Shown: in pieces, positions 1 through 64,000 of the stretch | Numbering within the stretch: the first letter of the stretch is position 1 | How the letters are laid out: the number at the start of each line of letters is the position of its first letter | Assembly (NCBI GenBank): GCA_021791195.1 | Contig: JAJYXB010000017.1 | Coordinates: 13,422 to 77,421, forward strand | From: Actinomycetes bacterium | GTDB taxonomy: Bacteria > Actinomycetota > Thermoleophilia > BMS3ABIN01 | Reading direction: 5' to 3' | Length of the DNA: 64,000 nt | Made by a program: the position numbers and the translations under genes | Notes under the pieces: generated by a model | The model's input: only the letters and a program-made list of their open reading frames with translations | The model's database searches: none | What the model was told of the DNA's origin: nothing

Positions 1-245
1 ACTGCGAGCGCTATCTGAACAAGGGGCGCCAGGTGGCGATCGACGGCCGGCTGAGCTACCGGTCCTGGGAGGCCCAGGACGGCAGCAAGCGCTCGAAGGT
101 CGAAGTCGTCGCCAACACAGTGCAGTTTCTGGGCTCGCGTGAAGGCGGCGGCGCGCCGGTCGCGGCCGGATCCGCTTCAGGGCTCACGCCCGACACTTCG
201 GATTTCGACCAACCGTCCGCGAGCGACGACGATATCCCGTTTTAA
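1..245 (+). CDS. ssb: single-stranded DNA-binding protein, 3' partial (runs off window start)
   Basis: ORF ends in an acidic tail ...SASDDDIPF, the classic SSB C-terminal protein-interaction tip. Gly/Ala/Ser-rich linker upstream. Followed by rpsR as in the rpsF-ssb-rpsR operon. Confidence 0.8.
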
Positions 246-334
246 CCCGCACGGCCGGGCGCGCTCCGGCGCGCCCGCAGTCACAAATACAACTGTTCGC
301 AGCAGAAGCTGACAACATCAAAGGAAGGAAAAAT

Positions 335-613
335 ATGCCCGCACCCAGAGGAGGATCACGCAAGACCAGCAAGCGCCCATCGTGGCGCGGGGGCTTTCAG
401 GGAGGCCAGCGGCGCAAGTACTGCTACTTTTGCAAGGAGAAAGTCGAGCACATCGACTACAAGAACTATAACCAGCTGAGGCGCTTCGTCTCCGATCGCG
501 GCAAGATCCGCGCCCGGCGTGTCACCGGCACCTGCCGGCGCCACCAGAATCAGCTGGCGACCGCGATCAAGCGTGCCCGCGAGGTAGCCCTGCTGCCTTA
601 CGTGGCGCGTTAA
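335..613 (+). CDS. rpsR: 30S ribosomal protein S18
   Basis: 92-aa basic protein with ...[14 protein letters not shown]...[22 protein letters not shown]..., characteristic of S18. Position after ssb. Confidence 0.9.
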
Positions 614-647
614 TGCGGGCCAGCTGCCAAAGAAGAGGCGGCTTCTT

Positions 648-1613
648 TTGAGTGGCATCTCAACAAACGCGTTAGTCGATGGCGGCAAGGCGGCCGGGCT
701 GTCCGTCCTTTTTGGCCTGGTGCTGGCTTTCATGCCGGTGCTGGCCATCCTGGCGGTGCCTTTGCTGCCGATCCCGGTCGCGTATGTCATCGCCCGCCAT
801 GGCCTGGCGCCGGGAGGGCTGACCGCTCTGGCGGCGGGCGCGCTGCTGATCGCCGTCGAGCCGTTCAGCGGCATCCTGGCCTTTTTGCTGATGGCGTTGG
901 CGGGGACCGGCGCCGGCATCATGCTCAGGCGCGGCGCCAGCCAGGCGCGGCTGCTGGCGGTGCTGTCGGCACTGTTCCTTGCCGCCATGGTAATCTGGGC
1001 GGCGGTGGTGATGCTCAGCACCGGCATGGGTCCGGTAGAAGCCGTGCACAACGTCACGGGCCAGATGCTGGCGGCAGGGCAGCAGTCATCTTCGCTGATC
1101 GGCGGCCAGGACGGGCTCAACCAGCTGCGCGACATCCTTGACCTGATGCCGTACCTGCTGCCGTCGTTGATGCTGGTCGCTGCCATGGCTTTCTCGGCGA
1201 TCGCCGTGTTTCTGGCCCGGCCGGTTTTCGCCCGTCTGGACCAGGAATTTCCGGCGGGCGCGCCGTTTCGCGACCTGAGGCTGCACTATTCCCTGGCCTA
1301 CCTGATGATCGGCGGGCTGGTGTGTTACCTGGTGTCGCCGTTTGTGTCTGACAGCGCCTCCAGCGTGATCTATCTGGTGGGGCTGAACATGCTGATCGTC
1401 TCGCAGGCGCTTTTTTTCGTGCAGGCCATCGCGATCGCATATTATTTTCTGACGCAATATAACGTCTCCAGAGTGAAGCGCATCGGTGTCTACGCCTGCC
1501 TGGTGCTATTGCAGATGACCCTGTCGCTGCCCAGCTGGATGGCGCTGTTCGACATCTGGTTCGATTATCGCCGGCGTTTTGCCAAAAAAGGAAAGATCAG
1601 TCAAAGCAGTTAA
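648..1613 (+). CDS. polytopic membrane protein, DUF2232/YybS-like
   Basis: 321-aa strongly hydrophobic ORF with a TTG start. Sits between rpsR and rplI where yybS lies in firmicute-type genomes. Confidence 0.5.
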   Translation: MSGISTNALVDGGKAAGLSVLFGLVLAFMPVLAILAVPLLPIPVAYVIARHGLAPGGLTALAAGALLIAVEPFSGILAFLLMALAGTGAGIMLRRGASQARLLAVLSALFLAAMVIWAAVVMLSTGMGPVEAVHNVTGQMLAAGQQSSSLIGGQDGLNQLRDILDLMPYLLPSLMLVAAMAFSAIAVFLARPVFARLDQEFPAGAPFRDLRLHYSLAYLMIGGLVCYLVSPFVSDSASSVIYLVGLNMLIVSQALFFVQAIAIAYYFLTQYNVSRVKRIGVYACLVLLQMTLSLPSWMALFDIWFDYRRRFAKKGKISQSS

Positions 1614-1661
1614 GCCGCCGCAGTGCAGGCTCAATCAAAAGAGAAGAGAGGAGATTTCCCC

Positions 1662-2111
1662 ATGGACATGATATTGTTGCAGGACGTGGCTGGCCTCGGT
1701 CAGAAGGGACAGGTAGTGACGGCCGCGGACGGTTACGCGCGCAACTTTCTGCTTCCGCGGAAGCTGGCGGAGATCGCCACCCCCGGCCGCGTGGCGGAGG
1801 TCCGCCGCCGGCAGGAGGAGGCCGAAGTGAAGGTCCTGCGCGACGCCGAACGCGCCGATGAGCTGGCAGAGACGCTGGGCAAGACCGTGCTCACGGTCAC
1901 GGCGCAGGCGGGCGAGGACGGCAAGCTGTTCGGCTCTGTCACCGCCGCCGACATCTCTGACGCGATCTACGATGCCCGCAAGGTGCGCGTCGACAAGAAG
2001 AAGATCAGCCTGCCGGAGCCGATCAAGGAAACCGGCGACTATATGGTGGAGATCGAAGTCCACAGCGGCGTCAACGCCACCACCAAGGTGATCGTTGCCG
2101 CCGCCAGATAA
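1662..2111 (+). CDS. rplI: 50S ribosomal protein L9
   Basis: N-terminus MDMILLQDVAGLGQKGQVVTAADGYARNFLLPRKLA matches the L9 signature. AGAGGAG RBS upstream of the internal ATG. Confidence 0.85.
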   Translation: MDMILLQDVAGLGQKGQVVTAADGYARNFLLPRKLAEIATPGRVAEVRRRQEEAEVKVLRDAERADELAETLGKTVLTVTAQAGEDGKLFGSVTAADISDAIYDARKVRVDKKKISLPEPIKETGDYMVEIEVHSGVNATTKVIVAAAR

Positions 2112-2129
2112 ATCACTAAAAGGATCGTC

Positions 2130-3467
2130 ATGGCCCGCGAGCTGAAGCCGACCGCAGCCATCCCTCCGCAAAACCTCGAGGCGGAAGAATCCGTGCTGGG
2201 GGCGATGATGATGTCCCCCGGGGCGATCATCTCTGCCCTCGACCAGTTGCATCGCACTGACTTTTACCGCGATTCGCACCGGGAGATCTATGGCAGCATC
2301 GTCGATCTGTTCAACCAGGGCGAGCCGGTGGACCAGATTACGGTCACCGAACACCTGGCGCACCGCGGGGTTCTGGAGCGGGTTGGCGGGAAGGCATACA
2401 TCCATACGCTGGTGTCGACCGTACCGGTAACGGCCAACGCCGCCCATTATGCCCGCATCGTCCGCGAGAACGCCATCCTCCGGTCGCTGATCGATGTCGG
2501 CAACCGCATCACTGCGCTCGGCTATGATCGTCCGGGCGAGGTGCGGGAACTGCTGGACCGCTGCGAGAGCATGGTGTTCGAGATCTCGCAGGAGCAGATC
2601 AAGGGCGAGTTCCGTCACATGAAGGAACTGCTCTCCGACCAGTTCGAGCGGATCGAGAAGCTGCACGAGGCGGGCAAGGCGATCACCGGTGTTCCCACCG
2701 GTTTTCATGACCTCGACAAAAAGACCTCCGGCTTCCAGCAGTCCAACCTGATCATCCTGGCGGCGCGGCCCTCGATGGGCAAGACGGCGCTGGCGCTGAA
2801 CCTGGCGCAGAACATCGCCGTCAAGCAGGGCATCCCCGTGGCCCTGTTCAGTCTGGAGATGAGCGAGATGGAGCTGGCGCAGCGAATGATGTGCACCCAG
2901 GGCCGGATCGACAGCGAGCGCCTGCGCAACGGCGCGGTCAGCGCCGACGACTGGACGAAGCTGACCGAGGCCTGCACCCTTTTGCAAAAAGCGCCTATTT
3001 ATGTTGACGATACGCCGAACATGAACATGCTCGAGATCCGCGCCAAGACGCGGCGGCTGAAGAGCAAGCATCCCGACCTGGGCCTGGTGATCGTCGACTA
3101 CCTGCAGCTGATGATGTCTGACGAGCGGGTCGAGAGCCGGCAGCAGGAAATCTCGAAGATTTCCCGTTCGATGAAGATCCTGGCGCGCGAGCTCGAGTTG
3201 CCGCTGCTGGCGATCTCGCAGCTTTCGCGGGCGGTGGAATCGCGGACGCCGCCGCGGCCGGTCCTTTCCGATTTAAGGGAGTCAGGAGCGATCGAGCAGG
3301 ACGCCGACGTCGTGATGTTCATCTACCGGCCGCGTGACGAGTCCGGCAAGCTGGAAAACACTGCCGAGCTGATCATCGCCAAGCACCGCAACGGTCCCAC
3401 GGGCACGGTCGACCTGGTATTCACGGAAAAATATACCTCGTTTGCCAGCGCCGCCCGGCGCGCCTAG
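2130..3467 (+). CDS. dnaB: replicative DNA helicase DnaB
   Basis: PPQNLEAEESVLGAMM N-terminal motif. Walker A ARPSMGKTALALN, Walker B IVDYLQLM, RecA-like C-terminal domain. 445 aa. Confidence 0.9.
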   Translation: MARELKPTAAIPPQNLEAEESVLGAMMMSPGAIISALDQLHRTDFYRDSHREIYGSIVDLFNQGEPVDQITVTEHLAHRGVLERVGGKAYIHTLVSTVPVTANAAHYARIVRENAILRSLIDVGNRITALGYDRPGEVRELLDRCESMVFEISQEQIKGEFRHMKELLSDQFERIEKLHEAGKAITGVPTGFHDLDKKTSGFQQSNLIILAARPSMGKTALALNLAQNIAVKQGIPVALFSLEMSEMELAQRMMCTQGRIDSERLRNGAVSADDWTKLTEACTLLQKAPIYVDDTPNMNMLEIRAKTRRLKSKHPDLGLVIVDYLQLMMSDERVESRQQEISKISRSMKILARELELPLLAISQLSRAVESRTPPRPVLSDLRESGAIEQDADVVMFIYRPRDESGKLENTAELIIAKHRNGPTGTVDLVFTEKYTSFASAARRA

Positions 3468-3523
3468 AGCGAAGAGACCAGAAGCCAGGGGGTCACGACC
3501 TGCAACCGCCAGTTGAAAATCCA

Positions 3524-5041
3524 GTGCCGGCAGGCAGCGATCTGCGCCCCGCCGCGCGACTCCTTTCCCGGGCCCGAACCGTCAGCCATTTGCCGATCGA
3601 GGCGGCGCACTGGCACCCGGCGGCGCTGATCCGCCGCCTCGGGCTCGCCGGCGCCGGCCCGTTCGTGCTGCTTGACAGCGCCGGTGGCGCTCCCGGACTG
3701 TGCCGCTTCTCCTTCCTCGCCTGGGACCCGCGGCTGGTGCTCATGGTGCGTTACGGCCGGGCGCGGATCAGCAGCGGCGGAGACGGCGTAACCATCAAGA
3801 CCGGCGACCCGTTCAGGCTGCTGCGGCAGCTGTCCGACGTTCTGGAGCCGGCGAACCCGCCAAATATCGCCGGCCTGCCGGTAGCCGGCGGCGCCTTCGG
3901 GCTGGTCGGCTACGACGCCGGCCGCTACATCGAGCGGCTGCCGAGCCTCGCGGCCGACGACCTCGAGCTGCCGGAGCTCGGCTTCATTTTCCCCCGGCGG
4001 CTGATCTGCTTCGACCACGGCAGCGGCGCCGCCCATCTCCTGTTCGAGGATGCCGCGCCTGACGAGCTGCGGGCCGCGGCGCAGGCGCTCGACAACAGCG
4101 CCGGCAGCCGGCCGCCACAGGCGCCGGAATCGCTGGGCCGTCACGCATTCGGCCACAGCGCCGTCACGCGCTCCAACCTGACAAGACCAAGCTTCGAACA
4201 TATGGTCAGGCGGGCGAAGGAATTTATCCTCGCCGGAGACATCTTCCAGTCCAATCTGTCACAGCGGCTGGAGCTCCCCTATGCCGGTGACAGCCTTCTG
4301 CTTTACGAGGCCCTGCGTGCGGTCAATCCGTCACCCTTTGCCGGTTATCTGGATTTCGGCGCCGGCCCGTCCGGCTTCCAGCTGATCTCATCCTCGCCCG
4401 AGCGGCTGGTGCAGCTGGAGGGGCGCCGGGCGCAGACGCGGCCGATCGCCGGCACCCGCCGCCGCGGCACTGATTGCGCCGAGGACGGTGTTTTGACCGA
4501 AGAACTGAACCTTGATCCCAAGGAGCGCGCCGAGCACATCATGCTCGTGGACCTGGAGCGCAACGATCTGGGCCGCGTCTGCGATTACGGCAGCGTGCGC
4601 GTCAACGAGCTGATGGTGAACGAGGCCTACTCGCATGTGATCCACATCGTCTCCAATGTCCAGGGGATCCTGCACCCGGAACGGGACGCGCTGGACCTGC
4701 TAAGGGCGATGTTCCCCGGCGGCACCATCACCGGCTGTCCCAAGGTCAGGTGCATGGAGATCATCGACGAGCTGGAACCGGTCAGGCGCGGCGCCTACAC
4801 TGGCAGCTTCGGCTATATCGGCTACAACGGCAACATGGACATGAACATCATCATCCGCACGCTGGTGCGCCGGGCCGGCCGGGTCTACGCCCAGGCTGGC
4901 GCTGGTATCGTCGCCGATTCCGATCCCGGCAGGGAGTTTCGCGAAACTCTGCGGAAGTCGGAGGCGATGGTGAAGGCTGTGCAGCTTGCCGAGAAATGGC
5001 AGGCTGCGGGAACGGAACGGGAATCGATCCGCAGGATGTGA
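3524..5041 (+). CDS. pabB: chorismate-binding enzyme, aminodeoxychorismate synthase component I-like (PabB/TrpE family)
   Basis: C-terminal chorismate-binding motifs ERNDLGRV..., GAYTGSFGYIG..., IRT. Followed by a class IV aminotransferase (PabC-like). Confidence 0.7.
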   Translation: MPAGSDLRPAARLLSRARTVSHLPIEAAHWHPAALIRRLGLAGAGPFVLLDSAGGAPGLCRFSFLAWDPRLVLMVRYGRARISSGGDGVTIKTGDPFRLLRQLSDVLEPANPPNIAGLPVAGGAFGLVGYDAGRYIERLPSLAADDLELPELGFIFPRRLICFDHGSGAAHLLFEDAAPDELRAAAQALDNSAGSRPPQAPESLGRHAFGHSAVTRSNLTRPSFEHMVRRAKEFILAGDIFQSNLSQRLELPYAGDSLLLYEALRAVNPSPFAGYLDFGAGPSGFQLISSSPERLVQLEGRRAQTRPIAGTRRRGTDCAEDGVLTEELNLDPKERAEHIMLVDLERNDLGRVCDYGSVRVNELMVNEAYSHVIHIVSNVQGILHPERDALDLLRAMFPGGTITGCPKVRCMEIIDELEPVRRGAYTGSFGYIGYNGNMDMNIIIRTLVRRAGRVYAQAGAGIVADSDPGREFRETLRKSEAMVKAVQLAEKWQAAGTERESIRRM

Positions 5042-5044
5042 GAT

Positions 5045-5908
5045 TTGACCTACGTTTACCTCAACAGCCGCATGCTTCCGGCCCAGGCCGCCATGGTGCC
5101 GGTATTCGACCGCGGCTTTGCCTACGGCGATGCCCTGTTCGAGACGCTGAAACTGACGCGCGGCCGGCCGGTTTTTTTCCGCGAGCACTACCGGCGCCTG
5201 ATGCGCGGTCTGCGCGAGGCGGGCATTGAGACGGCTATCGATCATGACGGCCTGCTGGGCCAGGTGCTCTCGCTGGCCGAGGCGAACCAGGCTCACAGCG
5301 GCCGGCTGAGGATCCAGGTGACGCGCGGAACTCCGCCCGCGCCCGGCGGCCCGGAGCCGCTGCCCGGCACCGAGCCGGTGCTGCTGGTAACCGCCGAGCC
5401 ATTCGCCGGTTATCCGGAAGCAGTCTACGCCGAGGGCATCGCCTGCCGCACGGTGCCGTTCAACCGGGGGCGCTACGCACGACTGAAATCGACCAACCTG
5501 ATGGGTGTCATCCTGGCGCGGCAAGAAGCGCACGCCGCCGGCGCCCAGGAGGCGATTCTCACCAGCGGGCATGGCGGGATGCTGGAGGGGTCCTACAGCA
5601 ACATTTTTTTCCTTCAGGGAGGCAGGCTGATCACGGCGGCCGGGCAGAATATCCTCGCCGGCGTGACGCGGGACAAGGTGCTGGGACTGGCGGAATCCGC
5701 CGGCCTGGAGGTGGAACTGCGGGCGCCGCAGCTCAAGGAGCTGTCCCGGCATACGACGTCGCCGTTCCTGACCAGCAGCGTGCTGGGCCTCTGCCCCGTG
5801 CGCGAGATCGACGGCGACGGCTTCAGCCGCGACGGCCGCGTCGCCGGACTGGCGGCGCGCCTGGCTGCCCTGGAAGAGGCATCAATCGAGGCGCTGGCGG
5901 TTCCCTAG
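5045..5908 (+). CDS. pabC: aminotransferase class IV / aminodeoxychorismate lyase-like
   Basis: [11 protein letters not shown] motif and 287-aa fold-type IV size. Abuts the pabB-like gene. Confidence 0.65.
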
Positions 5909-6891
5909 CGGGCAGCGCCGGCGCTAATCTGCTTCTGTACCAGTTCCAGATCGCTGTCAACCATCATCTGCACCAGCTGCTCGAAGGATACCCGCGGCTG
6001 CCAGCCCAGCTTTTCCCTGGATTTTTTCGGGTCGCCGATAAGCATGTCGACTTCGGCGGGGCGAACAAAGCGGGGGTCGATCCGGACGTGGTCTTTCCAG
6101 TTCAGCCCCACGTGGCCGAATGCGGTCTCCACCAGTTCCTGGACCGAATGAGTCTCGCCGGTGGCGATCACGTAGTCATCCGGTTCTTCCTGCTGCAGCA
6201 TCATCCACATCATTTCCACGTAATCGAGGGCGTAGCCCCAGTCGCGCTTGGCGTCCAGGTTGCCGAGCGCCACCTCGTTCTGCAGTCCCAGCTTGATGCG
6301 GGCGACGGCGTCGGTGACCTTGCGGGTGACGAACTCATAACCGCGGCGGGGCGATTCATGGTTGAAGAGGATACCGGAGCAGGCGAACAGGTCGTAGCTC
6401 TCGCGGTAGTTGACGGTGATGAAGTGGCCGTAGACCTTGGCCACTCCGTAAGGGCTGCGCGGATGGAAGGGCGTCTGTTCGGTCTGCGGCGTCTCCTTGA
6501 CTTTACCGAACATCTCTGACGAGGATGCCTGGTAAAACCTGGCATCCTTCTTCACCAGTCGCATGGCTTCGAGCATGCGCGTTACTCCCAGCGCCGTAAA
6601 TTCGGCCGTGAGCACCGGCTTGGTCCACGAGGTGGGCACGAAGCTCTGCGCCGCCAGGTTATAGATCTCTTCCGGCTGCGATTCGCTGATGGCAGAGATC
6701 AGCGACATCTGGTCCAGCAGGTCTGCCTGGATCAGCGTGACGCGATCGCGGATATGTTCGATCCGCTCGAAGTTTTCGGTGCTGGAACGGCGCACCATGC
6801 CGAACACCTGGTAGCCTTTTTCCAGCAGGAATTCCGCCAGATAGGAGCCATCCTGTCCGGTTATGCCTGTAATCAGCGCATTTTTCTGCAT
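5905..6891 (-). CDS. gmd: GDP-mannose 4,6-dehydratase
   Basis: [24 protein letters not shown]-terminus and ...[19 protein letters not shown] (YxxxK) are typical of Gmd. Confidence 0.9.
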
Positions 6892-6936
6892 GAGGTCCCT
6901 TTCGTTATTCTACGGGGGCCGGCGCTCCCGCCTGGA

Positions 6937-7914
6937 TCAGCCGGATTGAGACACCTGGCGCCGCCAGTAATCGAGAGCGTCGCTCAGGCTCTGTTCGAGC
7001 GGCACTTGTGGCTGCCATTCTCCCAGCGACCGCAGGCGGCTGGCGTCGCCAATCACCTGCGGGATGTCCGATGGCCGCATCAGCTCGGGAATCGGCTCCA
7101 CCCGCGGCTGGATTTTGCTGAGCTTAAGCAGTGTATCAAGAATATGCTGGATTTTGTGAGCGGAGCCGGAGGCGATGTTATAAATGCCGCCTGGTTCGCC
7201 TTTGCGTAAAGCCAGCCAGTAGCCGTGGACGATGTCGCGCACGTCGGTGAAATCCCGTGCGGCATCGAGGTTGCCGACTCTCAACACCGGCTCCCGGAGC
7301 CCCGCCTCCATCTCCGCCAGCTGGCTGGCAAAGGCCGGCACCACGAAATTCCCTTTCTGTCCGGGACCGATGTGGTTGAAGGGGCGGGCGATCACGATCG
7401 GCGCGCCGAATGCGTGAAAATACTGCAATCCGATGTATTCCTGGGCAACCTTGCTCGCCGAGTAGGGATTGTTTGGCTTGAGCGGCGTTTGCTCGTCGAT
7501 CGGCATCTGCTCCGGCGGCACCTTGCCGTAGACCTCGCTGGAGCTGATCAGCAGCACCCTTGCCTGCGGCACGGCCTGGTGAATTGCCTGCATCAGTGAC
7601 TGGGTGCAGACGGCGTTGCTCTGGGTGATGGCGACCGCATCTTCCCAGGCGCCGGCCACCTGCGCGCGGGCCGCCAGATGCACGACCGCCTCGGGCCGCT
7701 CCCGCGCTAGCACTTCCGCCACCCGGCCGGAATCGGCCAGATCGCAGCAATGGACCGGCGGCGGCGCGTCACCGAAGCCAGCATTGAACTCTTCCGACGC
7801 GGGCCGCAGGTCCAGCCCGGAGACCTCGATGCCCTCGCCGCGCAGATAAGCGGACAGATGGCTGCCGGCAAAGCCGGTGATTCCGGTGACCAGGACCTTC
7901 ACGCAGTTCTCCAC
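6937..7914 (-). CDS. NAD-dependent epimerase/dehydratase, GDP-4-keto-6-deoxy-D-mannose reductase (Rmd)-like
   Basis: VLVTGITGFAGSHL Rossmann motif, YSASKVAQE catalytic YxxxK, 325 aa. Directly downstream of gmd on the same strand. Confidence 0.6.
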   Translation of the reverse strand: MENCVKVLVTGITGFAGSHLSAYLRGEGIEVSGLDLRPASEEFNAGFGDAPPPVHCCDLADSGRVAEVLARERPEAVVHLAARAQVAGAWEDAVAITQSNAVCTQSLMQAIHQAVPQARVLLISSSEVYGKVPPEQMPIDEQTPLKPNNPYSASKVAQEYIGLQYFHAFGAPIVIARPFNHIGPGQKGNFVVPAFASQLAEMEAGLREPVLRVGNLDAARDFTDVRDIVHGYWLALRKGEPGGIYNIASGSAHKIQHILDTLLKLSKIQPRVEPIPELMRPSDIPQVIGDASRLRSLGEWQPQVPLEQSLSDALDYWRRQVSQSG

Positions 7915-8015
7915 TCTTTAGGGATGGCGCCGCACCCGCCGGGTGTCAGACCAACTGGGAAATTATAGTAGGGGTTCGCGGCAGGTGGCAAACTCCAGCC
8001 GCAGTAACATAAAAA

Positions 8016-8033
8016 GGCGGTCCGAAGACCGCC
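8016..8033 (-). terminator. putative rho-independent terminator after the metallopeptidase gene
   Basis: GGCGGTC-cgaa-GACCGCC hairpin followed, on the minus strand, by a TTTTT run. Confidence 0.4.
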
Positions 8034-8119
8034 TCGAGATTGCATTCATTTAGTGGCGCCTGCCGGGGCGAACCGCAAGCCGTCCGGCGGGAAGCGGGAT
8101 GCGCTCGCACGCCGCCGGG

Positions 8120-8821
8120 TCAGCTTCTCCGGCTGAGCAGGAGCATGCGCACCAGCATCAGGATCGACATCAGCGCCGCAGCCACATAAGTGAGCGCTGC
8201 CGCTCTGAGGACCTTGCGGGCGCCTTCGGCTTCGCCGGAGACAATGATGCCGTTTGACTGCAGCAGCCGCATTGCCCGGCTGGACGCGTCCAGCTCTACC
8301 GGCAGGGTGACGATCTGGAAAACAACCGCGGCGGTAAAGATGACGATGCCGATCGTCATCAGCGGCCGGAAGCTGCTGATGAACAGGCCCATGATGAAGA
8401 TCATCCAGCCGAAATTGGAGCCGAACTGGGCTGCCGGCACCAGCGACGAGCGGACCTTGAGCGGCACGTAGCCGTTTGCGTCCTGCAGCGCATGGCCGGT
8501 TTCGTGCGCGGCCACGCCCAGCGCCGCCAGCGAATGGCCGCGTGCTACGCTCTGGCTGAGCCTGAGCACCCGCTCGCGCGGGTCATAATTATCGGTGAGA
8601 TTCCCGGGTATCTCCTCGATGGCGACATCGGTGAGACCGGCCTGGTTGAGCAGCTGGCGGCTGGCTTGCGCCCCCGTCAGGCCGCTGGCGGCCGGCTGCT
8701 GCGAATATTCGGCGTAGGTGCGTTTGACTTTGTGCTGGGCGTAGGCGGCAAGGATGATCCCGGGGACGAGAACAATCATGCTCGCCAGAAACGCCGGATT
8801 GAAATAGGGGAAAAAGAACAT
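8120..8821 (-). CDS. putative neutral zinc metallopeptidase (YugP/Zn_peptidase_2-like) membrane protein
   Basis: HETGHALQD HExxH motif flanked by transmembrane segments. 233 aa. Confidence 0.65.
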   Translation of the reverse strand: MFFFPYFNPAFLASMIVLVPGIILAAYAQHKVKRTYAEYSQQPAASGLTGAQASRQLLNQAGLTDVAIEEIPGNLTDNYDPRERVLRLSQSVARGHSLAALGVAAHETGHALQDANGYVPLKVRSSLVPAAQFGSNFGWMIFIMGLFISSFRPLMTIGIVIFTAAVVFQIVTLPVELDASSRAMRLLQSNGIIVSGEAEGARKVLRAAALTYVAAALMSILMLVRMLLLSRRS

Positions 8822-8945
8822 ACGGAATCCCTCCGTCAGCCGCGGACGCGGTGCGTCCAGAGCATGGTTATCATGAAAAAATTATATCATAGGGAAAGGG
8901 GGCCGGAGCCGGGCCGGCAAGCGCATCTGTAAAAAATGCGTAAAA

Positions 8946-10220
8946 TCAGGTGACGGTATTGGCGGAGACCTTAGCCGGATCCTCCGCTGCTTCATCGGCG
9001 AGAGCTTCGATGGCTTCCGGTTTTTCCTTGCCGGAGCCGGGATAGAATTTTTTAACCAAAGTCATGACGACCAGCGCGAAAGACACCTCGATCATTGTCT
9101 GCCACAGCCGCGCCAGGATGGCGAAAGCGGAAGCAACGCCCGCCTCGTGGTTGAAGGCAAAGGCCAGCGTGCTTGCGTAGACAAGCTCTCGCACGCCGAT
9201 GCCACTGGGCGACACGAAAACAATCATCGCCAGCAGCCAGGCGAGGGGGACGCTGGCGATCACCACCGGCAGGCCCGTGATGCCGACCGCCGTGACGGAC
9301 CGCAGCAGCGAGAACAGGCCCATGCCGGCCACCGACCAGGTGAAGCAGTAATACAGCACAAACGCCAGCACGGTCCTGAACGGCAGGAACTCCTCGATCG
9401 GCTCGCGGCCGGTCTTGGCAAGCAGGAAGTTGCCGACCTTGCCGAGCACGGCCGGATGCAGTCCGGTAATCGCCAGTGGCGGCAGCAGCAGGATAAGCCA
9501 GACAACGGGCAAGCCGATAACCGGAATCACCGGCGACAGCGTGCGCACGCTGGGCCAAAGCGGCAGCGCTACAGAAACCACCGTGGCGCATCCGGTAGCC
9601 AGCAGCGACTGTTCGTAGACGATGGTGGTCAGCGAAATGCGCTTGGGCACGCCGAAGGGCTCGATCATCATGATCCGGCCCACCACCATCAGCACGTTGC
9701 CGGGAACGTAGCGCGCCAGCAGCGACTTGGACCAGACGAAGGTGCCGGGCAGATGCTTTACCCCGTGGTCGAAGCGGCGCAGGATCAGCAGCCAGCCGCT
9801 CGAATGGCAAACATAAAGGCCGAACAAAAAAATGAAGGAGACGGCCATCCAGGGGATGCTGAAATCCCATTCGCGCCCCGTGATCTGGCTCCAGTCGTGG
9901 TGGATGGCGCGGCCCAGATAAAGGAACACCACGCCAGCCACAACGATCTGGGCGGCGAAGCGCAGACCCTTTTTGCCATAAGTTAGGCCAACCAGCAGGA
10001 TGGCGATCGCCAGCGGAATGATGTCCAGCTTGCCGTTGCCGATGGCAAAGATGCCGGCCCAGCCGTTATCCAGCTCGCGTCTGAGCAACATACCGACGAA
10101 AATTAAGATGCCGCCCGCCAGTACAACCCGAGCAGCATGTCGCAACCACTTCTTGTCTTGAAAGGCTATTGTTTCCCCCGGAGAGTGAAGGGCGCCGATC
10201 GTCGCCGCCTCTTTAATCAT
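8946..10220 (-). CDS. MprF-flippase-like / LPG_synthase_TM (UPF0104) family membrane protein
   Basis: ~425-aa polytopic membrane protein. C-terminal charged tail. Start taken at internal ATG (MIKEAAT) to avoid overlap with ddl. Confidence 0.45.
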   Translation of the reverse strand: MIKEAATIGALHSPGETIAFQDKKWLRHAARVVLAGGILIFVGMLLRRELDNGWAGIFAIGNGKLDIIPLAIAILLVGLTYGKKGLRFAAQIVVAGVVFLYLGRAIHHDWSQITGREWDFSIPWMAVSFIFLFGLYVCHSSGWLLILRRFDHGVKHLPGTFVWSKSLLARYVPGNVLMVVGRIMMIEPFGVPKRISLTTIVYEQSLLATGCATVVSVALPLWPSVRTLSPVIPVIGLPVVWLILLLPPLAITGLHPAVLGKVGNFLLAKTGREPIEEFLPFRTVLAFVLYYCFTWSVAGMGLFSLLRSVTAVGITGLPVVIASVPLAWLLAMIVFVSPSGIGVRELVYASTLAFAFNHEAGVASAFAILARLWQTMIEVSFALVVMTLVKKFYPGSGKEKPEAIEALADEAAEDPAKVSANTVT

Positions 10221-10350
10221 ACTAGCCGGTCTGCAGGAAAAAAAGCGATCGGACTGTTTCCGGCGCGGCGGGCAAAGCAAGGGGTGCGCGCCGGGAAAGC
10301 AGTGGGATATAATGTCATCCCAGTTTGCGCGCATATCATCCGGAAACTGG

Positions 10351-11304
10351 ATGGTGATGAAACCGGCAGAGCTGAAAAACAAACGCATCGGTGTCCTGAT
10401 GGGAGGACTCTCCCGCGAGCGGGAGGTCTCCTTGCGCTCGGGGTCCGGCTGCCTGGAAGCGCTGACCGCGCTGGGTTACGACGCGGTCGGTATCGATGTG
10501 GACCGCGAGGCGGCCCCCACGCTGGGCCGCGAAGGCGTGGAGGTGGCCTTCCTGGCCCTGCACGGGAAATTTGGGGAAGACGGCGCGATCCAGGGATTGC
10601 TCGAGCTGCTCGGCATCCCCTACACCGGTTCTAGGGTTCTGGCCAGCGCCACGGGCATGAACAAGGTGCGTACGAAGCAGGTCGCGGCCTGGTACGGCAT
10701 CGCCACGCCCGCGTTTGCCATCTTCGACGGCGTCCACGAGCTGGAGGCCGCGACTCGCGACGCAGCCGCGCGGCTGCGTTTTCCCGTGATGGTGAAACCG
10801 TGCGAGGAAGGCTCGAGCCTGGGAGTAGCAAAGGTGGAGAGCCCCGATCGGCTGGCGGAGGTGGTGCACGCCACGCATGGCGATTTCGGGCCCTCGCTGG
10901 CGGAAGAGTTCGTCGAGGGCGACGAGGTGACCGTGGGTCTGCTGGAATCGGAGGACGAACTAACGGCGCTGCCGGTGCTGCAGCTTGTACCGGGCGCCGA
11001 CTTCTATGACTTTCACTCCAAATACAGTGAGGGCGGCACCCGCTTCATCGTGCCGGCGGAGCTGCCTGAGCCGGTCTGCGCCCGGACCCGGGAGCTGGCC
11101 GCGCAGGTGCACCGGGCGCTGGGCTGCCGCGGGTTCAGCAGGGTGGATTTCATCATCGGCGCGGATGGCGCACCGCAGCTGACCGAGATCAACACCATTC
11201 CCGGAATGACCGCCACCTCGGACCTGCCGGCGCAGGCAGCCGCTGCCGGCATCGGTTATGAAGAGCTGGTGGAGAGGATGCTGACGACCGCGATGCTGCC
11301 CTGA
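10351..11304 (+). CDS. ddl: D-alanine--D-alanine ligase
   Basis: RIGVLMGGLSREREVSLRSG N-terminus, ATP-grasp motifs, C-terminal EINTIPGMT. Start taken at the MVMKPAELK ATG. Confidence 0.85.
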   Translation: MVMKPAELKNKRIGVLMGGLSREREVSLRSGSGCLEALTALGYDAVGIDVDREAAPTLGREGVEVAFLALHGKFGEDGAIQGLLELLGIPYTGSRVLASATGMNKVRTKQVAAWYGIATPAFAIFDGVHELEAATRDAAARLRFPVMVKPCEEGSSLGVAKVESPDRLAEVVHATHGDFGPSLAEEFVEGDEVTVGLLESEDELTALPVLQLVPGADFYDFHSKYSEGGTRFIVPAELPEPVCARTRELAAQVHRALGCRGFSRVDFIIGADGAPQLTEINTIPGMTATSDLPAQAAAAGIGYEELVERMLTTAMLP

Positions 11305-11352
11305 GCGCCGCCTTTGCGCTGGGCTGTGGGGTTTCCGCCTTCGGGGTCTTTT

Positions 11353-11562
11353 CTACCGCTTATGGTGTCTGGAACTGGCATCGAGATAGGCTTCGCGCAG
11401 TATCCCTCTGGCGACCAGTTCCGCATTGACGCCGTAGCTGCGTGAGGCCACAGATGCTCTTAGCCGCTCGACCCTGTGGGCTCGCTCAAGGCGATTTCGC
11501 AGCGACAGTTCCTGTACATCGATTGGCATCATGAGATCAATTTTCATGTCAACGAGAGCCAT
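11353..11562 (-). CDS. small ribbon-helix-helix (FitA/VapB-like) antitoxin-type protein, candidate
   Basis: 69-aa ORF in a 426-bp gap. AAGGA RBS 5 nt upstream of the ATG. ...LRASVASRSYGVNAELVARGILREA resembles the RHH helix pattern of FitA/VapB-type antitoxins. Confidence 0.35.
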   Translation of the reverse strand: MALVDMKIDLMMPIDVQELSLRNRLERAHRVERLRASVASRSYGVNAELVARGILREAYLDASSRHHKR

Positions 11563-11730
11563 TGAAATCCTTGTGTGGGCTTCTTCCCGCGGGCTCCCTT
11601 TTCCATTAATAATATCGGAGCCTGCCCGCACTTGATTGAATATTATTCTTTTCCGGCGGCCGTGGACTTTGGCCTCATCCTTGCTTGCAGTTACAATTAT
11701 TAATGGATTGCATGACCGGGATGATGACAT

Positions 11731-12468
11731 ATGGGTAGATTGAGGTTCGGCGGCCAGGCGGCTTCGCGGGCAGGAATCAGCTTTCTTGCCGGCCACGGGT
11801 TTGATTTTGCCGACCTGAACCTGAATGAGATGGACAAGATCCGCTCCGAGGAGCAGGAGATTCTCACGGGGGCGCACAAGGCGGGGATGTTCTTCGTCGC
11901 CCATGGCCCCGACCTGCGGGTTGATGATCCGGCAGGGCTTGCCAGGATTGAGGAATCGGTCAGGTACGCGGAGGCGTTCGCGCCGCGCACGATCACCATC
12001 CACCCCATCCTGTCGCCGATCTCGAAGGACAATACACCCGAAAGGATCAAACTCAAACTGCGCGAGATCGGCAGGCTGCAGGAGCTGGCTTCCGCTTACG
12101 GCGCCAGCATCGCCTGCGAGAACACCGCGGAGGAAGCCGTAGACATGCGGCAGCTGCTGGACGCTGTGCCGGGGGCCGTGCTGACGGTGGACATCGGGCA
12201 CAGCGAGCTTCTCAGCGAGCGGAACAAGTCGCTGGATTTCATCGAGGCATTCCCCGACCGCATTGGTCATATCCATATCCACGACAACGTGGGCGGCAAC
12301 ACATATTACGAGGATCTGCACCTGCCGCTGGGCGAGGGCAGGATCGACTTCGCCCCGATCATGCGGGCCCTGAGCGCCCTGCCCCAGGAAGTGACAGTCA
12401 CATTCGAGATGCCCCGGCAGAAAGCCTACGAAGGTCTCAACTGGCTGCGGGAGCGCAGCCTGGCCTGA
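11731..12468 (+). CDS. sugar phosphate isomerase/epimerase (xylose isomerase-like TIM barrel)
   Basis: ACEN..., HIHIHDN and GEGRIDF motifs typical of the AP-endonuclease-2 / xylose-isomerase-like TIM barrel family. 245 aa. Confidence 0.6.
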   Translation: MGRLRFGGQAASRAGISFLAGHGFDFADLNLNEMDKIRSEEQEILTGAHKAGMFFVAHGPDLRVDDPAGLARIEESVRYAEAFAPRTITIHPILSPISKDNTPERIKLKLREIGRLQELASAYGASIACENTAEEAVDMRQLLDAVPGAVLTVDIGHSELLSERNKSLDFIEAFPDRIGHIHIHDNVGGNTYYEDLHLPLGEGRIDFAPIMRALSALPQEVTVTFEMPRQKAYEGLNWLRERSLA

Positions 12469-12528
12469 CCCGGTTCCCTGGAGCTGCACGCCCCGGTCCG
12501 CAGGAACCCGAAAAGAAGGAAGACATTT

Positions 12529-13155
12529 ATGGGGACGACCAGCGTATACCGCGCCAAGAACAACATCTATCTGAATCTGACCAATCGCTGCTCTTCCGAT
12601 TGCAGCTTCTGCCTGGCCCGTTTTGCCGGCACCGTCTATGGCAGCGATCTCAGGCTTGAAAGCGAACCCGAAGTCGCAGACGTGCTGCGCGACCTGGAGT
12701 ACGAATTCCTGGAGGGTCCCGCCGACGAGGTGGTTTTCTGCGGCCTGGGTGAGCCGACGTTGCGGCTGGATGCGGTTTTGCAGATCACGGAATGGCTTCA
12801 CCTGAGGCGGATTCGCTCGCGACTTAACACCAACGGACAGGGCGCGCTCATCAATCCGGAGGTCGATGTCGCCGCCAAACTGGCGCGCGCCGGCCTGGAT
12901 GCAGTGTCGATCAGCCTTGTGGCCCATAATTCGGAAGTCTACAATCAGATATGCCGGCCGATTTTCAGCAAAGCGTTTCGCGCGGTGATCGGATTTGCCG
13001 AAGATTGCATCCGCGCGGGGATTGAAGTGACGCTGAGCGTAGTCGATCTTCCAGAGGTCGACATCGAGGCTTGCCGCAGCATCGCCGCCAGAATGGGTGC
13101 GGCATTCCGCGTGCGGCCGCTGATCACGGCCGGTTCCCAGGAGGTTAGCGCTTGA
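12529..13155 (+). CDS. minimal (~208 aa) radical SAM protein
   Basis: NLTNRCSSDCSFC = CX3CX2C [4Fe-4S]/SAM motif near the N-terminus. GLGEPTL glycine-rich SAM-binding motif. Confidence 0.6.
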   Translation: MGTTSVYRAKNNIYLNLTNRCSSDCSFCLARFAGTVYGSDLRLESEPEVADVLRDLEYEFLEGPADEVVFCGLGEPTLRLDAVLQITEWLHLRRIRSRLNTNGQGALINPEVDVAAKLARAGLDAVSISLVAHNSEVYNQICRPIFSKAFRAVIGFAEDCIRAGIEVTLSVVDLPEVDIEACRSIAARMGAAFRVRPLITAGSQEVSA

Positions 13156-13859
13156 ACGAGAACCGGACTCCCCGGATATTGCTGGTCGACGATGAGGAGG
13201 CCATCCAGAAGCTGCTGACATACCCCATGGAAAAAGAGGGGTATGAGATCGAACAGGCTCGCGACGGCGAGGAAGCGCTAGCCAAATTCCATGAGCACCA
13301 GTTCGATCTGATTGTGCTGGACATCATGCTTCCTGGCATGAGCGGCATCGATGTCTGCCGGCTAATAAGGGCCGAGAGCAACATCCCCATCATCATGCTC
13401 ACTGCCAAGTCCGACGAGTTCGACAAGGTTCTGGGCCTGGAGATCGGCGCCGACGACTATATCACCAAGCCGTTCAGCATCCGCGAGTTCCGCAGCCGGG
13501 TCAAGGCGCAGCTCAGGCGGGCGCAGATGAGCGTCGAGGCGCCGGCGGCGGCCAAGGAAATGGTCGAACTGGACAGCCTCACGATCGATTTTCTCAAGCG
13601 CAACGTATTTGTGAAAGACGAGAAAGTGGATTTGACCTACAAGGAATTCGAGCTGCTGAAGACGCTTGTGGGCCATCCCGGGCGCGTGTTCAGCCGGGAT
13701 TCGCTGCTGCACCTGGTGTGGGGGGATTCTGACTTTCGCGACCCGCGTACCGTGGATGTGCACATCCGCCACCTGCGCGAAAAGATCGAACCCGACGCCC
13801 ACGATCCGGAGTACATCTTTACCGTCCGCGGCGCCGGCTATAAGTTCCGGGACATGTAG
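13152..13859 (+). CDS. OmpR-family response regulator (WalR/CssR-like)
   Basis: Receiver domain LLVDDEE...DLIVLDIMLPGMSG. Winged-helix trans_reg_C domain ...TVRGAGYKF. TTG start overlaps the upstream stop. Confidence 0.85.
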   Translation: MNENRTPRILLVDDEEAIQKLLTYPMEKEGYEIEQARDGEEALAKFHEHQFDLIVLDIMLPGMSGIDVCRLIRAESNIPIIMLTAKSDEFDKVLGLEIGADDYITKPFSIREFRSRVKAQLRRAQMSVEAPAAAKEMVELDSLTIDFLKRNVFVKDEKVDLTYKEFELLKTLVGHPGRVFSRDSLLHLVWGDSDFRDPRTVDVHIRHLREKIEPDAHDPEYIFTVRGAGYKFRDM

Positions 13860-13860
13860 C

Positions 13861-15666
13861 ATGGCGTTCATCAGAAAAATCCGCACCGGCTTCCTGCACA
13901 AGATCCGTTTCAGCATCTCTGTGCGGCTCAGCCTGGTCTACTCGCTGGTTTTTGTGGTTGTCGTCGCGCTCATCTATCTGGCCGTAGTCCCGAAGCTGGA
14001 GAACAACCTCACCAGCCAGAAGGAATCCGAGCTGGGCAACTACGCCTCCCTGTTCTCCGAGAGCTTTCTCTCAGCCCAGAACCAGGGCGCCTCGCTGATC
14101 TATCTCGATCATCTTGTGCAGCAGTTCTCCGTGACGGCCGACGCACGCATCCTGTTCATGGACGGCTCCGGCAACCTGCTGGCGGATTCACAGAACGGCC
14201 AGTCTTTTGACTCCAATGATTATTCCATCTCAAAACGCGCCATCAACCACCGCGGTCCGCTCACGGATGTCGTCACCCAGAGCAACAACCAGAAATATGT
14301 GATGGCGGCGGTGCCGGTGGCCAGCTCCAACCGCATCGTCGGGGTCATCGTCGTTTCCCAGTCGCTCGCCGGCGTGCAGTCGGCGGTGTCGCTGGTGCAG
14401 CGGCTGCTGGGGATCGCGGCCGGCCTGGCGCTGGTGCTGGCGTTGATTTCCACCTACCTGGTGTCGCACTTCCTGGCGCGCCGCGTGCGGCGCATAGAAG
14501 CCGGCGCCGTCCAGATCGCCAAAGGCGACTTCGCTACGCGGGTGCCGGTGAAATCGCAGGATGAGCTGGGGCAGCTGGCGCGCACTTTCAACGACATGGG
14601 CGACAAGCTCGGGGCGGCCTTCCAGCAGATCGACGTGGAAAAGCGGCGCGCGAAGCTGCTGCTCGATGACCTCAGCGAAGGCGTGATCGGCATCGACACC
14701 AGCGGCAACATCATCGTCGCCAACCCGGCGGCGGAGAGTCTGCTGGGCAAGACGATCGAGCCGCCGGTGGCGTTGCAGGGATGCGTGCCGGAGGAGATTT
14801 TTGACCTGTGGGATTCCATGAGCGTCAACAGTCCCCAGCGCGAGGATACCTTCCTGCTCGGATCCGGGCAGGCGCTCGCGGTCCACAGCTCTTATCTCTC
14901 CGACCAGGCCGAACTGGCTTCGCTGCTGGTGCTCCGTGATGTAAGCCAGGAGGTGAAGCTGGAGCAGTCGCGCCGCGACTTCATCGCCAACGCCTCCCAC
15001 GAGCTGAAGACGCCGATCTTCTCGCTGGGCGGCTTCCTCGAGATCCTTCAGGATGAGGAAGTCGATGAGAACACCAAGCGGGAATTCGTGGCCACGATGC
15101 GCGAACAGGTTGACCGGCTGGCAAATCTTGCCAGAGATCTGCTCGACCTCTCGCGCATGGATTCCGGCGCGATGAGCGTTCAGGCCGGCAATGTGGAGCT
15201 GAATGAGGTGATCAGCTCCGTTGCCCGCGAATTCTCGGCGCGGCAGGTCAGCGGCGATGCCCGCGTGGACCTGGACGGTTTGCCTGCCGGGCTGACCGCC
15301 TGCTGTGACCGCGACCGGACGGTGCAGCTGGTGAGGATCCTGATCGATAACGCACTCAAGTATTCTCCGGCCAACACGAGGGTGCGGGTGTCTGGCAGAA
15401 ACGGCAATGGCGCATCGGTCAGCTTCACGGTCGCGGACGAAGGCCCGGGGATCCCCCATGATGAGATCGGCCGCATCTTCGAGCGTTTCTACCGCGGGCA
15501 TGGCGCCGGCCGCATCCGGGGCACCGGCCTCGGACTCTCGATCGCGCACGAGATCGTCCGGTTGATGAACGGTTCGATCAGTGTTGAATCGGCGGGTCGC
15601 GGCTCCTCCTTCACCGTGACCTTGCCGGCCAATGGAAAGGCGGCGCCGCGCCGGGTCGCGCATTAA
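13861..15666 (+). CDS. sensor histidine kinase (2 TM, HAMP, PAS-like, HisKA, HATPase_c)
   Basis: ATG at 13861 follows the RR stop. H-box ANASHELKTP, G-boxes DEGPGI / GTGLGLSI. Confidence 0.8.
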   Translation: MAFIRKIRTGFLHKIRFSISVRLSLVYSLVFVVVVALIYLAVVPKLENNLTSQKESELGNYASLFSESFLSAQNQGASLIYLDHLVQQFSVTADARILFMDGSGNLLADSQNGQSFDSNDYSISKRAINHRGPLTDVVTQSNNQKYVMAAVPVASSNRIVGVIVVSQSLAGVQSAVSLVQRLLGIAAGLALVLALISTYLVSHFLARRVRRIEAGAVQIAKGDFATRVPVKSQDELGQLARTFNDMGDKLGAAFQQIDVEKRRAKLLLDDLSEGVIGIDTSGNIIVANPAAESLLGKTIEPPVALQGCVPEEIFDLWDSMSVNSPQREDTFLLGSGQALAVHSSYLSDQAELASLLVLRDVSQEVKLEQSRRDFIANASHELKTPIFSLGGFLEILQDEEVDENTKREFVATMREQVDRLANLARDLLDLSRMDSGAMSVQAGNVELNEVISSVAREFSARQVSGDARVDLDGLPAGLTACCDRDRTVQLVRILIDNALKYSPANTRVRVSGRNGNGASVSFTVADEGPGIPHDEIGRIFERFYRGHGAGRIRGTGLGLSIAHEIVRLMNGSISVESAGRGSSFTVTLPANGKAAPRRVAH

Positions 15667-15831
15667 CACTTCTTAATCTCTCTTAACCCTATCTCAGTTG
15701 GCGTTTCTTATCGCTAAGGTATAATTTTTATACGATTGGGATCGAAAAAGACCCAATGTTTTGGCGGGAGAACCGCAATCTTGATATCGGGGGGTTGTCG
15801 CCTCTCGATATTCTTGATAGGAAGGGTGAAA

Positions 15832-17022
15832 ATGAGAAAAGGTTTATTGGACGTGATCAACAGCGCTGCTGCCGGTTTTGCCGGCGCGGCCGTGCTCCTG
15901 CTGCTGGCGTTTGCGCTGCACTGGGGCGGCCTGGGTCAGAATCAGCAGGCACAGCTGGCACAGACGCCGTCTGGCAACGACACGGGAACGTCCACGCAGC
16001 AGTTTACGGCGTCGTCTGGTCCTGGCGGCATCATGAATGCCGAGCAGATCTATCAGAAGTATGCCGACTCGGCAGTCCAGATCGTCTCGACATTTCCGGC
16101 GCCGAGCGGCGACTTCTTCCACAGCGCACAGAATGCCCAGCAGGGAATCGGATCCGGTTTTGTGGTCTCACCCGACGGTTACATTCTCACCAACGCGCAC
16201 GTCATCACCGATACCACCAGCGTGCAGACAGGCGGCCCCTCCACCAAGGCTTCCGATGTTGAGGTGAACTTCCGCAACGGCAAGAAAGTCAAGGCGCAGA
16301 TCGTCGGCTACGACCTCACCAGCAGCGATATCGCCCTCCTGAAGGTCGATCCCACGGGATTGAACCTGGTGCCCGCGGTGCTTGGCAATTCGGATCAGGT
16401 GCAGGTCGGTGAGCCGGTGGTGGCCATCGGCAGCCCGTTCGGCGTCTACGCCAGCTCGCTTACCTCGGGTGTCGTCAGTGCTGTCAACCGCACGGTCGAG
16501 TCGCCGCAGGTCGGCTTCACCATCAATAACGCCATCCAGACGGATGCCGCCATCAACAGTGGCAACAGCGGCGGCCCGCTGTTCAACGAGCGCGGCGAGG
16601 TCATCGGTCTGAATGAGCAGATCGCCACCACCAGCGGCGGTTCCGAGGGCGTGGGCTTCGCGGTGCCGATCAATACTGCCAAGAAGGTCAAGGACCAGAT
16701 CATTACGACCGGTTCGGTGGATTACGCCTTCATGGGAGTCGTCGGCCGGACGGTAGACAAGGGCATTGCCCAGCAGGATAATCTGCCGGTCGACAAGGGC
16801 GCGCTTATCACCGACGTGCAAGCGGGCAGCCCGGCGGATCAGGCAGGCATCCGGAAGAACGACATCATCATCTCCATCGATGGCCATGACATGAAAACGA
16901 TGGAAGATGTGACCGGTTACCTCGTGCAGAAGAAACCGGGCGACCAGGTCAAGGTTACGGTCAGGCGGGGCGACAAGACCCGGGACATCCAGGTTAAGCT
17001 GGGGAAGCGGCCGACCAGCTAG
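15832..17022 (+). CDS. htrA: trypsin-like serine protease HtrA/DegP with PDZ domain
   Basis: Catalytic triad context TNAHV, DIALL and GNSGGPL. C-terminal PDZ. N-terminal TM anchor. Confidence 0.85.
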   Translation: MRKGLLDVINSAAAGFAGAAVLLLLAFALHWGGLGQNQQAQLAQTPSGNDTGTSTQQFTASSGPGGIMNAEQIYQKYADSAVQIVSTFPAPSGDFFHSAQNAQQGIGSGFVVSPDGYILTNAHVITDTTSVQTGGPSTKASDVEVNFRNGKKVKAQIVGYDLTSSDIALLKVDPTGLNLVPAVLGNSDQVQVGEPVVAIGSPFGVYASSLTSGVVSAVNRTVESPQVGFTINNAIQTDAAINSGNSGGPLFNERGEVIGLNEQIATTSGGSEGVGFAVPINTAKKVKDQIITTGSVDYAFMGVVGRTVDKGIAQQDNLPVDKGALITDVQAGSPADQAGIRKNDIIISIDGHDMKTMEDVTGYLVQKKPGDQVKVTVRRGDKTRDIQVKLGKRPTS

Positions 17023-17036
17023 TCAGGGACGTCCCC

Positions 17037-18203
17037 GTGGTCTTATGCGCACTCGTATATAGCGATAGTTACCAGGGCTACGAACTCAGCCCCTCGCATC
17101 CGATGAAGCCGGCGCGGCTGATGTTGACATATGAACTGATGCGCGCTTATGGCTTGTTCGACGGCGGCGTGGCGGTCATCGAGCCGCGGGCCGCCACCGA
17201 GGACGAACTGGCGCTTGTCCATGACCGCGATTACATCGCCAAGGTCAGGGAGCTGAGCCAGCCGGGCGCGCCGGCTGGGGCAGGCGCCGGCTGGGGCCTG
17301 GGCACCGGGGACAACCCGATCTTTCCGCGGATGCACGAGGCTTCCGCCCTTATCGCTGGCGCCAGCATCACCGCTGCCGCCTGGGTCATGAAGGAGAGCC
17401 CGGGGCATGCCTTCAACATGGCCGGCGGGCTGCACCACGCGCTCAGCAACAAGGCTTCGGGATTCTGTGTTTACAACGATGCGGCGATTGCCATCGCCTG
17501 GCTGAAGAAACACTATGGCGCCCGCGCACTCTACCTGGACTTCGACGCCCATCACGGCGATGGGGTCCAGTACGCTTTTGAAGCCGACCCCGACGTGCTG
17601 ACAGTATCCTTCCATGAGTCGGGGATGTACCTGTTCCCCGGGACCGGCTTCACCAACGAGCGGGGCCGGGGCGCCGGCAGCGGTTATGCTGTGAACCTGC
17701 CGCTGCCTCCGGGATCCGCCGATGGCGAGCTCATCGAAGCTTTTGATGCGCTGGTGCCGCCGCTGGCGCGCGCCTTCAGGCCGGACATCATCGTGACCCA
17801 GGACGGCTGCGATGCTCACTGGAGCGATCCGCTCTCGCACCTGGCGTTGACGCTGGCCGGCTACCGGGCGCTGTTCGAGCGCCAGCAACGGCTGGCGCAT
17901 GAGCTGACCGGCGGCCGCTGGCTGGCGCTGGGTGGTGGCGGCTACCAGGCGTATACCTCCGTGCCGCGCATCTGGACCATCCTGCTGGAGGTCATGGCCG
18001 GCAGAAAGCTCGATGATACGCTGCCGGAAGAATGGCGCCGGCTGTGTGCCCGGTTTGAAGCAGGCGCTGTGCCGCGCCGGCTGAACGAGGATGACAGCCC
18101 TGAGGCGCCGGTCGCCGAATCGGAGCGTGTCCGCGCCTCGGTCCGGCGCAGTGTCGACGAGATCATCAGCGGCGTGCCGGCGGAGCTCAGGGCCGCGCTG
18201 TAA
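17037..18203 (+). CDS. histone deacetylase-family protein (AcuC-like)
   Basis: YDLSPSHPMKP..., DFDAHHGDG and Zn-binding residues typical of the Arginase/HDAC fold. Confidence 0.75.
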   Translation: MVLCALVYSDSYQGYELSPSHPMKPARLMLTYELMRAYGLFDGGVAVIEPRAATEDELALVHDRDYIAKVRELSQPGAPAGAGAGWGLGTGDNPIFPRMHEASALIAGASITAAAWVMKESPGHAFNMAGGLHHALSNKASGFCVYNDAAIAIAWLKKHYGARALYLDFDAHHGDGVQYAFEADPDVLTVSFHESGMYLFPGTGFTNERGRGAGSGYAVNLPLPPGSADGELIEAFDALVPPLARAFRPDIIVTQDGCDAHWSDPLSHLALTLAGYRALFERQQRLAHELTGGRWLALGGGGYQAYTSVPRIWTILLEVMAGRKLDDTLPEEWRRLCARFEAGAVPRRLNEDDSPEAPVAESERVRASVRRSVDEIISGVPAELRAAL

Positions 18204-18236
18204 CAGCTCCCTGTTTTTCCGTTATACTGCTCACTT

Positions 18237-19205
18237 ATGAGCAGCAGTGCCAGCGACATCCAGCAGCTCGCGATCGAGCTTACCGGCGCCATCCGCGCCA
18301 GGATTCTGCCACAGATCGGCAGCGCCGACGCGCGCGTCCACGCGGGCACCGCTGTTGGCGGCGACGTCACCTTTGGCATCGATGAGGTTGCCGAGGAATT
18401 CCTGGTCAAGTTCCTGCGGGAGCGCGGCGCAAACGTGGCGATGTACTCCGAGGACAAGGGCCTGCTGACGTTCGGTGAGCCCGAGCATGTGCTGATCATC
18501 GATCCGGTGGACGGCACGCGTCCGGCCGCAGCAGGGCTGGAGGGCGCGATGGTCTCCGTTGCGGTGGCGGATCTCAGGGATGAGCCCGCCATGGGCGACG
18601 TCTCGTTCGGCTGCCTGCAAGAGATCAAGAGCGGCGCTTTGTTCACCGCTGTCCGCGGGGAGGGAGTGTCCATCACCGGCGCAGATGGCGAACCTGCTGC
18701 CGTGATCCTTTCCGAAAACACCGACCTGGCGCGGCTGTTCTGGACGATCGGCTTCCGCGGCCGTCCGGCGCGGGCGCTGATCGAGGCGCTCGGCGATCTG
18801 GTCGATGCCTCCTCCGTGGACGGCGCCGTCTTCGATCTGGGCAGCGCCACTTTTTCCATCACCCGCATTCTCACTGGCCAGCTGGACGCCTACGTCGATG
18901 TGGGGCCGCGCATGATCGAGGAGGTTCCGGAGGTACGGCCGCTGTTCGAGCGCGTTGGCAAGGGGGCCATCCTCAACAATTCCCCCCACGACCTGGCCGC
19001 GGTCGGGCTCATCGCCCGCGAGGCGGGCGCCTTCTTTGGCGATGGCTGGGGCAATTCGCTGTCGGAGCGGTTGCTGCTGGGATCCGAGCACGAGTTTCAA
19101 ATGTCCTGCATTGCGGCGTCAAATGGCGAACTCGCGGGCCGCATCGTCGCCGCGGTGGACGAAGGCATCGACAAGCTCAGGGCTGCGTTTGGAAAGAGCC
19201 GTTAA
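18237..19205 (+). CDS. inositol monophosphatase / FBPase-family phosphatase
   Basis: IIDPVDGT metal-binding motif and C-terminal HDLAA motif. Confidence 0.7.
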   Translation: MSSSASDIQQLAIELTGAIRARILPQIGSADARVHAGTAVGGDVTFGIDEVAEEFLVKFLRERGANVAMYSEDKGLLTFGEPEHVLIIDPVDGTRPAAAGLEGAMVSVAVADLRDEPAMGDVSFGCLQEIKSGALFTAVRGEGVSITGADGEPAAVILSENTDLARLFWTIGFRGRPARALIEALGDLVDASSVDGAVFDLGSATFSITRILTGQLDAYVDVGPRMIEEVPEVRPLFERVGKGAILNNSPHDLAAVGLIAREAGAFFGDGWGNSLSERLLLGSEHEFQMSCIAASNGELAGRIVAAVDEGIDKLRAAFGKSR

Positions 19206-19258
19206 CGGGCAGCAACCACTCACAAGCGGCAAAACACAGCCTGTTTGGATAGCCTTTC

Positions 19259-20329
19259 ATGACCGACACGACGATCACGCTGCATGAGGGACTGCTATAT
19301 GATGCGCGCCCGGATGGAAAGGTTCAGTGCCACGTATGCCCGCGGCTGTGCATTATCGCTGAAGGCCGCATGGGAATCTGCAAGACCAGGAAGAACGTAG
19401 GCGGCAAGTGCTATACGCTTATCTACGGCAAGGTCTGCTCGGTGGCCGCGGACCCCATCGAGAAGAAACCGCTGTTTCATTTCCACCCCGGCACCTCAGT
19501 GCTGTCGCTGGGCACCCTCGGCTGCAACATGCGCTGCATCCACTGCCAGAACTGGCAGATCGCCCATGCCGACGCGCTCGAGGATAGCGCGCAGCTGCGT
19601 GAGCTGCCGGCAGGGAAGCTGCCGCAGATCGCCGTCAACAATGATTGCCAGGGGGTTGCCTGGACTTACAACGAGCCGACGATCTGGCTGGAGTATGCCA
19701 TCGACGGCGCCAGGGCCTGCCACGCGCACGACCCCCGGCTTTACACCGTTTTTGTCACCAACGGATACATCACGCCGGAGTCGCTGAATCTGGTCGCCCC
19801 CCTGCTGGATGCATATCGAGTTGACATCAAGGGCTTCAGGCCCGAGACTTACAAGTTCCTGGCAAAAATCAGCGACGTGGCGCCGATCTTCAGGGCGGCG
19901 GTGGATGCGAAGCACAGGTATGGCTGCCATGTCGAGATAGTCACGAACGTGATTCCGACGGTCAATGACGACGAGGAGACCCTGCGCTCGATTGCGGCGT
20001 GGATCGCCAGGGACCTGGGTGACAAGACGCCCTGGCATGTGACGCGCTTCTATCCGTATCTGGAACTCGATTACCTGCCGCCGACACCGATTGATACGCT
20101 CGAGCGGGCGCTGGAGATCGGCCGCGAGGAAGGGCTGAAGTTCGTCTATATCGGCAATGTGCCGGGTCATCCGGCGGAAAACACTGTTTGCCCAAATTGT
20201 AAACGAGTGGTAATTCGCCGCGACGGTTACGAGATCGGGAAGCTGGAGGTCCGGGAAGGTTACTGCGCGTTTTGCGGTGAAGATTTAAACGTTGTGCAGG
20301 CTCCGGGCAAGGAGAAAGCGAAGATATAA
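19259..20329 (+). CDS. AmmeMemoRadiSam-system radical SAM enzyme (PflA-like)
   Basis: N-terminal VQCHVCPRLC, CNMRCIHCQNW radical SAM motif, C-terminal CPNC...CAFCG cluster. Domain order typical of the AmmeMemoRadiSam rSAM subfamily. Confidence 0.65.
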   Translation: MTDTTITLHEGLLYDARPDGKVQCHVCPRLCIIAEGRMGICKTRKNVGGKCYTLIYGKVCSVAADPIEKKPLFHFHPGTSVLSLGTLGCNMRCIHCQNWQIAHADALEDSAQLRELPAGKLPQIAVNNDCQGVAWTYNEPTIWLEYAIDGARACHAHDPRLYTVFVTNGYITPESLNLVAPLLDAYRVDIKGFRPETYKFLAKISDVAPIFRAAVDAKHRYGCHVEIVTNVIPTVNDDEETLRSIAAWIARDLGDKTPWHVTRFYPYLELDYLPPTPIDTLERALEIGREEGLKFVYIGNVPGHPAENTVCPNCKRVVIRRDGYEIGKLEVREGYCAFCGEDLNVVQAPGKEKAKI

Positions 20330-20423
20330 GTCCTGCCCGGACGCGGACGGCGCCGGCAAGGGCGCGGCTCAACGACCGGCGGCATCCGGCCGATAAGATG
20401 CCGCGAAAGCAGTGCACGGAGCC

Positions 20424-20448
20424 AGGCGCACACAGGTGCGCCTTTTAC
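20424..20448 (+). terminator. putative rho-independent terminator
   Basis: GGCGCAC-acag-GTGCGCC hairpin followed by TTTTAC, between the rSAM gene and treT. Confidence 0.35.
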
Positions 20449-20482
20449 GTGAAAGACCAAGGACAGTGAGGAGGCCAGAGAG

Positions 20483-21715
20483 TTGCTTCAGGAAGTCCAC
20501 GTAGGCCATAAGTCGCTGGCGGACTATCAGAGCATGGTCGTCAAGCCGCTGGTGGAGGAGATCAGGGAGCTGGCGGAGGCGCTGAAAGGCATGCGCGTGC
20601 TGCACATCAATGCCACCTCATTCGGCGGCGGCGTCGCCGAAATCCTTTACACGCTGGTGCCGCTCATGCGCGACGTCGGCCTGGACGCTGACTGGCGCGT
20701 CATCATGGCGGCCCAGGAGTTTTACGAGTCGACCAAGCTGATGCACAATGCGCTGCAGGGCAATCCCCAGGGACTGAACAAGGCGCAGCAGGACATCTAT
20801 GAGGAACAGAGCCGGCTGGCGACTGAATCGCTGGGCGGCGGCTTCGACTTCATCATCGTGCATGACCCGCAGCCCCTGCTGCTGCGTCATTTCGCCGGGG
20901 ATCTCGGCGCCAAGTGGATCTGGCGCTGTCACATCGACACCTCGTCGCCGAACCCGGAGCTGGCCCGCTATATGCTGCCGTTCGTCCAGCTTTACGACGC
21001 CGCCATCTTCAGTATGGACAAGTATGTCTTCGAAGGCCTCGACATCCCCATCAAGGTCTACATGCCGGCGATCGACCCGTTATCGACCAAGAACATGGTG
21101 CTGTCTCCCGAGGACGCCGATTATGTCGTCAGCCAGTTCGGGGTGGAACCGGGGCCGCCGCTGCTGCTGCAGGTATCGCGGTTCGATCCCTGGAAGGATC
21201 CGCTGGGCGTGATCGATGCCTACCGGCTGGTCAAGAAGGAGTTCGCCTCGGTGCAGCTGGCGCTGGTGGGTTCGATGGCCACCGATGACCCCGAAGGCTG
21301 GGCCTTTTTCACCAAGACCGTCGAGCATGCCGGCGACGATGGCGACGTGCTGATCCTCTCCAACCTCAACAACGTCGGCAACCTGGAAGTTAACGCTTTC
21401 CAGGCGCGGGCGGATGTTGTTATACAAAAATCAATCCGGGAAGGATTTGGATTGACTGTAAGCGAAGCACTATGGAAGGTGAAGCCCACCGTCGGTGGCA
21501 ACGTGGGTGGTATCCCGCAGCAGATCCGGGAGGGGGAAACCGGTTTTCTGGTCGATTCGGTCGATCAGTGCGCCGAGCGCTGCATGTGGATACTCGACCA
21601 TCCGGAAGAGGCCAGGAACATGGGTCGCGCCGGCAAGGAGCACGTGCGCGCCAATTTTCTCATGCCCAGGGTGCTGCGGGACTATCTCAGGCTTTTTTCC
21701 GAACTGACAAAATAG
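20483..21715 (+). CDS. treT: trehalose glycosyltransferring synthase TreT (GT4)
   Basis: HINATSFGGGVAEIL, HNALQGN, VHDPQPL, WRCHIDTSSPN, SRFDPWKD, MATDDPEGW and IREGFGLTVSEALWKVKP match archaeal/bacterial TreT motif-for-motif (from memory). TTG start. Confidence 0.75.
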   Translation: MLQEVHVGHKSLADYQSMVVKPLVEEIRELAEALKGMRVLHINATSFGGGVAEILYTLVPLMRDVGLDADWRVIMAAQEFYESTKLMHNALQGNPQGLNKAQQDIYEEQSRLATESLGGGFDFIIVHDPQPLLLRHFAGDLGAKWIWRCHIDTSSPNPELARYMLPFVQLYDAAIFSMDKYVFEGLDIPIKVYMPAIDPLSTKNMVLSPEDADYVVSQFGVEPGPPLLLQVSRFDPWKDPLGVIDAYRLVKKEFASVQLALVGSMATDDPEGWAFFTKTVEHAGDDGDVLILSNLNNVGNLEVNAFQARADVVIQKSIREGFGLTVSEALWKVKPTVGGNVGGIPQQIREGETGFLVDSVDQCAERCMWILDHPEEARNMGRAGKEHVRANFLMPRVLRDYLRLFSELTK

Positions 21716-21769
21716 CGTCCGTCCCAGGGGAAGCCATGACCGCGGCATGGGCGCCGGCGAGGGGATTAC

Positions 21770-23242
21770 ATGCAAAGTCTGTTTGAAAACGAGCTGATCC
21801 TGGTCTCCAACCGGGGTCCGTTCTCCTACCGGCGGGACAGGAGCGGTGAGCTGGTCACCGCCCGCGGGGGCGGCGGCCTGGTCACCGGCCTGCTGGGCGT
21901 GGCCGGCTCGCATGACGTCACCTGGATCGCCAGTGCGATGACACCCGAGGATGCCGAGGTGAGCCTGCGGATGGGCGGCGGGCGTATCGCGGTCGAGCAC
22001 GGCGGACACAAGCTGGGGCTCAGGTTCGTCGTCATCGACTCCGACACCTATCACCGCTACTATTCCATCATTGCCAATCCGCTTCTCTGGTTCATTCAGC
22101 ATTACCTGTGGGACCTGTCGGTTGCGCCCGATATCCGCAAGAGTGAGACCGACGCCTGGGAGCAAGGCTACCAGGTAGTCAACAGCTATTTCGCCGATGC
22201 TGTCTGCGACGAGCTCGATCAGCGCAAGGAAAAGCGGCCGGTGGTGATGCTGCACGATTACCATCTGTACACCTGTCCGCGGCTGGTGCGCGAGCGCAAT
22301 CCGGATGTGTTCCTGCATCAGTTCATCCATATCCCCTGGCCGCAGTCGGATTACTGGCGCGTGCTGCCGCGGCATATCCGCCGCGCTGTCATCAGCGGGC
22401 TGCTGGCCAATGACATCGTCGCCTTCCACACCCAGCGCTACGTGCGCAATTTCCTCGTCTGCTGCGAAGAGTTGTTGGGGCTCGATGTCAACCATGAAAA
22501 TGATTCCGTTGTCGTTGACGGTCGGGAGGTGTGGGCGCGGGCCTATCCGATCTCAATCGACTGCTCCGAGTTCGACCGGCTGGCCGACAGCCAGGCGGTG
22601 CTGGCGGAAGAAGAGGCCATCAAGGAGCTCCGCCGCGATCACCTGATCCTGCGCGTCGACCGCATGGACCTGTCCAAGAATATCGTCCGCGGTTTCAAGG
22701 CATTCGACATGTTCCTGGACGAACATCCGGAATTCAAGCAACGCATCACGTTTCTGGCGCTGTTACAACCATCGCGCGAGGACGTCGAGGAATACGTGGA
22801 GTACCGCAAGAAGATCATGCGCGTCGTCGAGGTCATCAACACCAAGCACGGCACCACCAACTGGATGCCGATCGACCTGCGCATGCAGGACAATTTCAGC
22901 CGCTCGCTGGCTTCCTACAAGCAGTTCGATGTGCTGATGGTCAACGCCATCTATGATGGCATGAACCTGATCGCCAAGGAGGCCGGGCTGATCAACCGGC
23001 GCGACGGGGTCATCATCCTCTCGGAGAACACCGGCGCCCATGAGGAGCTGGGCGAGTTCTGCATCACGGTCGGTCCCTTCGACCTGGAGAGCCAGGCGCA
23101 GGCCATCTTCCAGGCGCTGGTGATGCCGCAAGATGAGAAACGGCAGCGCGCGGGTATGATAAGGGATACAGTCAGACACAACGACATCAATAAATGGATC
23201 GAGACGCAGTTTATCGATATCAAGCAAAAGATGTCCGGCTGA
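21770..23242 (+). CDS. otsA: GT20 alpha,alpha-trehalose-phosphate synthase-like (OtsA family)
   Basis: LILVSNRGP..., HDYHLY and retaining GT-B fold motifs of the OtsA/GgpS family. 490 aa. Confidence 0.7.
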   Translation: MQSLFENELILVSNRGPFSYRRDRSGELVTARGGGGLVTGLLGVAGSHDVTWIASAMTPEDAEVSLRMGGGRIAVEHGGHKLGLRFVVIDSDTYHRYYSIIANPLLWFIQHYLWDLSVAPDIRKSETDAWEQGYQVVNSYFADAVCDELDQRKEKRPVVMLHDYHLYTCPRLVRERNPDVFLHQFIHIPWPQSDYWRVLPRHIRRAVISGLLANDIVAFHTQRYVRNFLVCCEELLGLDVNHENDSVVVDGREVWARAYPISIDCSEFDRLADSQAVLAEEEAIKELRRDHLILRVDRMDLSKNIVRGFKAFDMFLDEHPEFKQRITFLALLQPSREDVEEYVEYRKKIMRVVEVINTKHGTTNWMPIDLRMQDNFSRSLASYKQFDVLMVNAIYDGMNLIAKEAGLINRRDGVIILSENTGAHEELGEFCITVGPFDLESQAQAIFQALVMPQDEKRQRAGMIRDTVRHNDINKWIETQFIDIKQKMSG

Positions 23243-23269
23243 CGGCAACCGGACGGAAGGAGTGATTGC

Positions 23270-23638
23270 ATGGCCGAGAACCTGATCGAGAAAGTCCTGT
23301 TGCTGGGGATCGGCGCCGCGTCGCTGACACGCGACAAGATCGACGAGCTGGCACACGAGCTGGTGAAGCGGGGCCAGATGACGCGCGAGGAAGGGCAGGA
23401 TTTTGTCGACGTGGCGGTGGCCCGGGCCGAGAAGCAGGGTTCGCAGGCCTTTGACAAGGTGTCGGATGCATATCAGGATACGCTCAGGTCGCTGGGCATC
23501 GCCACCCGCGACCACGTGGACGACATCGAGCGGCGCGTAGCTGTGCTCGAGGCCAAGATCTACGGCAAGCCCTCACGTATCGAAGAACCGGAAACGGGCT
23601 TTGTGGTGACTCCGACAGAGGAAGAAGAGCCCACTTAG
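23270..23638 (+). CDS. phasin-family (PHA-granule-associated-like) small coiled-coil protein
   Basis: 122-aa helical protein, ...LLGIGAASLTRDKIDELAHELVKRGQMTREEG... resembles the phasin/PF05597 pattern. Confidence 0.45.
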   Translation: MAENLIEKVLLLGIGAASLTRDKIDELAHELVKRGQMTREEGQDFVDVAVARAEKQGSQAFDKVSDAYQDTLRSLGIATRDHVDDIERRVAVLEAKIYGKPSRIEEPETGFVVTPTEEEEPT

Positions 23639-23659
23639 CCGGCGCCGCTGCCATCAGGC

Positions 23660-25165
23660 TCAGCCGCCGCCTGCCACCCGCCGAATGTCAGGCAGCCACA
23701 AGGTGAGCGGCGGCCACTGCGTGGAACGGTAGTCGACGCGGTACCTGCTTTTCAGGCCGGTCTCCATGGCCGCATATGTGGGCTGGCTCTCAGAAAGCGC
23801 TACGGCGGCAATCTGCCCCTGATCGATATCGATGCTGATGCGGTCAAACAGGGCGCGGGCATCCGCGTCGCCCCGCTGGTATTTCTCCTCCCACAGAAAC
23901 TGGTCGTAGAACCCGAACGCCACCGGTCGCGCGGCCTGGAAGGCATAGCACCCGGGTGCCAGCACCGGCATCCCGCCACTGGAATTTTTTTCAATCGCCG
24001 CCACTATCCGGTCTACGTCAGCGCTATTACTCCGGGCCAGGAAATCGCGGTCCCTGGCCAGCATCGCCGCCGCGGCGGCCGCAATCAGGACCATCGCCAC
24101 CATGGCAGCCGCTTTCCCCCCGGGCTTCTGCCTGGGCCGCCGGCGGGATCTCAGCCTGGCGGCGGCGCCCGCGAGCGTCACGACTCCCCAGGCGGCCATC
24201 ACGGCTATAGCCGGCTCCGCCGTCTGAAACAGGTTGATGTCATGGCCCGCCGCTGGCAGCGTTGCCAGCGGCAGCAGTCCCGCTCCCAGCCACAGCAGCG
24301 GCAGCGCGAAGCTCTCGCCGCCGCCCGCGTTTCCGGCTTCACGTGCCCGGCGGCGCGTCCGGAGCAGGCTGGCCAGACAAAACCAGACCCCGGGGACAGC
24401 CAGAAGCAGCAGGGGCCAGTCGAACTGCCAGATCCGCTCCATCCCCTGGTAAAAGTTGGCGAAGCTCAGCGTCTTGCTGCCCTGTGCCAGGAAGATGTCG
24501 TCGAAATAAGCGCCGCCTGTGAAGAATTCGATCGCCGCGGCGGCGATGGAGCTGACGCCCAGGACCACGGCCAGGAACAGGCCGCTAAGGCTGCGGCGGT
24601 AGAGCAGGGCGAACATGGCGCCGGCCGCCAGTACCGGCAGGAAGGTGAGTTTTGTCAGCACTCCCAGCGCCGCGACCGCGCCGGCTGCCCCCGCCGACCG
24701 GCGGGAGGCCCCCAATAGCAGCAGAAACATCGCCACGGACAGCAGCGAAGTGAGCGAGTCATTGAGGAACATCCTGGAGAAGAAGACGCCTGCGGGAGCC
24801 ACGAGCGTGAATGCGCCGGCCAGGAACGCCAGCCAGGGTTTCCCGGTCAGCTTCATGGCCAGGAACAGCACTGCCAGCGCCAGCGCGCACTGGATCACCA
24901 GGCTGAAGATCCGGAAGGGCTCGACACTGCCGCCGAACAACGCCAGCGGAGCGCCCAGCAGATAAAGCAGCGGTGGGTGTGCGGCCAGGAAATCGCGATA
25001 GGGGAAGGCGCCGTGGGCGATGGCGCTGGCCGAGATCAGGTAGGCGCTGTCAGCGGCGTCCAGGCAGCTGGTGTCGATGCTAGTGGCGGCAGCCAGGAAA
25101 AAAACAAGCAGAAGAAAAAAGAACGAAAGCAGGCAGGAGCGGGGCAGCTTGGCAGGCGCCGCCAT
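23660..25165 (-). CDS. GT-C membrane glycosyltransferase (PMT_2 / ArnT-like, GT39/GT83-type)
   Basis: 501-aa protein with >10 TM helices. N-terminal loop with YRDF...PPLLY, as in dolichyl/undecaprenyl-phosphate-sugar-dependent GT-C enzymes. Confidence 0.55.
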   Translation of the reverse strand: MAAPAKLPRSCLLSFFFLLLVFFLAAATSIDTSCLDAADSAYLISASAIAHGAFPYRDFLAAHPPLLYLLGAPLALFGGSVEPFRIFSLVIQCALALAVLFLAMKLTGKPWLAFLAGAFTLVAPAGVFFSRMFLNDSLTSLLSVAMFLLLLGASRRSAGAAGAVAALGVLTKLTFLPVLAAGAMFALLYRRSLSGLFLAVVLGVSSIAAAAIEFFTGGAYFDDIFLAQGSKTLSFANFYQGMERIWQFDWPLLLLAVPGVWFCLASLLRTRRRAREAGNAGGGESFALPLLWLGAGLLPLATLPAAGHDINLFQTAEPAIAVMAAWGVVTLAGAAARLRSRRRPRQKPGGKAAAMVAMVLIAAAAAAMLARDRDFLARSNSADVDRIVAAIEKNSSGGMPVLAPGCYAFQAARPVAFGFYDQFLWEEKYQRGDADARALFDRISIDIDQGQIAAVALSESQPTYAAMETGLKSRYRVDYRSTQWPPLTLWLPDIRRVAGGG

Positions 25166-25168
25166 CCG

Positions 25169-25807
25169 CTAGAAGCAGGCCGGGACCGGGAAAGCTTCGG
25201 CCGGTTCCTCCGCGGCGAAAGCTACCGGCACCGGTGCTGGCCGTTTGAGGCGCCGGAGTATTCCCCGCCGCTTGCGGCGCGCCGGCAGGTACACGGGCTG
25301 GACGCCGCCCAGCTCGAGGCGCATGAGCTGCACGCCCCGCGAGCTGCGCACCGGGTTAAAGCCGCACTCCCGCAGGAAATCCTGCTCAAAAAAGTGTCCT
25401 TTGTCCTGCTGCCGCGGGAGCAGCCGGCAGAAAGCTTCGACAGTGTCGATCCCGTCTTCATGCAATTCCGAAAGCACGGCCAGCACCAGGCTCTTGCGCA
25501 CGGAATCCAGCGACGGCTCGGCGACGAGGCTGCAGGTCAAAAGGACCGAATCCACGCCTGCCGGTCCCGCCCTCAGCTTGCGGGCGAAGAGAGGCGAAGG
25601 GGCGAACTGAACCATCCCCAAAAGCCGGCCGTCACCGAACGCCAGCTTTCCCCAGCGGCCGAAGCGCTCCTCGGCAACCTGGTTCCAGTGATCAGCCTCC
25701 GCTGTGCTCCAGCCGTCGTCATGGCCCTGCCACCAGCCGCAATTGCCGCAACACTTGGGGAGATGCGGGAACGTGAGACGGTTAAGTTGTTGAAGCTCGA
25801 AATGCAT
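25169..25807 (-). CDS. hypothetical protein with Cys-rich N-terminus (HLPKCCGNCGWW)
   Basis: ORF 4 bp upstream of the GT-C gene. No family recognised. Confidence 0.3.
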   Translation of the reverse strand: MHFELQQLNRLTFPHLPKCCGNCGWWQGHDDGWSTAEADHWNQVAEERFGRWGKLAFGDGRLLGMVQFAPSPLFARKLRAGPAGVDSVLLTCSLVAEPSLDSVRKSLVLAVLSELHEDGIDTVEAFCRLLPRQQDKGHFFEQDFLRECGFNPVRSSRGVQLMRLELGGVQPVYLPARRKRRGILRRLKRPAPVPVAFAAEEPAEAFPVPACF

Positions 25808-25873
25808 GTTTCCGAAACCGATGATCAGATCGCCTTTGGCGGCGGCCGGCAGACCGGCAGGTTGCCAACCCTT

Positions 25874-26821
25874 TCAGGTTATTATACCGGAGCCTGCCTG
25901 GTTTTTCCCCGCATGGAGCTCCAGGAGCGTGATCTCGGGTCTGGTCAGCAGTCTGAACGGCACCAGGGTTGTGCCCACGCCGCGAGAAACGTGCAGTGTG
26001 GTGCCGTTGACGCGGTAAATGCCTTCGCCGAACTCGGAGCCGGACGAAGAAAGCATGACCTTTCCTTTACTTGGATGCGGGATGCAGATCTGGCCGCCGT
26101 GAGTGTGGCCTGCCAGCACCAGCTGAAAATCGCTGCTGGCCTCTTTTACCGCGTCCGGACTGTGGGACAGCAGAATCCGCAGGGCCGCCCCGGGATCCAG
26201 CTGCTGCCTGACCTGGTCCAGCCGCGCGTAACCGTACTGGTAGTCATCGATACCACATATCTGAATCCGGTCATCGCCGACCGTGACATGGACGCACTCG
26301 TTGTCCAGCAGCCAGATGCCAGCCTCCATCATCAGCATCCGGTTGCGTTTCACGGTCCGGGAAGGGTCAGCATCGACAAAGGGCCTGAACCGGCTGCGGC
26401 CGGAAAACCGGCGGACAAGATCCTGCAGAACGGTCTTGCGCACGCCATGGTCATGATTGCCGAGCACGGCGAATTTGCCGTAAGCAGCATCCAGGGACGC
26501 CAGCCGGCTGATGTAGGGGCTCAGGTCCCGTTGCTTGTCGGTCATGTCGCCGGTGAAGAGGATCATGTCGGCGCCGGCGTTCATGGCGGCGCCGACGAAC
26601 CTGGCGATGGCCAGGTCGTTGGTTCCGGGGGCTCCCGCATGCAGATCGCTGACGTGAAGCAGCTTTAGACCGTCCAGTTGCTGTGGCAACCCCTGGACCA
26701 GCAGCTGCCGCCGCTGGAAGCGCAACCACTGTGCTTCGAAGAGCATATAGCCGGTCCCGGCGGCCGCAATGCCGCCGGCAAGCGTGGCGATTCTGGTGAT
26801 GTAACGCAGATAATTGTTCAT
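25874..26821 (-). CDS. calcineurin-like metallophosphoesterase (YkuE-like)
   Basis: LHVSDLHAG, FTGDMTD and GNHDH motifs. N-terminal TM anchor. Confidence 0.75.
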   Translation of the reverse strand: MNNYLRYITRIATLAGGIAAAGTGYMLFEAQWLRFQRRQLLVQGLPQQLDGLKLLHVSDLHAGAPGTNDLAIARFVGAAMNAGADMILFTGDMTDKQRDLSPYISRLASLDAAYGKFAVLGNHDHGVRKTVLQDLVRRFSGRSRFRPFVDADPSRTVKRNRMLMMEAGIWLLDNECVHVTVGDDRIQICGIDDYQYGYARLDQVRQQLDPGAALRILLSHSPDAVKEASSDFQLVLAGHTHGGQICIPHPSKGKVMLSSSGSEFGEGIYRVNGTTLHVSRGVGTTLVPFRLLTRPEITLLELHAGKNQAGSGIIT

Positions 26822-26965
26822 TTCAGGTACGCGGCCGCGGTGGATGGAAAAATTTTCAGAGCCGGGCTTACCGGCACCGTGGGAGCATCAACGGCGCCGC
26901 GATGCGGAAAGGATCGCCGGCGAACGGCTGGCTGGTTCGGCGGCAGCCGGCCGGTATGCGGTTGC

Positions 26966-27196
26966 TCAGGATTTCCCGTCCTGCCCGGCTTCGACCTCCG
27001 CTTTCAGCCGGGCGCGGGTTTCCTCGATGCGGGCCTTCAAATCCTCGGCCGCCTCCATCTCCGGGCGGGGAGCCGCTGTCTCTGTACCGGGTTCCGCCAG
27101 CAGGTCAAGGGGACCGCCGAACAGCTCCCGTCTGATCTCGCTGCCCGACTTGGGGGCGAGCAGCATTCCGGCTGCGGCGCCCATGCCGGCGCCCAT
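26966..27196 (-). CDS. YtxH-domain (DUF948-like) small protein
   Basis: GAGMGAAAGMLLAPKSGSEIRREL N-terminus typical of YtxH. Confidence 0.45.
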   Translation of the reverse strand: MGAGMGAAAGMLLAPKSGSEIRRELFGGPLDLLAEPGTETAAPRPEMEAAEDLKARIEETRARLKAEVEAGQDGKS

Positions 27197-27447
27197 CAAA
27201 AAAACGCAACAACGCTTGTGTTTGCAAAGGGCCATCCATACCTCCGGGGAGTCCGGTTAGACGCACGCTCTTAAGGCGCATTCTAGTGACTCGCCCGTCG
27301 CCCCGCAAGGATCGGGCGAGGCCGTCCTCCAGGCGGCGCCGTCATCCGGGTTTGGCGCGCTTTGTGCGCGGGCAGGTAAAGCGTGCTAAAGTGCAATCTG
27401 GAAGGGAAGGAAAAGGACCACTGACGGAAAAGAAGATCACCGGCGGC

Positions 27448-27627
27448 ATGGTTATCAACGAGGTCATCCAGCGGTATCCCTGGACGCTGCCCGTGTTTCA
27501 CCGTTATGGGGTGGATTCCTGCTGTGGCGGCGCCCAGACGGTCGCCTTCGCCGCCGCGTCACAGGGCCTGAATCTGGGCGAATTGCTGGCTGAGCTGGAA
27601 GCTGCCGCCCGCTCCCCCGGGTCATGA
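27448..27627 (+). CDS. DUF1858 small redox-associated protein
   Basis: MVINEVIQRYPWTLPVFHRYGVDSCCGG pattern of DUF1858. Start uncertain (may lie upstream). Confidence 0.45.
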   Translation: MVINEVIQRYPWTLPVFHRYGVDSCCGGAQTVAFAAASQGLNLGELLAELEAAARSPGS

Positions 27628-27667
27628 ACCGGCGCAATCAACCCCCGCACAGGGGAAAGGAGGTCGC

Positions 27668-28222
27668 ATGATCGCCTGGCTAATCATCATCGCGGTTATC
27701 GCGGTGCTGATCATCGCGCTCGCCGCTGCCTACAACGGCCTGGTAAGGTCGCGCAACAAGGTGAATAATTCCTGGAAGCAGATCGACGTGCAGCTAAAGC
27801 GGCGGCATGACCTGATACCGAATCTTGTCGAAATGGTCAAGGACTACATGTCCTATGAGCAGGAAGTGCTGCAGAATGTCACCAAGGCCCGCTCGGAGGC
27901 GATGCAGGCGCAGGGCCCGGCGGACTCCGCCAAGGCCGAGAACGTGCTCAGCGGCGCCCTCAAGTCGCTGTTCGCGGTGGCGGAGAACTATCCCGACCTG
28001 AAAGCCAACCAGAACGTTTCGCAGCTGCAGGAAGAGCTGACCTCGACAGAGAACAAGATCGCTTTTGCCCGTCAGCTGTACAATGACCTGGTCATGGATT
28101 TCAACAATAAGGTACAGACGTTCCCGTCGAACGTCGTTGCTGGCGCCTTCGGCTTCAAGGCGCGGGAATACTTCGAAGTGCCGGAAGAAGAGAAGGAACC
28201 GGTGAAGGTCAATCTTCGCTAG
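27668..28222 (+). CDS. lemA: LemA family protein
   Basis: N-terminal TM, ...YNGLVRSRNKVNNSWKQIDVQLKRRHDLIPNLV... characteristic of LemA. Confidence 0.85.
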   Translation: MIAWLIIIAVIAVLIIALAAAYNGLVRSRNKVNNSWKQIDVQLKRRHDLIPNLVEMVKDYMSYEQEVLQNVTKARSEAMQAQGPADSAKAENVLSGALKSLFAVAENYPDLKANQNVSQLQEELTSTENKIAFARQLYNDLVMDFNNKVQTFPSNVVAGAFGFKAREYFEVPEEEKEPVKVNLR

Positions 28223-28340
28223 CGCGAGGCTCCGCGAGAACATACGGGATCCCCACGCGGATCCGTTAGTGCCCTCAAGGCGGACCGGCCAGCGGCTCCC
28301 TGGTTGTACCCGGAGCGCCGGCTCATAGCACGGATATCCT

Positions 28341-29261
28341 GTGTATCAAGAAATAGCAAAAAACAAGCGGCTCTCCTACCTGCTCATCGTGATCGTGACC
28401 GCCCTGCTGATCGTGCTCGGCTATGCGATCGGCTATGCCACGGGATTGGGCTGGTTCGGACTGGTGATCGCGCTGGCGATCGCTATCGGCCTTGGCCTGG
28501 CCAGCTATTTCCAGGGCGACAAGATGGTGCTGGCCGTCAGCCACGCCCGCCCGGTGACCCACGAAGACGCGCCGCAGCTTTACAATGTCGTCGAGGAGAT
28601 GGCGATCGCGTCCGGCAATCCGGTGCCGGCAGTCTACATCATTGACGATCCGGCGCCTAACGCCTTTGCGACTGGCCGGGACCCGCAGCATTCATCGATA
28701 GCCGTCACCTCGGGGCTGCTGGCGAAGATGAACCGGGAAGAACTGCAGGGCGTGGTAGCCCACGAGATGTCGCATGTGCGCAATTACGACATCCTTTTCG
28801 CCACGCTGGTCGGCATCATGGTGGGGGCGATCGCGCTCATGGCCGATTTCTTTCTGCGCTGGAGCATTTTTGGCGGCGCCCGCCGCAACGAGAACGACAA
28901 CAACGGCACGATCGGCGTCATCCTGCTGGTCGCCGCGCTGGTGCTGGCGATCCTGGCTCCCATCGCCGCCCGCATGGTGCAGCTGGCCATCTCGCGCAAG
29001 CGCGAATACCTGGCAGACGTGTCGGCGGTGAAGCTTACGCGCAACCCCAACGGGCTGGCCAGTGCGCTGGAGAAGATCGCCGCAGACAAAGAGGTGCTGG
29101 TGGAGGCCAACCGCGCTACGGCGCATCTCTATATCGCGCAGCCGATCAAGAAGTTCGAGAACCGTTCCCGCGGCCTGTTCGATACCCATCCACCGATTCA
29201 GGAGCGTATCCGCATCCTGCGGGCGATGGCCCACGAAGCGCCCGCGCCTGAGAGCGCCTGA
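28341..29261 (+). CDS. htpX: M48 zinc protease HtpX
   Basis: HEMSHVRNYD HExxH motif and 4 TM segments. Classic LemA-HtpX pairing. Confidence 0.85.
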   Translation: MYQEIAKNKRLSYLLIVIVTALLIVLGYAIGYATGLGWFGLVIALAIAIGLGLASYFQGDKMVLAVSHARPVTHEDAPQLYNVVEEMAIASGNPVPAVYIIDDPAPNAFATGRDPQHSSIAVTSGLLAKMNREELQGVVAHEMSHVRNYDILFATLVGIMVGAIALMADFFLRWSIFGGARRNENDNNGTIGVILLVAALVLAILAPIAARMVQLAISRKREYLADVSAVKLTRNPNGLASALEKIAADKEVLVEANRATAHLYIAQPIKKFENRSRGLFDTHPPIQERIRILRAMAHEAPAPESA

Positions 29262-29397
29262 AGTCTCGCCAGAGGCGCCAGGCTTCGCCAGGCACTGGTA
29301 TGCGGGGGCGCTTGTGTCCCGGACGGTTTCCAGATAAGATTGCCTCTCCCCCCGCACTCCCGGCAGAAAATCCGCTCCGTGGCAACAGGAGCAGCCA

Positions 29398-30050
29398 TGT
29401 CATATCCCTTGCTGAAAGACGTTTCCGGTGCGGTTGCCGCGCCGGCCGCCGACCCCGCCCTGTTCGACCACGAGCTGGTGGGCCTGCTGCTTGACAGGCC
29501 GGGCGGTGAACCGCTGGCAGTACTTTCAGAGCGCATTTTCAGCCTGTTCGCCGGCAGGGCGCTCTCGCCGGTGCCTTCCGAGGAGATCCGCGGCTGCGGC
29601 CTTTCCGGGCCGGAGGCCGACCGCCTGCTGGCGGCGATCGAGCTGGCCAAGAGGCTGTTGTGGCCTGACGATGGCCGCATCTGCATCCGCTCGCCCCAGG
29701 ATGTCTGCCGGGCGGCGGCCGCGATCCGCTCCGCCGGCAAGGAGCACTTCCTCGCGCTCTATCTCGATGCGCGCAACGTGCTCATCCATCAGGAAGTGGT
29801 GTCGATCGGCAGCCTGAACGCCAACATCGTGCACCCGCGGGAGGTATTCCGGCCGGCGATCGCCACCGGCGCCGCCGCGGTCATCCTTGCCCATAATCAC
29901 CCGTCGGGGGATATCTCGCCCAGCCAGGAAGATCTGAGCCTGACTGCCCGCATGGTCGATGCCGGCCGCCTGCTCGGCATAGAGGTGCTCGACCATGTCG
30001 TCATTTCCAGCAGCCGGTTTATCAGCTTCCGCAGCGAGTCATACATCTGA
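29398..30050 (+). CDS. radC: RadC-like JAB/MPN domain protein
   Basis: C-terminal JAMM motif ILAHNHPSGDISPSQED. Start taken at internal ATG MSYPLL; TTG at 29340 is also possible. Confidence 0.75.
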
Positions 30051-30083
30051 TATCCTTTACAAAGATGAAAAAATAGTCCCATT

Positions 30084-30386
30084 TGTGGAAAAACCGCTTG
30101 TCTCCTTGCGGCAACTTTTTTACCGCCGCCGTTTCCGGGCCTGCAATCCCGCCATAAACATTATTCATTAAGCTGTTTTCAAAAATGACGTGTTTTGCGG
30201 GCAGGTTGCTCAATGAAAGTGTTTTTGACTTTCTTTGTCGGGTTTTTTTGGCAAGGAGTTTTTAACCGTGCAAATCCTTTTTGGGACACGCCGGCGTGAA
30301 GTTATCCACACTTTCCACAGTTTTGCATAGGCCCGATTCGCGGCACCGGGGTGATGTTGACTTTGTGGAAAAAATGACTGTATACT
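30084..30386. promoter_or_regulatory. DnaA-box cluster, AT-rich stretch and sigma70-like promoter upstream of rpmH
   Basis: Perfect TTATCCACA at ~30302-30310 followed by CTTTCCACA. Two TGTGGAAAA boxes (~30084-30092, ~30364-30372). AT-rich run ~30170-30300. TTGACT(~30357)-18 nt-TATACT(~30381) promoter with a DnaA box in the spacer. Confidence 0.5.
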
Positions 30387-30417
30387 GTCAGGTCGTTAAT
30401 ATGTAAAGGAGATTCCT

Positions 30418-30552
30418 GTGAAGCGGACCTATCAGCCGAACACGAGGAAAAGGAAGAAAACACACGGTTTCCGGATCCGGATGAGCACGAAGGCCGGCCG
30501 CCGTTTGCTCAAGCGCCGCCGCGACAAGGGCCGGAAGAGGTTATCGGCATAG
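30418..30552 (+). CDS. rpmH: 50S ribosomal protein L34
   Basis: [47 protein letters not shown] start, AAAGGAG RBS. Confidence 0.9.
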
Positions 30553-30569
30553 GAACCGGCACGTTTTCG

Positions 30570-30935
30570 GTGGACAAGAAGCACCGTCTCACCAGGTCGG
30601 CGGATTTCCAGCGGGTCTACCGCCAGGGGAAATCCGTGGCCGGCCGGCACATGGTCCTATATTACTTTGAAAGGCCCACGGAGAGTCCGGCTGATCCCCG
30701 GCTGGGGCTCACGGTATCGAAGAAGATCGGCGTGGCCGTGGTGCGCAACCGTGTCAAGCGGGTGCTGAAAGAGGCCTTCCATCAGTTTCAGGAAGATGTC
30801 GCGCCGGGCTACGATTATGTAATTATTGCCCGTTCCGGGCTGGCGGAGTATGTAGAAAAAAGCCAGTTTGAAGCCATCGTGACCGCGATGGCGGACCTGT
30901 TCCGGCGGGCTGACCTAATCCAGGAAGCAGAATAA
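30570..30935 (+). CDS. rnpA: ribonuclease P protein component
   Basis: ...HRLTRSADFQRVYRQGK...NRVKRVLKEAF... RnpA signature. GTG start. Follows rpmH. Confidence 0.9.
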   Translation: MDKKHRLTRSADFQRVYRQGKSVAGRHMVLYYFERPTESPADPRLGLTVSKKIGVAVVRNRVKRVLKEAFHQFQEDVAPGYDYVIIARSGLAEYVEKSQFEAIVTAMADLFRRADLIQEAE

Positions 30936-30936
30936 C

Positions 30937-31158
30937 TTGAAGCGAATACCAATCTTGCTGATCGGCTTTTATCAGAAGCTGATTTCACCGCTGTTTCCCC
31001 AACGTTGCAAATATCATCCCTCCTGCTCGAACTATGCAATCGATGCTTTCAGGGAATGGGGTTTTTTCCGCGGCCTGGCGCTGTCAGTGTGGCGCGTCTT
31101 GCGCTGCAATCCCTTCTCGCTGGGCGGCTTTGACCCGGTCAGGAAGAGGCAGCCGTGA
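30937..31158 (+). CDS. yidD: membrane protein insertion efficiency factor YidD
   Basis: CKYHPSCSNYAIDA...RCNPFSLGGFDPV. Confidence 0.85.
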   Translation: MKRIPILLIGFYQKLISPLFPQRCKYHPSCSNYAIDAFREWGFFRGLALSVWRVLRCNPFSLGGFDPVRKRQP

Positions 31159-31883
31159 CCGACGCTCTTGCTTTCCTGATCAATCCGCTTCGGCAGATAC
31201 TTTTCTTCCTGCATAACAACCTCGGCCTGTCGTATGCGCTGGGGATCATCGTCATGACCATCGCGCTGAGGCTCATCCTCACGCCCCTGACCATCAAGCA
31301 ATATACGGCGATGCGGGCGATGCAGAAGATCCAGCCGCTGATGAAAGAGCTGCAGGCGAAGTTCAAGGACGACCGGCAAAAGCTGAACGAAGAGACGATG
31401 AAGCTTTACCGGGAGCACAAGGTAAATCCTTTCGGCTCCTGCCTGCCGATGCTGATCCAGCTGCCGATCACCATGGCGCTCTATTACATGATCCGCAGCC
31501 AGCCTTTCACCACCGACAACTCATTCCTCTGGATCAGCAACATCAACGACCCTGACAGGATCCTGCTGGTCTTCTATGTGCTCAGCCAGCTGGGCTCCAG
31601 CCTGATGCTCACCACCACCACCGACAAGTCCCAGCGCATGCTGATGCTGATCATGCCAGTGGCCATCGGTTTCCTGGTGATTGGATTCCCGGCCGGGGCG
31701 CTGCTGTTCTGGGTGACGTCCAATCTGCTGATGCTGGGCCAGCAGCTGATCGTGCGGGAAGTAATCAAGGGCAGGGAGGCTCGTGAAGAGCTGGCGATTG
31801 AGCCGGCTCCTGAGCCACCTCAGCCAAAGACCGGAGGCAAGCCGCATGCAGGAAAACCAAAATCAAAAAAGAAACGCCGCTGA
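31155..31883 (+). CDS. yidC: membrane protein insertase YidC (short Gram-positive type)
   Basis: 242 aa, 5 TM helices, ...LTPLTIKQY...MQKIQPLMKELQAKFKDD... YidC/Oxa1 core. Lys-rich tail. Confidence 0.85.
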   Translation: MTDALAFLINPLRQILFFLHNNLGLSYALGIIVMTIALRLILTPLTIKQYTAMRAMQKIQPLMKELQAKFKDDRQKLNEETMKLYREHKVNPFGSCLPMLIQLPITMALYYMIRSQPFTTDNSFLWISNINDPDRILLVFYVLSQLGSSLMLTTTTDKSQRMLMLIMPVAIGFLVIGFPAGALLFWVTSNLLMLGQQLIVREVIKGREAREELAIEPAPEPPQPKTGGKPHAGKPKSKKKRR

Positions 31884-32628
31884 GGCCAAGGTAATCGGCA
31901 GCGGCAAGACGGTCGTGGAAGCCCAGGCTGACGCGCTGGCGAAGCTGGAGGCGGTGGCTGGACCCTTCCGCAAGGACGAAGTCGAGCTGATCGTCCTCTC
32001 AGAGGGTTCGAAAGGCTTTTTGGGGATGGGTTCCGCCATGGCGGAGGTCGAGGCGTCCCTGCCTGGCCCCGAAGCGAGCCAGCCGGAACCGGAGTTCTTC
32101 GACGAGGTCCTGGCCGACGAGCCTCAGCCTTTCATGACCGAGCGGGCGGAGAAGGAAGAGGATTTTCAGCCGGCCGGCGCGGAGGCCGAAGCCCGGCTGG
32201 AGGAATTCCTGCGGCAGATTCTGGAAGGGATCGGCCTGGAGGCCAGCGTGGTGGTGGCGGATGAGTACGAGGCGCTGGTGGGCAACATCACCGGGGAAGA
32301 CCTCGGGCTGCTCATCGGCCGTCACGGCCAGACCATAGATGCCATCCAGTATCTGGCCAACATCGCCGTGTTCCGGGGAACTCCCGATCGCAAGCGGGTA
32401 GTTGTCGACGCCGAAGACTACCGCGAACGCCGCGCCGAGGTACTGAAATCCCTGGCCGAACGGGGCGCCAGCGAGGTTTTGAGCGGCAAGCCGCAATATG
32501 AACTGAAACCGATGAGCGCCGCCGAGCGGAGGGTCATCCACATGTATCTGCAGGACCGCAAAGGCATCGATACCATCAGCGAGGGCAGCGACCCATTCCG
32601 CCGGGTGATCATCACCCGCTCAGCGTAA
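31846..32628 (+). CDS. jag: Jag/KhpB-like RNA-binding protein (KH + R3H domains)
   Basis: C-terminal R3H motif ...SAAERRVIHMYLQ...DTISEGSDPFRRVII. Position after yidC. Confidence 0.7.
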   Translation: MQENQNQKRNAAEAKVIGSGKTVVEAQADALAKLEAVAGPFRKDEVELIVLSEGSKGFLGMGSAMAEVEASLPGPEASQPEPEFFDEVLADEPQPFMTERAEKEEDFQPAGAEAEARLEEFLRQILEGIGLEASVVVADEYEALVGNITGEDLGLLIGRHGQTIDAIQYLANIAVFRGTPDRKRVVVDAEDYRERRAEVLKSLAERGASEVLSGKPQYELKPMSAAERRVIHMYLQDRKGIDTISEGSDPFRRVIITRSA

Positions 32629-32639
32629 TAGGAACCTGC

Positions 32640-32846
32640 TTATTCTGCCGGGTAGCCGGCTTCGGCCAGCGCCTTTCTGATCTCGTCCAGCGAAACGGCG
32701 CTTTCATCGTAGCTGATGTCGACCGCCTTCGTCTGGGGGTCGGCGCTTATCGACTTCACCCCGCCGAGCGATCCGCCGGCGTTTTCCACAGCCATCTTGC
32801 AATGGCCGCATGACATCTTTGGAACATTCAGCGTTACTTTCTGCAT
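32640..32846 (-). CDS. copZ: heavy-metal-associated copper chaperone CopZ-like
   Basis: MQKVTLNVPKMSCGHCKMAVE with the MxCxxC HMA motif. ~68 aa. GGAGGA RBS. Confidence 0.75.
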   Translation of the reverse strand: MQKVTLNVPKMSCGHCKMAVENAGGSLGGVKSISADPQTKAVDISYDESAVSLDEIRKALAEAGYPAE

Positions 32847-33042
32847 GGCTTCCTCCATTCTTAGACGGCGGCCTGCGTCCCGACCAGACATGCCGCCCGA
32901 AATATTTTTCTGACAGAGAGGATAGCAGAGCCCGATGTAGAAAAAGAAGGCTCGATGAGGGATTCCCGGCGGGAAAGCGGGAAAGCGGGAAAGGGCCGGC
33001 GTCGTGGGGCCCGGGCAGCAAGACTATCCAGAAAGGACCAGG

Positions 33043-33261
33043 ATGTTCAGCGATAATGTTTTTAAAGGTTTTCAGTTGCATCGCGGCCTGCAATTGGCCA
33101 AGGTGCCCTGTTCGTGGTGCGGAGAGGAAGTGCCACTGCCAGCGGGAGATTTCAGCGGCGTGTGCATCGAATGCGGTACCGTGATGTTCCGCGGTTCCCG
33201 TCGCGCTTCTCTGGCCAGCGGAAGCCGGGAGGCGGATTATATCCCGGCGCCGGCTGTCTAG
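33043..33261 (+). CDS. hypothetical small zinc-ribbon protein
   Basis: Two CxxC pairs (CSWCG...CIECG). No family recognised. Start uncertain. Confidence 0.3.
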   Translation: MFSDNVFKGFQLHRGLQLAKVPCSWCGEEVPLPAGDFSGVCIECGTVMFRGSRRASLASGSREADYIPAPAV

Positions 33262-33412
33262 CCGGCCGCAGCAGACAGAAAACCAGGCACTTGCGGAAGG
33301 CCGCCCGCGCGGGCGGCCTTCCGCTGCCTGAAAACGGCACGCATGCCAGCGCCCACTGCTGCGGGCATGATACAATCCTTCCCGGGAGCCTGCCCCCTTT
33401 TTCGCAATTGAC

Positions 33413-34405
33413 TTGCCTGATAATTCGCCTAAAAAACAGTTTCTGTCCGACCTGACCGGCGGCGCCGCAGTCGATGATGTCTTCTATGTCGTCGAGGCCG
33501 CACGTCGTTTGACCCGCGACGGCCGTCCCTTTCTGGCCCTGAAACTGAGTGACCGCAGCGGCGTTTGCGAGGCCAGGGCCTGGGATGATGTGATCGGCAT
33601 GGAGTCCTGCCTGAGGCCCGACAGGTTTGCCCGGATACGCGGGCGAGCAGAGCTGTACCGCGGCCGGCCGCAGGTCATTATCAGGCAGGCCGGGGCTGTG
33701 AGCGGCGCCCTGCTCGATCAGCGCGACTTCCTCCCCAGCACCTACCGCAGCATCGAAGAACTCTCCGGATTCCTCACTTACTTTCTGACCGAGGTCTTCG
33801 ACAGCGATTACCGCGCGCTGCTGGAGTCATTTTTCGGGGACGGGCAGTTCATGGAACGGTTTTGCCTTGCTCCCGGGCACGAGCGTTCGCATCATGCATA
33901 CCTGGGCGGGCTGCTGGAGCACACAGTATCGGTGGTGACGCTCTGTCAGCATACGGCGCTGCAGCATCCGCGTCTGAACAGCGACCTGCTCATTACCGCG
34001 GCGCTGCTGCACGATATTGGCAAGACGGAAGAATTTTGCTACGAAGGACGCATCAGCCTGAGCCAGGAAGGCCGGCTGCTGGGACATGTGCTTATCGGCC
34101 AGCGGATGATCGGGCAACGTCTGCGCCAGCAGCCGGAGCCCTTCCCCCGCGAAAAGGAACTGCAGCTGATGCACGCCGTGATCAGCCATCATGGTGAGCT
34201 GGAATGGGGGGCGCCAAAAAGGCCGCAAAGCGGGGAAGCGCTGGTGCTGCACCACATCGACAATCTCGATGCCCGCACCAAGGGTTTCTTCGAGGTGATC
34301 GAGGGGAGAGGCGAGCTTTCCTGGCCTGAGGTCAAGAACTACTTCCGCCGGCCGCTGGATGCGCCGCTGGCAGCAGACAGGGAAACCGGTCCGGGCGCGA
34401 GGTAG
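33413..34405 (+). CDS. HD-domain 3'-5' exoribonuclease-like protein with N-terminal OB fold (YhaM-like)
   Basis: OB-fold N-terminus. HD motif ...HHAYLGGLLEHT...LLHDIGK... Confidence 0.65.
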   Translation: MPDNSPKKQFLSDLTGGAAVDDVFYVVEAARRLTRDGRPFLALKLSDRSGVCEARAWDDVIGMESCLRPDRFARIRGRAELYRGRPQVIIRQAGAVSGALLDQRDFLPSTYRSIEELSGFLTYFLTEVFDSDYRALLESFFGDGQFMERFCLAPGHERSHHAYLGGLLEHTVSVVTLCQHTALQHPRLNSDLLITAALLHDIGKTEEFCYEGRISLSQEGRLLGHVLIGQRMIGQRLRQQPEPFPREKELQLMHAVISHHGELEWGAPKRPQSGEALVLHHIDNLDARTKGFFEVIEGRGELSWPEVKNYFRRPLDAPLAADRETGPGAR

Positions 34406-34423
34406 CGCCGCTCCGGCCGCGCC

Positions 34424-35467
34424 CTAATACTCTTCCTTCAGCGATTCCTCGATCTGCTTTTCGACTTCGTCCCCGAGTTTGGGGCTGTCGGGTTTCCCAT
34501 GCTTGCGGGCCTTGTCGGCCTCGGTTTCGATGAATGTCTCGCCGCTGACCATGGCATCGAACGCCTTTGCCTTGAGGCGGTCGCGGGTTTCGTTGATGCG
34601 GCGGCGCATCTCATCCTGGTCGAGTCTGGACGGCTGCGGCCGTTCGGGCTCCCGGGGGGCCTCGTCGACGGGTTGGACTTCCCCGATCGTCGGTTCTCCC
34701 TCGGCGGGAGTCCTCAGCGCATCGAATTCACCGGATGCGGTTTCTCCTGCCTCTTCCGTCCGGCCGTGCTCCTGCGCCAGTTCGGCCAGAGTCTGACCTT
34801 TGGGGAACCTGCCGCTCGCTTCCTGCTCGACTTCAATTTCGGCTTCCTGCTGGCGTGAGATCTCTTCCGCGAAGGCGCTCTCGTCCTGGGCCGCGGCGAG
34901 CTCCTCCTCCGCCAGGGCCGCTTCAGCTTCCTCCGAAGGGAACTCAACCGCCGCCTCCGGCTCCGGCTCGGCTTCTGCCACCTCTTCCGCCTCTGGCTCC
35001 GCTTCCGGCTCGGCTTCTGCCACCTCTTCCGCCTCTGGCTCCGCTTCTAACACTGCTTCCGCCACCGGTACTTCTACGGGCACGGCTGCTTCGGGCTGCG
35101 GAGTCGCCGGCGGCTCGGCCGCTTCAACGGGCGCTTCTTCCACGACGAAATCTTCCTCTATCATCGCGGCCTCGGTTACTTCAACCAGCGCTTCTTCAAC
35201 AGGTGCGGCCGGGGCTGCGGCAGCCGTGGAAGCAAGCTGCGACTCGACCTGGCGCCTGGTCTCCTCGATTCTCGACTCCAGGCTGACTTCTCCGGCTGCA
35301 ACCGGCCCGCCGGGAGCGGGAGCGGTGGAAGGCTGCGGCGGGGGCAAAGCCGGCCGGCCGCCGCCCATGAACATGCGCCGCATCTCGCGGCCGGTCTTGG
35401 GCGCGAACATCAATGCGAGACCGGCGCCGATGACGCCGCCGAAGAGGAATTTGGTAAACCTTGGCAT
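34424..35467 (-). CDS. YtxH-domain protein with long acidic EAEP-type low-complexity repeats
   Basis: N-terminal FGGVIGAGLALMFAPKTGREMRR (YtxH). Central tandem EAEEVAEAEPEAEP repeats. Coiled-coil ends. Confidence 0.5.
   Translation of the reverse strand: MPRFTKFLFGGVIGAGLALMFAPKTGREMRRMFMGGGRPALPPPQPSTAPAPGGPVAAGEVSLESRIEETRRQVESQLASTAAAAPAAPVEEALVEVTEAAMIEEDFVVEEAPVEAAEPPATPQPEAAVPVEVPVAEAVLEAEPEAEEVAEAEPEAEPEAEEVAEAEPEPEAAVEFPSEEAEAALAEEELAAAQDESAFAEEISRQQEAEIEVEQEASGRFPKGQTLAELAQEHGRTEEAGETASGEFDALRTPAEGEPTIGEVQPVDEAPREPERPQPSRLDQDEMRRRINETRDRLKAKAFDAMVSGETFIETEADKARKHGKPDSPKLGDEVEKQIEESLKEEY
34960..35050. repeat. in-frame ~45-nt direct tandem repeat (x2) inside the acidic repeat gene
   Basis: CCGGCTCGGCTTCTGCCACCTCTTCCGCCTCTGGCTCCGCTTC repeated back to back. 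Confidence 0.55.
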
Positions 35468-35552
35468 CAGTGATCAAACCTCCAGCTTGAAATCGGATTT
35501 CATCTTAATATCTGTTTCGGTAAAAAGAAAGAAATCCCGAAAGACCTGCCGA

Positions 35553-36887
35553 TTATCCGCCGCTACTGTCTTTACGTCCCAGTTCTCTAATTCTCCGCGC
35601 CAGCTCCTTCTCAAACCCGCGGTCGACCGGTTCGTAATAACTGCGCCGGGCCATTCCGGGCGGGAAGTATTCCTGTTTTACGTGACCGCCTGGGTAGCTG
35701 TGGGGATACCTGTAATCCTTGCCGTGACCCAGCTTCTTCGCGCCGGGATAGTGCGCGTCGCGCAGGTGCTTCGGCGGCCGTTTCGTGCCTTCCGTCTCCA
35801 CGTCGCGCATCGCCGCGCCGATTGCCCGTGTGGAGGCGTTGCTCTTCGGCGCCAGCGCCAGGTAGGCAACCCCGTGCGCCAGGTTGAGCTGGCATTCAGG
35901 CAGCCCCACGAACTCCACGGCGCGCGAGATCGCGGTGGCGAGCAGCAGGGCTTGCGGATCGGCATTGCCGACGTCCTCCGAGGCGAAGATGATCATCCGC
36001 CGGGCGATGAACTTGGGGTCCTCTCCGCCGGCAAGCATGACTGCCAGCCAGTAGATGGCGGCGTCGGCGTCGCTGCCGCGCATGCTCTTGATGAACGCGG
36101 AGATGGCATCGTAGTGCAGGTCGCCGCCCTTTTGATAAAAAACAGGCTTGCGGCTGATCGCCTCCTCCACGGTTGCCAGCGGGATGGTCTGGCTGCCCGG
36201 CGCATTCAGCCCCGCGGCTGCTTCCAGGATGATCAGGGCGGCGCGGGCATCGCCGGCGCTGGCTCTGGCGATCGCCTCGATGCCGCTTTTTTCCAGCTTC
36301 AGCCGGGTCTTGCCCAGACCGCGTTCGCGGTCGGCCAGCGCGCGCTCGATGATCTGCTTCATGGCCGTCCCGCTCAGCGTCTGGAACTCGAACAGCTCGC
36401 AGCGGGAGATCAGCGGGCCGATGACCTCGAAGTAGGGGTTCTCAGTCGTGGCGCCGATCAGCGTGACCACGCCGCTTTCGACTACAGGCAGCAGGGCGTC
36501 CTGCTGCGCCTTGCTGAAGCGGTGGATCTCGTCGACGAACAGGATGGTGGGATGCTGGTGGAATTTAAGCTCGTCCCCGGCTTCGGCGAAGACGCGGCGC
36601 AGGTCCGCGACGCCTGAGCTGACGGCGCTTGCCTGGCGGAAATTTGCTTTCGACTGGCGGGCGATGATGCGCGCCAGGCTGGTCTTGCCGCTGCCGGGCG
36701 GCCCGAAGAATATCATCGACGGCAGGCGGTCGGACTCAATCGCCTGCCGGAGGGCGCCGCCGGGCGCCAGGATCTCTTCCTGACCGGCGAACTCGTCGAG
36801 CGTCACCGGCCGCATCCGGTAGGCCAGCGGTGCAAAGCCGTCCGGGACTTCCTCGTTTTGCAGGTTAAAAAGGGTGGGCTCGCTCAT
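35553..36887 (-). CDS. rarA: replication-associated recombination protein A (AAA+ ATPase RarA/MgsA)
   Basis: MIFFGPPGSGKTSLARIIA Walker A, FVDEIHRF Walker B, C-terminal MgsA domains. 444 aa. Confidence 0.9.
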   Translation of the reverse strand: MSEPTLFNLQNEEVPDGFAPLAYRMRPVTLDEFAGQEEILAPGGALRQAIESDRLPSMIFFGPPGSGKTSLARIIARQSKANFRQASAVSSGVADLRRVFAEAGDELKFHQHPTILFVDEIHRFSKAQQDALLPVVESGVVTLIGATTENPYFEVIGPLISRCELFEFQTLSGTAMKQIIERALADRERGLGKTRLKLEKSGIEAIARASAGDARAALIILEAAAGLNAPGSQTIPLATVEEAISRKPVFYQKGGDLHYDAISAFIKSMRGSDADAAIYWLAVMLAGGEDPKFIARRMIIFASEDVGNADPQALLLATAISRAVEFVGLPECQLNLAHGVAYLALAPKSNASTRAIGAAMRDVETEGTKRPPKHLRDAHYPGAKKLGHGKDYRYPHSYPGGHVKQEYFPPGMARRSYYEPVDRGFEKELARRIRELGRKDSSGG

Positions 36888-37004
36888 ACTCAGATTCTAG
36901 CACGCCGTTGCCGGGCGTCCTATGGCGCCTGCTTTCTTGCCAGCCGTCGCTCCGAGGACTAGAATTTCTGGCAGAAGTCACTCCGCAGGAAGGAACCAAA
37001 CTTC

Positions 37005-37511
37005 ATGGGCGAACAGGTGCTGGTGCTCAATGCCACGTACGAGCCGCTCAACGTGTGCACGGCCAGGAGAGCGATTGTGTTGATGCTCAAACACAAGGCT
37101 GAGGTATTGGAAGTCTCCGGCAGGCAGTATCACACCACCGGGCAGGCTTTTTCCGTCCCCGATGTCATCAAGCTCAATTATTTCGTCCGTGTTCCCCGCG
37201 GGAACATGCGCAAGGTGTCGCGGCGGGCGGTGCTGGCGCGCGACAACCACTCCTGCCAGTACTGCGGCTCGCGGACACATCTGACGATCGATCACGTCAT
37301 TCCGCGCAGCCGCGGCGGCGAGACCTCATGGGAGAACATCGTCACCTCGTGCGCGCCGTGCAATGCCCGCAAGGGCAACAGGCTGCCGCGGGAAGCGGGT
37401 ATGCATCCGCGTACGAAACCGCGGTCGCCCGAACCGCTTGCTTACATTTTTCTGACCGTCTCCGAGATCAGGCGCTCGTGGCGGCGCTATCTGGAGTATG
37501 CAACTGCCTGA
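37005..37511 (+). CDS. HNH endonuclease family protein
   Basis: CQYCGSR...IDHVIPRSRGGETSWENIVTSCAPCNARK HNH/Zn-finger motif. Confidence 0.8.
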   Translation: MGEQVLVLNATYEPLNVCTARRAIVLMLKHKAEVLEVSGRQYHTTGQAFSVPDVIKLNYFVRVPRGNMRKVSRRAVLARDNHSCQYCGSRTHLTIDHVIPRSRGGETSWENIVTSCAPCNARKGNRLPREAGMHPRTKPRSPEPLAYIFLTVSEIRRSWRRYLEYATA

Positions 37512-37696
37512 CGCGCCAGCGATGTGGGTTGACACCCGGTCAATTCCTGATTAGTCTGTTTGCCGGGTGATTTTTGTGAGACATCCGCCGGTGACCCCCC
37601 CGCGGGGGGAAGCCCGCTTTTGGAAACGTCTGGGAAACGGAGCAGGATGCATGACATGCGAAACGTGAAACCCGCCACGACGAGGGCGAGGACAAG

Positions 37697-38806
37697 TTGA
37701 AAGCCGTGATCCTTGTGGGCGGTCAGGGCACCCGGCTGCGGCCGCTTACTCTCGGCACCCCCAAGCCGATGGTGCCGCTGGCAAACATGCCTTTCGTCTC
37801 ATACGTGCTCGAACACCTGAAGAAGAACGGCATCGAGGAGATAGTCTTTTCGATGGGATACCTGCCTGACGGCATCAAGTCCTATTTCGGCGACGGCTCC
37901 GCCTTCGGCGTCAAGGTCACGTATGTCGTCGAGGACAGGCCGCTGGGCACCGCGGGAGCGGTCAAGAACGTCGCCGAGCATATCAGCGACCATGATTTCA
38001 TGGTTCTCAACGGCGACATTCTCACCGATCTGGATCTGCGGGCGCTGATCGACTTCCATCAGAAAAAAGAAGCGATGGGCACTATCGCCCTGACGCCGGT
38101 ACAGGACCCGACCGCCTACGGGCTGGTGCGCACCGGTCCCGCCGGAGAGGTGCTTGGCTTTCTGGAAAAACCCAGCTGGGACCAGATTGACACCAACCTG
38201 ATCAACGCCGGCATCTATGTGCTGAAGAATGAAGTGCTGGACATGATCCCCGCCGGCATCGAGTATTCGTTCGAGCGGGGCGTCTTCCCGCGGCTGGTCG
38301 GCAAGGGCCTTTTCGGTTTCGGCAGCGAATGCTACTGGATGGACATCGGTACGCCGGAAAAGTATCTGCAGGCACACTATGACATCCTGGAAAAGAACGT
38401 CACTACCAGCGTTTCCGCCTGCCTGGACAAGGATTTTGTCTGCGTCCAGGGCAAGATCGAACTGCACAACGGCGCCAAGCTGGTTCCGCCGGTGATGATC
38501 GGCGAGGGCACGAGGATCGAAGCCGGCGCCCGCATCGGCAGGATGGCGGTGATCGGTCCGGGCTGCGTCATCTCCGCCGGTTCGGTCGTCGAGGAATCGG
38601 TCATCCAGGAGGGCAGCACGCTCGAGGAAAACGTGGTCGTGCGGCGCAGCATCATCGCCCGTGGCGCGCAGATCGGTCGCGACACGGTCGTGACCGCGGG
38701 CGCCATCGTGGGCGAGGAAGCGAAAGTCGGCGGGGAGAACATCCTGGCCAATAACATCCGGGTATATCCCCGGACAGTGATCCAGGAAGGCACGATCAAG
38801 TTCTAG
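37697..38806 (+). CDS. NDP-sugar pyrophosphorylase with C-terminal left-handed beta-helix (mannose-1-phosphate guanylyltransferase-like)
   Basis: AVILVGGQGTRLRPLT motif, TTG start, C-terminal hexapeptide repeats. 369 aa. Confidence 0.7.
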   Translation: MKAVILVGGQGTRLRPLTLGTPKPMVPLANMPFVSYVLEHLKKNGIEEIVFSMGYLPDGIKSYFGDGSAFGVKVTYVVEDRPLGTAGAVKNVAEHISDHDFMVLNGDILTDLDLRALIDFHQKKEAMGTIALTPVQDPTAYGLVRTGPAGEVLGFLEKPSWDQIDTNLINAGIYVLKNEVLDMIPAGIEYSFERGVFPRLVGKGLFGFGSECYWMDIGTPEKYLQAHYDILEKNVTTSVSACLDKDFVCVQGKIELHNGAKLVPPVMIGEGTRIEAGARIGRMAVIGPGCVISAGSVVEESVIQEGSTLEENVVVRRSIIARGAQIGRDTVVTAGAIVGEEAKVGGENILANNIRVYPRTVIQEGTIKF

Positions 38807-38822
38807 CCGGCCGGCAGCCGGT

Positions 38823-40106
38823 TCAGCTGTGGCCGATGCCTTCGTAGGTGAAGCCGGCGGCGCGGATCTCCTCCGCATTAAGGAAATTGCGGCCGTCGAT
38901 GATCAGGTGATGGCGCATCCGCTTCTTCATCTCCGCCAGCGGCAGGTGCGCGAACTCCTCCCACTCCGTGACCAGCACAGCGGCATCGCAGTTCTCCACG
39001 GCCGTGAGCACATCATCGCACAGCAGCACTCCGCGCACGCTTCTGGCCGCATCCGGGATCGCCACCGGGTCGTATGCCTTGACGTAGGCGCCGTCACCCA
39101 GCAGCCGGGAGGCGAGCACAATCGAGGACGCCTCTCGCAGATCGTTGGTATTGGGCTTGAAGGCCAGCCCCAGCAACGCAACCGTCTTGTCGTTGAGCGG
39201 TCCGAGGTGCTTCTTCAGCTTGTTGACAACACGGCGCTTTTGTAACTCATTGACCTCGATCACGGCCGTCAGCAGCTGGAAGTGATAGCCGGAGTTGCCG
39301 GCAATCTGCTTCAGCGCCGCGACATCCTTGGGAAAGCAGGAGCCTCCGTAACCGATGCCGGCCTGCAGGAAATGCTTGCCGATCCGGGCATCGTAACCCA
39401 TGCCTTCGGCGACGACGGTAACGTCGGCGCCGATCTCCTCGCAGACGTTGGCAATCTCGTTGATGAAAGAGATCTTCGTTGCCAGAAAGGCATTGGATGC
39501 GTACTTGATCATCTCGGCGGTGGCGATGTTGGTCTTCAGGATGGGAGCTTTCATCCTGGTGTACAGCGCCGCTACTCTCTCACTGGCTTCCGGTTCCCGC
39601 GAGCCGATGACGACCCGGTCCGGATTGAGGAAATCGCCGATCGCCGAACCCTCTCGCAGGAATTCCGGGTTCGAGACGTAAGCGATGTTATCCATTTTCT
39701 GGCGGGCCAGCTCGCTGCTGATCTTGAGGCCGGTGCCTACAGGCACGGTGCTCTTCATTACCAGAATATGTTGTCCGGAGGAGAGTCCCGGCAGCGCTGA
39801 GATTACGGCGAAGACACGGCTTAAGTCGGCATCTCCGGTGAAGGAGGGCGGCGTGTCGACCGCAATGAACACGATCTCGCATTTCTCGAAGATCTCGTCG
39901 AGCGAGGTGGTGAAATGCATGCGCTCCCGGTTCTTTACCACCAGCTCGGGCAGCCCCGGTTCGAAGATGGGGACCTTGCCCTCACGCAGCGAAGCGATCT
40001 TTTCCGCGTCGATGTCCATGCAGACGACGTCATTGCCCAGCTCGGCCAGGCAGGTGGCCGTCACCAGGCCCACGTAACCGATGCCGATAATGCCGACGCT
40101 GCTCAT
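38823..40106 (-). CDS. ugd: UDP-glucose/GDP-mannose 6-dehydrogenase
   Basis: VGIIGIGYVGLVTATCLA NAD-binding motif, catalytic GGSCFPKD. 427 aa. Confidence 0.85.
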   Translation of the reverse strand: MSSVGIIGIGYVGLVTATCLAELGNDVVCMDIDAEKIASLREGKVPIFEPGLPELVVKNRERMHFTTSLDEIFEKCEIVFIAVDTPPSFTGDADLSRVFAVISALPGLSSGQHILVMKSTVPVGTGLKISSELARQKMDNIAYVSNPEFLREGSAIGDFLNPDRVVIGSREPEASERVAALYTRMKAPILKTNIATAEMIKYASNAFLATKISFINEIANVCEEIGADVTVVAEGMGYDARIGKHFLQAGIGYGGSCFPKDVAALKQIAGNSGYHFQLLTAVIEVNELQKRRVVNKLKKHLGPLNDKTVALLGLAFKPNTNDLREASSIVLASRLLGDGAYVKAYDPVAIPDAARSVRGVLLCDDVLTAVENCDAAVLVTEWEEFAHLPLAEMKKRMRHHLIIDGRNFLNAEEIRAAGFTYEGIGHS

Positions 40107-40176
40107 GCCCCTGCACCGCCCGCACCATCAGGCCGGCAGGCATGCGAAACTCCCGTGGTCGCGCACCGAGGTCGCC

Positions 40177-41925
40177 TCATAGCGGCTTGAAGGATGTGGC
40201 CAGCTGCACCATGGTCTCCTCGCTGAGCGAGTTCTGCAGCGAGTTGCTGATCCAGAGGGCCACGTTGCCGTTCTGCCAGGCGAGATACCTGAGCTGTCCG
40301 TCCACGTAAAAGAACCGGTACATCTTTCCCTGGATTTCTTTTTCCACGCTGGGCGCCTGCAGGAGCGGCGCATCCGTGAAAGTTGTCTCCATTATTCCCC
40401 AATAGTCCCCCGACTGGTCTTTGCCGACCACTTTGAGCGCCGGCCTGGAGCCGTCATCGGTCGAAATGTTGTAAGAGTAAAATCCGCCACCGGCGTATGA
40501 GAATTCCCTGGGAAAATCGGTCGGCTTCTCGATCCTGAACGGGACCTTGAGCGAAATTGACTGCCACGCGAACTTTCCGGTAATGGAATCCTGCTGGAAA
40601 TGCAGCGCCGGCGACATCTCTGGCTGCCTCTGCGTCAGATCACCGCCGAAGTTGTTGCCAACGATCACCAGCAGCTGGCTCTTTGTCGCCAGGCCTTCGG
40701 GCAGTGGTTCCACCTTGCAGGGCTTCAGCAGCGTGGACAGTTCGTTGGCCGCCGGCCGGAACCCTTCAGTGTAGTATACCTCGTTATCGGAGTAGCTGTT
40801 ATGCGTGTCGCCGGCAACGGAGATGGTGGTGAAACCTTTCCGCTTGAGCATGCCGGCCGCCAGACTGGCGGCGCCGGCCTTGCTGCCGCCGTTCATCACC
40901 GCCACCGAAACCTTCCTGGTATTGTCGGAAGGCACCGTACGCGCCGGCGCTCCCGGAACCGCCGGATCCGGCTGGTCGAACCGCGGGGATTCGAAATCCT
41001 TCATCACCCGGGCCAGGCCGGTCGCATCCAGCAGCACCTGGTTGCCGCTCTCGTAAATAGGGGCCTGGACCTGATAGATGTGTTCCTTGTTGAGCTCGAC
41101 CAGGAATTTTGAGAGCGAAATGATCCCGCCGCGGTCGATGTCGGAAGTGGTGTTGCTGGCGAAGACATCCGCCAGCTCCGGCAGCTTGGTGACGTTGCCC
41201 CACTGCATCGACTGCGCCTTGGCATCCCGGAGGAAATACTGCTGCCGCCTGATCCGCATGAAGTCGCTGTCAGTGTGGCGGAACCTGACGTAGTGCAGCG
41301 CATCTTGCCCGTTCAGCCGCTGGTAACCGGGCATGACGTCGATGGGGTCGTAGCCTTCCCCGGGGGCGGCGTCGCTGTTGTCGTTGTAATAGCGGTGATC
41401 CACATCCACGTAAATGCCGCCAAGGGCATCGACCGCTTTGGAGAACCCGTCAAAGTCCATGACGACAAAATGGTGGATCGGCTCGCCGGTCAGCTTGCGT
41501 ACGGTTTCGATGGCCAGCGGTACGCCGCCGTATGAATAGGCGGCGTTGATCTTGTCACTGCCGTGGCCGGGGATCTGCACGATCAGGTCGCGGGGGATGG
41601 ACAGCACCGACAGGGTGTTGCCCTGGGGGTCGACGCGCACCAGCATGAGGGTGTCGGAGCGGTGAGAGCTGCTGTCGGGGTCTTTATCGGCTCCCATCAC
41701 CAGGATGTTTTCCGGCTGGTCGGGCGGAGGGATGTCGAGCGAGGTCTTCGCCCCTTCGATGACCTGCGTGTTCTGCCCCACTTTCCCCAGCGTGTGGTAA
41801 ACGAAGAAGAATCCTGCCAGACCCGCGGTGAAAACGACGACCAGGAGCGCAACCACGGACCACTTGATGACTCGTTTCCACAGCGCTGGTTTTCTGTAAT
41901 GACGCCCGCGGTTGAACGGTCTCAT
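40177..41925 (-). CDS. LytR-CpsA-Psr (LCP) family cell-envelope glycopolymer transferase
   Basis: N-terminal TM. LCP core ...LVRVDPQGNTLSVLSIPRDL...INAAYSYGG. Long C-terminal extension. Confidence 0.8.
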   Translation of the reverse strand: MRPFNRGRHYRKPALWKRVIKWSVVALLVVVFTAGLAGFFFVYHTLGKVGQNTQVIEGAKTSLDIPPPDQPENILVMGADKDPDSSSHRSDTLMLVRVDPQGNTLSVLSIPRDLIVQIPGHGSDKINAAYSYGGVPLAIETVRKLTGEPIHHFVVMDFDGFSKAVDALGGIYVDVDHRYYNDNSDAAPGEGYDPIDVMPGYQRLNGQDALHYVRFRHTDSDFMRIRRQQYFLRDAKAQSMQWGNVTKLPELADVFASNTTSDIDRGGIISLSKFLVELNKEHIYQVQAPIYESGNQVLLDATGLARVMKDFESPRFDQPDPAVPGAPARTVPSDNTRKVSVAVMNGGSKAGAASLAAGMLKRKGFTTISVAGDTHNSYSDNEVYYTEGFRPAANELSTLLKPCKVEPLPEGLATKSQLLVIVGNNFGGDLTQRQPEMSPALHFQQDSITGKFAWQSISLKVPFRIEKPTDFPREFSYAGGGFYSYNISTDDGSRPALKVVGKDQSGDYWGIMETTFTDAPLLQAPSVEKEIQGKMYRFFYVDGQLRYLAWQNGNVALWISNSLQNSLSEETMVQLATSFKPL

Positions 41926-41994
41926 GGGCCCTCCGCAAATTCCCCCGATAAAAAAATTGCCTCCCCCGGAGGCTGGGACATTATATGCTTCCTG

Positions 41995-43047
41995 CTATTT
42001 TCCGGCAACCGGCTGGCGGCCGGAACGGCCCTCGCTGACATTTCGATAGATCTGTTCGTAGCCGTCGGCCGCTTTGGCGACGCTGAATGTATCCTGGACA
42101 TAGCGGCGGCATGCCTCCGGATCGATCTCGTCCAGCCGGCCCAGCTTCTCGACCATCTCATCAACATTGTCCACCACGAAGCCGGTGACTCCGTCGGCGA
42201 CAACCTCAGGCACCGATCCCTCGGGGAAGGCCAGCACCGGCGTGCCGGCGGCCATCGCTTCGATCATCACCAGTCCGAACGGCTCCGGCCACTGGATCGG
42301 GAACAGGAACGCCCTGGCATTGGCAAACAGGTTCCATTTCTCCGACAGCGACACCTCGCCCACGAACCTGATCTGCTCGCCATCGACTTCCGGTTTGATC
42401 ACCGTCTCGAAATAGTCCCGGGAGACCTGTTGCACGGCTCCGGCGATGACCAGATTGCTGCCGGTGCGTTTGGCTACCTCAATGGCGGTGTGAAACCCCT
42501 TGTCAGCACAGATCCGTCCAAAAGCCAGCAGGAAATCATCCTTCTGTTCCCGTCCGCGGAAAGTCCAGTTGGCGATATCGATCGGGTTATAGACCGTGCC
42601 GGCATAATTGAGGTCGGGACAGCAGCTGCGCTGGTATTTACTGATGGCGACGTAGTGCGCGGAGGTGCGAGAATTGCGGTAAAAGGAGCAGATGTCGTTG
42701 TTGAAAGGCCCATGCAGCGTATGCACCACGGGCGTGTCGATGAACTCGGCGACGGCCGCGGCGATGAAGCCGGAGTGGTCCTGGATAACATCGAAGTCGC
42801 CGGCCTGCCGGAAGCAGCTGATGACCTGCTGGACATCGTACATCGTCTGTCCGATGCGGTCGGGCATCTCGCGGGGGAAGGCCGCCACCAGCCTGGCCCT
42901 GGTGACAGAATCGCCGGTGGCAAACAGGGTCACGTCATGTCCGCGCTCAACCAGCTCGTCGGTAATGTAATGCACCACCCATTCGATGCCGCCGTAGCCC
43001 GCGGGCGGAATCTTGATCCAGGGCGGCGCCAGCATGCCTATCTTCAC
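41995..43047 (-). CDS. GT4 family glycosyltransferase
   Basis: MKIGMLAPPWIKIPPAGYGGIEWVV N-terminus. C-terminal ...EPFGLVMIEAMAAGTPV EX7E motif. Confidence 0.75.
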   Translation of the reverse strand: MKIGMLAPPWIKIPPAGYGGIEWVVHYITDELVERGHDVTLFATGDSVTRARLVAAFPREMPDRIGQTMYDVQQVISCFRQAGDFDVIQDHSGFIAAAVAEFIDTPVVHTLHGPFNNDICSFYRNSRTSAHYVAISKYQRSCCPDLNYAGTVYNPIDIANWTFRGREQKDDFLLAFGRICADKGFHTAIEVAKRTGSNLVIAGAVQQVSRDYFETVIKPEVDGEQIRFVGEVSLSEKWNLFANARAFLFPIQWPEPFGLVMIEAMAAGTPVLAFPEGSVPEVVADGVTGFVVDNVDEMVEKLGRLDEIDPEACRRYVQDTFSVAKAADGYEQIYRNVSEGRSGRQPVAGK

Positions 43048-43089
43048 GTGGTGCCCCGTTTTATGGTCAAGACAGTTCCAGGATGTGGA

Positions 43090-44136
43090 TTAATTACCCC
43101 GGGAGGGCATTTCTGAATCTGTTTCGGACAGGGCCCTGCCAACCTCTGTGCGCAGGAACCCGATGATCTGGTTCGCAGTTTCGCCGCTGACTGAGGCGCC
43201 GGCCGCCTGTGCATGGCCGCCGCCGCCTTTCAGCCTGGCGATCCGCTGGACGTTCACCTTCGCGGAAGAGGAGCGGAGGCTGAGGCGGTAAAACGGCTCG
43301 CCTTCGTTCTCATGGTTGGTGCGCGCGTAGACCAGGCATGCCACCATCACTCCGTCGATCGCCCGCAGGTTGTCTACCAGCCCCTCGGTGGACTCATTGC
43401 TGGTGCCGGTCTGGTCGAAATCGGCCTGCTCCAGCACCGCTACCGCCAGCCGGCCGTCCAGCGCCAGGGTCAGATGTTCGAACATGCGGCAGAAGAGTCT
43501 GGTCTTGCTCAGTGGCACGCGTTCGTACACCGCGCGGAAGATGGCGGTATGGTCCACCCCTCGTCCGATCAGGTCCGCCGCTACCCGGAAGGTGGCCGGG
43601 GAAGCCGACGAATACTGGAAACGGCCGCTGTCCACGAGGATGCCCGTGTAAAGCGCCTCCGCGATCTCGGGCGTGATCTCGGCACCGAGCCGTTCGAGGA
43701 TGAAATACAGGATCTCGGCGGTGGAGCTGGCGCCGTCGACCACGAGGTTGATCTCGCCGAAACGTGTGTTATCGGCGTGATGGTCGATGTTGATTATTCG
43801 TCGCGCCTCCGCAACCAGTTGGTCGTTGCCGACGCGCTCGGCGTTGCCGCAGTCGACGCACACCAGGGTGCGTGTTCCGGAATCCGCCGGCGGATCGCCG
43901 CGCACGACCTCTGCCAGGCCTTTGAGAAAGTGCCATTCGGGTGCTACCGGCTCAGTGGAAGAAATGTACATCACGGAATCGGCGCCCAGCTGGGTCATTG
44001 AACGGTGCAGGGCAATCAGGCAGCCAATGGCATCGCCGTCCGGGTTGACGTGGCAGGTGATAAGCACTCTGGGTTCCCGCTTCAGGGCCTCGGCAACGGC
44101 CTTCAGGGCCTGATCGATGGATTGGGAAGCGGTCAC
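43090..44136 (-). CDS. nrnA: DHH/DHHA1 phosphoesterase NrnA-like (oligoribonuclease / pAp phosphatase)
   Basis: CHVNPDGDAIG, INIDHHADN and GGGHAQAAG motifs. Confidence 0.75.
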   Translation of the reverse strand: MTASQSIDQALKAVAEALKREPRVLITCHVNPDGDAIGCLIALHRSMTQLGADSVMYISSTEPVAPEWHFLKGLAEVVRGDPPADSGTRTLVCVDCGNAERVGNDQLVAEARRIINIDHHADNTRFGEINLVVDGASSTAEILYFILERLGAEITPEIAEALYTGILVDSGRFQYSSASPATFRVAADLIGRGVDHTAIFRAVYERVPLSKTRLFCRMFEHLTLALDGRLAVAVLEQADFDQTGTSNESTEGLVDNLRAIDGVMVACLVYARTNHENEGEPFYRLSLRSSSAKVNVQRIARLKGGGGHAQAAGASVSGETANQIIGFLRTEVGRALSETDSEMPSRGN

Positions 44137-44158
44137 CGGGCGTTACCGCGGAGCAACA

Positions 44159-45600
44159 CTAATTGCCAGCCTCGCCATGATTGCGGGCCGGTTTGAGCGG
44201 ATTTACCGACTTGAGCGGCTCAAGATAATTGCGGCCGTCCGCGAATTCCCGGGCTGATTTGAGGATGCGCCGCAGGTGGCTGAAGGTCAGCCGGCGGGTG
44301 GCCAGTCCCTTGATCAGCGGCACGGCCCGCTGCACCAGGACGCCGGAATTTACATATGCCGTGCGGTAGAGGCTGGCGAATTCCTTGTAGAACTCGGCCG
44401 GATCCAGCTTGGTTGGCACTACCGAGTGGAGAAAGTCGTACAGCTCGTAATTCCTGGTGACGATCTTGCCTTCGATCTCCCTGAAGAGGTCGGTGCCCGG
44501 CAGCGGCGTCAGCACGGTGAACTGGGGGACGTTGACGCCGTGGCTGGTAACGTAGTTGCGCAGCCGCTCGAACTCCTGGTGGCCGTAATCCGGGTTGATG
44601 ATGAAGGCGCCCGTGACCGATACGTCCTGTCCCCGGATGATCTTCAGCGCTGCGTCATTGGTGGCGACGCTGTTCTTCTTGTTCACCGCCTTGAGCTCTT
44701 CCTCGTCCAGGCTTTCAAAACCGATGAAAACGTGCGAAAGGCCGACCTTGTGCCATTTGGCGATGATCTCGGGATGCTTGACGATGGTATCGCTGCGCGC
44801 CTGAAAAGAATAGTGCTTCTTGATGCCGCGCGCCATGAGCAGATCGGCGATCGCATCCGCGCGCTTGACGCTCATCAGGAAATTGTCATCGGTGATCAGG
44901 ACAAACTTCTCTTTCAGCCGCGCCAGCTCCTCGACCACCCGTTCGGGGCTCTTGGTGCGGCAGCGTCCCTCGAAGAAGGCCCAGACGCTGCAGAAATTGC
45001 AGCGGTGCGGGCAGCCGCGGGCGGTCTCGATGGTCGCCAGCGGCTTCCAGAAATTGAAGAAGTAGCGCCGCCGCCGTCTCTTCGGCACGAGGTCCCGGGC
45101 AGGAAACGGCAAATCATCCATGTTGTCAACAGGCTTGCGCGCTCCGGTGGAGATCTGGCCATCCGCGGTGTTGAGCATCAGTCCCGGGACGCTGTTGAGG
45201 TCGCCGCCGTCCCGCAAAGTGTTGATCAGTTCAGGGGCGCCGAATTCGCCTTCGCCGATGACGATGGCGTCGATCGCCTCACCGCTGAAGTCAGAAGGAT
45301 TGAGTGAGGCATGCAGCCCGCCGATGAACACGAACGGGGCGCCATTGTCCTTGGCGACCTGCGCGATTTTCTGCGTGCGGAAGACATCGATGGTGAATGA
45401 GCAGCTGATGCCGACAGCATCGGGGCGGAAATCAGCCAGCGCCGGTTCCAGGTCGCCGTCGACACGCATGTCATGGATGCGCACCTCATGGTCCGGGACG
45501 AGCGCGCCAGCGACCATCTCCAGTCCGAGCGGCTCGACCAGGGCTACCTTGGTAAAGCCGGGCTTGCCAAACTGCGGTGGTTGTACCAGAAGAACTTTCA
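44159..45600 (-). CDS. B12-binding-domain radical SAM protein
   Basis: N-terminal Rossmann-like cobalamin-binding domain (MKVLLVQPP...AVGISCSF...FIGGLHAS). Radical SAM motif ARGCPHRCNFCSVW. ~480 aa. Confidence 0.75.
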
Positions 45601-45694
45601 TAGGTAAAAATTTCCCGATTTCAATGAAAAGCATCCTATTAGATTGGGTCAAAAAGTGCAATGCGGCGCTACCTGGCCGCATGGGCTCCGAACG

Positions 45695-46744
45695 TCATGC
45701 TTTCCGGGATATTTGGAACTCGGCCGCGGTTCCTTCCTCATGCTGGATGAAGAACCTGATCGCCAGCAGCAACAACAGATCGAAAATGAAGCCGGGCAGG
45801 GCGTCGAACCCCTCGCTAATGAACAGGAAGAACTGGCTGATGAAGATGGAGATCAGCATCGAGCGCTCGAACATCCTGAAAGCGGCCAGGCGCGAGCGCC
45901 GGATCAGTATCAGCCCCCAGAAAACAAAGATGCTGGCGATGAGATTGGAACCCAGGATGGCCCATTCAGCGAACGAAAGTACGTCTATCTTCGCCGCGAT
46001 CGAGCCACCTCCGAACATCAGCGCCAGCATCGTCGCCGCGGCGCTTGCCGCCTGGATGACGAAAAAAGCGACGATCACGTTGTTGAACCAGCGCCGGCTT
46101 GCCAGTGTCCGGTAACGGCGGTGCCAGTAGCCTTTCCAGCGCTCGTACGCAGCCGCCGGCCTGGCTTCGGGCACGGCGCCGGCCCGGTCGATTATCTCGA
46201 GCAGGCTGGCTGTGAGCCAGTCCTGGCTTGCCTGATCCAGGGCGGCAAGCACGCGTTCGCGCGTATCTTCCCGGAAGCTGCCCGCCGGGATGTCCCGCAT
46301 CTCGTTGATGGCGTTACTCAGGACCTCGATGCGCGTGAAATTCCAGGCGGTGAGGATGTAGCGTGCCGCCAGGAAGATGGCCACGAAGGTGACGTACATG
46401 ATCGCCACCGCCGGCTGAAAGAAGTAATTGTTATCCCGGGTAACAAACTTCCCCACTTCGTCGATGAAGAGGCCGAAGCCGGCGCCGCCCGCAAGCGCCG
46501 CCAGCTCCTCGGCGCCCCGGTTAAGGAAGAGGATCAGGACCAGGATCGCCGCCGCCATCAGCAGCCCGCCCCAGAGCACGTGGGCGACGTGGATGGACGA
46601 GCCGCCGCCGAGCCTGGGGAAGCCGGTCAGCTCCAGAAACAGCCGCACCCCCAGGATGGTGACGATGGCGGAGATGAAAAAATATTCGGTGCCCCGCATG
46701 GCGCGGGAATCGCGGATCGGGTGTATTTGCAAATTTGCCGCCAT
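45695..46744 (-). CDS. hypothetical polytopic membrane protein
   Basis: 349 aa from internal ATG (MAANLQIHP). ~8 TM helices with a central soluble loop. No family recognised. Confidence 0.45.
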   Translation of the reverse strand: MAANLQIHPIRDSRAMRGTEYFFISAIVTILGVRLFLELTGFPRLGGGSSIHVAHVLWGGLLMAAAILVLILFLNRGAEELAALAGGAGFGLFIDEVGKFVTRDNNYFFQPAVAIMYVTFVAIFLAARYILTAWNFTRIEVLSNAINEMRDIPAGSFREDTRERVLAALDQASQDWLTASLLEIIDRAGAVPEARPAAAYERWKGYWHRRYRTLASRRWFNNVIVAFFVIQAASAAATMLALMFGGGSIAAKIDVLSFAEWAILGSNLIASIFVFWGLILIRRSRLAAFRMFERSMLISIFISQFFLFISEGFDALPGFIFDLLLLLAIRFFIQHEEGTAAEFQISRKA

Positions 46745-46865
46745 CACGAAGAGCCTCCCTTCCAAATTTGTCGGTCCGGGCGACGGACGGCCGGGAACGC
46801 GGCGGACTTGCACAGGGCCCTGTTACCTTTGCCAGGCGGAATCGAAACGCGAGGATGCCCGAGGG

Positions 46866-47282
46866 CTACCGGCTGCCGGTAGCGGCGGTGGTCGCGGCGG
46901 GCGCAGTCTGCGCCGGCGGAGCCGCCTGCCTGACCCAGATTCCGCCGGAAGGATCGGTGATCTTGCCGTCACCTATCTTGCCGGTGACCGGCGGCTTCTG
47001 GAACTCGGCGTAAGCGGTCAGCGTCAGTGTGCCGCCGGAGACAGCGAATTTGCCGGTCGTATCAAGGCCGGGCTCTTTGAGATGATAGGTGCCGTCGGCC
47101 TTGAGCTCGATGAAGCTGCCGCCGCTCCTGGAACTGCTGTAGTAGCCGGCGTAGTCGGCCGGATTGGCCTGGTTGGTGCCGCCCGAGCCGCAGCCGGCCG
47201 CAGCCGCCAGCAGGCCGGCGATGAGGCCGAAACCAGCCAGAGGCAGGATTATCCTATGCAGATTTCTCAGGTCGGGCATCAT
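46866..47282 (-). CDS. putative lipoprotein
   Basis: Signal peptide ending in lipobox LAAAAGC. Gly/Thr-rich mature region. Confidence 0.45.
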   Translation of the reverse strand: MMPDLRNLHRIILPLAGFGLIAGLLAAAAGCGSGGTNQANPADYAGYYSSSRSGGSFIELKADGTYHLKEPGLDTTGKFAVSGGTLTLTAYAEFQKPPVTGKIGDGKITDPSGGIWVRQAAPPAQTAPAATTAATGSR

Positions 47283-47317
47283 TTTGCACCATTTCTTAAG
47301 CACCGGCGACGGGGGGA

Positions 47318-47394
47318 TGGCGCCCCGAGAAGGATTCGAACCTTCGACCTACCGCTTAGGAGGCGGTCGCTCTCATCCTCTGAGCTATCGGGGC
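47318..47394 (-). tRNA. tRNA-Arg (anticodon CCT)
   Basis: Reverse complement folds as GCCCCGA-TAGCTCAGAGGAT...ACCGC-CTCCTAA-GCGGT...GGTTCGAATCC...TCGGGGC-G-CCA with encoded CCA. Anticodon loop CT-CCT-AA. Confidence 0.85.
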
Positions 47395-47461
47395 GGACGA
47401 TCCAGGCGCCGCACAGCGACATTCTAGAGGTTTTTGCCACCAAATCCGAAACGCGCCTGCC

Positions 47462-48397
47462 TCAGCTCTCAAGCGCGCAGAGCAGGATCTCTTCCACCAT
47501 GTCATTGAAACTCAGGCCCGCAGCCTGAGCCGCCATCGGCATCAGGCTGGTCTCGGTGAAACCGGGGATGGTGTTGATCTCCAGACACCAGAGCCCGCCC
47601 GCATCGTCGAGGATCAGATCGACGCGGCCGAAGCCGGAGCAGTTCAGCGCGTTGAATGCCTTCAGCGAGATCTCGACGGCGCGTGCGGCGACGTCCTCCG
47701 GGATCTCCGCCGGCACGACGTAATCGGCTTTCCCCATCGTGTAACGCGATTCGAAGTCGAAGAACTCTGTCTTGGGGATCGCCTCGACGATCGGCAGCGC
47801 CCGCGGTTCCCGGCCGATGATGCTGACCGCCAGCTCCCGTCCCTTGACGTATTTCTCCAGCAGCACCTTGTCGTCGAAACTGAAGGCGGAGATCAGCGCC
47901 GCCGGCATCTCCTCGACGCTGTGGGCGAAGCGCACGCCCAGCGCGGAGCCCTGGCCGGCGGGCTTGACGACGATCGGCAGGTCGAGCTCCCCGGTGATGA
48001 TCGGCAGGGTGTCCACGGCGCCCAGCTCCTGGAAGGCGTCACGGCTGAAGGCGTAGAAATCCGGCGTCGGAATGCCGTCCGCCACAAAGATGTGTTTTGA
48101 CAGCACTTTGTCCATGCACCGCAGCGAAGGCAGAACGTTCGAGCCGGTGTAGGGGATGCCAAGGATCTCCAGCAGCTCCTGCACCGTGCCGTCCTCGCCG
48201 CTCTTGCCGTGCATGGCGATGAACGCCGCGTCCGGTTTCATCTCTTTCAGCCGCCTGACCATGCGTACATCGACGTCGATGCTCTCGACCGTGTGGCCGA
48301 GCTCTTCCAGAGCCTTCTCCACCCGCGCTCCCGACTTCAGCGAGATGTTGCGCTCGAGCGAACGCCCTCCTTTGAGAACCGCCACTTTCTTGCTCAT
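47462..48397 (-). CDS. D-alanine--D-alanine ligase family ATP-grasp enzyme (second Ddl paralog)
   Basis: MSKKVAVLKGGRSLERNISLKSG...HGKSGEDGTVQELLEILGIPYTGS...EINTIPGFT. 311 aa. Confidence 0.8.
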   Translation of the reverse strand: MSKKVAVLKGGRSLERNISLKSGARVEKALEELGHTVESIDVDVRMVRRLKEMKPDAAFIAMHGKSGEDGTVQELLEILGIPYTGSNVLPSLRCMDKVLSKHIFVADGIPTPDFYAFSRDAFQELGAVDTLPIITGELDLPIVVKPAGQGSALGVRFAHSVEEMPAALISAFSFDDKVLLEKYVKGRELAVSIIGREPRALPIVEAIPKTEFFDFESRYTMGKADYVVPAEIPEDVAARAVEISLKAFNALNCSGFGRVDLILDDAGGLWCLEINTIPGFTETSLMPMAAQAAGLSFNDMVEEILLCALES

Positions 48398-48469
48398 TTT
48401 GTTCCCCCATCGGTTAATTGATGAGTTGCCTGTTCGTGACAGGAACTGCCGTGCCGCCGCGCCAACGTC

Positions 48470-49717
48470 TCAGCTGCCCCGCAAGGCCTGGTACAGATCC
48501 ATCTGCTCGCGGATCACCTTGGCCAGCCGCTTGATGCCTTCTGCGATCATGGCCTCGGGGACGCCACAGAACGCCAGCCGCATATGGTTGGCGCCGCTGC
48601 CGTCCTCCCAGCCGCCGGCGCCGGGAACGAAGGCGACTTTTTCCTGTTCCAGCGCCAGCGCCAGCAGATCGGTGGCGTCAAGATATTCCGGCAGCGTCGC
48701 CCAGATGTAGAAGCCGCCGCGGGGCCGCGTCCAGGTCGCCTCTGGCGGAAAATGCTCTTCGAGCGCCGCCTGCATGGCGTCGCGCCGGCGCCTGTATACT
48801 TCGATCACCGTCTCGACGTAGTCGCGCCAGTGAGCCTCGCGGAAATATTCGTTGACGATCATCTGCGCCAGCGTGGACGGACACAGGTCCGCCGCCTGCT
48901 TCCCCAGGTTGAACTTGGCCAGCAGCGGTGCCGGCGCGGCGATCCATCCCAAACGGATGCCCGGCGAGAGGATCTTGGAAAAAGTGCCCACGTAGATGAC
49001 GTTGTTGTCGCTGTCGAGCGAGTAGAGCGTCGGCTGCGGCTCGCCCTCGAAGCGCAGCAGGCCGTAGGGGTTGTCCTCGACGATGATCAGCTGATGCTCC
49101 CGCGCCAGCTCCACCAGCTCGTGCCGCCGCGCCAGACTCAGCGAGACGCCGGCCGGATTGTGGAAATTCGGGATGACGTAGATGAACTTCGGCTTGCGCC
49201 CCCGCTTTAGCTCTGCCTCGATCACCTGGCGCAGCAGGTCTATGCGGATGCCGTCGTCGTCCAGCGGCACCTGGGTCACCTCGGCCTGGAAGCTGGAGAA
49301 TGACGGGATGGCGCCGGGGTAGGTGGGCGCTTCGGCGATGATCAGGTCGCCGGGATCGATGAGCACCCGCGTCACCAGATCGATCGCCTGCTGCCCGCCG
49401 GTGGTGACGATGAGGTTCTCGATATCGACATGGGCGCCCTCCGCGGCCATCACTTCGGCGATATTGCGCCTGGTCTGGTCGAAGCCTTCCGTGGGGCCGT
49501 ATTGCAACGCCGCCGCCGAGGACTTCATCGCCACCTCGTGCGTCACCTTTGCCAGGGTTTTTGCGGGGAAGCTCTCGGTGCTGGGCAGGCCGCCGGCCAG
49601 ACTGATGACATCGGGGCGCGCTATCACCGCCATCAGGTCGCGCATCACCGATGAGCGCATGTTGCCGGTGCGCTTCGCATAAAAAACTTCATACTTGTCA
49701 AGATCGATTTTCGTCAT
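48470..49717 (-). CDS. PLP-dependent aminotransferase, class I/II (LysN/AadAT-like)
   Basis: Fold type I aminotransferase motifs (...YVGTFSKILSPGIRLGW...). Start taken at internal ATG MTKIDL. Confidence 0.7.
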   Translation of the reverse strand: MTKIDLDKYEVFYAKRTGNMRSSVMRDLMAVIARPDVISLAGGLPSTESFPAKTLAKVTHEVAMKSSAAALQYGPTEGFDQTRRNIAEVMAAEGAHVDIENLIVTTGGQQAIDLVTRVLIDPGDLIIAEAPTYPGAIPSFSSFQAEVTQVPLDDDGIRIDLLRQVIEAELKRGRKPKFIYVIPNFHNPAGVSLSLARRHELVELAREHQLIIVEDNPYGLLRFEGEPQPTLYSLDSDNNVIYVGTFSKILSPGIRLGWIAAPAPLLAKFNLGKQAADLCPSTLAQMIVNEYFREAHWRDYVETVIEVYRRRRDAMQAALEEHFPPEATWTRPRGGFYIWATLPEYLDATDLLALALEQEKVAFVPGAGGWEDGSGANHMRLAFCGVPEAMIAEGIKRLAKVIREQMDLYQALRGS

Positions 49718-49816
49718 AAACCCAGATTCTAGTCTGGCCCGTTTCTTTAAGCAATAACGCGGGAATGGTACAATGCGGGCTTGTCCGGAATGAGTCAAGC
49801 TAATCAGGAGGTTCTG

Positions 49817-50386
49817 ATGCCGGTTGCGTGGGCGATCGGGGCGGGGGCAGGGCTGGCCTCCATGGCCGGGGTGCGTTCTTTTATCCCTTTGGCGATCTAC
49901 ATGCTGTTTGCCAGGCTCGGATGGGTCTGGGGTTTTTCGCCGGAGAATACGCCGATGGATTTCCTGCTGTCCAACGCCGCCGCCGCCGTGCTGCTGGTAG
50001 CGGTCGCGGTGCAGATCGCCATCACGCGGCTGCCGGCGATGGCCAGGATCGACCTGCTCCTGCGCATGCCGCTGGCCGTGCTGGTGGGAGCGCTGATTAT
50101 GGCCGGCACGCTCGCAGGCGCGATCTCTTCCAGTCTGTACCTGGTGGGCCTGCCCGTGGGCGCGGTGCTGGCGCTTCTTGGTGTCTACGTGTATCAGGGC
50201 CTGGTCATGGCCGGAGGCGGCCGGGACCCGGGGCCGGCGCTGGACGTCTCCCTGATCATCGTTTCAGCCCTGACGATGCTGGTGCCGCCAGCCGGCTACC
50301 TGGCCCTGCTTCTGGGGATCTGGCTGGCGCTGAGGGTGCGCCGGCTGAAGCGGATGAAGTACAAGGGTCTGCGGGTGCTGGCCTGA
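49817..50386 (+). CDS. small polytopic membrane protein (DUF4126-like)
   Basis: ~190-aa, 4-5 TM helices. Weak family recognition. Confidence 0.35.
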   Translation: MPVAWAIGAGAGLASMAGVRSFIPLAIYMLFARLGWVWGFSPENTPMDFLLSNAAAAVLLVAVAVQIAITRLPAMARIDLLLRMPLAVLVGALIMAGTLAGAISSSLYLVGLPVGAVLALLGVYVYQGLVMAGGGRDPGPALDVSLIIVSALTMLVPPAGYLALLLGIWLALRVRRLKRMKYKGLRVLA

Positions 50387-50465
50387 AAACGGGGACGTTG
50401 CTTTCCTAACGATCCTGAATTGGTAAGGTAAAATCTCAAACATCCGCGGAGTTTTTGGAAGCCCC

Positions 50466-50750
50466 ATGCCGATCAAGCGCGCACATCTTTACATCTCCGG
50501 CCGGGTCCAGGGAGTGTTCTTCCGCGCCTGGACAGCCGAGAGCGCCCAGCGCCTGGGCCTGGGAGGGTGGGTGCGCAACCTCGTGGACGGGCGTGTGGAG
50601 GCGGTCTACGAAGGCGATCCGGCCAAAGTCGACCGCATGATCGAGCTGAGCCGTGAAGGGCCGCCCCGCGCGCGCGTCGATGCCGTTCTGGATGACTACA
50701 GCGAGCCGCCGCAGGGGCTCGTGGCGTTCGAGGTCCGGCGCACCGCCTAA
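50466..50750 (+). CDS. acyP: acylphosphatase
   Basis: ISGRVQGVFFRAWT...GLGGWVRNLVDGRVE signature. 94 aa. Confidence 0.85.
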   Translation: MPIKRAHLYISGRVQGVFFRAWTAESAQRLGLGGWVRNLVDGRVEAVYEGDPAKVDRMIELSREGPPRARVDAVLDDYSEPPQGLVAFEVRRTA

Positions 50751-50824
50751 AAACCCGGGACACCTTATAAAATTCGGCAGCGAAATAATTTGCAGGGTGT
50801 CCCGGGTTTTTCAAGCACCCCGCA

Positions 50825-51658
50825 TCATCCGCGGTGCCGGTGGTCATGTTTTTCCACGTGGCTGTGCGGATGCGAGTGCTCGAGGCCGTCATGGCGGTGG
50901 GTGTGATAGTGCACCAGGTTGGCGCTGAGCAGCAGCTCCCGATCGGCCAGCACCTCCGCGGCCGGTCCCTCGCCGGCGAGCCGGTGATCTTCTCCCAGGA
51001 CTATCGCCCTGCTGGCGATGTGGGTGACGATGCCCAGGTCCTGGGTGGCGGTGATTATGGTCTTGCCGGCGCGGTTGAGCTCTGCCATCATCTGGATCAG
51101 GAATTCCTCCGTCTTGGGATCGAGACCCGCGGTGGGCTCGTCGAACAGCAGCACATCCGGGTTGATAGCCAGCACCGCGGCCAGCGCCACCTTCTTTTTC
51201 TCGCCGCCACTCAGGTGATATGGCGGCCGGTCGCGCAGATGTTCGAGACCCAGGATATGCAGCGTGTCCTTGACGCGTTCTTCGACCTCATCCTGGGGCA
51301 AACCCAGATGCAGCGGTCCGAAAGCAATCTCCTCCCAGACGTTGGGCGAGAACAGCTGTGCATCGGAGTTCTGGAACACGAAGCCGACACGGCGGCGGAA
51401 ACCCCGGGCGAAACCCTCGTCCTGAAGCGCGGTTTCGTCCAGCCTGCTGCCGAAGGCCCTGATCTGACCCCCGCTGGGGAAGATGAGTCCATCCAGCAGC
51501 TTGAGCAGCGTCGATTTGCCGGAGCCGTTCGCGCCCAGCAGGGCTAACTTCTCCCCGGCGTCCACCCTGAAGCCGATGCCGTCCAGGCCCGTGGCGTCCA
51601 TATAACTGTAACGGACAGCCTCGAGCTCGAATACCGGATGTGGGCCGCGCTCAGCCAA
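50825..51658 (-). CDS. cbiO: ECF-type ABC transporter ATP-binding protein (CbiO/NikO-like)
   Basis: Walker A GANGSGKST, LSGGEKKKVALA signature, Walker B LLFDEP. Probable TTG start overlapping the cbiQ stop. Confidence 0.8.
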   Translation of the reverse strand: MAERGPHPVFELEAVRYSYMDATGLDGIGFRVDAGEKLALLGANGSGKSTLLKLLDGLIFPSGGQIRAFGSRLDETALQDEGFARGFRRRVGFVFQNSDAQLFSPNVWEEIAFGPLHLGLPQDEVEERVKDTLHILGLEHLRDRPPYHLSGGEKKKVALAAVLAINPDVLLFDEPTAGLDPKTEEFLIQMMAELNRAGKTIITATQDLGIVTHIASRAIVLGEDHRLAGEGPAAEVLADRELLLSANLVHYHTHRHDGLEHSHPHSHVEKHDHRHRG

Positions 51659-52601
51659 GCAGGCGGTCGCCTCCCACAGCCGCAATCGCCAGCAGCAACG
51701 CCGCAACCAGCAGCAGCAGGTCTTGAGTGCGCATGCGAAAGGGCCTCATGGTCATCGGCTCGCCGTTGAAGCCGCGGCTGACCATGGCCGCGTAGATCTC
51801 GTCGCTGAGCGTGCTGGACTTGCCCAGCAGCGTCCCCATGCTGCTGGCGGCGAAGTGCCGGTCGTCACGGGGGCTGCCGGGGCCGACCATGCGGCTGCGT
51901 CTGGCTGTGAACATGTCGCTTGCCAGGCTGAGGAGCAGGAAGATATACCGGTACGCCATCGACAGGATCAGCACAAAGACACGCGGCACGTAAAAGATCC
52001 GCAGCGCCTTGAGCAGGTCGGACCAGCGCGTCGTCAGCGTCAGCAGTACCGCCAGCGACACCGACACCGCCACTCGGAGGATGAGGATGGCGGCGCCAGC
52101 GAGCCCCTGCCTGGTGATCGCCAGCGAGGTGCCAAGCGACCACGGGCCCAGACGCACCTCGTGGCCGAAACTCCAGATAGTGAACAGCGGGTCACCTGCT
52201 TTGACTACATTAAATATACTGGGTAAAACAATCACGCCGGCGAAGACGGGGATGAACAGCCAGACGCGCTTGATGAAAAATCTAAGCGACACCCGCGAAG
52301 AAGCGGCTGCCGCCAGAGTGAGCGCATAGAGGGTCAGCAGCAGGAGGGGTGTCCGGATGATCGCCGCCGCCATCAGCAGCGCCAGCAGCCCGGCGCTCTT
52401 GGCCCGCGGATCGGTGCGCTGCAGCAATCCCTGCCGCGCCGCAATCTGCTCGGAGAAGACGCTGGTCCTGAGCGCGTGCGCCATCCCCTGGATCGTCCGT
52501 TCCACCGCGCTGCGCCGGCGCCTGCGGCCGCTGGTGGCTGGAGCTTTCGCGCCGGCAGCGGCGATCATCCACCGTGGCAGTGTCGGCTCAGTTTCAATCA
52601 C
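51651..52601 (-). CDS. cbiQ: ECF transporter transmembrane T component (CbiQ/NikQ-like)
   Basis: Polytopic membrane protein between M and O components. Start possibly at internal ATG. Confidence 0.6.
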   Translation of the reverse strand: MIETEPTLPRWMIAAAGAKAPATSGRRRRRSAVERTIQGMAHALRTSVFSEQIAARQGLLQRTDPRAKSAGLLALLMAAAIIRTPLLLLTLYALTLAAAASSRVSLRFFIKRVWLFIPVFAGVIVLPSIFNVVKAGDPLFTIWSFGHEVRLGPWSLGTSLAITRQGLAGAAILILRVAVSVSLAVLLTLTTRWSDLLKALRIFYVPRVFVLILSMAYRYIFLLLSLASDMFTARRSRMVGPGSPRDDRHFAASSMGTLLGKSSTLSDEIYAAMVSRGFNGEPMTMRPFRMRTQDLLLLVAALLLAIAAVGGDRLLG

Positions 52602-53601
52602 TTTTTTTTGTCCTGTGTATCAACTTGACCGCGAGAAAAGTCAGGCCGCCGACTATGGCCAGGCCGATCGCGGCGGAGGCCATATACCCGGGCACCGAGG
52701 ACCAGAAGCTGCCCCGCACGCCGTAATGCGGCAGTATTCCACTCCAGAAGCCCGAAAACCTGTTCATCCCTTCGGGGATGAAGCCGAAACGCCGGCGGAT
52801 ATCCTCGGGGCTCCACTCGCCCCAGGCCGTCGCCGTGGCCAGCAGACCCAGCGGCACGAAGATGAGCATCAGCAGCAACCCGATCAGCAGCGGCCGCAGC
52901 CGTGGGCCGGCTGCTGGCGCGGCGGCTTTCTCACCCGCCAGCAGGCCGATGCGCGCCCGCTGCAGGTAAACGACGGCCAGGGCGGTCACCCCCGCTTCCA
53001 CGAAGCCGATCACCGTCAGGTGCACCAGCATCATCGCCGGGATCGTCTGCGAAAGGCCGTAAGGCGAGTACAGCGCCGTACCGTTGGCGGTGTGGAAGAG
53101 GCCGGGCTGGATGCCAACCTCGAGCGCGACCAGGAAAGCGGAAACGTTGAGGCCGACATATGCGCCGATGCCGGCGCCGATCCAGCGGCGCGCTCCCCGG
53201 GGGGAGGAGCCGGCTGAAATCAGTCGGTATACATAATAGCCGACGATTGGCAGGATGAATGCCATGTTGAAGCAGTTGGCGCCGATGGCGAGGATGCCGC
53301 CGTCACCAAAGAAGAGCGCCTGGATCACCAGCGCCACCGTCAGCGCGATCACCGCCGCCCACGGTCCCAGCGTTACCGCCACCAGCGTGCCGCCCACCGC
53401 GTGCGCTGAGGTTCCACCAGGCACGGGGATGTTGAACATCATGATGACGAACGTGAACGCCGCCCCGATAGCCACCAGCGGCGCCTGCCGCTGCCTGAGC
53501 GTCCGCTTGACCTTGTGGCCGGCGGTGTACCAGACGGGCACCATCATCGCCCACAGGCCGCCCGCGGTCTGCGGGCTGATGTAGCCATCGGGTATGTGCA
53601 T
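52594..53601 (-). CDS. cbiM: fused CbiM/CbiN (NikMN-type) substrate-capture component of Ni/Co ECF transporter
   Basis: Starts MHIPDGY, the Met1-His2 metal-coordinating N-terminus diagnostic of CbiM/NikM. C-terminal extension with an extra TM (CbiN-like). 335 aa. Confidence 0.8.
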   Translation of the reverse strand: MHIPDGYISPQTAGGLWAMMVPVWYTAGHKVKRTLRQRQAPLVAIGAAFTFVIMMFNIPVPGGTSAHAVGGTLVAVTLGPWAAVIALTVALVIQALFFGDGGILAIGANCFNMAFILPIVGYYVYRLISAGSSPRGARRWIGAGIGAYVGLNVSAFLVALEVGIQPGLFHTANGTALYSPYGLSQTIPAMMLVHLTVIGFVEAGVTALAVVYLQRARIGLLAGEKAAAPAAGPRLRPLLIGLLLMLIFVPLGLLATATAWGEWSPEDIRRRFGFIPEGMNRFSGFWSGILPHYGVRGSFWSSVPGYMASAAIGLAIVGGLTFLAVKLIHRTKKSD

Positions 53602-53737
53602 GCGTTTCTCCTTTCAGATCCCCGTCTTCCGCTGGGACCTTCAGCCATGCCGGACCGTACGCAGCCTTCAGGCTGCGTACGGGCCTCCGTGGTCCTCCTC
53701 GCCTTCCGGCTTGATATTGGCGACATCTCCGGCGTTA

Positions 53738-55186
53738 TTACACGGCAACGAATGCGCCCCTGAGTTCTGCATGAAGGGGACGATGCGCTAACAGATATTT
53801 TCGCATCGCATCAATAATCCGTTCAGACTGATTTTCGCGAATGCGGCCGTATTGCCGAGGGACCCCTTGCGGAGTGACGAATGCCGCTGTATAGTTCCGG
53901 CCGGGCTGAACCTCCTCATTGCCTGCAAACAGTTTTTGAATACGGTGTCCAGGCGGATTCTCTATCTTGAAGTAGACATTAAGACCGAGACAGCGCTTGA
54001 CATATCCTCCCATTTGCTGATACGGATCGCATGAAAACGTCCTCTCAAGATTCTCCTCCAGCATTGTCCTGATTTCCTCCCCGGTCAGCTCTACTGTGGA
54101 GACGGGCGGGTTCATGGGAATGATATTGTAAAGGTCATTCAAGGTTATCTGTCCCGGGACTACTGGTGCGCCGTAGCGCCAGCCATTTGAAAACGCCAAT
54201 TGCGCCCCCGTGTTTTCAAGCAGGGCCTGAAGGAGGAAGTTGTCCATGGTAGTTTCCAGAGTTGTGCCCCTGTTGAGCGCTGTGACAGTTTCACCGACAA
54301 CCTCCGAGAGATCATTCTTATAGGGTGCGAGTGCCCGTCTTACCGGTTCATCCACTGTGGGGTCAGGTTGCGTGGCTGCTTCGACCTCAATCAACCGGTG
54401 CCGGTAATCCATGATCTGGCCGTCTGCCACCTCCAGGTCCAGGCGACCCAAAAAAGAACCATGGCAGCCTGACTGTATAACAATAGTTTTCCCATTGAGA
54501 ACCGGTTTATAAAGACGGTTGTGGGTGTGGCCGCTGAGACAAATATCGATGCCGTGCACCTCGGACAGAAGCTTCATCTCCTGAGGGAACCCGAGGTGCG
54601 AGAGCAAGACAATGAAGTCCACCTTTTCCCGGGCGCGCAGCACATCGATAACTGGCGGGAGTTCATCCTTTCCCAGGGTAAAGGATATGCCTTCGCTGTA
54701 GGAAGGCGGCATGGTCTTGTCCACAATATTTGAGGCTATCCCCACAAGGCCGATCCGTAATCCGCCGGTCTCTTTTACGACATACGCCGGAAAGACCGGC
54801 TTGCTTGTCTCCTGATCGTAGACATTGTTTGCCAGCATCGGATATTCAAGCTCGGCGACCCGCTGCTGGAACACCTTCGGGCCATAAGCAAATTCCCAGT
54901 GAGCGGTCATGGCATCAAGTCCCAACGAATTCAAAACAGGGATCAAAGCCTGTCCCTGGGTGTTCAGGGCAGGATAGGTGCCATGCATGGTATCGCCGCA
55001 GTCGCAAAAGAGAATCCGTCCCCGGCTCTCAGCTCGAATCTGTTTTACGATCGTGGCGATGCGAGCGTAACCACCCACGGGACGGTATACAGCGCGGCCG
55101 CCCTGCCAGAACATTTCCTGATGTAAATCAAAATATGCGTGGCTGTCGTTCATTTGGACTATTGTGAGCTTGTTGCTCCCACTCAT
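53738..55186 (-). CDS. bifunctional metallophosphatase/5'-nucleotidase family protein
   Basis: MSGSNKLTIVQMNDSHAYFD..., GDTMHG and GHTHN motifs. Start at internal ATG with AGGAGGAGAA RBS. No signal peptide. Confidence 0.75.
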   Translation of the reverse strand: MSGSNKLTIVQMNDSHAYFDLHQEMFWQGGRAVYRPVGGYARIATIVKQIRAESRGRILFCDCGDTMHGTYPALNTQGQALIPVLNSLGLDAMTAHWEFAYGPKVFQQRVAELEYPMLANNVYDQETSKPVFPAYVVKETGGLRIGLVGIASNIVDKTMPPSYSEGISFTLGKDELPPVIDVLRAREKVDFIVLLSHLGFPQEMKLLSEVHGIDICLSGHTHNRLYKPVLNGKTIVIQSGCHGSFLGRLDLEVADGQIMDYRHRLIEVEAATQPDPTVDEPVRRALAPYKNDLSEVVGETVTALNRGTTLETTMDNFLLQALLENTGAQLAFSNGWRYGAPVVPGQITLNDLYNIIPMNPPVSTVELTGEEIRTMLEENLERTFSCDPYQQMGGYVKRCLGLNVYFKIENPPGHRIQKLFAGNEEVQPGRNYTAAFVTPQGVPRQYGRIRENQSERIIDAMRKYLLAHRPLHAELRGAFVAV

Positions 55187-55350
55187 TCTTCTCCTCCCTT
55201 CCGTTATTCCATTGTATCTTTTTGTGCGGATTCCACCGCCACAAACCAGGAACCAGACATGCGCAGCATTCAGACATTGCGTCGCCCCGTCTCCATCTCC
55301 TGCCTCTCGACTGGCAGGCAAGAAATTGGCGTGCCCTGAGAAAATATTGG

Positions 55351-56673
55351 CTAAGAAGCCTCCCGCTCTTTCAGGGGCTCCGCGAGCAGGCCTGGCCGCA
55401 AGAGCAGGAAGAACGCGTAGGCTAGCAACACGGCCGCGCCGGCCAAAACCGCCGAATCGGGGCCGATGACGCCACCGAGCCAGCCGAAACCGAGCGATGA
55501 GAACGGTTGCATGCCCATGAAACACAGGACGAATAGAGCCATGACGCGACCGCGCAGCCGGGGCGGGGCGGCCCACTGCACCCCGGTCATCGCGGTCGCC
55601 GAACCGGTGAGTAACGAGGCGCCTGCCAGCGACACCAGTCCCACGGACAGGTAATAGTTGCGGGAAAGCGAGAATGCCAGCAGCGCTGCTCCCATGCCCA
55701 GCACGGCGGCGCGGATGAGCAGTCCGCGGCGGACGCGCGGCGGCAGGCTGGCGACAAACAGGGCGCCGATCACAGCTCCCAGCCCGCTTGCCCCCATCAG
55801 CACCGCATAACCGGTTGCGCCCTGCCCAAGGACCTGCGCCGCGATCACCGGCATGAGCGTGATGTACGGCATGCCGAACAACGATAGCATCAAAACGCTG
55901 ATCAGCAGCCAGGCAACCTGCCGGTTCTCGCGTGTGTATTTCAAACCGGCGGTCAGCGTACTGAGCGCACCGCCGCAGCTACGCGCATGCTGCTCCTGCC
56001 GCGGATGGATCAGCGCCAGAGCCGCTATCACGAACAGGAAGCTGATGGCGTTGACGTAGAAGACCTCGGCGGCGCCGTAACGCGCGAAAACGAGGCCGCC
56101 CAGCAATGGACCGAGCAGGCGGGCGCCGTTGAACTGGGCCGCGTTGAGCGCGACGGCGTTAAGCAGCGATTTCTTCGGCACGATATCCGGCAACATCGCC
56201 TGCCAGGCGGGGAAAACGAATGCCGTGATGACGCCGCCGAACAGAACCAGCCCGCCGATTAATACGATTGTGATGGCGTTTACCTGGGTGAGCCGCGCCA
56301 GCAGGAGCGCCTGAATCATCAGCAGGGTTTGAGCCACGATGATCAGTCGTTTACGGTTGAGGCGATCAGCGAACAGTCCCGCGAAAAGCGTCAGCAGCGT
56401 CGTCGGCAGGAAGTTGAGGAAGTTGATGACGCCCAGGGCGGCGGAGGGGTTGCCTGCCTTGGTGATGTCATAGACGACCCAGCCGACAGCGACCGTCTGC
56501 ATCCAGGTGCCGATGTTGGAGATCAGCGCGCCGCTCCAGAAGTAGCGGTAATCCCGGTGCCGGAATGATTTGAACGGACTCCTCTCGCGCCCCCGGACAG
56601 CTTCGGGACAGGTTTCAACCGTTGCTTCAATCGAATAGGTATCCTTATCGGGCTCACTCTCCGAATTGACCAT
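55351..56673 (-). CDS. MFS transporter
   Basis: 12-TM major facilitator. Start at internal ATG MVNSE. Confidence 0.75.
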   Translation of the reverse strand: MVNSESEPDKDTYSIEATVETCPEAVRGRERSPFKSFRHRDYRYFWSGALISNIGTWMQTVAVGWVVYDITKAGNPSAALGVINFLNFLPTTLLTLFAGLFADRLNRKRLIIVAQTLLMIQALLLARLTQVNAITIVLIGGLVLFGGVITAFVFPAWQAMLPDIVPKKSLLNAVALNAAQFNGARLLGPLLGGLVFARYGAAEVFYVNAISFLFVIAALALIHPRQEQHARSCGGALSTLTAGLKYTRENRQVAWLLISVLMLSLFGMPYITLMPVIAAQVLGQGATGYAVLMGASGLGAVIGALFVASLPPRVRRGLLIRAAVLGMGAALLAFSLSRNYYLSVGLVSLAGASLLTGSATAMTGVQWAAPPRLRGRVMALFVLCFMGMQPFSSLGFGWLGGVIGPDSAVLAGAAVLLAYAFFLLLRPGLLAEPLKEREAS

Positions 56674-56889
56674 GCCGTGCGTCCCATCCGTTTCAGGAAA
56701 TGTTATTGTCTGAAAGCTCAAAAGCCTGCGGGAACCGAACTTTAAAATGTTGGGGATATCCGCTGTACAAGAATAAAATGTCCTTATTAATCCGGGGCCA
56801 AACATGCGCGCTATTTTGTCATATTGCTAAATAGTGTTATAGTCCAAGCCGCAGGAACGCAGAAGCAACCGTTTTTCGATTTTGCCGGC

Positions 56890-57020
56890 GTCCCCAAAAA
56901 ATAGCCGGCGTCCCGAATAAATAGCCCGGCGTCCGAAAAAATAGCGCCAGCAGCGTCCCGCCGGCCGTCAGCGAGAAAGGTGTCCCGGATAAAAAGCCCG
57001 GCGTCACGGGAAGATTTTTC
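56890..57020. repeat. tandem ~21-nt repeats (AATAGCCGGCGTCCcGAAAAAA-like, 3 clear + 2 degenerate copies) with phased A-tracts
   Basis: Seen directly in the divergent MFS/thiM intergenic region. Produces a repeated DAGLFIRD peptide in an antisense ORF. Confidence 0.55.
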
Positions 57021-57136
57021 GTGACTGGAGATGAGTAGGGTATTATCTGGGCAGAGAGGCCTTTTACCGCTTCGTTTAGTCCGGGGCTTCTCCCCGGACC
57101 GTCCCGGAGTAAGTGCAAAAGCTGGAAAGGATATAA

Positions 57137-57952
57137 ATGATGGAAATCGAAGCAAGTGCGATTGAGTTACTCGCCAGAGTCAGGCAAAAAGCCCCGCTGA
57201 TTCATAACATCACTAATTTTGTTGTCATGAACAGTTCTGCCAATATCCTGCTGGCGATCGGCGCTTCACCTGTCATGGCCCACTGTCAGGCGGAAGTTGA
57301 AGAGATGACCTCCATGTCCAGTGCCCTGGTGCTCAACATCGGCACCATCCAGGAAGATTGGCTCGACTCCATGATCTGTGCCGCCAAAACCGCAAATTCC
57401 GTTGGCATACCGGTAATTCTTGATCCTGTTGGTGCGGGGGCTACCAGACTCCGCACCGACGCCATCAACGAAATAATGGGGAAAGCCTCTATCTCTGTCC
57501 TGCGAGGAAACTGTTCAGAAGTGCTTTCTCTTGGATCTTCCGGTATCAAAACCAAAGGAGTTGATACTTCCCTTTCATTATCCGACCAGACTGTTGAGGC
57601 CGCCAGGCAAATGGCAGTTGACAAGAAGTGTGTCATCGCGATTTCGGGAGAAGAAGATTGCATCACTGATGGCCACCAGGTTTTCCGCGTGCGAAATGGC
57701 CAGCCGCTGATGACCAGGGTAACAGGGTCCGGCTGTGGACTTACGGCAGTGACCGCCGCTTTTTGTGCAGTCGCGGAAAACAGCCTTGCCCTGGCAACGG
57801 CGGCCGCTTTTGGTTATTACGGACTTTGCGGTGATTTAGCGGTAAAAACAAGTGACAAACCGGGCAGCTTTCATGTCGCTTTCATCGATCAGCTATATTC
57901 AACGGGGGACGAAGAGATCAGGGAGCATCTGAAGATAAAAGAAGTTTGCTGA
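57137..57952 (+). CDS. thiM: hydroxyethylthiazole kinase
   Basis: ...PLIHNITNFVVMNSSANILLAIGASPVMAH...VLRGNCSE...GSGCGLTAV... ThiM signature. 271 aa. Confidence 0.85.
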   Translation: MMEIEASAIELLARVRQKAPLIHNITNFVVMNSSANILLAIGASPVMAHCQAEVEEMTSMSSALVLNIGTIQEDWLDSMICAAKTANSVGIPVILDPVGAGATRLRTDAINEIMGKASISVLRGNCSEVLSLGSSGIKTKGVDTSLSLSDQTVEAARQMAVDKKCVIAISGEEDCITDGHQVFRVRNGQPLMTRVTGSGCGLTAVTAAFCAVAENSLALATAAAFGYYGLCGDLAVKTSDKPGSFHVAFIDQLYSTGDEEIREHLKIKEVC

Positions 57953-58094
57953 CGTCAATGCAGAAATGTTAGCCATCGCTCGCAATGGAGGCACCGTCGG
58001 CTCAGTTCCGTGAGCCTCCGGCGGAAACGCTTCCCTTTCTATAATCACCAGCGCCGCCGTCACCGCGCTCGCCGTAGCCCGCGGCCCCAGCCCG

Positions 58095-58277
58095 CTAGTC
58101 AAGGTAGATTTTATGCTCGAGCAGTTTCAGCTCCCTGATCCTGGCCTTCAGTGTCTTTTGCTGGCCAAGGATATCGGTCAGGGTGATGTTTCCGCCCTCA
58201 ACGCTGATGACGGCGACGTCCTGCATCACCTCTTTCTCATGGCCATCAGTGACAAGGTAAGCGTTCATTTCACACAT
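58095..58277 (-). CDS. cooT: CooT-family nickel-binding protein-like
   Basis: ~60 aa starting MCEMNAYLVTDGHEKEVMQDVAVISVEGGNITLTDIL. Matches the CooT pattern MC(x)...L...G...E(I/V)..DV...EGG.(I/V).(L/V)T.(L/I)(F/L) with Cys2. Confidence 0.6.
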   Translation of the reverse strand: MCEMNAYLVTDGHEKEVMQDVAVISVEGGNITLTDILGQQKTLKARIRELKLLEHKIYLD

Positions 58278-58387
58278 AAGTAACTCCTGTCCCGCAGTTT
58301 TCGAGTCCTGCCCCAAGTCTAATTACCGCGACGCGGAAAAACCAATCCTGCGCATTTCCCGGACGGCCAAGACACCAGGCCAAGCCG

Positions 58388-60691
58388 CTAATGGGGGAGA
58401 TGGAAGGGAACGGTGGTGACTACGACCTTGGGCAGTGGCTGCAGCGCTCGCTTCAGCCGCGGCGCGTTCTGATTGTGCAGGATCCGGTGCCACCAGTGAC
58501 GGACGATAATCTCCGGGACTATCACGGTCAGCGTCAGATCCGGGCGCTGGTGGTGCAGTGACCAGATGTAGTGGACCATCGGCGCTATAATCGCGCGGTG
58601 CGGGGAAACGATGACGTGGAGCGGCAGGTGATTGCCCCAGGTGCGCCAGTAGTCGCGGAAGCGTTCGGCTTCGCTCCCTGTAGGACTGATATGCAGCGCC
58701 AGCACAGGTTGCTGAAATGATGCCGCGTAAGCCAGTGCACGCAGGCCGGCGAGGTCCAGCGTGGCCATCGGCACAATCGCCAGATGATGGATCTCCCCGG
58801 GGGTTTCCTCTACCTCGGCTTCGGCCTCATGATTCGTTCTGGCCGCATTTTGCCGCCTGGCAGGCGACGTCAGCCGTCCGGCGCCGCCAGGCCGGAGGGC
58901 GGGCTCGTACCGGGGAACTTCCCCGGTGGTATGGGGATGCAGGGCGAGTGCTTGGTCAACCATGTCATAGTAGCGGCGGATGCGAAGCGCCGCGAGTATG
59001 AACAGCACGATCACGAGTATGGCGGCCCAGGCGCCTGCGGTAAACTTGGTGATCCCGGCGGTGATGAAAACAATCGCCGAGAGTGATGCTCCGGTGGCAT
59101 TGAACGCCATGCTTTTCCGCCAATGAGCTTCATTGCGATGGCGCCACCAGTGGACTACCATCCCGGTTTGTGACATTGTGAATGCCAGGAACACGCCGAC
59201 GGCAAACAGCGGGATAAGGGCCTCTGTCTGGCCGCCGAACACGACGTAGATCACAGCAGAAGCCACCGAGAGCGCAATGATACCGTTGCTGAACCCCAGC
59301 CGGTCCCCGATCGCGAGGAAAAGCCGCGGCGCCTGCCGGTCCCTGGCCATCAGGAACAGTAGCCGCGGCAAGTCATTATAAGCGGTGTTTGCCGCCAGAA
59401 GCAGGATCGCGGCTGTTGACGCCTGGGTGAACATGTACATTAAACCAGGGCCGAAGTTGCTGTGAGCAAGTTGGGACAGGACGGTCTCGCTCTGATTGGG
59501 CACCACCCCGTCGAGCATCACCAGGGCGATTGTGCCGGCGAATAGTGCGATCAGAAGGCTGATCATCCATGTCAGGGTCGTGCGGGCATTGCGCCACTCG
59601 ACCGGCTGGAAAGCCGGCACCGCGTTGGAGATGGCTTCAATGCCGGTCATGGCCGTGGATCCGGAGGCGAACGCGCGCAGCACCAGCAGCACGCCGACCC
59701 CTTCGGCTGCGGTCAGCCGGGGCCTGGGGAGAGGTTGCCAGCCCCGGCCGGCGGCATGAACGGCACCAACGGCCACCAGGGCTCCGATCGCGGCGATAAA
59801 CGCGTAGGTCGGCAGGGAAAACATTGTTCCCGCCTGGCGTACGCCACGCAGGTTGCCGGCCAGCAGCAGTGCGATAACGCCGACTCCTATCACTACTGTG
59901 TCAGGTGTCAGTGAAGGAATTGCCGAGGTAATCGCAGCAACGCCGGAGGATACTGACACGGCGACCGTCAGGATGTAGTCGGTCGCCAGTCCGGCTGCGG
60001 CGACAAGGCCCGCCACCCGGCCGAGATTGTCCCCGGCCACCAGGTAGGACCCGCCGCCGAACGGGTAGGCGCGGATGGTCTGACGGTACGAAACACCGAC
60101 GGCCAGCATCAGGAAGGCGATCACGGCAGAAATCGGCAGCGTGTAACTCAATCCGGCGGTTCCAGCTAGAACGAGAATTGCCAGCATCGCCTGGGGTCCG
60201 TATGCGATCGACGAGATTGCATCGGCTGAGAGCACCGGCAAGGCCACCAGCTTGCGCATGCGCTCAAGAGCGATCGCAGTCACGGCAAGAGGGGGGCCCA
60301 GCAATATTCGGCGGACAGTGCCTGCTGCCCGGCCTTTCCAAGATGACGGTGCTTCCGTCTCGCTGGTTGTCCTGATCGCCGGCAGCTGCCCGTTACGCCC
60401 GGCAAGCCGCACAAAGCGTCCGAATCGGGTGGGCCGAATCGCCCTGGGGGCGGGATACCTGCCAAGATCGGGGTCCACCGGCAGCGCACTCCGCCACTCC
60501 TCGGGATTGCCGGCCGCTCCCCCCCAATCGCGCCCGACAACACTTAACGCCTGCAGCTGTTTATCATCCAGTTCCGGCAGCAACACGTCAGGGTTCGGCG
60601 CACCCGCATACTCGCCCTCTTGATTGCCGGGCTCGTTGCCGTCCTTCGATCCGGCCGAACCAGACCACGGCTCTTGGCGCGCTTTCCCCAT
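58388..60691 (-). CDS. APC-superfamily amino acid/polyamine permease with ~250-aa C-terminal cytoplasmic domain
   Basis: ...RRILLGPPL...LERMRKLVALPVLSADAISSIAYGPQAM... N-terminal signature and 12 TM helices. True start may be an internal GTG near 60316 (low-complexity N-terminus). Confidence 0.7.
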   Translation of the reverse strand: MGKARQEPWSGSAGSKDGNEPGNQEGEYAGAPNPDVLLPELDDKQLQALSVVGRDWGGAAGNPEEWRSALPVDPDLGRYPAPRAIRPTRFGRFVRLAGRNGQLPAIRTTSETEAPSSWKGRAAGTVRRILLGPPLAVTAIALERMRKLVALPVLSADAISSIAYGPQAMLAILVLAGTAGLSYTLPISAVIAFLMLAVGVSYRQTIRAYPFGGGSYLVAGDNLGRVAGLVAAAGLATDYILTVAVSVSSGVAAITSAIPSLTPDTVVIGVGVIALLLAGNLRGVRQAGTMFSLPTYAFIAAIGALVAVGAVHAAGRGWQPLPRPRLTAAEGVGVLLVLRAFASGSTAMTGIEAISNAVPAFQPVEWRNARTTLTWMISLLIALFAGTIALVMLDGVVPNQSETVLSQLAHSNFGPGLMYMFTQASTAAILLLAANTAYNDLPRLLFLMARDRQAPRLFLAIGDRLGFSNGIIALSVASAVIYVVFGGQTEALIPLFAVGVFLAFTMSQTGMVVHWWRHRNEAHWRKSMAFNATGASLSAIVFITAGITKFTAGAWAAILVIVLFILAALRIRRYYDMVDQALALHPHTTGEVPRYEPALRPGGAGRLTSPARRQNAARTNHEAEAEVEETPGEIHHLAIVPMATLDLAGLRALAYAASFQQPVLALHISPTGSEAERFRDYWRTWGNHLPLHVIVSPHRAIIAPMVHYIWSLHHQRPDLTLTVIVPEIIVRHWWHRILHNQNAPRLKRALQPLPKVVVTTVPFHLPH

Positions 60692-60986
60692 AAGCTGCTC
60701 CTGCGGATTGGAGCCACAACCGGGGCTGCGACAGCCGCCGGCTGCTTTACGTAATGCAGCTAGGTTCCCCGCCTGATTCTCTACATAAACAACTTCTTTC
60801 CTGATGTTTTAATTATGAAGCAGACCTTTGTCAAAATACCGTTTACCTGATTCAGGATACAAAAGGTATTCGGTTCCTGCCGCTCAGCTTAAGTTTTTGC
60901 CGGCATTTCCGACTAAACGTAGGCGCGTCACGGGCAGTTTTTCCGGCAGCGGCGCGTCGGGCGGGCAACGGCTTGCGGGAGGGCGC

Positions 60987-63299
60987 ATGCAACAGGACGA
61001 ATTGAAACCGGTTCCAGACAGCGAATTTTTCGCGGGGCGCAAGCGCGCGCCCTGGCTCGTGTACACGATCGCATCGCTGGGCCTGGTGATCAATATCGTC
61101 TACTTTGGTTCGGAGGCGGTTTCGAAAGGCGAGAGCGGCTTCGAGGCGCACCTGACCGGCAGCCTCCTCGAACATGTGGTCATTCTGTCACAGGTCTTCA
61201 TCTTTCCTGTGATCGCCTATCTGGCGCACCGGATCATCGTCGGCCGCCAGCTGGACGAATACTCGCGGCGCCTGGAGCTCGAAGTGGCGGCGCGCACCAG
61301 GGAGCTGGAAGACCTGAAGTCCTTCAGTGAAAACATCATGGCCAGCGTCAACGATCTCATCTTCGTCATCGGCTCTGACGGCCGGTTTCAGTTTGTCAGC
61401 GGCAACTGCGAGAAGGTCCTCGGCTACGCGCCGGAGCAGCTCATCGGCAGCCAGTACATCGATCTGGCGGCGCCGGGAGCGGTGGCCATGGCGCTGGGTA
61501 ACTTCGAGCGCATCATGCGCGGCGAGGAGGTTCCTGCTTACGAGATCGAGATGGTCGACGTCGCGGGAGAACGCAAGTTTGTCGAGGTTGTGAGCACTCC
61601 CTACTGGGAATGCGGGCGGGTACTAGCCCAGGTCGGAGTCGCGCGCGACGTCAGCGAGCGCAAACGTCTGGAGCAGCAGGTGTTCGATCGCAACCGCGAA
61701 TTTGCCGCGCTGAACGCTGTCTCCAGCGCAGTGGGCCAGTGGCTGGACCTCGACCAGGTGCTGCGGGCGGCCCTGGAGCAGGTCGCGACGCTGTTCACCG
61801 CCCACCGCGCCTGGATGCATGTCGTCGATCCGGACACCGGCGAGCTGTGCCTGCGGGTCTGGAAGGGCGGCAGCGATGAGTTCATCCGGGGAATCAACCG
61901 GATAAAACCGGGCGAGGGTCTGGTGGGAATGGCGGCCGAACGCGGCGAGGCCATCGCCCGGAACCTGGACCAGGATTATCCTGCCGATACCGTTGAGCTG
62001 GTTGCCGGCGAGGGACTGAAGTCGATCGCCGCGATCCCGATGAAGTCAAAAGGCGGACTGATCGGCGTCATGGGTCTGGGCAGCGAGCGCCCCGACCGTT
62101 TTTCCCGCACCGATCTGGACCTGCTGGGATCGGTGGCCAGCCAGGTGGCCATGGCCGTGGAAAACGCGCTCCTGTTTGAAGACCTCAAGGGGAAGACGCA
62201 GCAGCTGACCTCCCAGAACGAAGAGCTGGCTTGGACAACCAACCAGATCAGCAAGCTCATCAAGGTGGCCGAGCGCGAGAAGAGTTTTGCGGTCAGGTAC
62301 GAGAATCCACATCTGGCGGCATGCTGGGAGGTGAAACAGTGCTCGCAGTCCGACTGTCCTTCGTACAAGTCGAGCAATCTGCGCTGCTGGCAGGTTGCCG
62401 GCACACACTGTGGCGGCGAGGCGCAGGGAGTCTTCGCCCAGAAGCTGGGGAATTGCGAGCGCTGCGAGGTCTACCGGCTGGCGCGGGCCGACAGGCTTAA
62501 TTCCATCGGTGAGGACTTCAATAACATGATGGCGATGCTGGAGCAAAAGGTTGAGGAACAGCATCAGTTGCAGGAACAGCTGGTACACTCGACCAAGCTG
62601 GCCGCCATCGGCGAGCTGGCGGCCAATATTGCCCACGAGATCAACAATCCGCTCACCGGCGTGCTTGGCTATGCGGCGCTACTGAAACAGGCAGCCCCGG
62701 CGGATGACCCGAATACAAAGAACCTGATGGTGATTGAGAATGAGACCTTGCGCGCCCGTGACATCGTCCGCAATCTGCTTGATTTCGCGCGTCAGGACAG
62801 TCTCAAGAGAAGGAAGATGTCAATCAATGACGTAGTCGGCGATACGCTCAGCCTGCTGCGCAAGCAGGCCGAGCTGTCAAACGTAGCCGTCAGCGTCGAA
62901 GTCGATGAAGCACTGCCTCATGTCCGTGTCGATGCAAACCAGATAAAGCAGGTGTTTATCAACATCATCAATAACGCGCTTCATGCAATGCCCGGGGGCG
63001 GGCGCCTGGACATCGCCGTCAGGGCGGCCAAGCCCGACGGCCGCCGGCCGTGGGTGGAGGTTGTCTTCGCCGACACCGGAGACGGCATTGCGCCAGAGAA
63101 GCTCGGCCGCGTCTTCGATCCTTTCTTCACCACGAAAGACGCCGGCAAGGGCACGGGTCTGGGGTTGTCGGTATCGCAGCGGATCATCGAGGAGCACGGG
63201 GGAGTTATCGAGGTTGCCAGCCTGCCCGGAAGCGGTTCAACCTTCACGGTCAAGCTACCGACGGCAAATGTATCCACAGGCTTCAAAAGCGTGGCATAA
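60987..63299 (+). CDS. sensor histidine kinase with 2 TM, PAS, GAF, a 7-Cys insert, HisKA and HATPase_c
   Basis: GGGAGGG RBS before ATG at 60987. H-box ANIAHEINNPL. G-boxes DTGDGI / GTGLGLSV. Cys-rich segment CWEVKQCSQSDCPSY...C...THC...C..C between GAF and HisKA. Confidence 0.8.
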   Translation: MQQDELKPVPDSEFFAGRKRAPWLVYTIASLGLVINIVYFGSEAVSKGESGFEAHLTGSLLEHVVILSQVFIFPVIAYLAHRIIVGRQLDEYSRRLELEVAARTRELEDLKSFSENIMASVNDLIFVIGSDGRFQFVSGNCEKVLGYAPEQLIGSQYIDLAAPGAVAMALGNFERIMRGEEVPAYEIEMVDVAGERKFVEVVSTPYWECGRVLAQVGVARDVSERKRLEQQVFDRNREFAALNAVSSAVGQWLDLDQVLRAALEQVATLFTAHRAWMHVVDPDTGELCLRVWKGGSDEFIRGINRIKPGEGLVGMAAERGEAIARNLDQDYPADTVELVAGEGLKSIAAIPMKSKGGLIGVMGLGSERPDRFSRTDLDLLGSVASQVAMAVENALLFEDLKGKTQQLTSQNEELAWTTNQISKLIKVAEREKSFAVRYENPHLAACWEVKQCSQSDCPSYKSSNLRCWQVAGTHCGGEAQGVFAQKLGNCERCEVYRLARADRLNSIGEDFNNMMAMLEQKVEEQHQLQEQLVHSTKLAAIGELAANIAHEINNPLTGVLGYAALLKQAAPADDPNTKNLMVIENETLRARDIVRNLLDFARQDSLKRRKMSINDVVGDTLSLLRKQAELSNVAVSVEVDEALPHVRVDANQIKQVFINIINNALHAMPGGGRLDIAVRAAKPDGRRPWVEVVFADTGDGIAPEKLGRVFDPFFTTKDAGKGTGLGLSVSQRIIEEHGGVIEVASLPGSGSTFTVKLPTANVSTGFKSVA

Positions 63300-63305
63300 C
63301 CGACT

Positions 63306-63701
63306 TTGGGGGGAAAAGTGATCGACGAAAATGTGCTGGTTGTGGACGACGAGGAAGTCATCCGGGATGTCTGCGCGAAGATACTCGAGTCGAAAGGGTA
63401 CCGTGTGACTACGGCTGCCAGCGGCAGGGAGGCGCTGCGCCTTGTCAGCGAGACAGATTTTGATGTGGTTGTCACCGACATCATGATGCCCGACATGACC
63501 GGCCTGGAGCTGCTGGAAGTGATCAAGAGCACAAACCTGGATGTGAGCACCGTGGTCATTACCGGCCTGGGCACCTTTGACATGGCGACACAGTCAGACA
63601 GGTTGGGAGCGCGTGAATTCGTGGTAAAACCATTCACTCCCGACGAACTCAGCCGCGCGGTGCACAAGGCGCTGGCCAAGCGTGAGCTGAAGACCGGCTA
63701 G
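63306..63701 (+). CDS. stand-alone CheY-like response regulator receiver
   Basis: LVVDDEEVIRDV...DVVVTDIMMPDMTG...KPF receiver motifs. No output domain. Confidence 0.8.
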   Translation: MGGKVIDENVLVVDDEEVIRDVCAKILESKGYRVTTAASGREALRLVSETDFDVVVTDIMMPDMTGLELLEVIKSTNLDVSTVVITGLGTFDMATQSDRLGAREFVVKPFTPDELSRAVHKALAKRELKTG

Positions 63702-64000
63702 TCGCTCGGGCGGAAGCGCAGCTTCCACACCATCAGCATCGCCTCCAGCACGATTCGCCGCGACATCTTTGATTGCCCCAGTTCCCGGTCGGCGAATGTG
63801 ATCGGAATCTCCCTGACGCGGAATCCCCGCCTGAGCGCCTTGTAAGTAAGCTCGATCTGAAACCCGTAGCCCTGCGACGACACCCGGTCCAGGTCCAGCG
63901 CTTCCAGCACCTCGCGGCGGAAACATTTCAGCCCGCCTGTGAGATCGTTTACCTTGACGCCCAGCACCCATTTGGCATAAAGGCCGCCGCCGCGGCTGAT
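63698..64000 (-). CDS. GT2 polyprenol-phosphate mannosyltransferase-like (Ppm1/DPM1 family), 3' part; gene runs off window end
   Basis: C-terminal ...GYGFQIEL...RGFRVREIPITFADRELGQSKMS typical of dolichol/polyprenol-phosphate mannose synthases. Confidence 0.7.
   Translation of the reverse strand: MSRGGGLYAKWVLGVKVNDLTGGLKCFRREVLEALDLDRVSSQGYGFQIELTYKALRRGFRVREIPITFADRELGQSKMSRRIVLEAMLMVWKLRFRPSD

Follow-up and report, generated by a model that had tools for sequence, protein, structure and literature searches.

What might a small radical SAM enzyme be doing between a TIM-barrel protein and a stress two-component system? The question is raised by a locus in the window, by which we mean the whole 64,000-nucleotide stretch of DNA that was analyzed, where two open reading frames (ORFs) lie on the forward strand at 11,731–12,468 and 12,529–13,155, separated by 60 bp and encoding a barrel protein of 245 residues and a radical SAM protein (rSAM) of 208 residues. 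The initial annotation described a xylose-isomerase-like barrel of the PF01261 fold, followed by a minimal rSAM with a half-barrel core and a CX3CX2C motif near residues 20–27, the stop codon of which overlaps the start of an OmpR/kinase/htrA module, and it considered the pairing uncharacterized. As detailed below, that layout is borne out in each of these respects. Its functional reading, in which the barrel is a sugar-phosphate isomerase/epimerase and the rSAM acts on a sugar phosphate, fares poorly. Both ORFs are real genes rather than chance ORFs, because independent assemblies contain many homologues that are arranged likewise. An antisense ORF of 622 codons (11,353–13,221) spans both genes and is a high-GC artefact save for its last 70 codons, which belong to a FlgM-like gene.

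The operon appears to begin at a promoter-like site, TTGGCC-17-TACAAT (11,669–11,697, forward strand), which was located by consensus scan approximately 35 bp upstream of the barrel gene and is probably the operon promoter, judging from its sequence; a TTTGGC −35 element with a TAGAAT or TACAAT −10 element precedes the barrel (TIM) gene in all nine TIM-bearing loci compared. An AAGGAAG ribosome-binding site lies upstream of the rSAM ATG, and the rSAM stop TGA (13,153–13,155) overlaps the TTG start of the response regulator (13,152–13,154) in the tetranucleotide TTGA, with GGAGG 8 nt before the TTG. The regulator (13,152–13,859, forward strand, 235 aa) is of the OmpR/PhoB type, with PF00072 and PF00486 domains, and its best NCBIfam models, YycF/WalR, RpaB, PhoB and MtrA, all score under their cutoffs. 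It is followed on the same strand by a HAMP/HisKA/HATPase_c sensor histidine kinase (13,861–15,666), recognized as an ORF whose orthologues carry PF00672, PF00512 and PF02518, and whose start is presumably the ATG 1 bp past the regulator stop, given the length of its 590–600 aa orthologues. An HtrA/DegP-type serine protease with a PDZ domain comes next (15,736–17,022, forward strand; PF13365, PF00089 and PF13180); its true start is probably the ATG at 15,832, it scores 306 bits against TIGR02037, under the cutoff, and the consensus scan places a separate promoter-like site, TTGGCG-16-TATAAT, before it at 15,698–15,725. The WalRK-HtrC and MprAB-PepD operons likewise combine a co-oriented OmpR-type regulator, HAMP kinase and HtrA protease, although the regulator here falls under every equivalog cutoff, and we know of no described operon of that type that starts with a radical SAM gene. 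The barrel gene is surrounded by Ddl, the FlgM-like gene, the rSAM gene and the genes of the two-component system. No Rfam match to a riboswitch or other RNA element was found near the locus. Elsewhere, an inositol-phosphatase (InosP) gene forms its own block with an AmmeMemoRadiSam rSAM and is probably unrelated to the pair discussed here. Membership in anti-phage defense systems (pVip, Qat) and a phage origin were considered and set aside, as PADLOC gave the rSAM only 25–27 bits to pVip and the barrel 17 bits, neither of which is significant, and a search for viral relatives found none.

The rSAM belongs to the NCBIfam family TIGR04038, “TatD family nuclease-associated radical SAM protein”, as the initial annotation had suggested it might, with 184.4 bits against a curated cutoff of 129.7 and residues 6–198 covering model positions 3–191 of 192. 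It also matches PF04055 (56.1 bits, cutoff 29.5). The cluster motif (C21, C25, C28) and the SAM motif GLGEP (residues 72–76) are invariant in the rSAM alignment and sit together in the single domain of approximately 200 residues that characterizes TIGR04038. An AF2 model (pLDDT 89) depicts a bare partial-barrel core with no additional domain, and neither a precursor peptide, a SPASM domain nor a second cluster was found. The protein scores 167.3 bits against the sister family TIGR04100, for which the cutoff is 262. Two other identities raised by the initial annotation were rejected, namely QueE (22.2 bits to queE_Cx14CxxC, cutoff 240) and the anaerobic RNR activase, whose NrdG model is absent among the 25 families listed; the nearest sequence families are MoaA, NirJ and the tungsten-cofactor maturase, and the model of the rSAM lacks the C-terminal cluster domain of MoaA. 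Relatives occur in at least 587 GTDB species, both bacterial and archaeal. Our literature search for TIGR04038, TIGR04100 and TatD-associated radical SAM proteins found no paper, nor did it find biochemical data on TIGR04038 or on the MJ1311-type proteins to which the barrel belongs; the only functional clue for TIGR04038 so far is its “TatD-associated” name.

That name is well earned in other bacteria. Outside the Thermoleophilia, TatD (PF01026, 247 bits) lies directly upstream of the rSAM and in the same orientation in 22 of 26 bacterial loci, four of which carry a fusion of the two, a single ORF of 457–474 aa that matches both TIGR00010 and TIGR04038. In Firmicutes, this adjacency falls within the housekeeping metG-tatD-ksgA cluster. 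TatD adjacency or fusion is no part of the HMM rule that defines the family, and the rSAM of the window has neither: a TatD HMM finds nothing anywhere in the 64 kb, and none of the Thermoleophilia loci has a TatD gene within 8 kb. In sequence, the window rSAM shares its single-domain architecture and its invariant residues with the TatD-adjacent or fused members; what differs is that its upstream slot is taken by a PF01261 barrel and its downstream slot by a response regulator with an overlapping start. Approximately 30 residues are invariant across 86 rSAM sequences from three lineages, basic residues R20, R98, R143, R194 and R196 are conserved family-wide, and a neighbor-joining tree joins the Thermoleophilia clade and the bacterial clade linked to TatD as sisters. 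From this invariance and this sister relationship we infer that the rSAM has one function across lineages. Most archaeal neighborhoods are heterogeneous, and in the Bathyarchaeia the assortment of neighbors (CTP synthase, ADH, TBP, MFS, GT2 and others) rules out a common partner. Four Bathyarchaeia loci place the rSAM beside a PA0069/Rv2578c-type rSAM and DNA polymerase IV, which may be a faint additional hint of a role in nucleic acid metabolism.

If the rSAM is a family member in unfamiliar company, the identity of that company becomes the central issue. The barrel protein is a member of PF01261 (AP_endonuc_2; 75.1 bits, cutoff 31.1), and its AF2 model (pLDDT 94.9) has the eight strand/helix units of a (beta/alpha)8 barrel, with Foldseek TM-scores of 0.73–0.83 to structures of the family. 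Its nearest solved relative is MJ1311 of Methanocaldococcus jannaschii (3WQO), matched over the full length in a profile search of the PDB (E=2.9e-35; profile positions 4–241 on chain residues 17–278, with the metal-site motifs paired) and giving the best TM-score, 0.83. Both proteins carry HxH.HDN, DxHLxxGEG and DIGH motifs and nine ligands of the endonuclease IV (EndoIV) type; together with the full-length profile similarity, these shared motifs place the barrel in the MJ1311-like subfamily, even though identity in the structural alignment is approximately 19% and the barrel is bacterial, some 30 residues shorter and linked to an rSAM. MJ1311 is named a “D-tagatose 3-epimerase-like protein” and is also listed as a predicted EndoIV homologue of M. 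jannaschii (PMC2770678).

The metal site argues for phosphoester chemistry. In an hhalign comparison with E. coli Nfo (its sequence confirmed identical to 1QTW), barrel residues H58, H91, E130, D154, H157, H182, D195, H197 and E226 align with H69, H109, E145, D179, H182, H216, D229, H231 and E261, in that order, and are invariant in 122 family members, with the exception of H197 (121 of 122). All nine trinuclear-zinc ligands of endonuclease IV thus have invariant counterparts, which makes it likely that the barrel hydrolyzes phosphodiesters by three-metal chemistry. Five of these His/Asp residues are additional ligands that round out the three-metal site and are unneeded by ketose epimerases. 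Since MJ1311 is its nearest relative and the nine ligands are invariant, the barrel is a probable phosphodiesterase or phosphoesterase in preference to a sugar isomerase. This does not make it an endonuclease IV. The two belong to one superfamily, but the hhalign probability is only 79% and the barrel is 40 residues shorter; the nfo NCBIfam model gives no match at E<=0.01, EndoIV chains reach 20–39 bits in the profile search of the PDB compared with 125 for MJ1311, and none appears among the top 50 Foldseek matches, where the barrel is nearer to ketose epimerases and MJ1311. The residues that follow H69 in Nfo, DSYL, are replaced by GPDL after H58 and are not conserved in the barrel; among them is Y72, a DNA-contacting residue of Nfo. 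The likeness to ketose epimerases is a superfamily-level feature of the fold.

Within the Thermoleophilia, the barrel and the rSAM are linked to different degrees. Throughout one subclade (11 of 11 loci) the TIM gene immediately precedes the rSAM, on the same strand at spacings of −10 to +60 bp, with stop/start overlaps in several, and this arrangement is stable across approximately 62–100% rSAM identity; it is found in none of the 29 loci of the sister clade, nor next to the rSAM in any lineage outside the nearest clade, archaeal loci included. The adjacency in relatives that the initial annotation had looked for consequently holds among the closest genomes and fails beyond them. Because the gene is missing from the sister clade and the archaeal loci, the rSAM evidently does not need it nearby. 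A wider TIM–rSAM pairing was also rejected, as five loci of remote TIM relatives (31–37% identity) lack a TIGR04038 gene and sit in unrelated contexts. The most conserved linkage in the class is that of the rSAM to the regulator, which is wider than the TIM–rSAM pairing and, like the TatD link in other phyla, was missed by the initial annotation: a −4 overlap occurs in 28 of 36 Thermoleophilia loci and a gap of at most 60 bp in 35 of 36, the junction is kept over 56–100% identity, and most loci that extend far enough past the kinase also have an HtrA homologue there.

Taken together, the locus is a variant of the known but uncharacterized TIGR04038 module, and what is new is an EndoIV-type barrel in the TatD slot: directly upstream, on the same strand and behind a conserved promoter-like site. 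TatD enzymes (E. coli TatD, human TATDN1/3, YtkR4) are metal-dependent TIM-barrel phosphodiesterases, as the barrel probably is, yet they belong to a different superfamily (amidohydrolase-type PF01026 as opposed to PF01261), and the equivalence we propose is one of function rather than homology. Published work describes TatD enzymes as 3′-5′ exonucleases and “a family of ancient AP endonucleases” (PMC4176340; PMC10085689), and the activities of an AP endonuclease and a 3′-5′ exonuclease are common to TatD and EndoIV, with YtkR5, a “xylose isomerase-like” barrel, having both (bioRxiv 10.1101/2024.09.16.613364). We tentatively favor a lineage-specific TIGR04038 module in which an MJ1311/EndoIV-type metallo-phosphoesterase replaces TatD and acts with the rSAM on a phosphate-bearing substrate. 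The rSAM would cleave SAM to yield a 5′-deoxyadenosyl radical, which would take a hydrogen from that substrate. Since the partners linked to the rSAM are nucleases, cutting at abasic sites and trimming 3′ ends, the substrate is most likely a nucleic acid or nucleotide; the barrel would then hydrolyze one of its phosphodiesters, or one in the product, as TatD may do elsewhere. By analogy, the module probably acts on a nucleic acid or other phosphodiester substrate, and because an EndoIV-like barrel fills the place of TatD beside the rSAM, damaged nucleic acid is probably what the pair processes. Expressed together with the HtrA quality-control protease and a stress two-component system, the pair would form a damage-response operon. 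A bolder version, to which we attach little probability, holds that TIGR04038, a widespread rSAM of anaerobes, takes damaged DNA or RNA as its direct substrate and passes an abasic or 3′-blocked intermediate to an AP-endonuclease-type barrel, this being TatD in most bacteria and the EndoIV-type MJ1311 protein in the TIM-bearing Thermoleophilia clade.

Other arrangements of the same evidence must be weighed against this. The barrel might merely share a transcript with the rSAM and not a pathway, as an independent MJ1311-like enzyme (e.g., a stand-alone AP endonuclease/3′-phosphoesterase or other phosphodiesterase) inserted or retained in one subclade at the head of an older rSAM–regulator–kinase–HtrA operon. 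Its presence in 11 loci of one clade and in none of the 29 of the sister clade would be expected on such an account, as would the unrelated contexts of its remote relatives and the solitary rSAM of Bathyarchaeia; we nonetheless regard mere juxtaposition as unlikely, given that the barrel has exactly the slot and orientation of TatD, overlaps the rSAM start in several loci and keeps its place over the range of rSAM identity noted above, and that published work gives TatD and barrels of the EndoIV type the same two activities. The pair might instead serve a small-molecule pathway, in which the rSAM modifies a cofactor or nucleotide that contains a phosphodiester (one derived from pterin/GTP, resembling a cobamide or bearing a cyclic phosphate, for instance), with TatD or the barrel serving as a phosphodiesterase for small molecules. 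CbiR, a cobamide-remodelling phosphodiesterase by which the superfamily includes enzymes of this kind (PMC7733943), provides the best NCBIfam model for the barrel (NF041277, 48.8 bits over 204 residues), and the kinship of the rSAM to MoaA, NirJ and the tungsten-cofactor maturase, along with five conserved arginines that would suit a phosphate-bearing ligand, points the same way. The CbiR score is, however, below half of the cutoff of 105, which excludes CbiR itself, and neither cobamide, molybdopterin nor other cofactor genes were found adjacent; TatD family members characterized so far are nucleases, and the missing MoaA C-terminal domain also speaks against a pathway that we judge to be quite improbable. 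One structural point does favor it, and counts against the reading we prefer: in the 2014 account of 3WQO by Uechi et al., MJ1311 reportedly lacks the DNA-binding groove of EndoIV and has a narrowed cleft.

The downstream genes invite a different emphasis, with the rSAM modifying some component of the envelope, a protein that is secreted or sits in the membrane, or the signal that the kinase senses, the barrel as accessory and the TatD link as secondary. The tight rSAM–regulator junction throughout the class, and the regulator–kinase–HtrA series that follows the rSAM in most Thermoleophilia loci, are what such an envelope-stress module would predict. Yet none of 48 loci outside the Thermoleophilia has a regulator, kinase or HtrA beside the rSAM, while the active site is invariant there; the lack of a precursor peptide, SPASM domain or second cluster, and the TatD fusions, which argue for a cytoplasmic role on nucleic acid or phosphoesters, make an envelope role very improbable in our estimation. 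The carbohydrate model of the initial annotation, in which a sugar-phosphate isomerase/epimerase barrel works with a minimal rSAM, is scarcely credible in light of the three-metal site. All isomerase/epimerase equivalogs of NCBIfam score under 19 bits against cutoffs above 270 (the best, fructoselysine 3-epimerase, reaches 18.6 bits against 305), sugar-metabolism genes are absent from the operon, and lineages without an MJ1311-type barrel, where the rSAM has TatD or nothing as its partner, keep its active site invariant.

Such a module, with an EndoIV-type barrel in the place of TatD, matters beyond this one clade. TIGR04038 is distributed among hundreds of bacterial and archaeal species, and its vague association with TatD can now be replaced with a testable hypothesis, namely that the rSAM cooperates with a partner that cleaves phosphodiesters, probably in nucleic acid. 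Approximately 4,000 MJ1311-type proteins currently annotated as “sugar phosphate isomerase/epimerase” are probable phosphoesterases. The Thermoleophilia, for their part, possess an operon, found across the class, whose radical SAM gene runs into the start of a stress two-component system. Should damaged DNA or RNA prove to be the substrate of the rSAM, the module would join spore photoproduct lyase as a second radical-SAM system for nucleic-acid repair and would provide the first function for the MJ1311 family.

The gene arrangement described in the initial annotation is present in the window, where ORFs, Pfam matches and the sequence itself confirm the TIM-barrel/radical SAM (rSAM) pair, the CX3CX2C motif, the overlap with a response regulator (RR) and the OmpR-type regulator, histidine kinase (HK) and HtrA genes downstream. 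The TIM-barrel ORF (11731-12468, + strand; 245 aa; PF01261 at 75.1 bits) and the rSAM ORF (12529-13155, + strand; 208 aa; PF04055 at 56.1 bits) are co-oriented and lie 60 bp apart. The cysteine motif of the rSAM falls at C21/C25/C28, its ATG is preceded by an AAGGAAG ribosome-binding site, and its stop codon (TGA) overlaps the start codon (TTG) of the OmpR-type RR (TTGA), upstream of which stands GGAGG. A HAMP histidine kinase (13861-15666) and then an HtrA/PDZ protease (ending at 17022) follow the RR. A long antisense ORF (11353-13221) was rejected as a high-GC artefact. The window as a whole has a GC content of 62%, dipping from about 0.62 to 0.54-0.58 at 30001-32000, which adjoins yidC (31155-31883), and at 54001-58000, which spans a 5'-nucleotidase/metallophosphoesterase gene (53738-55576). 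It also encodes a B12-binding radical SAM protein (44159-45682, - strand; PF02310 and PF04055) and a tRNA (47321-47394, - strand), the sole Rfam match at gathering threshold in the window.

Neighbourhoods were mapped in 80 genome and 16 metagenome loci. An NJ tree places the Thermoleophilia rSAMs in one clade split into two sister groups, and the proposed adjacency of the pair in related genomes holds in one of these but not in the other. In the window's group (11 loci; rSAM identity 62-100%), the order is Ddl, a small opposite-strand FlgM-like gene, TIM, rSAM, RR, HK and HtrA, with -10 to +60 bp between TIM stop and rSAM start. None of the 29 loci of the sister group has a TIM gene within 8 kb of the rSAM; the upstream region instead carries an AmmeMemoRadiSam rSAM and a divergently oriented gene of the inositol-phosphatase family. 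The rSAM stop and RR start overlap in 28 of 36 Thermoleophilia loci, and the gap is at most 60 bp in 35. A block in which a 356-aa radical SAM gene follows an inositol-monophosphatase-family gene lies no more than a few kb from the rSAM-RR-HK-HtrA cluster in both clades: downstream in the window (18237-20329), divergent and upstream in the sister clade (L002-L037). In sister-clade locus L037, the orthologue of the radical SAM gene of this block encodes an AmmeMemoRadiSam rSAM (TIGR04337, 324 bits).

A promoter-like site upstream of TIM (11669-11697) has a -35/-10 pattern that recurs in the nine loci compared, and no convincing terminator was found inside the cluster. From these observations and the overlapping junctions, we infer co-transcription of TIM, rSAM, the two-component genes and HtrA. 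The protease gene may in addition have a transcript separate from that operon, since htrA is immediately preceded by a strong promoter-like site of its own (15698-15725; TTGGCG-16-TATAAT, 10/12 matches). Members of the TIM-less clade have in common the motif CATTCTACCCTGCTATACT, some 60-130 bp before rSAM, which reads as an extended -10 on the + strand (TGCTATACT) overlapping a - strand GGTAGAAT; the two would make a compact pair of divergent promoters. Between ddl and TIM, a 70-aa ORF (11353-11565, - strand) matches FlgM, the anti-sigma-28 factor (PF04316), barely over the cutoff (25.7 versus 25 bits). Upstream of this ORF, on its strand, CTCCGATAT (about 11609-11617) resembles the sigma-28/SigD -10 element GCCGATAT, and the + strand motif ATATCGGAG recurs in most TIM-bearing loci compared.

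In bacteria outside Thermoleophilia, the gene beside the rSAM (family TIGR04038) is commonly tatD. Of 26 such loci (Clostridia/Christensenellales, Ignavibacteria, Nitrospirota and others), 22 encode TatD (PF01026, 247 bits) immediately upstream on the same strand, most commonly in the order metG-tatD-rSAM-ksgA. Four loci, from Ignavibacteria, Nitrospirota and two unclassified bacteria, encode both as a single protein of 457-474 aa (PF01026 and PF04055; L067 3794-5167, L084 7161-8585, L051 7224-8603 and L073 854-2233), and the L067 fusion scores to TIGR00010 and TIGR04038. On the evidence of these natural fusions, TIGR04038 very probably works with TatD. Neither TatD nor the barrel is present in about 22 Bathyarchaeia rSAM loci, where neighbours vary; in four (L050 6128-8104, L042, L054 and L059) the rSAM adjoins a PA0069/Rv2578c-type rSAM and DNA polymerase IV, a pair inverted in one locus. 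The 64-kb window contains no TatD. Remote barrel relatives had no adjacent TIGR04038-type rSAM in any of five other loci; in L091 (5001-9314) and L092 (5001-9675), an opposite-strand TatD gene is found some 3 kb away from such a relative (36-37% identity), with aldehyde:ferredoxin oxidoreductase genes in between, possibly by coincidence.

Across 86 sequences representing all three lineage groups, some 30 residues of the rSAM are invariant, including Y7, Y14, N16, T18, the cluster cysteines, E46-P47, GxGEP, R98, T101-N102-G103 (N102 in 84 of 86), S129-L130, Y138, F156 and R196, and R20, R143 and R194 are nearly always basic. The chemistry of the rSAM is therefore very likely the same whatever gene adjoins it, which rules out a substrate particular to the barrel-bearing clade.

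The source annotation of the barrel is "sugar phosphate isomerase/epimerase", the reading also adopted initially, yet every NCBIfam isomerase/epimerase equivalog scores below 19 bits. The top NCBIfam match is CbiR, a cobamide phosphodiesterase, with 48.8 bits where the cutoff is 105. Against the PDB, the barrel family profile matches 3WQO (MJ1311) full-length (E=2.9e-35), whereas ketose epimerase and endonuclease IV (EndoIV) chains reach about 1e-9 or weaker; the AF2 model (pLDDT 94.9) likewise has its top TM-score, 0.83, to 3WQO. An hhalign comparison with E. coli Nfo (query 100% identical to 1QTW) pairs nine barrel:Nfo residues: H58:H69, H91:H109, E130:E145, D154:D179, H157:H182, H182:H216, D195:D229, H197:H231 and E226:E261. 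The Nfo residues are the nine trinuclear-zinc ligands of EndoIV, reportedly described in the 1999 work of Hosfield et al.; four of them are named in a preprint (bioRxiv 10.1101/2024.09.16.613364). Across 69 close family members and 53 remote ones (30-40% identity), none of the nine positions varies apart from one exception, at H197. Ketose epimerases use only four of the nine, and the five further ligands argue for three-metal phosphoester hydrolysis by the barrel. The MJ1311 structure paper is said to describe nine retained ligands and no DNA groove. In the literature, MJ1311 is listed as the homologue of EndoIV predicted for M. jannaschii (PMC2770678), and CbiR shows that the superfamily also includes small-molecule phosphodiesterases (PMC7733943). 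On the profile, TM-score, ligand and NCBIfam results, we file the barrel as MJ1311-like, probably working as an EndoIV-type metallo-phosphoesterase, and not demonstrably an Nfo.

In E. coli, TatD has 3'-5' exonuclease activity and is tied to peroxide-damage repair (PMC4176340). The human and E. coli enzymes also act as AP endonucleases and are described as "a family of ancient AP endonucleases" (PMC10085689). According to a preprint (bioRxiv 10.1101/2024.09.16.613364), both activities are common to TatD and EndoIV. The same work shows AP endonuclease/exonuclease activity for YtkR5, a "xylose isomerase-like" barrel whose EndoIV site is incomplete and which is found together with a TatD homologue. 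Given these shared activities and the YtkR5 precedent, the best reading is that the barrel, being of EndoIV type and placed where TatD is encoded elsewhere, has replaced the phosphoesterase partner without being homologous to it. The rSAM would then carry out radical hydrogen abstraction on a phosphate-bearing substrate, probably nucleic acid, in which the barrel would cleave a phosphodiester. That the module is a radical SAM nucleic-acid repair system is, in our estimation, improbable. The barrel could instead be an independent enzyme merely sharing a transcript with the rSAM, in keeping with the lack of a barrel gene in the sister clade. Alternatively, the actual substrate may be a small phosphodiester, as for CbiR, which fits the MoaA-like sequence neighbours of the rSAM. 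The class-wide link between rSAM and regulator could also reflect a role of the rSAM in envelope stress. A sugar isomerase is the least supported model, given the isomerase scores and the nine EndoIV-type ligands.

The TIM-rSAM pair is thus genuine and conserved, and its rSAM belongs to a named, uncharacterised family, the "TatD family nuclease-associated radical SAM protein". The existing annotation of its partner is wrong; a more fitting description is an MJ1311/EndoIV-type metallo-phosphoesterase that would take the place of TatD.

Follow-up and report, generated by a model that had tools for sequence, protein, structure and literature searches.

A predicted DnaA-box module parted from dnaA and kept beside rpmH in a deep Actinomycetota clade

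The DnaA-box cluster between dnaA and rpmH at standard bacterial origins is the region of dnaA autoregulation; in B. subtilis, whose oriC is bipartite, it makes up the incA/incB half, and in Pseudomonas it is oriC1. In the standard actinobacterial order, oriC lies between parB...rpmH and dnaA...rplI-dnaB. Enterobacterial oriC is built from protein-binding blocks set apart by random spacers of fixed length, with opposed outer boxes ~200 bp apart, and at datA, which stimulates DnaA-ATP hydrolysis, DnaA boxes flank an essential IHF site. The core of the DARS loci holds box I opposed to boxes II and III, with I and II ~5 bp apart (PMC6868365). In B. subtilis, initiation is known to be restrained by box clusters outside the origin (PMC3245932), and the oriCII box cluster of P. 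aeruginosa is dispensable for chromosome replication, while DnaA controls gidAB-parAB through it (PMC13438810). The basal unwinding system comprises one or more boxes, a spacer of at most 16 nt, at least three DnaA-trios with a central A, and AT-rich DNA (PMC8287927).

Here we describe a 64-kb stretch of DNA from an Actinomycetes bacterium (the window) in which DnaA boxes stand upstream of rpmH in a region that faces a RadC-like gene instead of dnaA, and we compare it with related genomes and with the systems above.

DnaA boxes, AT-rich DNA and a promoter between RadC and rpmH

The RadC-like gene and rpmH are separated by a 367-bp intergenic region (IGR; 30051-30417), whose features are collected in Table 1. 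The original prediction had reported a cluster of four DnaA boxes here, and each was found in its place by motif scan. Three of them carry at most one mismatch to the consensus and one carries two, all within 289 bp of the IGR that contain 3/4 of the strict TTWTNCACA sites of the window. Such a grouping is non-random: at least three strict boxes arose with a frequency of 5e-6 in 200,000 composition-matched shuffles of the 367-bp IGR, and no other cluster of at least three boxes (at most one mismatch each) within 500 bp occurs in 73 kb, that is, in the window plus 9.35 kb to its left.

The AT-rich segment said to lie between the boxes is likewise present. A+T content is 56% in the IGR and 61% at 30156-30305, as compared to 38% for the window, and the window's most AT-rich 300-bp stretch is 30039-30338; at a scale of 80-150 bp, several other intergenic or promoter regions are equally AT-rich. 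The genome had been put at ~64% GC; the window measures slightly lower at 61.8% G+C. The predicted TTGACT-18-TATACT promoter is the sole sigma-70-like match in 29800-30700, and in the window its spacer does hold a DnaA box.

The claim that the window lacks dnaA and carries a RadC-like gene upstream of the IGR was borne out by tblastn and Pfam searches; in outgroups a divergent dnaA holds that position. E. coli DnaA recovered dnaA in 46 other loci and had no tblastn match in the 64-kb window (-39 to +34 kb of the IGR overall, counting the 9.35 kb further left), and no DnaA Pfam family was found among the genes called in that 9.35 kb. Neither dnaA nor dnaN adjoins the IGR in the window and the 9.35 kb to its left, and dnaA is also absent from the ±10 kb fetched in the relatives L007-L012. 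The clade's own dnaA was not found in a protein search with the DnaA of the nearest outgroup, L013, whose best 120 matches were all Solirubrobacterales-like; a leftward walk via a Fic gene met no synteny in the relatives and ran into contigs that stop at Fic and into ABC-transporter genes upstream.

Table 1. Features in and around the RadC-rpmH intergenic region of the window (positions in the window; strand where assigned)
Feature	Position	Strand	Remarks
LemA	27668-28222	+	Pfam
M48 peptidase	28341-29261	+	Pfam
RadC-like JAB-domain gene	29340-30050	+	Pfam PF04002, E 4e-41
Semi-conserved A-rich block CAAAGATGAAAAAATAG	30062-30078	+	11-14 nt 5' of distal box; ungapped alignment
Distal DnaA box TTTTCCACA (TGTGGAAAA on +)	30084-30092	-	inverted relative to tandem pair
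Spacer 1	30093-30171		identity 0.33; net length unchanged apart from 1 bp in L011
Central AT-rich block (..TTTGCRGG..CAATG..GACTTTCTTTGTCGG..)	30172-30246	+	T-rich on +; ~75 bp
Spacer 2	30247-30301		identity 0.37; no indels in 10 sequences
Tandem pair, first box: perfect TTATCCACA	30302-30310	+	motif scan
Tandem pair, second box: abutting CTTTCCACA	30311-30319	+	head-to-tail with TTATCCACA
Variable linker	30320-30356		tandem pair to -35; 37 bp in window
rpmH operon promoter TTGACT-18-TATACT	30357-30386	+	-35 at 30357-30362, -10 at 30381-30386
Promoter-spacer DnaA box TTTTCCACA	30364-30372	-	within TTGACT-18-TATACT spacer
rpmH-rnpA-yidD-yidC-jag operon	30418-32628	+	transcription unit 3' of DnaA-box module
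rpmH	30418-30552	+	Pfam L34
rnpA	30570-30935	+	Pfam Ribonuclease_P
yidD	30937-31158	+	Pfam YidD
yidC	31155-31883	+	Pfam 60KD_IMP
jag	ends 32628	+	Pfam Jag_N/KH/R3H

Conservation and geometry of the module in the clade

A yidC-based scan of GTDB genomes returned six related species, with YidC 80-50% identical to that of the window, and a pattern scan of metagenomes for the module architecture added four more clade members. The resulting sample holds ten distinct sequences including the window, one metagenome contig (L132) being identical to another (L117) over the module. Because the metagenome scan also returned unrelated true origins, the box architecture as a pattern is not specific to the clade. 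The order RadC, IGR, rpmH is found in the six GTDB species and the four metagenome contigs; LemA-M48-RadC-rpmH is kept in L007-L012, L104, L117 and L132, and all six GTDB relatives keep LemA-M48-RadC-IGR-rpmH-rnpA-yidD-yidC-jag.

Comparing the ten sequences revealed a compact module of 236 bp, composed of three boxes and one central block: firstly, the distal box is invariant as TTGTGGA(A/T)AA in all ten, with a mean pairwise identity of 0.94; secondly, the tandem pair reads TT(A/T)TCCACA(C/T)T(T/A)TCCACA in all ten (identity 0.91), the better-matching box being the upstream one in the window, while in L007-L010 the downstream box is closer or both are equal; thirdly, the distance from distal box to tandem pair is 218 bp start to start throughout, except for 217 in L011. 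In the two spacers identity has fallen to about 30-37%, yet their lengths are kept. Abutting box pairs occur in this clade only among the 80 yidC loci scanned, and box density in the relatives is 5.9/kb within the IGR as compared to 0.15/kb outside. Since the 9-mers are kept at 91-94% identity beside randomized DNA, neutral decay of the boxes is excluded. These data support the conclusion that the DnaA boxes of the IGR are real and under selection.

The central block is the other conserved part, with a mean identity of 0.62 (0.30-0.37 in the spacers) and an A+T content of 63-71% across all ten sequences. Its nhmmer profile matches solely in this IGR of clade members among 1.87 Mb of fetched loci, and finds nothing in the outgroup dnaA-rpmH IGRs fetched; it was thus rejected as a motif repeated elsewhere. 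Between the outer boxes, the relatives compared show no low-affinity boxes conserved at fixed positions.

As this block is without an assigned partner, the region could in principle serve a small RNA, a leader peptide or an unrelated transcription factor, its likeness to DnaA boxes being incidental or a decaying relic. We regard such a role as very improbable. An open reading frame that starts at an ATG in the block is present in five sequences and reads through the tandem boxes in L007, L008, L009 and L012, but it is truncated in the window, and in L010 and L011 it lacks its start or stops early. No ribosome-binding site precedes it, and the substitutions in it show no bias toward synonymous ones. 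A sigma-70 promoter within the block (TTGCAA-17-TATATT) is found in L007-L009 only and is not conserved. Rfam gave no match at E<=10 except a chance snoRNA, and the consensus folds from RNAalifold are weak, at -5.7 kcal/mol for one strand and -8.8 for the other, the sole solid stem being formed by the boxes pairing with each other. The conserved 9-mers, moreover, are exact high-affinity DnaA-box variants.

The promoter of the rpmH operon is kept in all relatives as TTGACTT...TGTATA(C/A)T, but the DnaA box in its spacer is not. This box is perfect in the window only, is degenerate in L007 and L009 (TTTTCCAGA) and in L008 (TTTTCCGGA), and is absent in L010-L012 as well as in L103, L104 and L117; it is a later addition confined to the window's subclade. 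The idea of a DnaA-controlled rpmH promoter stays plausible; the spacer box stressed in the original prediction is not conserved beyond that subclade. The distance from tandem pair to -35 element varies too (24, 25, 37-39 or 68 bp across the relatives, counted by hand) and does not follow whole helical turns. Because promoter box and promoter distance both vary, the conserved unit consists of the distal box, the central block and the tandem pair.

Classical operator or activator sites do not usually show so variable a promoter distance, which suggests that the module works as a unit of its own, apart from the promoter. Fixed spacing across randomized spacers is the classical signature of oriC-type complexes, as in the enterobacterial oriC consensus. 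Together, these two features keep alive two further readings, a regulator that acts on DnaA in trans and an active or dormant origin.

Skew, gene orientation and unwinding motifs

The second of these readings holds that the IGR is the active oriC of the clade, a minimal three-box origin left by rpmH while dnaA moved, whose unwinding element would be the AT-rich block at the center or else A-rich sequence to the left of the distal box. Three consensus-grade boxes and a conserved AT-rich block beside rpmH would satisfy criteria of the Ori-Finder type; the spacing is rigid despite sequence turnover; no second box cluster occurs in the 73 kb; and the outer boxes, in the order TGTGGAWAA ... TTWTCCACA, have the orientation of R1...R4 in E. 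coli oriC. A predictor looking for boxes, AT-rich DNA and rpmH would call an oriC here, and would probably be wrong.

An oriC or DNA-unwinding element had been one suggestion of the original prediction, with a GC-skew switch as its proposed check, and on that check it fails: there is no switch at the IGR. Cumulative GC skew keeps climbing from one end of the window to the other and has no minimum near 30 kb, and skew at fourfold-degenerate sites is +0.020 to the left and +0.021 to the right of the IGR (each ±0.015). A gene-level regression over 62 genes in the 73 kb, with the coding-strand effect separated, gave a uniform + strand term of +0.022±0.005 and a switch-at-IGR term of 0.006±0.0055. 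The residual sum of squares was 60.6 for the uniform model, 77.3 for the switch and 77.45 with no replication skew; the switch model fits no better than the null. Pooling the relatives (±10 kb) gave a uniform term of 0.020±0.007 and a switch term of 0.0125±0.007, with the left side still not negative. The amplitude of the skew is small (0.02). An origin predicts negative values on the left, where we find +0.016 to +0.020, and the rearrangement is old, so that skew should have re-equilibrated. Most simply, the + strand would be the leading one along the entire stretch, with the origin to the left of it.

The orientation of the genes also speaks against an origin here. To the left of the IGR 73% of coding bases are on the + strand and to the right 70% are on the - strand; LemA, M48 and RadC point into the IGR, and an rpsF-ssb-rpsR-DUF2232-rplI-dnaB operon lies on the + strand 27 kb to its left. 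Genes on both flanks, including rpsF-ssb-rpsR-rplI-dnaB, would for the most part run head-on to forks leaving the IGR.

Nor do unwinding motifs follow the tandem pair as they would at an origin. At least three DnaA-trios follow the tandem pair in none of the ten sequences, which have 0-2 NTN triplets there and an A+T content of 38-55%; in a control oriC from the metagenome architecture scan, the Firmicute dnaA-dnaN locus L110, GTTATCCACATTATCCACA is followed by TCCC, by seven trios at spacer 4 and by DNA of 78% A+T. Relative to all three boxes, the central block is on the side opposite to that needed by the basal unwinding system. To the left of the distal box the signs are mixed. At least three NAN triplets at 3-14 nt 5' of it are found in seven of the ten sequences, as compared to 29% per shuffled sequence, which speaks for an origin, but these sequences are homologous and not independent; the triplets differ from the preferred 3'-GAT-5', and beyond the A-rich block there is no conserved AT-rich stretch, the DNA there being unconserved, and GC-rich in L010. 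No parS site with at most three mismatches was found in the 64 kb, and a neighboring dnaA or dnaN, usual though not obligatory at an origin, is missing. On the basis of skew, gene orientation and motifs over 73 kb and ±10 kb in the relatives, the IGR is apparently not the active chromosomal origin, and we consider it quite unlikely that the clade initiates here.

Ancestry, proposed function and relation to known systems

One part of the original prediction, that of a rearranged origin region, is upheld by the outgroups. They keep the order dnaA<-IGR->rpmH, with dnaA divergently upstream of rpmH in Actinomycetota (L013, L058, L062, L074, L081, L083), Nitrospirota and Gemmatimonadota, while the separation of dnaA from rpmH is common to the whole clade. 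Being shared by all relatives, this separation reflects an old clade-wide rearrangement, not an assembly artefact. The dnaA-rpmH IGRs of outgroup Actinomycetota are 320-510 bp long and hold 2-5 DnaA boxes, apart from that of L013 (71% G+C), which holds none. A metagenome contig of 49% G+C (L126) has dnaA<-IGR->rpmH with an inverted box, a 209-bp gap and an abutting pair, the inverted box lying ~55 bp from the dnaA start and the whole set being oriented to rpmH as in the clade module; the exact 209 bp carries limited weight, as the search pattern imposed a gap of 207-211. This arrangement allows the module to be seen as the ancestral cluster in full: most simply, it would be the complete rpmH-side DnaA-box cluster of the ancestor, and the breakpoint would fall between distal box and dnaA. 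Given the standard actinobacterial order, a shared strand for rplI-dnaB and rpmH-jag would be consistent with the dnaA-to-dnaB segment having been inverted around the former origin. In Zymobacter, too, rpmH is on record as split from oriC1/dnaA (bioRxiv 10.1101/2025.08.05.668638).

We give about an even chance to the reading that the IGR holds an orphaned but still functional DnaA-binding module, a predicted DnaA-responsive regulatory or titration unit at the rpmH operon. As dnaA parted from rpmH in the ancestor of the clade, a deep one within Actinomycetota, the module would have stayed behind with rpmH. DnaA would bind the abutting pair (30302-30319) with high affinity, and the inverted distal box at 30084-30092; that the boxes were kept so long beside randomized DNA suggests that it still does. 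The central block may form a loop or bend through an intrinsic deformability of its DNA, or may be a site for a nucleoid protein, and together with the strict 218-bp spacing it would let both DnaA-bound ends form one defined complex, as the fixed distance and the conserved AT-rich center suggest. With the strong rpmH promoter 24-68 bp downstream of it, such a complex could tie transcription of rpmH-rnpA-yidD-yidC-jag to the level or state of DnaA, and in the window's subclade the extra box between -35 and -10 would allow direct repression. The module would also keep DnaA away from the origin, buffering being a by-product. DnaA-dependent control of the operon is the most economical function we can propose, since the complex would adjoin a strong, conserved promoter and one subclade gained a box in its spacer; DnaA occupancy, looping and the transcriptional effect are what we infer from the conserved sequences.

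It is possible, though unlikely in our view, that promoter proximity is incidental and that the locus regulates the DnaA cycle in trans, titrating DnaA or changing its nucleotide state in the manner of datA, DARS or the B. subtilis clusters. A fixed internal geometry at a variable distance from the promoter is what a self-contained unit would show, the AT-rich center could stand in for the IHF bend of datA and DARS2, and the B. subtilis clusters offer a precedent for restraint of initiation away from the origin. Three boxes, however, give a small titration capacity, and the B. subtilis clusters hold many more. A site for a bending protein is not in evidence. AA/TT phasing in the central block is ambiguous, its peak at 12.5-13 bp exceeding the power at 9.5-10.5 bp, in sequences that are not independent. 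To our knowledge, no locus of the datA/DARS type has been described in Actinomycetota, and IHF and Fis sites are not to be expected there. The arrangement of one opposed and two tandem boxes does match the DARS core (I versus II-III; PMC6868365), but the gap of 209 bp falls far outside the 5 bp that separate DARS boxes I and II.

A bolder version of this idea, which we hold to be unlikely, is that the module is an origin-derived machine acting on DnaA, either an IHF-independent counterpart of datA/DARS or a silent second origin, in which the AT-rich center would join the opposed box to the pair over 218 bp. If true, it would be the first DnaA-cycle locus outside Proteobacteria and Firmicutes.

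The preferred reading of an orphaned, DnaA-responsive module bears on the role of rpmH-side box clusters, which are normally inseparable from dnaA autoregulation and from oriC and which evolution has separated from both in this clade. Their long survival without an adjacent dnaA, and apparently without serving as the origin, in a geometry exact to the base pair, argues for a function of their own, for which control of the L34/RNase P/YidC operon and DnaA buffering are candidates.

How, then, does the module relate to the systems described? Like the dnaA-rpmH cluster of standard origins, which occupies ~320-510 bp and contains closely spaced pairs of the same orientation, it lies directly upstream of rpmH in a region of similar length and holds several consensus boxes; unlike that cluster, it faces a co-oriented RadC gene, has only three conserved boxes, and carries a central block absent from the outgroup IGRs fetched. 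With dnaA missing beside it, cis autoregulation of dnaA drops out. The basal unwinding system, as in the control oriC, has the same abutting head-to-tail pair, but there the pair leads into trios and AT-rich DNA, whereas in the clade it leads into a GC-rich linker and the rpmH promoter. With enterobacterial oriC the module shares the plan of blocks and spacers and the opposed outer boxes; it differs in skew and gene orientation, and in having no conserved array of low-affinity boxes. With E. coli DARS1, DARS2 and datA it shares a small number of boxes, one opposed to two in tandem, at a non-origin locus and in strict geometry, and its central element might bend DNA as in those loci.

The closest documented case is P. 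aeruginosa oriCII, upstream of gidA, likewise an origin-like cluster beside a conserved origin-proximal operon that is not a functional origin. In that genome oriCI and dnaA are also present, a few tens of kb from oriCII, and cloned oriCII supports autonomous replication; the clade module, in contrast, adjoins the rpmH-jag operon. In all ten clade sequences the consensus boxes are kept, and the origin signatures are absent. Together, these comparisons lead us to class the region as a probable architectural variant, orphaned from dnaA, of the known class of non-origin DnaA-box clusters represented by the B. subtilis DBCs and P. aeruginosa oriCII.

Gene order on the left flank

In the standard actinobacterial arrangement, the rpsF-ssb-rpsR-rplI-dnaB cluster lies on the same side of oriC as dnaA, with rpmH on the opposite side. 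By contrast, the window carries its rpsF–dnaB operon on the forward strand 27 kb upstream of rpmH, an order that suggests an inversion around the old origin. Long contigs from two different species (L087 and L136) carry, at or near an end, a Fic-domain gene adjoining a PhdYeFM/ParE toxin-antitoxin pair, and something directly upstream of this gene seems to break the assemblies; in one short contig (L139), the genes upstream of it encode an ABC-2 transporter.

Coordinates of features in the window and in related contigs
Feature	Location	Strand	Remarks
rpsF-ssb-rpsR-DUF2232-rplI-dnaB operon	window 1-3467; L087 8812-12820	+
Fic-domain gene	L087 176-1687; L136 18-1556		503-512 aa; adjoins the toxin-antitoxin pair
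D-Ala-D-Ala ligase family gene 1	window 10312-11304	+
D-Ala-D-Ala ligase family gene 2	window 47462-48397	-
Fourth strict DnaA-box match of the window	window 32782-32790	+	TTTTCCACA
Perfect GC-rich palindrome, 32 nt	window 33293-33324		gcGGAAGGCCGCCCGC / GCGGGCGGCCTTCCgc

Borders and interior of the RadC–rpmH intergenic region

The intergenic region is bracketed by a 12-nt inverted repeat (window 30050-30061 and 30402-30413; ATATCCTTTACA and TGTAAAGGAGAT, 11 of 12 positions complementary); its right arm and the ribosome-binding site of rpmH overlap. The repeat shows no evident conservation in the relatives, and it probably arose by chance. A contig from another assembly (L004; JAPTWB010000036.1 of GCA_028065365.1) stops inside the region, 64 bp upstream of rpmH, at the equivalent of window ~30354. 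Its rpmH, rnpA, yidD, yidC, jag and HD genes encode proteins identical to those of the window; the contig may end here because the strains differ or because coverage of the AT-rich stretch is low.

Among the related species, L007 (~5129-5242), L008, L009 and L012 contain an open reading frame of 35–37 codons, homologous to window 30210-30296, that begins at the central block's CAATG and runs across both tandem DnaA boxes (..FPHFPQ*). Because L010 and L011 have this frame broken and the window has only a shorter version, we judged it non-coding.

Features elsewhere in the window

The fourth strict box is isolated, and lies within the coding sequence of a small HMA copper-chaperone gene (32640-32846, reverse strand). 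The 32-nt palindrome sits between an 85-aa zinc-ribbon-like ORF (33004-33261) and an HD/OB-fold gene. Three Logan contigs terminate within it, at ~33313, and the same point is the centre of ENA contig L002, a fold-back chimera; the palindrome probably forms a terminator hairpin at which de Bruijn assemblies break. This single 64-kb window contains two genes of the D-Ala-D-Ala ligase family, the second adjoining a tRNA-Arg(CCT) gene (47318-47394).

DnaA-box arrays in other metagenome contigs

As a positive control for the unwinding-system rule, we used the textbook dnaA-dnaN oriC of L110 (2430-2800; 37% G+C), which has more than 12 consensus boxes and which ~14 gut-metagenome contigs resemble. 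Its box array closes with an abutting pair (TTATCCACATTATCCACA), followed by TCCC, seven DnaA-trios (CTA CTA CTA TTA CTA TTA GTA) and a (TA)n AT-rich stretch; past this stretch, one more consensus box (TTATCCACA, ~2816) lies right before dnaN. Metagenome contig L126 (2260-2770; 49% G+C) has the standard order, with dnaA and rpmH diverging from the intergenic region, and carries two boxes in palindromic arrangement near dnaA, another box in the middle and a tandem pair of abutting boxes, with 209 bp separating the inverted box from the tandem pair.

Follow-up and report, generated by a model that had tools for sequence, protein, structure and literature searches.

Class-B radical SAM enzymes, which join a cobalamin-binding domain to a [4Fe-4S] radical SAM core, are known from very different settings. 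The substrates of the enzymes with solved structures (MgmA/QCMT, TokK, TsrM, CysS and OxsB) include protein glutamine, a carbapenem, tryptophan and a nucleoside. Lipids are substrates as well: unactivated carbons of lipids are modified by Gmm, GrsA/GrsB (B12-dependent radical SAM enzymes of archaeal tetraether lipids) and bacterial Mss/Tes, each of which is of class B or at least a radical SAM system (PMC13459092). Methyl transfer is not the only chemistry in class B, as BchE, OxsB and GrsA/B carry out non-methylating reactions. Profiles built for HpnR, the hopanoid C-3 methylase, match many uncharacterised proteins that are not HpnR (bioRxiv 10.1101/2025.07.29.667474).

The gene considered here lies in a stretch of 64,000 nucleotides, which we call the window. 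The original prediction placed it, together with an adjacent polytopic membrane protein and a lipoprotein, at the head of a cell-wall glycopolymer operon, as a membrane-embedded machine that modifies an envelope lipid or glycopolymer. This is the kind of role described for Gmm, GrsA/GrsB and Mss/Tes, to which the enzyme was likened by described role and not by sequence; a tblastn search of the 64-kb window with the SPASM radical SAM proteins of distant homologues found no Tes-like or SPASM radical SAM gene (nothing below E 0.15). We favour a plainer reading as moderately probable: that these genes represent a lineage-specific, origin-proximal conserved gene order in which three unrelated items stand side by side. 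These would be an orphan lipoprotein gene, a member of a widespread unnamed 8-TM family that is independent of any radical SAM enzyme, and an orphan class-B enzyme whose clade, close to HpnR, is uncharacterised. The lineage is one of uncultured actinobacteria that carry the NCBI label 'Thermoleophilia'. The features of the region are as follows.

48470-49798, minus strand: aminotransferase (ORF call)
47462-48397, minus strand: Ddl (ORF call)
47318-47394, minus strand: tRNA-Arg(CCT), separating Ddl from the lipoprotein-like ORF
46866-47303, minus strand: lipoprotein-like ORF, 145 aa (ORF call)
45695-46744, minus strand: membrane protein, 349 aa (ORF call)
45661-45682, minus strand: hairpin followed by a T-run directly 3' of the membrane-protein stop, a weak terminator-like feature
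45631-45638, minus strand: TAGGATGC motif, candidate promoter or operator for the radical SAM gene, invariant in four loci
44159-45601, minus strand: class-B (cobalamin and [4Fe-4S]) radical SAM enzyme, 480 aa (PF02310 and PF04055)
43090-44136, minus strand: DHH/DHHA1 phosphoesterase, NrnA-like, 22 nt 3' of the radical SAM gene (domain matches)
41995-43047, minus strand: GT4 glycosyltransferase (domain match)
41959-42008, minus strand: promoter-like TTGCCG-N17-TATAAT, then 6 nt, hairpin GCCTCCGGGGGAGGC and a T7 run, in the spacer 5' of LCP (pattern scan)
40177-41925, minus strand: LCP (LytR-CpsA-Psr) glycopolymer transferase with a LytR_C domain (PF03816, TIGR00350)
38823-40106, minus strand: UDP-glucose 6-dehydrogenase family, Ugd (TIGR03026)
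37697-38806, plus strand: sugar-1-phosphate nucleotidyltransferase, 369 aa, ManC/GMPP-like, convergent with the end of Ugd (profile matches)

ORF calling recovered nine minus-strand protein genes, aminotransferase through Ugd, with the ORFs that had been described among them, and the gaps from the lipoprotein-like ORF through Ugd are short (121, 93, 22, 42, 69 and 70 nt). The pyrophosphorylase, previously taken for a short ORF between LCP and Ugd, is in fact a 369-aa plus-strand gene beyond Ugd. LCP scored 148 bits against PF03816 and 132 bits against TIGR00350 (cut-off 62.3), which places it in the LCP family, and Ugd reached 437 bits against TIGR03026 (cut-off 189.8). The gene that had been called NrnA does encode DHH (72.2 bits) and DHHA1 (41 bits) domains in Pfam, but its score against the NrnA equivalog NF053633, 88.5 bits, is below the cut-off of 350; by these profiles the protein is NrnA-like only.

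The central claim about the radical SAM gene was borne out. The 480-aa form begins MKVLLVQPP, as do its homologues, and a 507-aa ORF is an upstream extension of it; an exact-sequence look-up of the longer form returned no record, which agrees with the shorter start. Both profiles that define a B12-binding radical SAM enzyme scored above their cut-offs: PF04055 at 71.3 bits (cut-off 29.5), with the motif CPHRCNFC, and PF02310 at 58.7 bits (cut-off 32.1), covering residues 49-151 of the 507-aa form. The cysteines C197, C201 and C204 are invariant among 30 homologues. In an AF2 model (pLDDT 86) the N-terminal domain is beta-alpha, and the best Foldseek match to the model is MgmA/QCMT (9ccb, E 2.7e-22), followed by AprD4, TsrM, OxsB, CysS and TokK; matches by sequence in the PDB are TokK, OxsB and QCMT. 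Judged by its domains, motif and predicted fold, the protein is a true member of the cobalamin-type (class B) radical SAM enzymes. PADLOC defence-system models gave just a generic radical SAM core match of 38 bits.

Assignment to a family is another matter, as the HpnR, BchE, HpnJ and ladderane-type models all gave scores well under their cut-offs. The best was HpnR (TIGR04367), at 299.7 bits, less than half of the trusted cut-off of 650; the genuine HpnR of Kozakia baliensis (WP_070404292.1) reaches 899.2 bits. BchE (TIGR02026) came second at 155.6 bits (cut-off 481), and lower scores were obtained for HpnJ (98.5 bits, cut-off 578) and the ladderane-type lipid B12-radical SAM model TIGR04072 (73.5 bits, cut-off 360), while the PhpK, KedN5 and AprD4 models each stayed under 75 bits. 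In a neighbour-joining tree with one validated HpnR as reference, and with HpnP, GrsA/B, Gmm, Gms, Fom3 and GenK outside the tree, the enzyme's family formed a clade of its own, apart from HpnR, in all bootstraps (100 of 100), and 88 of 100 joined it to HpnR with BchE and HpnJ outside. By these profile scores and this tree, whose references are HpnR, BchE and HpnJ, the enzyme belongs to no characterised family, as had been anticipated, and its nearest characterised relative is HpnR.

We asked how far the pairing of membrane protein and radical SAM enzyme extends beyond the window. The membrane protein adjoins the enzyme in three close relatives (loci L005, L086 and L087), and nine pairs of matches to the two proteins agree in the length of their longest contig, which makes shared contigs probable. 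Across 80 genome loci encoding the membrane protein, we scored adjacency in the 71 that were informative, with at least 1.5 kb of downstream sequence; a radical SAM homologue was next to it in one, and this sole positive was L005, of the same lineage. Conversely, 29 loci encoding radical SAM homologues of 39-53% identity yielded 22 with at least 1.2 kb upstream, and in none of these did the membrane protein precede the enzyme. Adjacency therefore holds among the close relatives and fails beyond them (1/71, 0/22).

Within the lineage it is not these two genes alone that stay together. The block Ddl, membrane protein, radical SAM, DHH, (GT4), LCP, Ugd, pyrophosphorylase, HNH and MgsA is kept in L005, L086 and L087, with protein identities of 57-82% (38-48% for the membrane protein), and rnpA and jag lie 12-14 kb from it. 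GT4 is present in L086 and L087 and absent from L005. The DHH gene lies directly 3' of the radical SAM gene in these three relatives and nowhere else. Since synteny with the relatives extends over the entire block, Ddl to pyrophosphorylase, adjacency there is no evidence of shared function. On the other hand, adjacency is kept in L005 even though identity of the membrane protein has fallen to 38% there, so that a functional link limited to the lineage is conceivable. The gene order is conserved, as far as these genome comparisons go, and the partnership is not.

The lipoprotein-like ORF has a signal-peptide-like N-terminus with LLAAAAGC and reads ...LIAGLLAAAAGC|GSGG, which, on inspection by eye, agrees with relaxed lipobox patterns of Gram-positive bacteria; its GC3 of 0.79 is consistent with coding, and since a homologue (P0241) is 138 aa long, its start is probably at 47282. 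There were three homologues in 5.8 billion proteins, no family match among Pfam and NCBIfam profiles, and no tblastn match in L005, L086 or L087. By these searches the lipoprotein is an orphan outside any conserved module, and its inclusion in the proposed machine is not upheld.

The membrane protein (identical at 100% to P0121) matches its first description, with 349 aa and about eight TM helices by hydropathy and the AF2 model, and it has no match in Pfam or NCBIfam. A soluble, helical segment of 85 aa is inserted at residues 135-217. Its family is large and unnamed (2344 clusters), shares invariant HxAHxLWGG and GFGxFIDEVGKFVTxDNxYFFQP motifs, and occurs in CPR bacteria, DPANN archaea, Acidobacteriota, Gemmatimonadota and others. 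Pfam searches of 32 members at E<=1 gave scattered single matches only, and clustering of the flanking ORFs found no recurrent neighbour. With this distribution, and with the counts given above, neither a functional pairing of the two genes nor a membrane-modifying machine of radical SAM enzyme, membrane protein and lipoprotein is supported.

The intergenic sequences also bear on the operon that had been proposed. In the spacer between the membrane protein and the radical SAM gene, which is otherwise divergent among the window, L086, L087 and L005, the only invariant block is TAGGATGC. It lies 32 nt 5' of the radical SAM ATG in the window (32-66 nt across the loci). The block resembles a -10 element (TAnnnT, an actinobacterial consensus). 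No Rfam family matched the site, and Rfam searches near the gene, at gathering thresholds and at E<=1, gave tRNA only and no cobalamin or other riboswitch. The arrangement 5' of LCP also recurs in L005, L086 and L087: TATAAT and AGCCTC are invariant, a hairpin and T-run are found in all four loci, and the promoter-like element and hairpin are present in L005 despite the missing GT4. A terminator between the membrane protein and the radical SAM gene was considered and set aside as a weak feature only; the pattern matches at 45661-45682, but the hairpin folds no better than shuffles (z = 0.59) and is not conserved in relatives. A pattern scan of the region gave 5 terminator-like sites, where chance alone would give 9.5, and all promoter and terminator calls here are consensus matches whose window-wide counts do not exceed shuffled expectation. 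The conserved promoter-like motifs 5' of the radical SAM gene and of LCP nonetheless suggest separate transcription units, and, with the absence of GT4 from L005, they speak against one operon headed by these genes. Given short gaps and co-directional genes, read-through transcription is possible.

The rival explanations differ in what they join to the radical SAM enzyme. The 8-TM protein and the enzyme might form a membrane-embedded module that modifies, for example by C-methylation, an envelope lipid or a lipid-linked glycopolymer that GT4, LCP and Ugd build and attach. In the window and in every close relative that was compared, the diverged L005 among them, the two genes lie side by side in one direction; envelope genes lie downstream; HpnR works on a membrane lipid; and the strongly basic C-terminal tail of the enzyme (pI 10.5) could bind anionic membranes. 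We regard this as very doubtful, however, because the pairing is missing outside the lineage, the membrane family extends to CPR and DPANN genomes and has no recurrent partner, one conserved promoter-like motif separates the two genes and another precedes LCP, relatives can do without GT4 and the lipoprotein, and adjacency is little informative where the whole region is syntenic. A broader version, which we consider highly improbable, takes the HpnR-sister clade to be cobalamin-dependent methylases of unactivated carbons in membrane or carrier lipids (fatty-acyl or polyprenyl chains, for example). In this lineage the enzyme would have been co-opted, along with the 8-TM protein, for tailoring either a lipid of the envelope or a wall polymer that is linked to lipid. 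If true, it would give a first function to this radical SAM clade and to the 2344-cluster membrane family, and the pairing would point to a radical methylation step, so far undescribed, in the way that actinobacteria of a little-known lineage build their envelope. The sister clade has a wide distribution that takes in anaerobic Bacillota, Chloroflexota and the actinobacteria considered here.

A unit without the membrane protein is unlikely, in our judgement. Radical SAM enzyme, DHH protein and GT4 would together supply a wall glycopolymer with a building block, a sugar or phospho-sugar that bears a modification such as a C-methyl group; sugars and phosphonates are the substrates of class-B methylases of the GenK and Fom3 type. 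The gaps of 22 and 42 nt contain no promoter or terminator match, the order of the first two genes is kept in L005, L086 and L087, and the locus has the conserved promoter-like motif just 5' of the radical SAM gene and the conserved hairpin and T-run 3' of GT4. Against this, none of the 29 more distant radical SAM loci has a DHH neighbour, at most one has a GT4 (in L175, about 5 kb off and on the opposite strand), the hairpin stays with LCP in L005 where GT4 is absent, and none of the sugar-methylase families gave a good score. The usual role of a DHH/DHHA1 protein this long, moreover, is a housekeeping one, as nanoRNase or pAp phosphatase. It is also quite unlikely, we think, that the family modifies a peptide, protein or other core component rather than a lipid, with a SPASM radical SAM partner in other phyla and a stand-alone Thermoleophilia type. 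Clustering of flanking ORFs showed recurrent neighbours of the enzyme to be lineage-limited: a SPASM radical SAM at some loci, and KAS with a sensor kinase in another subgroup. At the former, L081 (Desulfallas), L082, L089 and L175 (Chloroflexi), a radical SAM/SPASM gene of 467-507 aa adjoins a homologue 46-50% identical to the enzyme. The partner's best PDB and NCBIfam matches are of peptide-maturase and tetrapyrrole type (SkfB, SuiB 5v1q, NirJ and the mycofactocin maturase); Tes is not among these best matches, and a solved tetraether synthase was not matched. Other homologues stand alone among the housekeeping genes dnaX, nrdJ and clpX, and the family is basic (median pI 8.5). The 64-kb window, however, has no SPASM partner and no evident precursor-peptide gene, and the RiPP-type class-B models ApyD (92.6 bits) and rSAM_ocin_1 (73.7 bits) score far under HpnR.

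We therefore return to the reading of a conserved gene order containing an orphan class-B enzyme. This enzyme is probably a C-methyltransferase, by analogy with its relatives. Like HpnR, TokK, MgmA and Gmm (PMC13459092), it would most likely use SAM twice: a first molecule would methylate cob(I)alamin, and a second would be cleaved at the [4Fe-4S] cluster to give a 5'-deoxyadenosyl radical. The radical would abstract hydrogen from an unactivated carbon of the substrate, and the resulting substrate radical would take the methyl group from methylcobalamin. Because the class-B fold includes non-methylating enzymes as well as the B12-free AprD4, methyl transfer is here an analogy and not a finding. 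As for transcription, we infer that the gene probably begins its own transcript at the conserved -10-like motif, together with DHH and, where present, GT4, and that LCP-Ugd would have its own promoter and leader hairpin.

Two groups of proteins are brought into view by this locus. One is a well-populated class-B radical SAM clade next to HpnR with no assigned function; our search of the literature on HpnR-like clades, mid-chain fatty-acid methylation by B12-dependent radical SAM enzymes and branched lipids of Thermoleophilia found nothing relevant. The other is a large and strongly conserved 8-TM family, spread across bacteria and archaea, that lacks a Pfam entry or known fold.

Among the known systems, the solved class-B enzymes MgmA/QCMT (9ccb), TokK (7kdx/7kdy), TsrM, CysS and OxsB share the overall fold of the model (E 2.7e-22 to 1e-16; Foldseek TM-scores 0.62-0.73), with sequence matches up to E 4e-13, but their identity to the enzyme is just 16-20%. 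AprD4 has the same fold and uses no B12, so that a shared fold is not enough to settle which chemistry takes place. BchE, the anaerobic Mg-protoporphyrin cyclase, has the same domain order, but it is only 23-27% identical, branches outside the group formed by HpnR and the enzyme's family, and belongs to a photosynthesis context that the enzyme lacks. HpnR is the closest, at 32% identity. No hopanoid genes or squalene-hopene cyclase were found within the 64-kb window, and the HpnR HMM match ends at position 423 of 490, which indicates that the C-terminal region differs from that of HpnR. HpnR profiles and KO terms can mis-annotate members of this clade as 'hopanoid C-3 methylase', a caveat for biomarker gene surveys; what the enzyme and HpnR have in common is the N-terminal B12-binding domain followed by the CxxxCxxC radical SAM core.

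The region holds nine protein-coding genes, all co-directional on the minus strand. We set the starts of the membrane-protein and radical SAM genes by homologue usage and assigned the following features, those so marked having Pfam/NCBIfam support:

48470-49798, minus strand, class I/II aminotransferase (Pfam/NCBIfam)
47462-48397, minus strand, Ddl (Pfam/NCBIfam)
47318-47394, tRNA-Arg(CCT)
46866-47303, minus strand, small lipoprotein-like ORF
45695-46744, minus strand, polytopic membrane protein, 349 aa
44159-45601, minus strand, B12-binding radical SAM protein, 480 aa (Pfam/NCBIfam)
43090-44136, minus strand, DHH/DHHA1 phosphoesterase (Pfam/NCBIfam)
41995-43047, minus strand, GT4 glycosyltransferase (Pfam/NCBIfam)
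40177-41925, minus strand, LCP transferase (Pfam/NCBIfam)
38823-40106, minus strand, Ugd (Pfam/NCBIfam)
37697-38806, plus strand, sugar-1-phosphate nucleotidyltransferase, full 369 aa

The original prediction described a minus-strand run with short gaps, and this observation is largely correct: the gaps from the lipoprotein-like ORF through Ugd are 121, 93, 22, 42, 69 and 70 nt. The sugar pyrophosphorylase, which had been read as a short ORF between LCP and Ugd, is in fact full length and convergent with the end of Ugd. The length of the membrane protein is matched by a database protein that is 100% identical (P0121), and that of the radical SAM enzyme, with its N-terminus MKVLLVQPP, by one that is 99% identical (P0001); the nearest database proteins are labeled "Thermoleophilia bacterium" and come from MAGs. 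The region probably belongs to the core chromosome close to the origin, given that rnpA and jag are found at a distance of 12-14 kb. The positions of rnpA and jag/KhpB (30570-32628) and a fall in G+C to 0.55 at 30-32 kb likewise suggest that the window is near the chromosomal origin region.

The membrane protein was predicted to be polytopic and uncharacterized, and this was borne out. Hydropathy and an AF2 model (pLDDT 80.7) place about eight TM helices and an 85-residue soluble helical insert in it, and neither Pfam nor NCBIfam has a model that matches it. Nor did 32 diverse homologues share a family match, as Pfam gave only scattered single hits at E ≤ 1, and we found no structural relative. 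Searching 1.84 billion representatives with a profile yielded 2344 clusters (50% identity), all single-domain and approximately 330-410 aa, with the invariant motifs HxAHxLWGG and GFGxFIDEVGKFVTxDNxYFFQP, of which HxAH and FIDEVGKF are near-invariant across the family. Genome matches fall in Dadabacteria, Acidobacteriota, Gemmatimonadota, Chloroflexota, Thermodesulfobacteriota and Eisenbacteria, in the CPR groups Saccharibacteria, Paceibacterota and Levyibacteriota, and in the archaeal Woesearchaeota and Methanotrichaceae, a range from CPR bacteria to DPANN archaea. This distribution shows that the membrane protein does not depend on a class-B (cobalamin-dependent) radical SAM enzyme. The family is large and outside the Pfam/NCBIfam catalogues; it could warrant a family definition of its own.

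For the radical SAM enzyme, both predicted domains were matched in Pfam (N-terminal B12-binding PF02310, 59 bits; PF04055, 71 bits), together with the cluster motif CPHRCNFC. Its AF2 model (pLDDT 86, pTM 0.86) superposes on the solved class-B enzymes MgmA/QCMT (9ccb, E 2.7e-22), AprD4, TsrM, OxsB, CysS and TokK, and a PDB sequence search returned the same set. Among curated families the hopanoid C-3 methylase HpnR (TIGR04367) scored best, with 299.7 bits where the trusted cut-off is 650; BchE (155.6/481) and HpnJ (98.5/578) followed, and all others were below 93 bits. We calibrated these scores with an HpnR that PGAP annotates on a Kozakia baliensis plasmid; this protein gave 899 bits on the HpnR model and is 32% identical to the enzyme of the window. 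We compared 22 members of the family by neighbour joining with this HpnR, a further two HpnR-like proteins from plasmids, two BchE and one HpnJ; the family was monophyletic (100/100 bootstraps) and grouped with HpnR against BchE and HpnJ (88/100). On domains, modeled fold, sub-cut-off scores and tree, we therefore regard it as a real class-B radical SAM enzyme of an uncharacterized clade beside HpnR, in agreement with the expectation that it would fall in no characterized family. Several homologues carry the JGI label "hopanoid C-3 methylase"; HpnR profiles and the KO term pick up many uncharacterized non-HpnR proteins (bioRxiv 10.1101/2025.07.29.667474).

Is the pairing of the two proteins conserved? 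In three loci from close relatives, L005 (bacterium BMS3Abin01), L086 and L087, the order membrane protein-radical SAM-DHH-(GT4)-LCP-Ugd...pyrophosphorylase is kept, with GT4 absent in L005. The whole Ddl-to-MgsA block is syntenic there, so the local adjacency is what shared ancestry alone predicts. Nine pairs of database matches to the two proteins agree in the length of their longest contig, which suggests that each pair shares a contig. Yet among 80 loci with a membrane-protein homologue, 71 of them informative (at least 1.5 kb downstream), the radical SAM gene was adjacent in one, L005, and clustering of the flanking ORFs gave no recurrent neighbor whatever; five loci from other Thermoleophilia/Solirubrobacterales (L044, L051, L054, L058 and L059) contain the membrane protein but not the enzyme. 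Conversely, no homologue of the membrane protein lay upstream of the radical SAM homologue (39-53% identity) in any of 22 informative loci (at least 1.2 kb upstream) out of 29. The lipoprotein-like ORF has three homologues among 5.8 billion proteins and none in L005, L086 or L087; in the latter two, a divergent P-type ATPase takes its place upstream of the membrane-protein gene. The predicted adjacency thus holds within the lineage and not beyond it, and the comparative evidence gives no support to a membrane-embedded envelope-modification module.

The single operon headed by the lipoprotein fared similarly. Across the window and its three relatives the spacer between the membrane-protein and radical SAM genes is poorly conserved, with the exception of an invariant octamer, TAGGATGC (45631-45638, minus strand), 32-66 nt before the radical SAM start in all four loci. 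TAGGAT matches the actinobacterial -10 consensus, TAnnnT, and the octamer may be a -10 element or a site for a regulator. All four loci have an invariant TATAAT ahead of LCP, three of them flagged for a -35-like hexamer spaced 17-18 nt from it; within a further 6-15 nt comes an AGCCTC...GAGGCT hairpin, conserved with one compensatory pair change, and then a T-run. This leader (window 41959-42008, minus strand; L086 10238-10297; L087 13628-13664; L005 13700-13757) is present in L005 despite the missing GT4, and could act as a stabilizing stem-loop at the 5' end, as an attenuator, or as a terminator for the preceding unit. As consensus matches rather than proof, these promoter-like motifs argue against one operon and for at least three units: membrane protein; radical SAM-DHH-(GT4); and LCP-Ugd. 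In the window a hairpin and T-run directly after the membrane-protein stop is at most a weak terminator-like feature, since shuffled sequences fold equally well and the relatives lack it. Rfam gave no riboswitch near the radical SAM gene.

Elsewhere in the window, a TreT-type trehalose synthase adjoins an OtsA-type GT20 enzyme (20483-23242) and a GDP-mannose 4,6-dehydratase adjoins an epimerase/reductase (5905-7914), adding sugar-nucleotide and envelope capacity. An ECF cobalt (or nickel) transporter of CbiO/CbiQ/CbiM type (50825-53601, minus strand) is encoded 5 kb upstream of the gene for the B12-dependent enzyme; this neighborhood recurs in L087 and may be coincidental synteny. There are two smaller radical SAM ORFs (12529-13155, 208 aa; 19259-20329, 356 aa) and two long ORFs without a Pfam match (24977-26668, 563 aa; 1635-3071, 478 aa), the latter with odd codon-position GC (GC1 0.85, GC3 0.64) and so perhaps not a real gene.

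Hints as to the substrate of the radical SAM enzyme point in two directions. A lipid is suggested by its kinship with HpnR, by a ketosynthase-like ORF (named from its sequence) near some relatives at approximately 43% identity, and by an HpnR-like gene on a Clostridium sp. CF011 plasmid (L171, 5001-8890; 207 bits on TIGR04367) that neighbors genes of fatty-acid and acyl-carrier type, among them those for FabD, an adenylate-forming enzyme and a phosphopantetheine-binding protein. That cluster also holds a thioesterase along with the carrier protein, and its HpnR-like product is a possible acyl-chain-modifying class-B enzyme. The 64-kb window contains no hopanoid or other lipid-pathway genes. 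The family is basic and its C-terminal tail very basic, which is in keeping with binding to a membrane or a polyanion and favors neither substrate class. Several homologues stand alone amid housekeeping genes. A peptide or other target is hinted at by four loci of the 46-50% identity group, in which a SPASM-type radical SAM protein of 467-507 aa directly adjoins the homologue (L081 6597-9392; L082 4430-7391, where a 176-aa membrane protein comes next; L089; L175 6001-8963). This two-enzyme cassette recurs in Desulfallas, Chloroflexota and unassigned metagenome contigs, and its SPASM partner resembles peptide and tetrapyrrole maturases, unlike tetraether synthase. As for the chemistry, HpnR, Gmm, TokK and MgmA offer the analogy: the enzyme would most likely methylate an unactivated carbon by way of methylcobalamin and a 5'-deoxyadenosyl radical.
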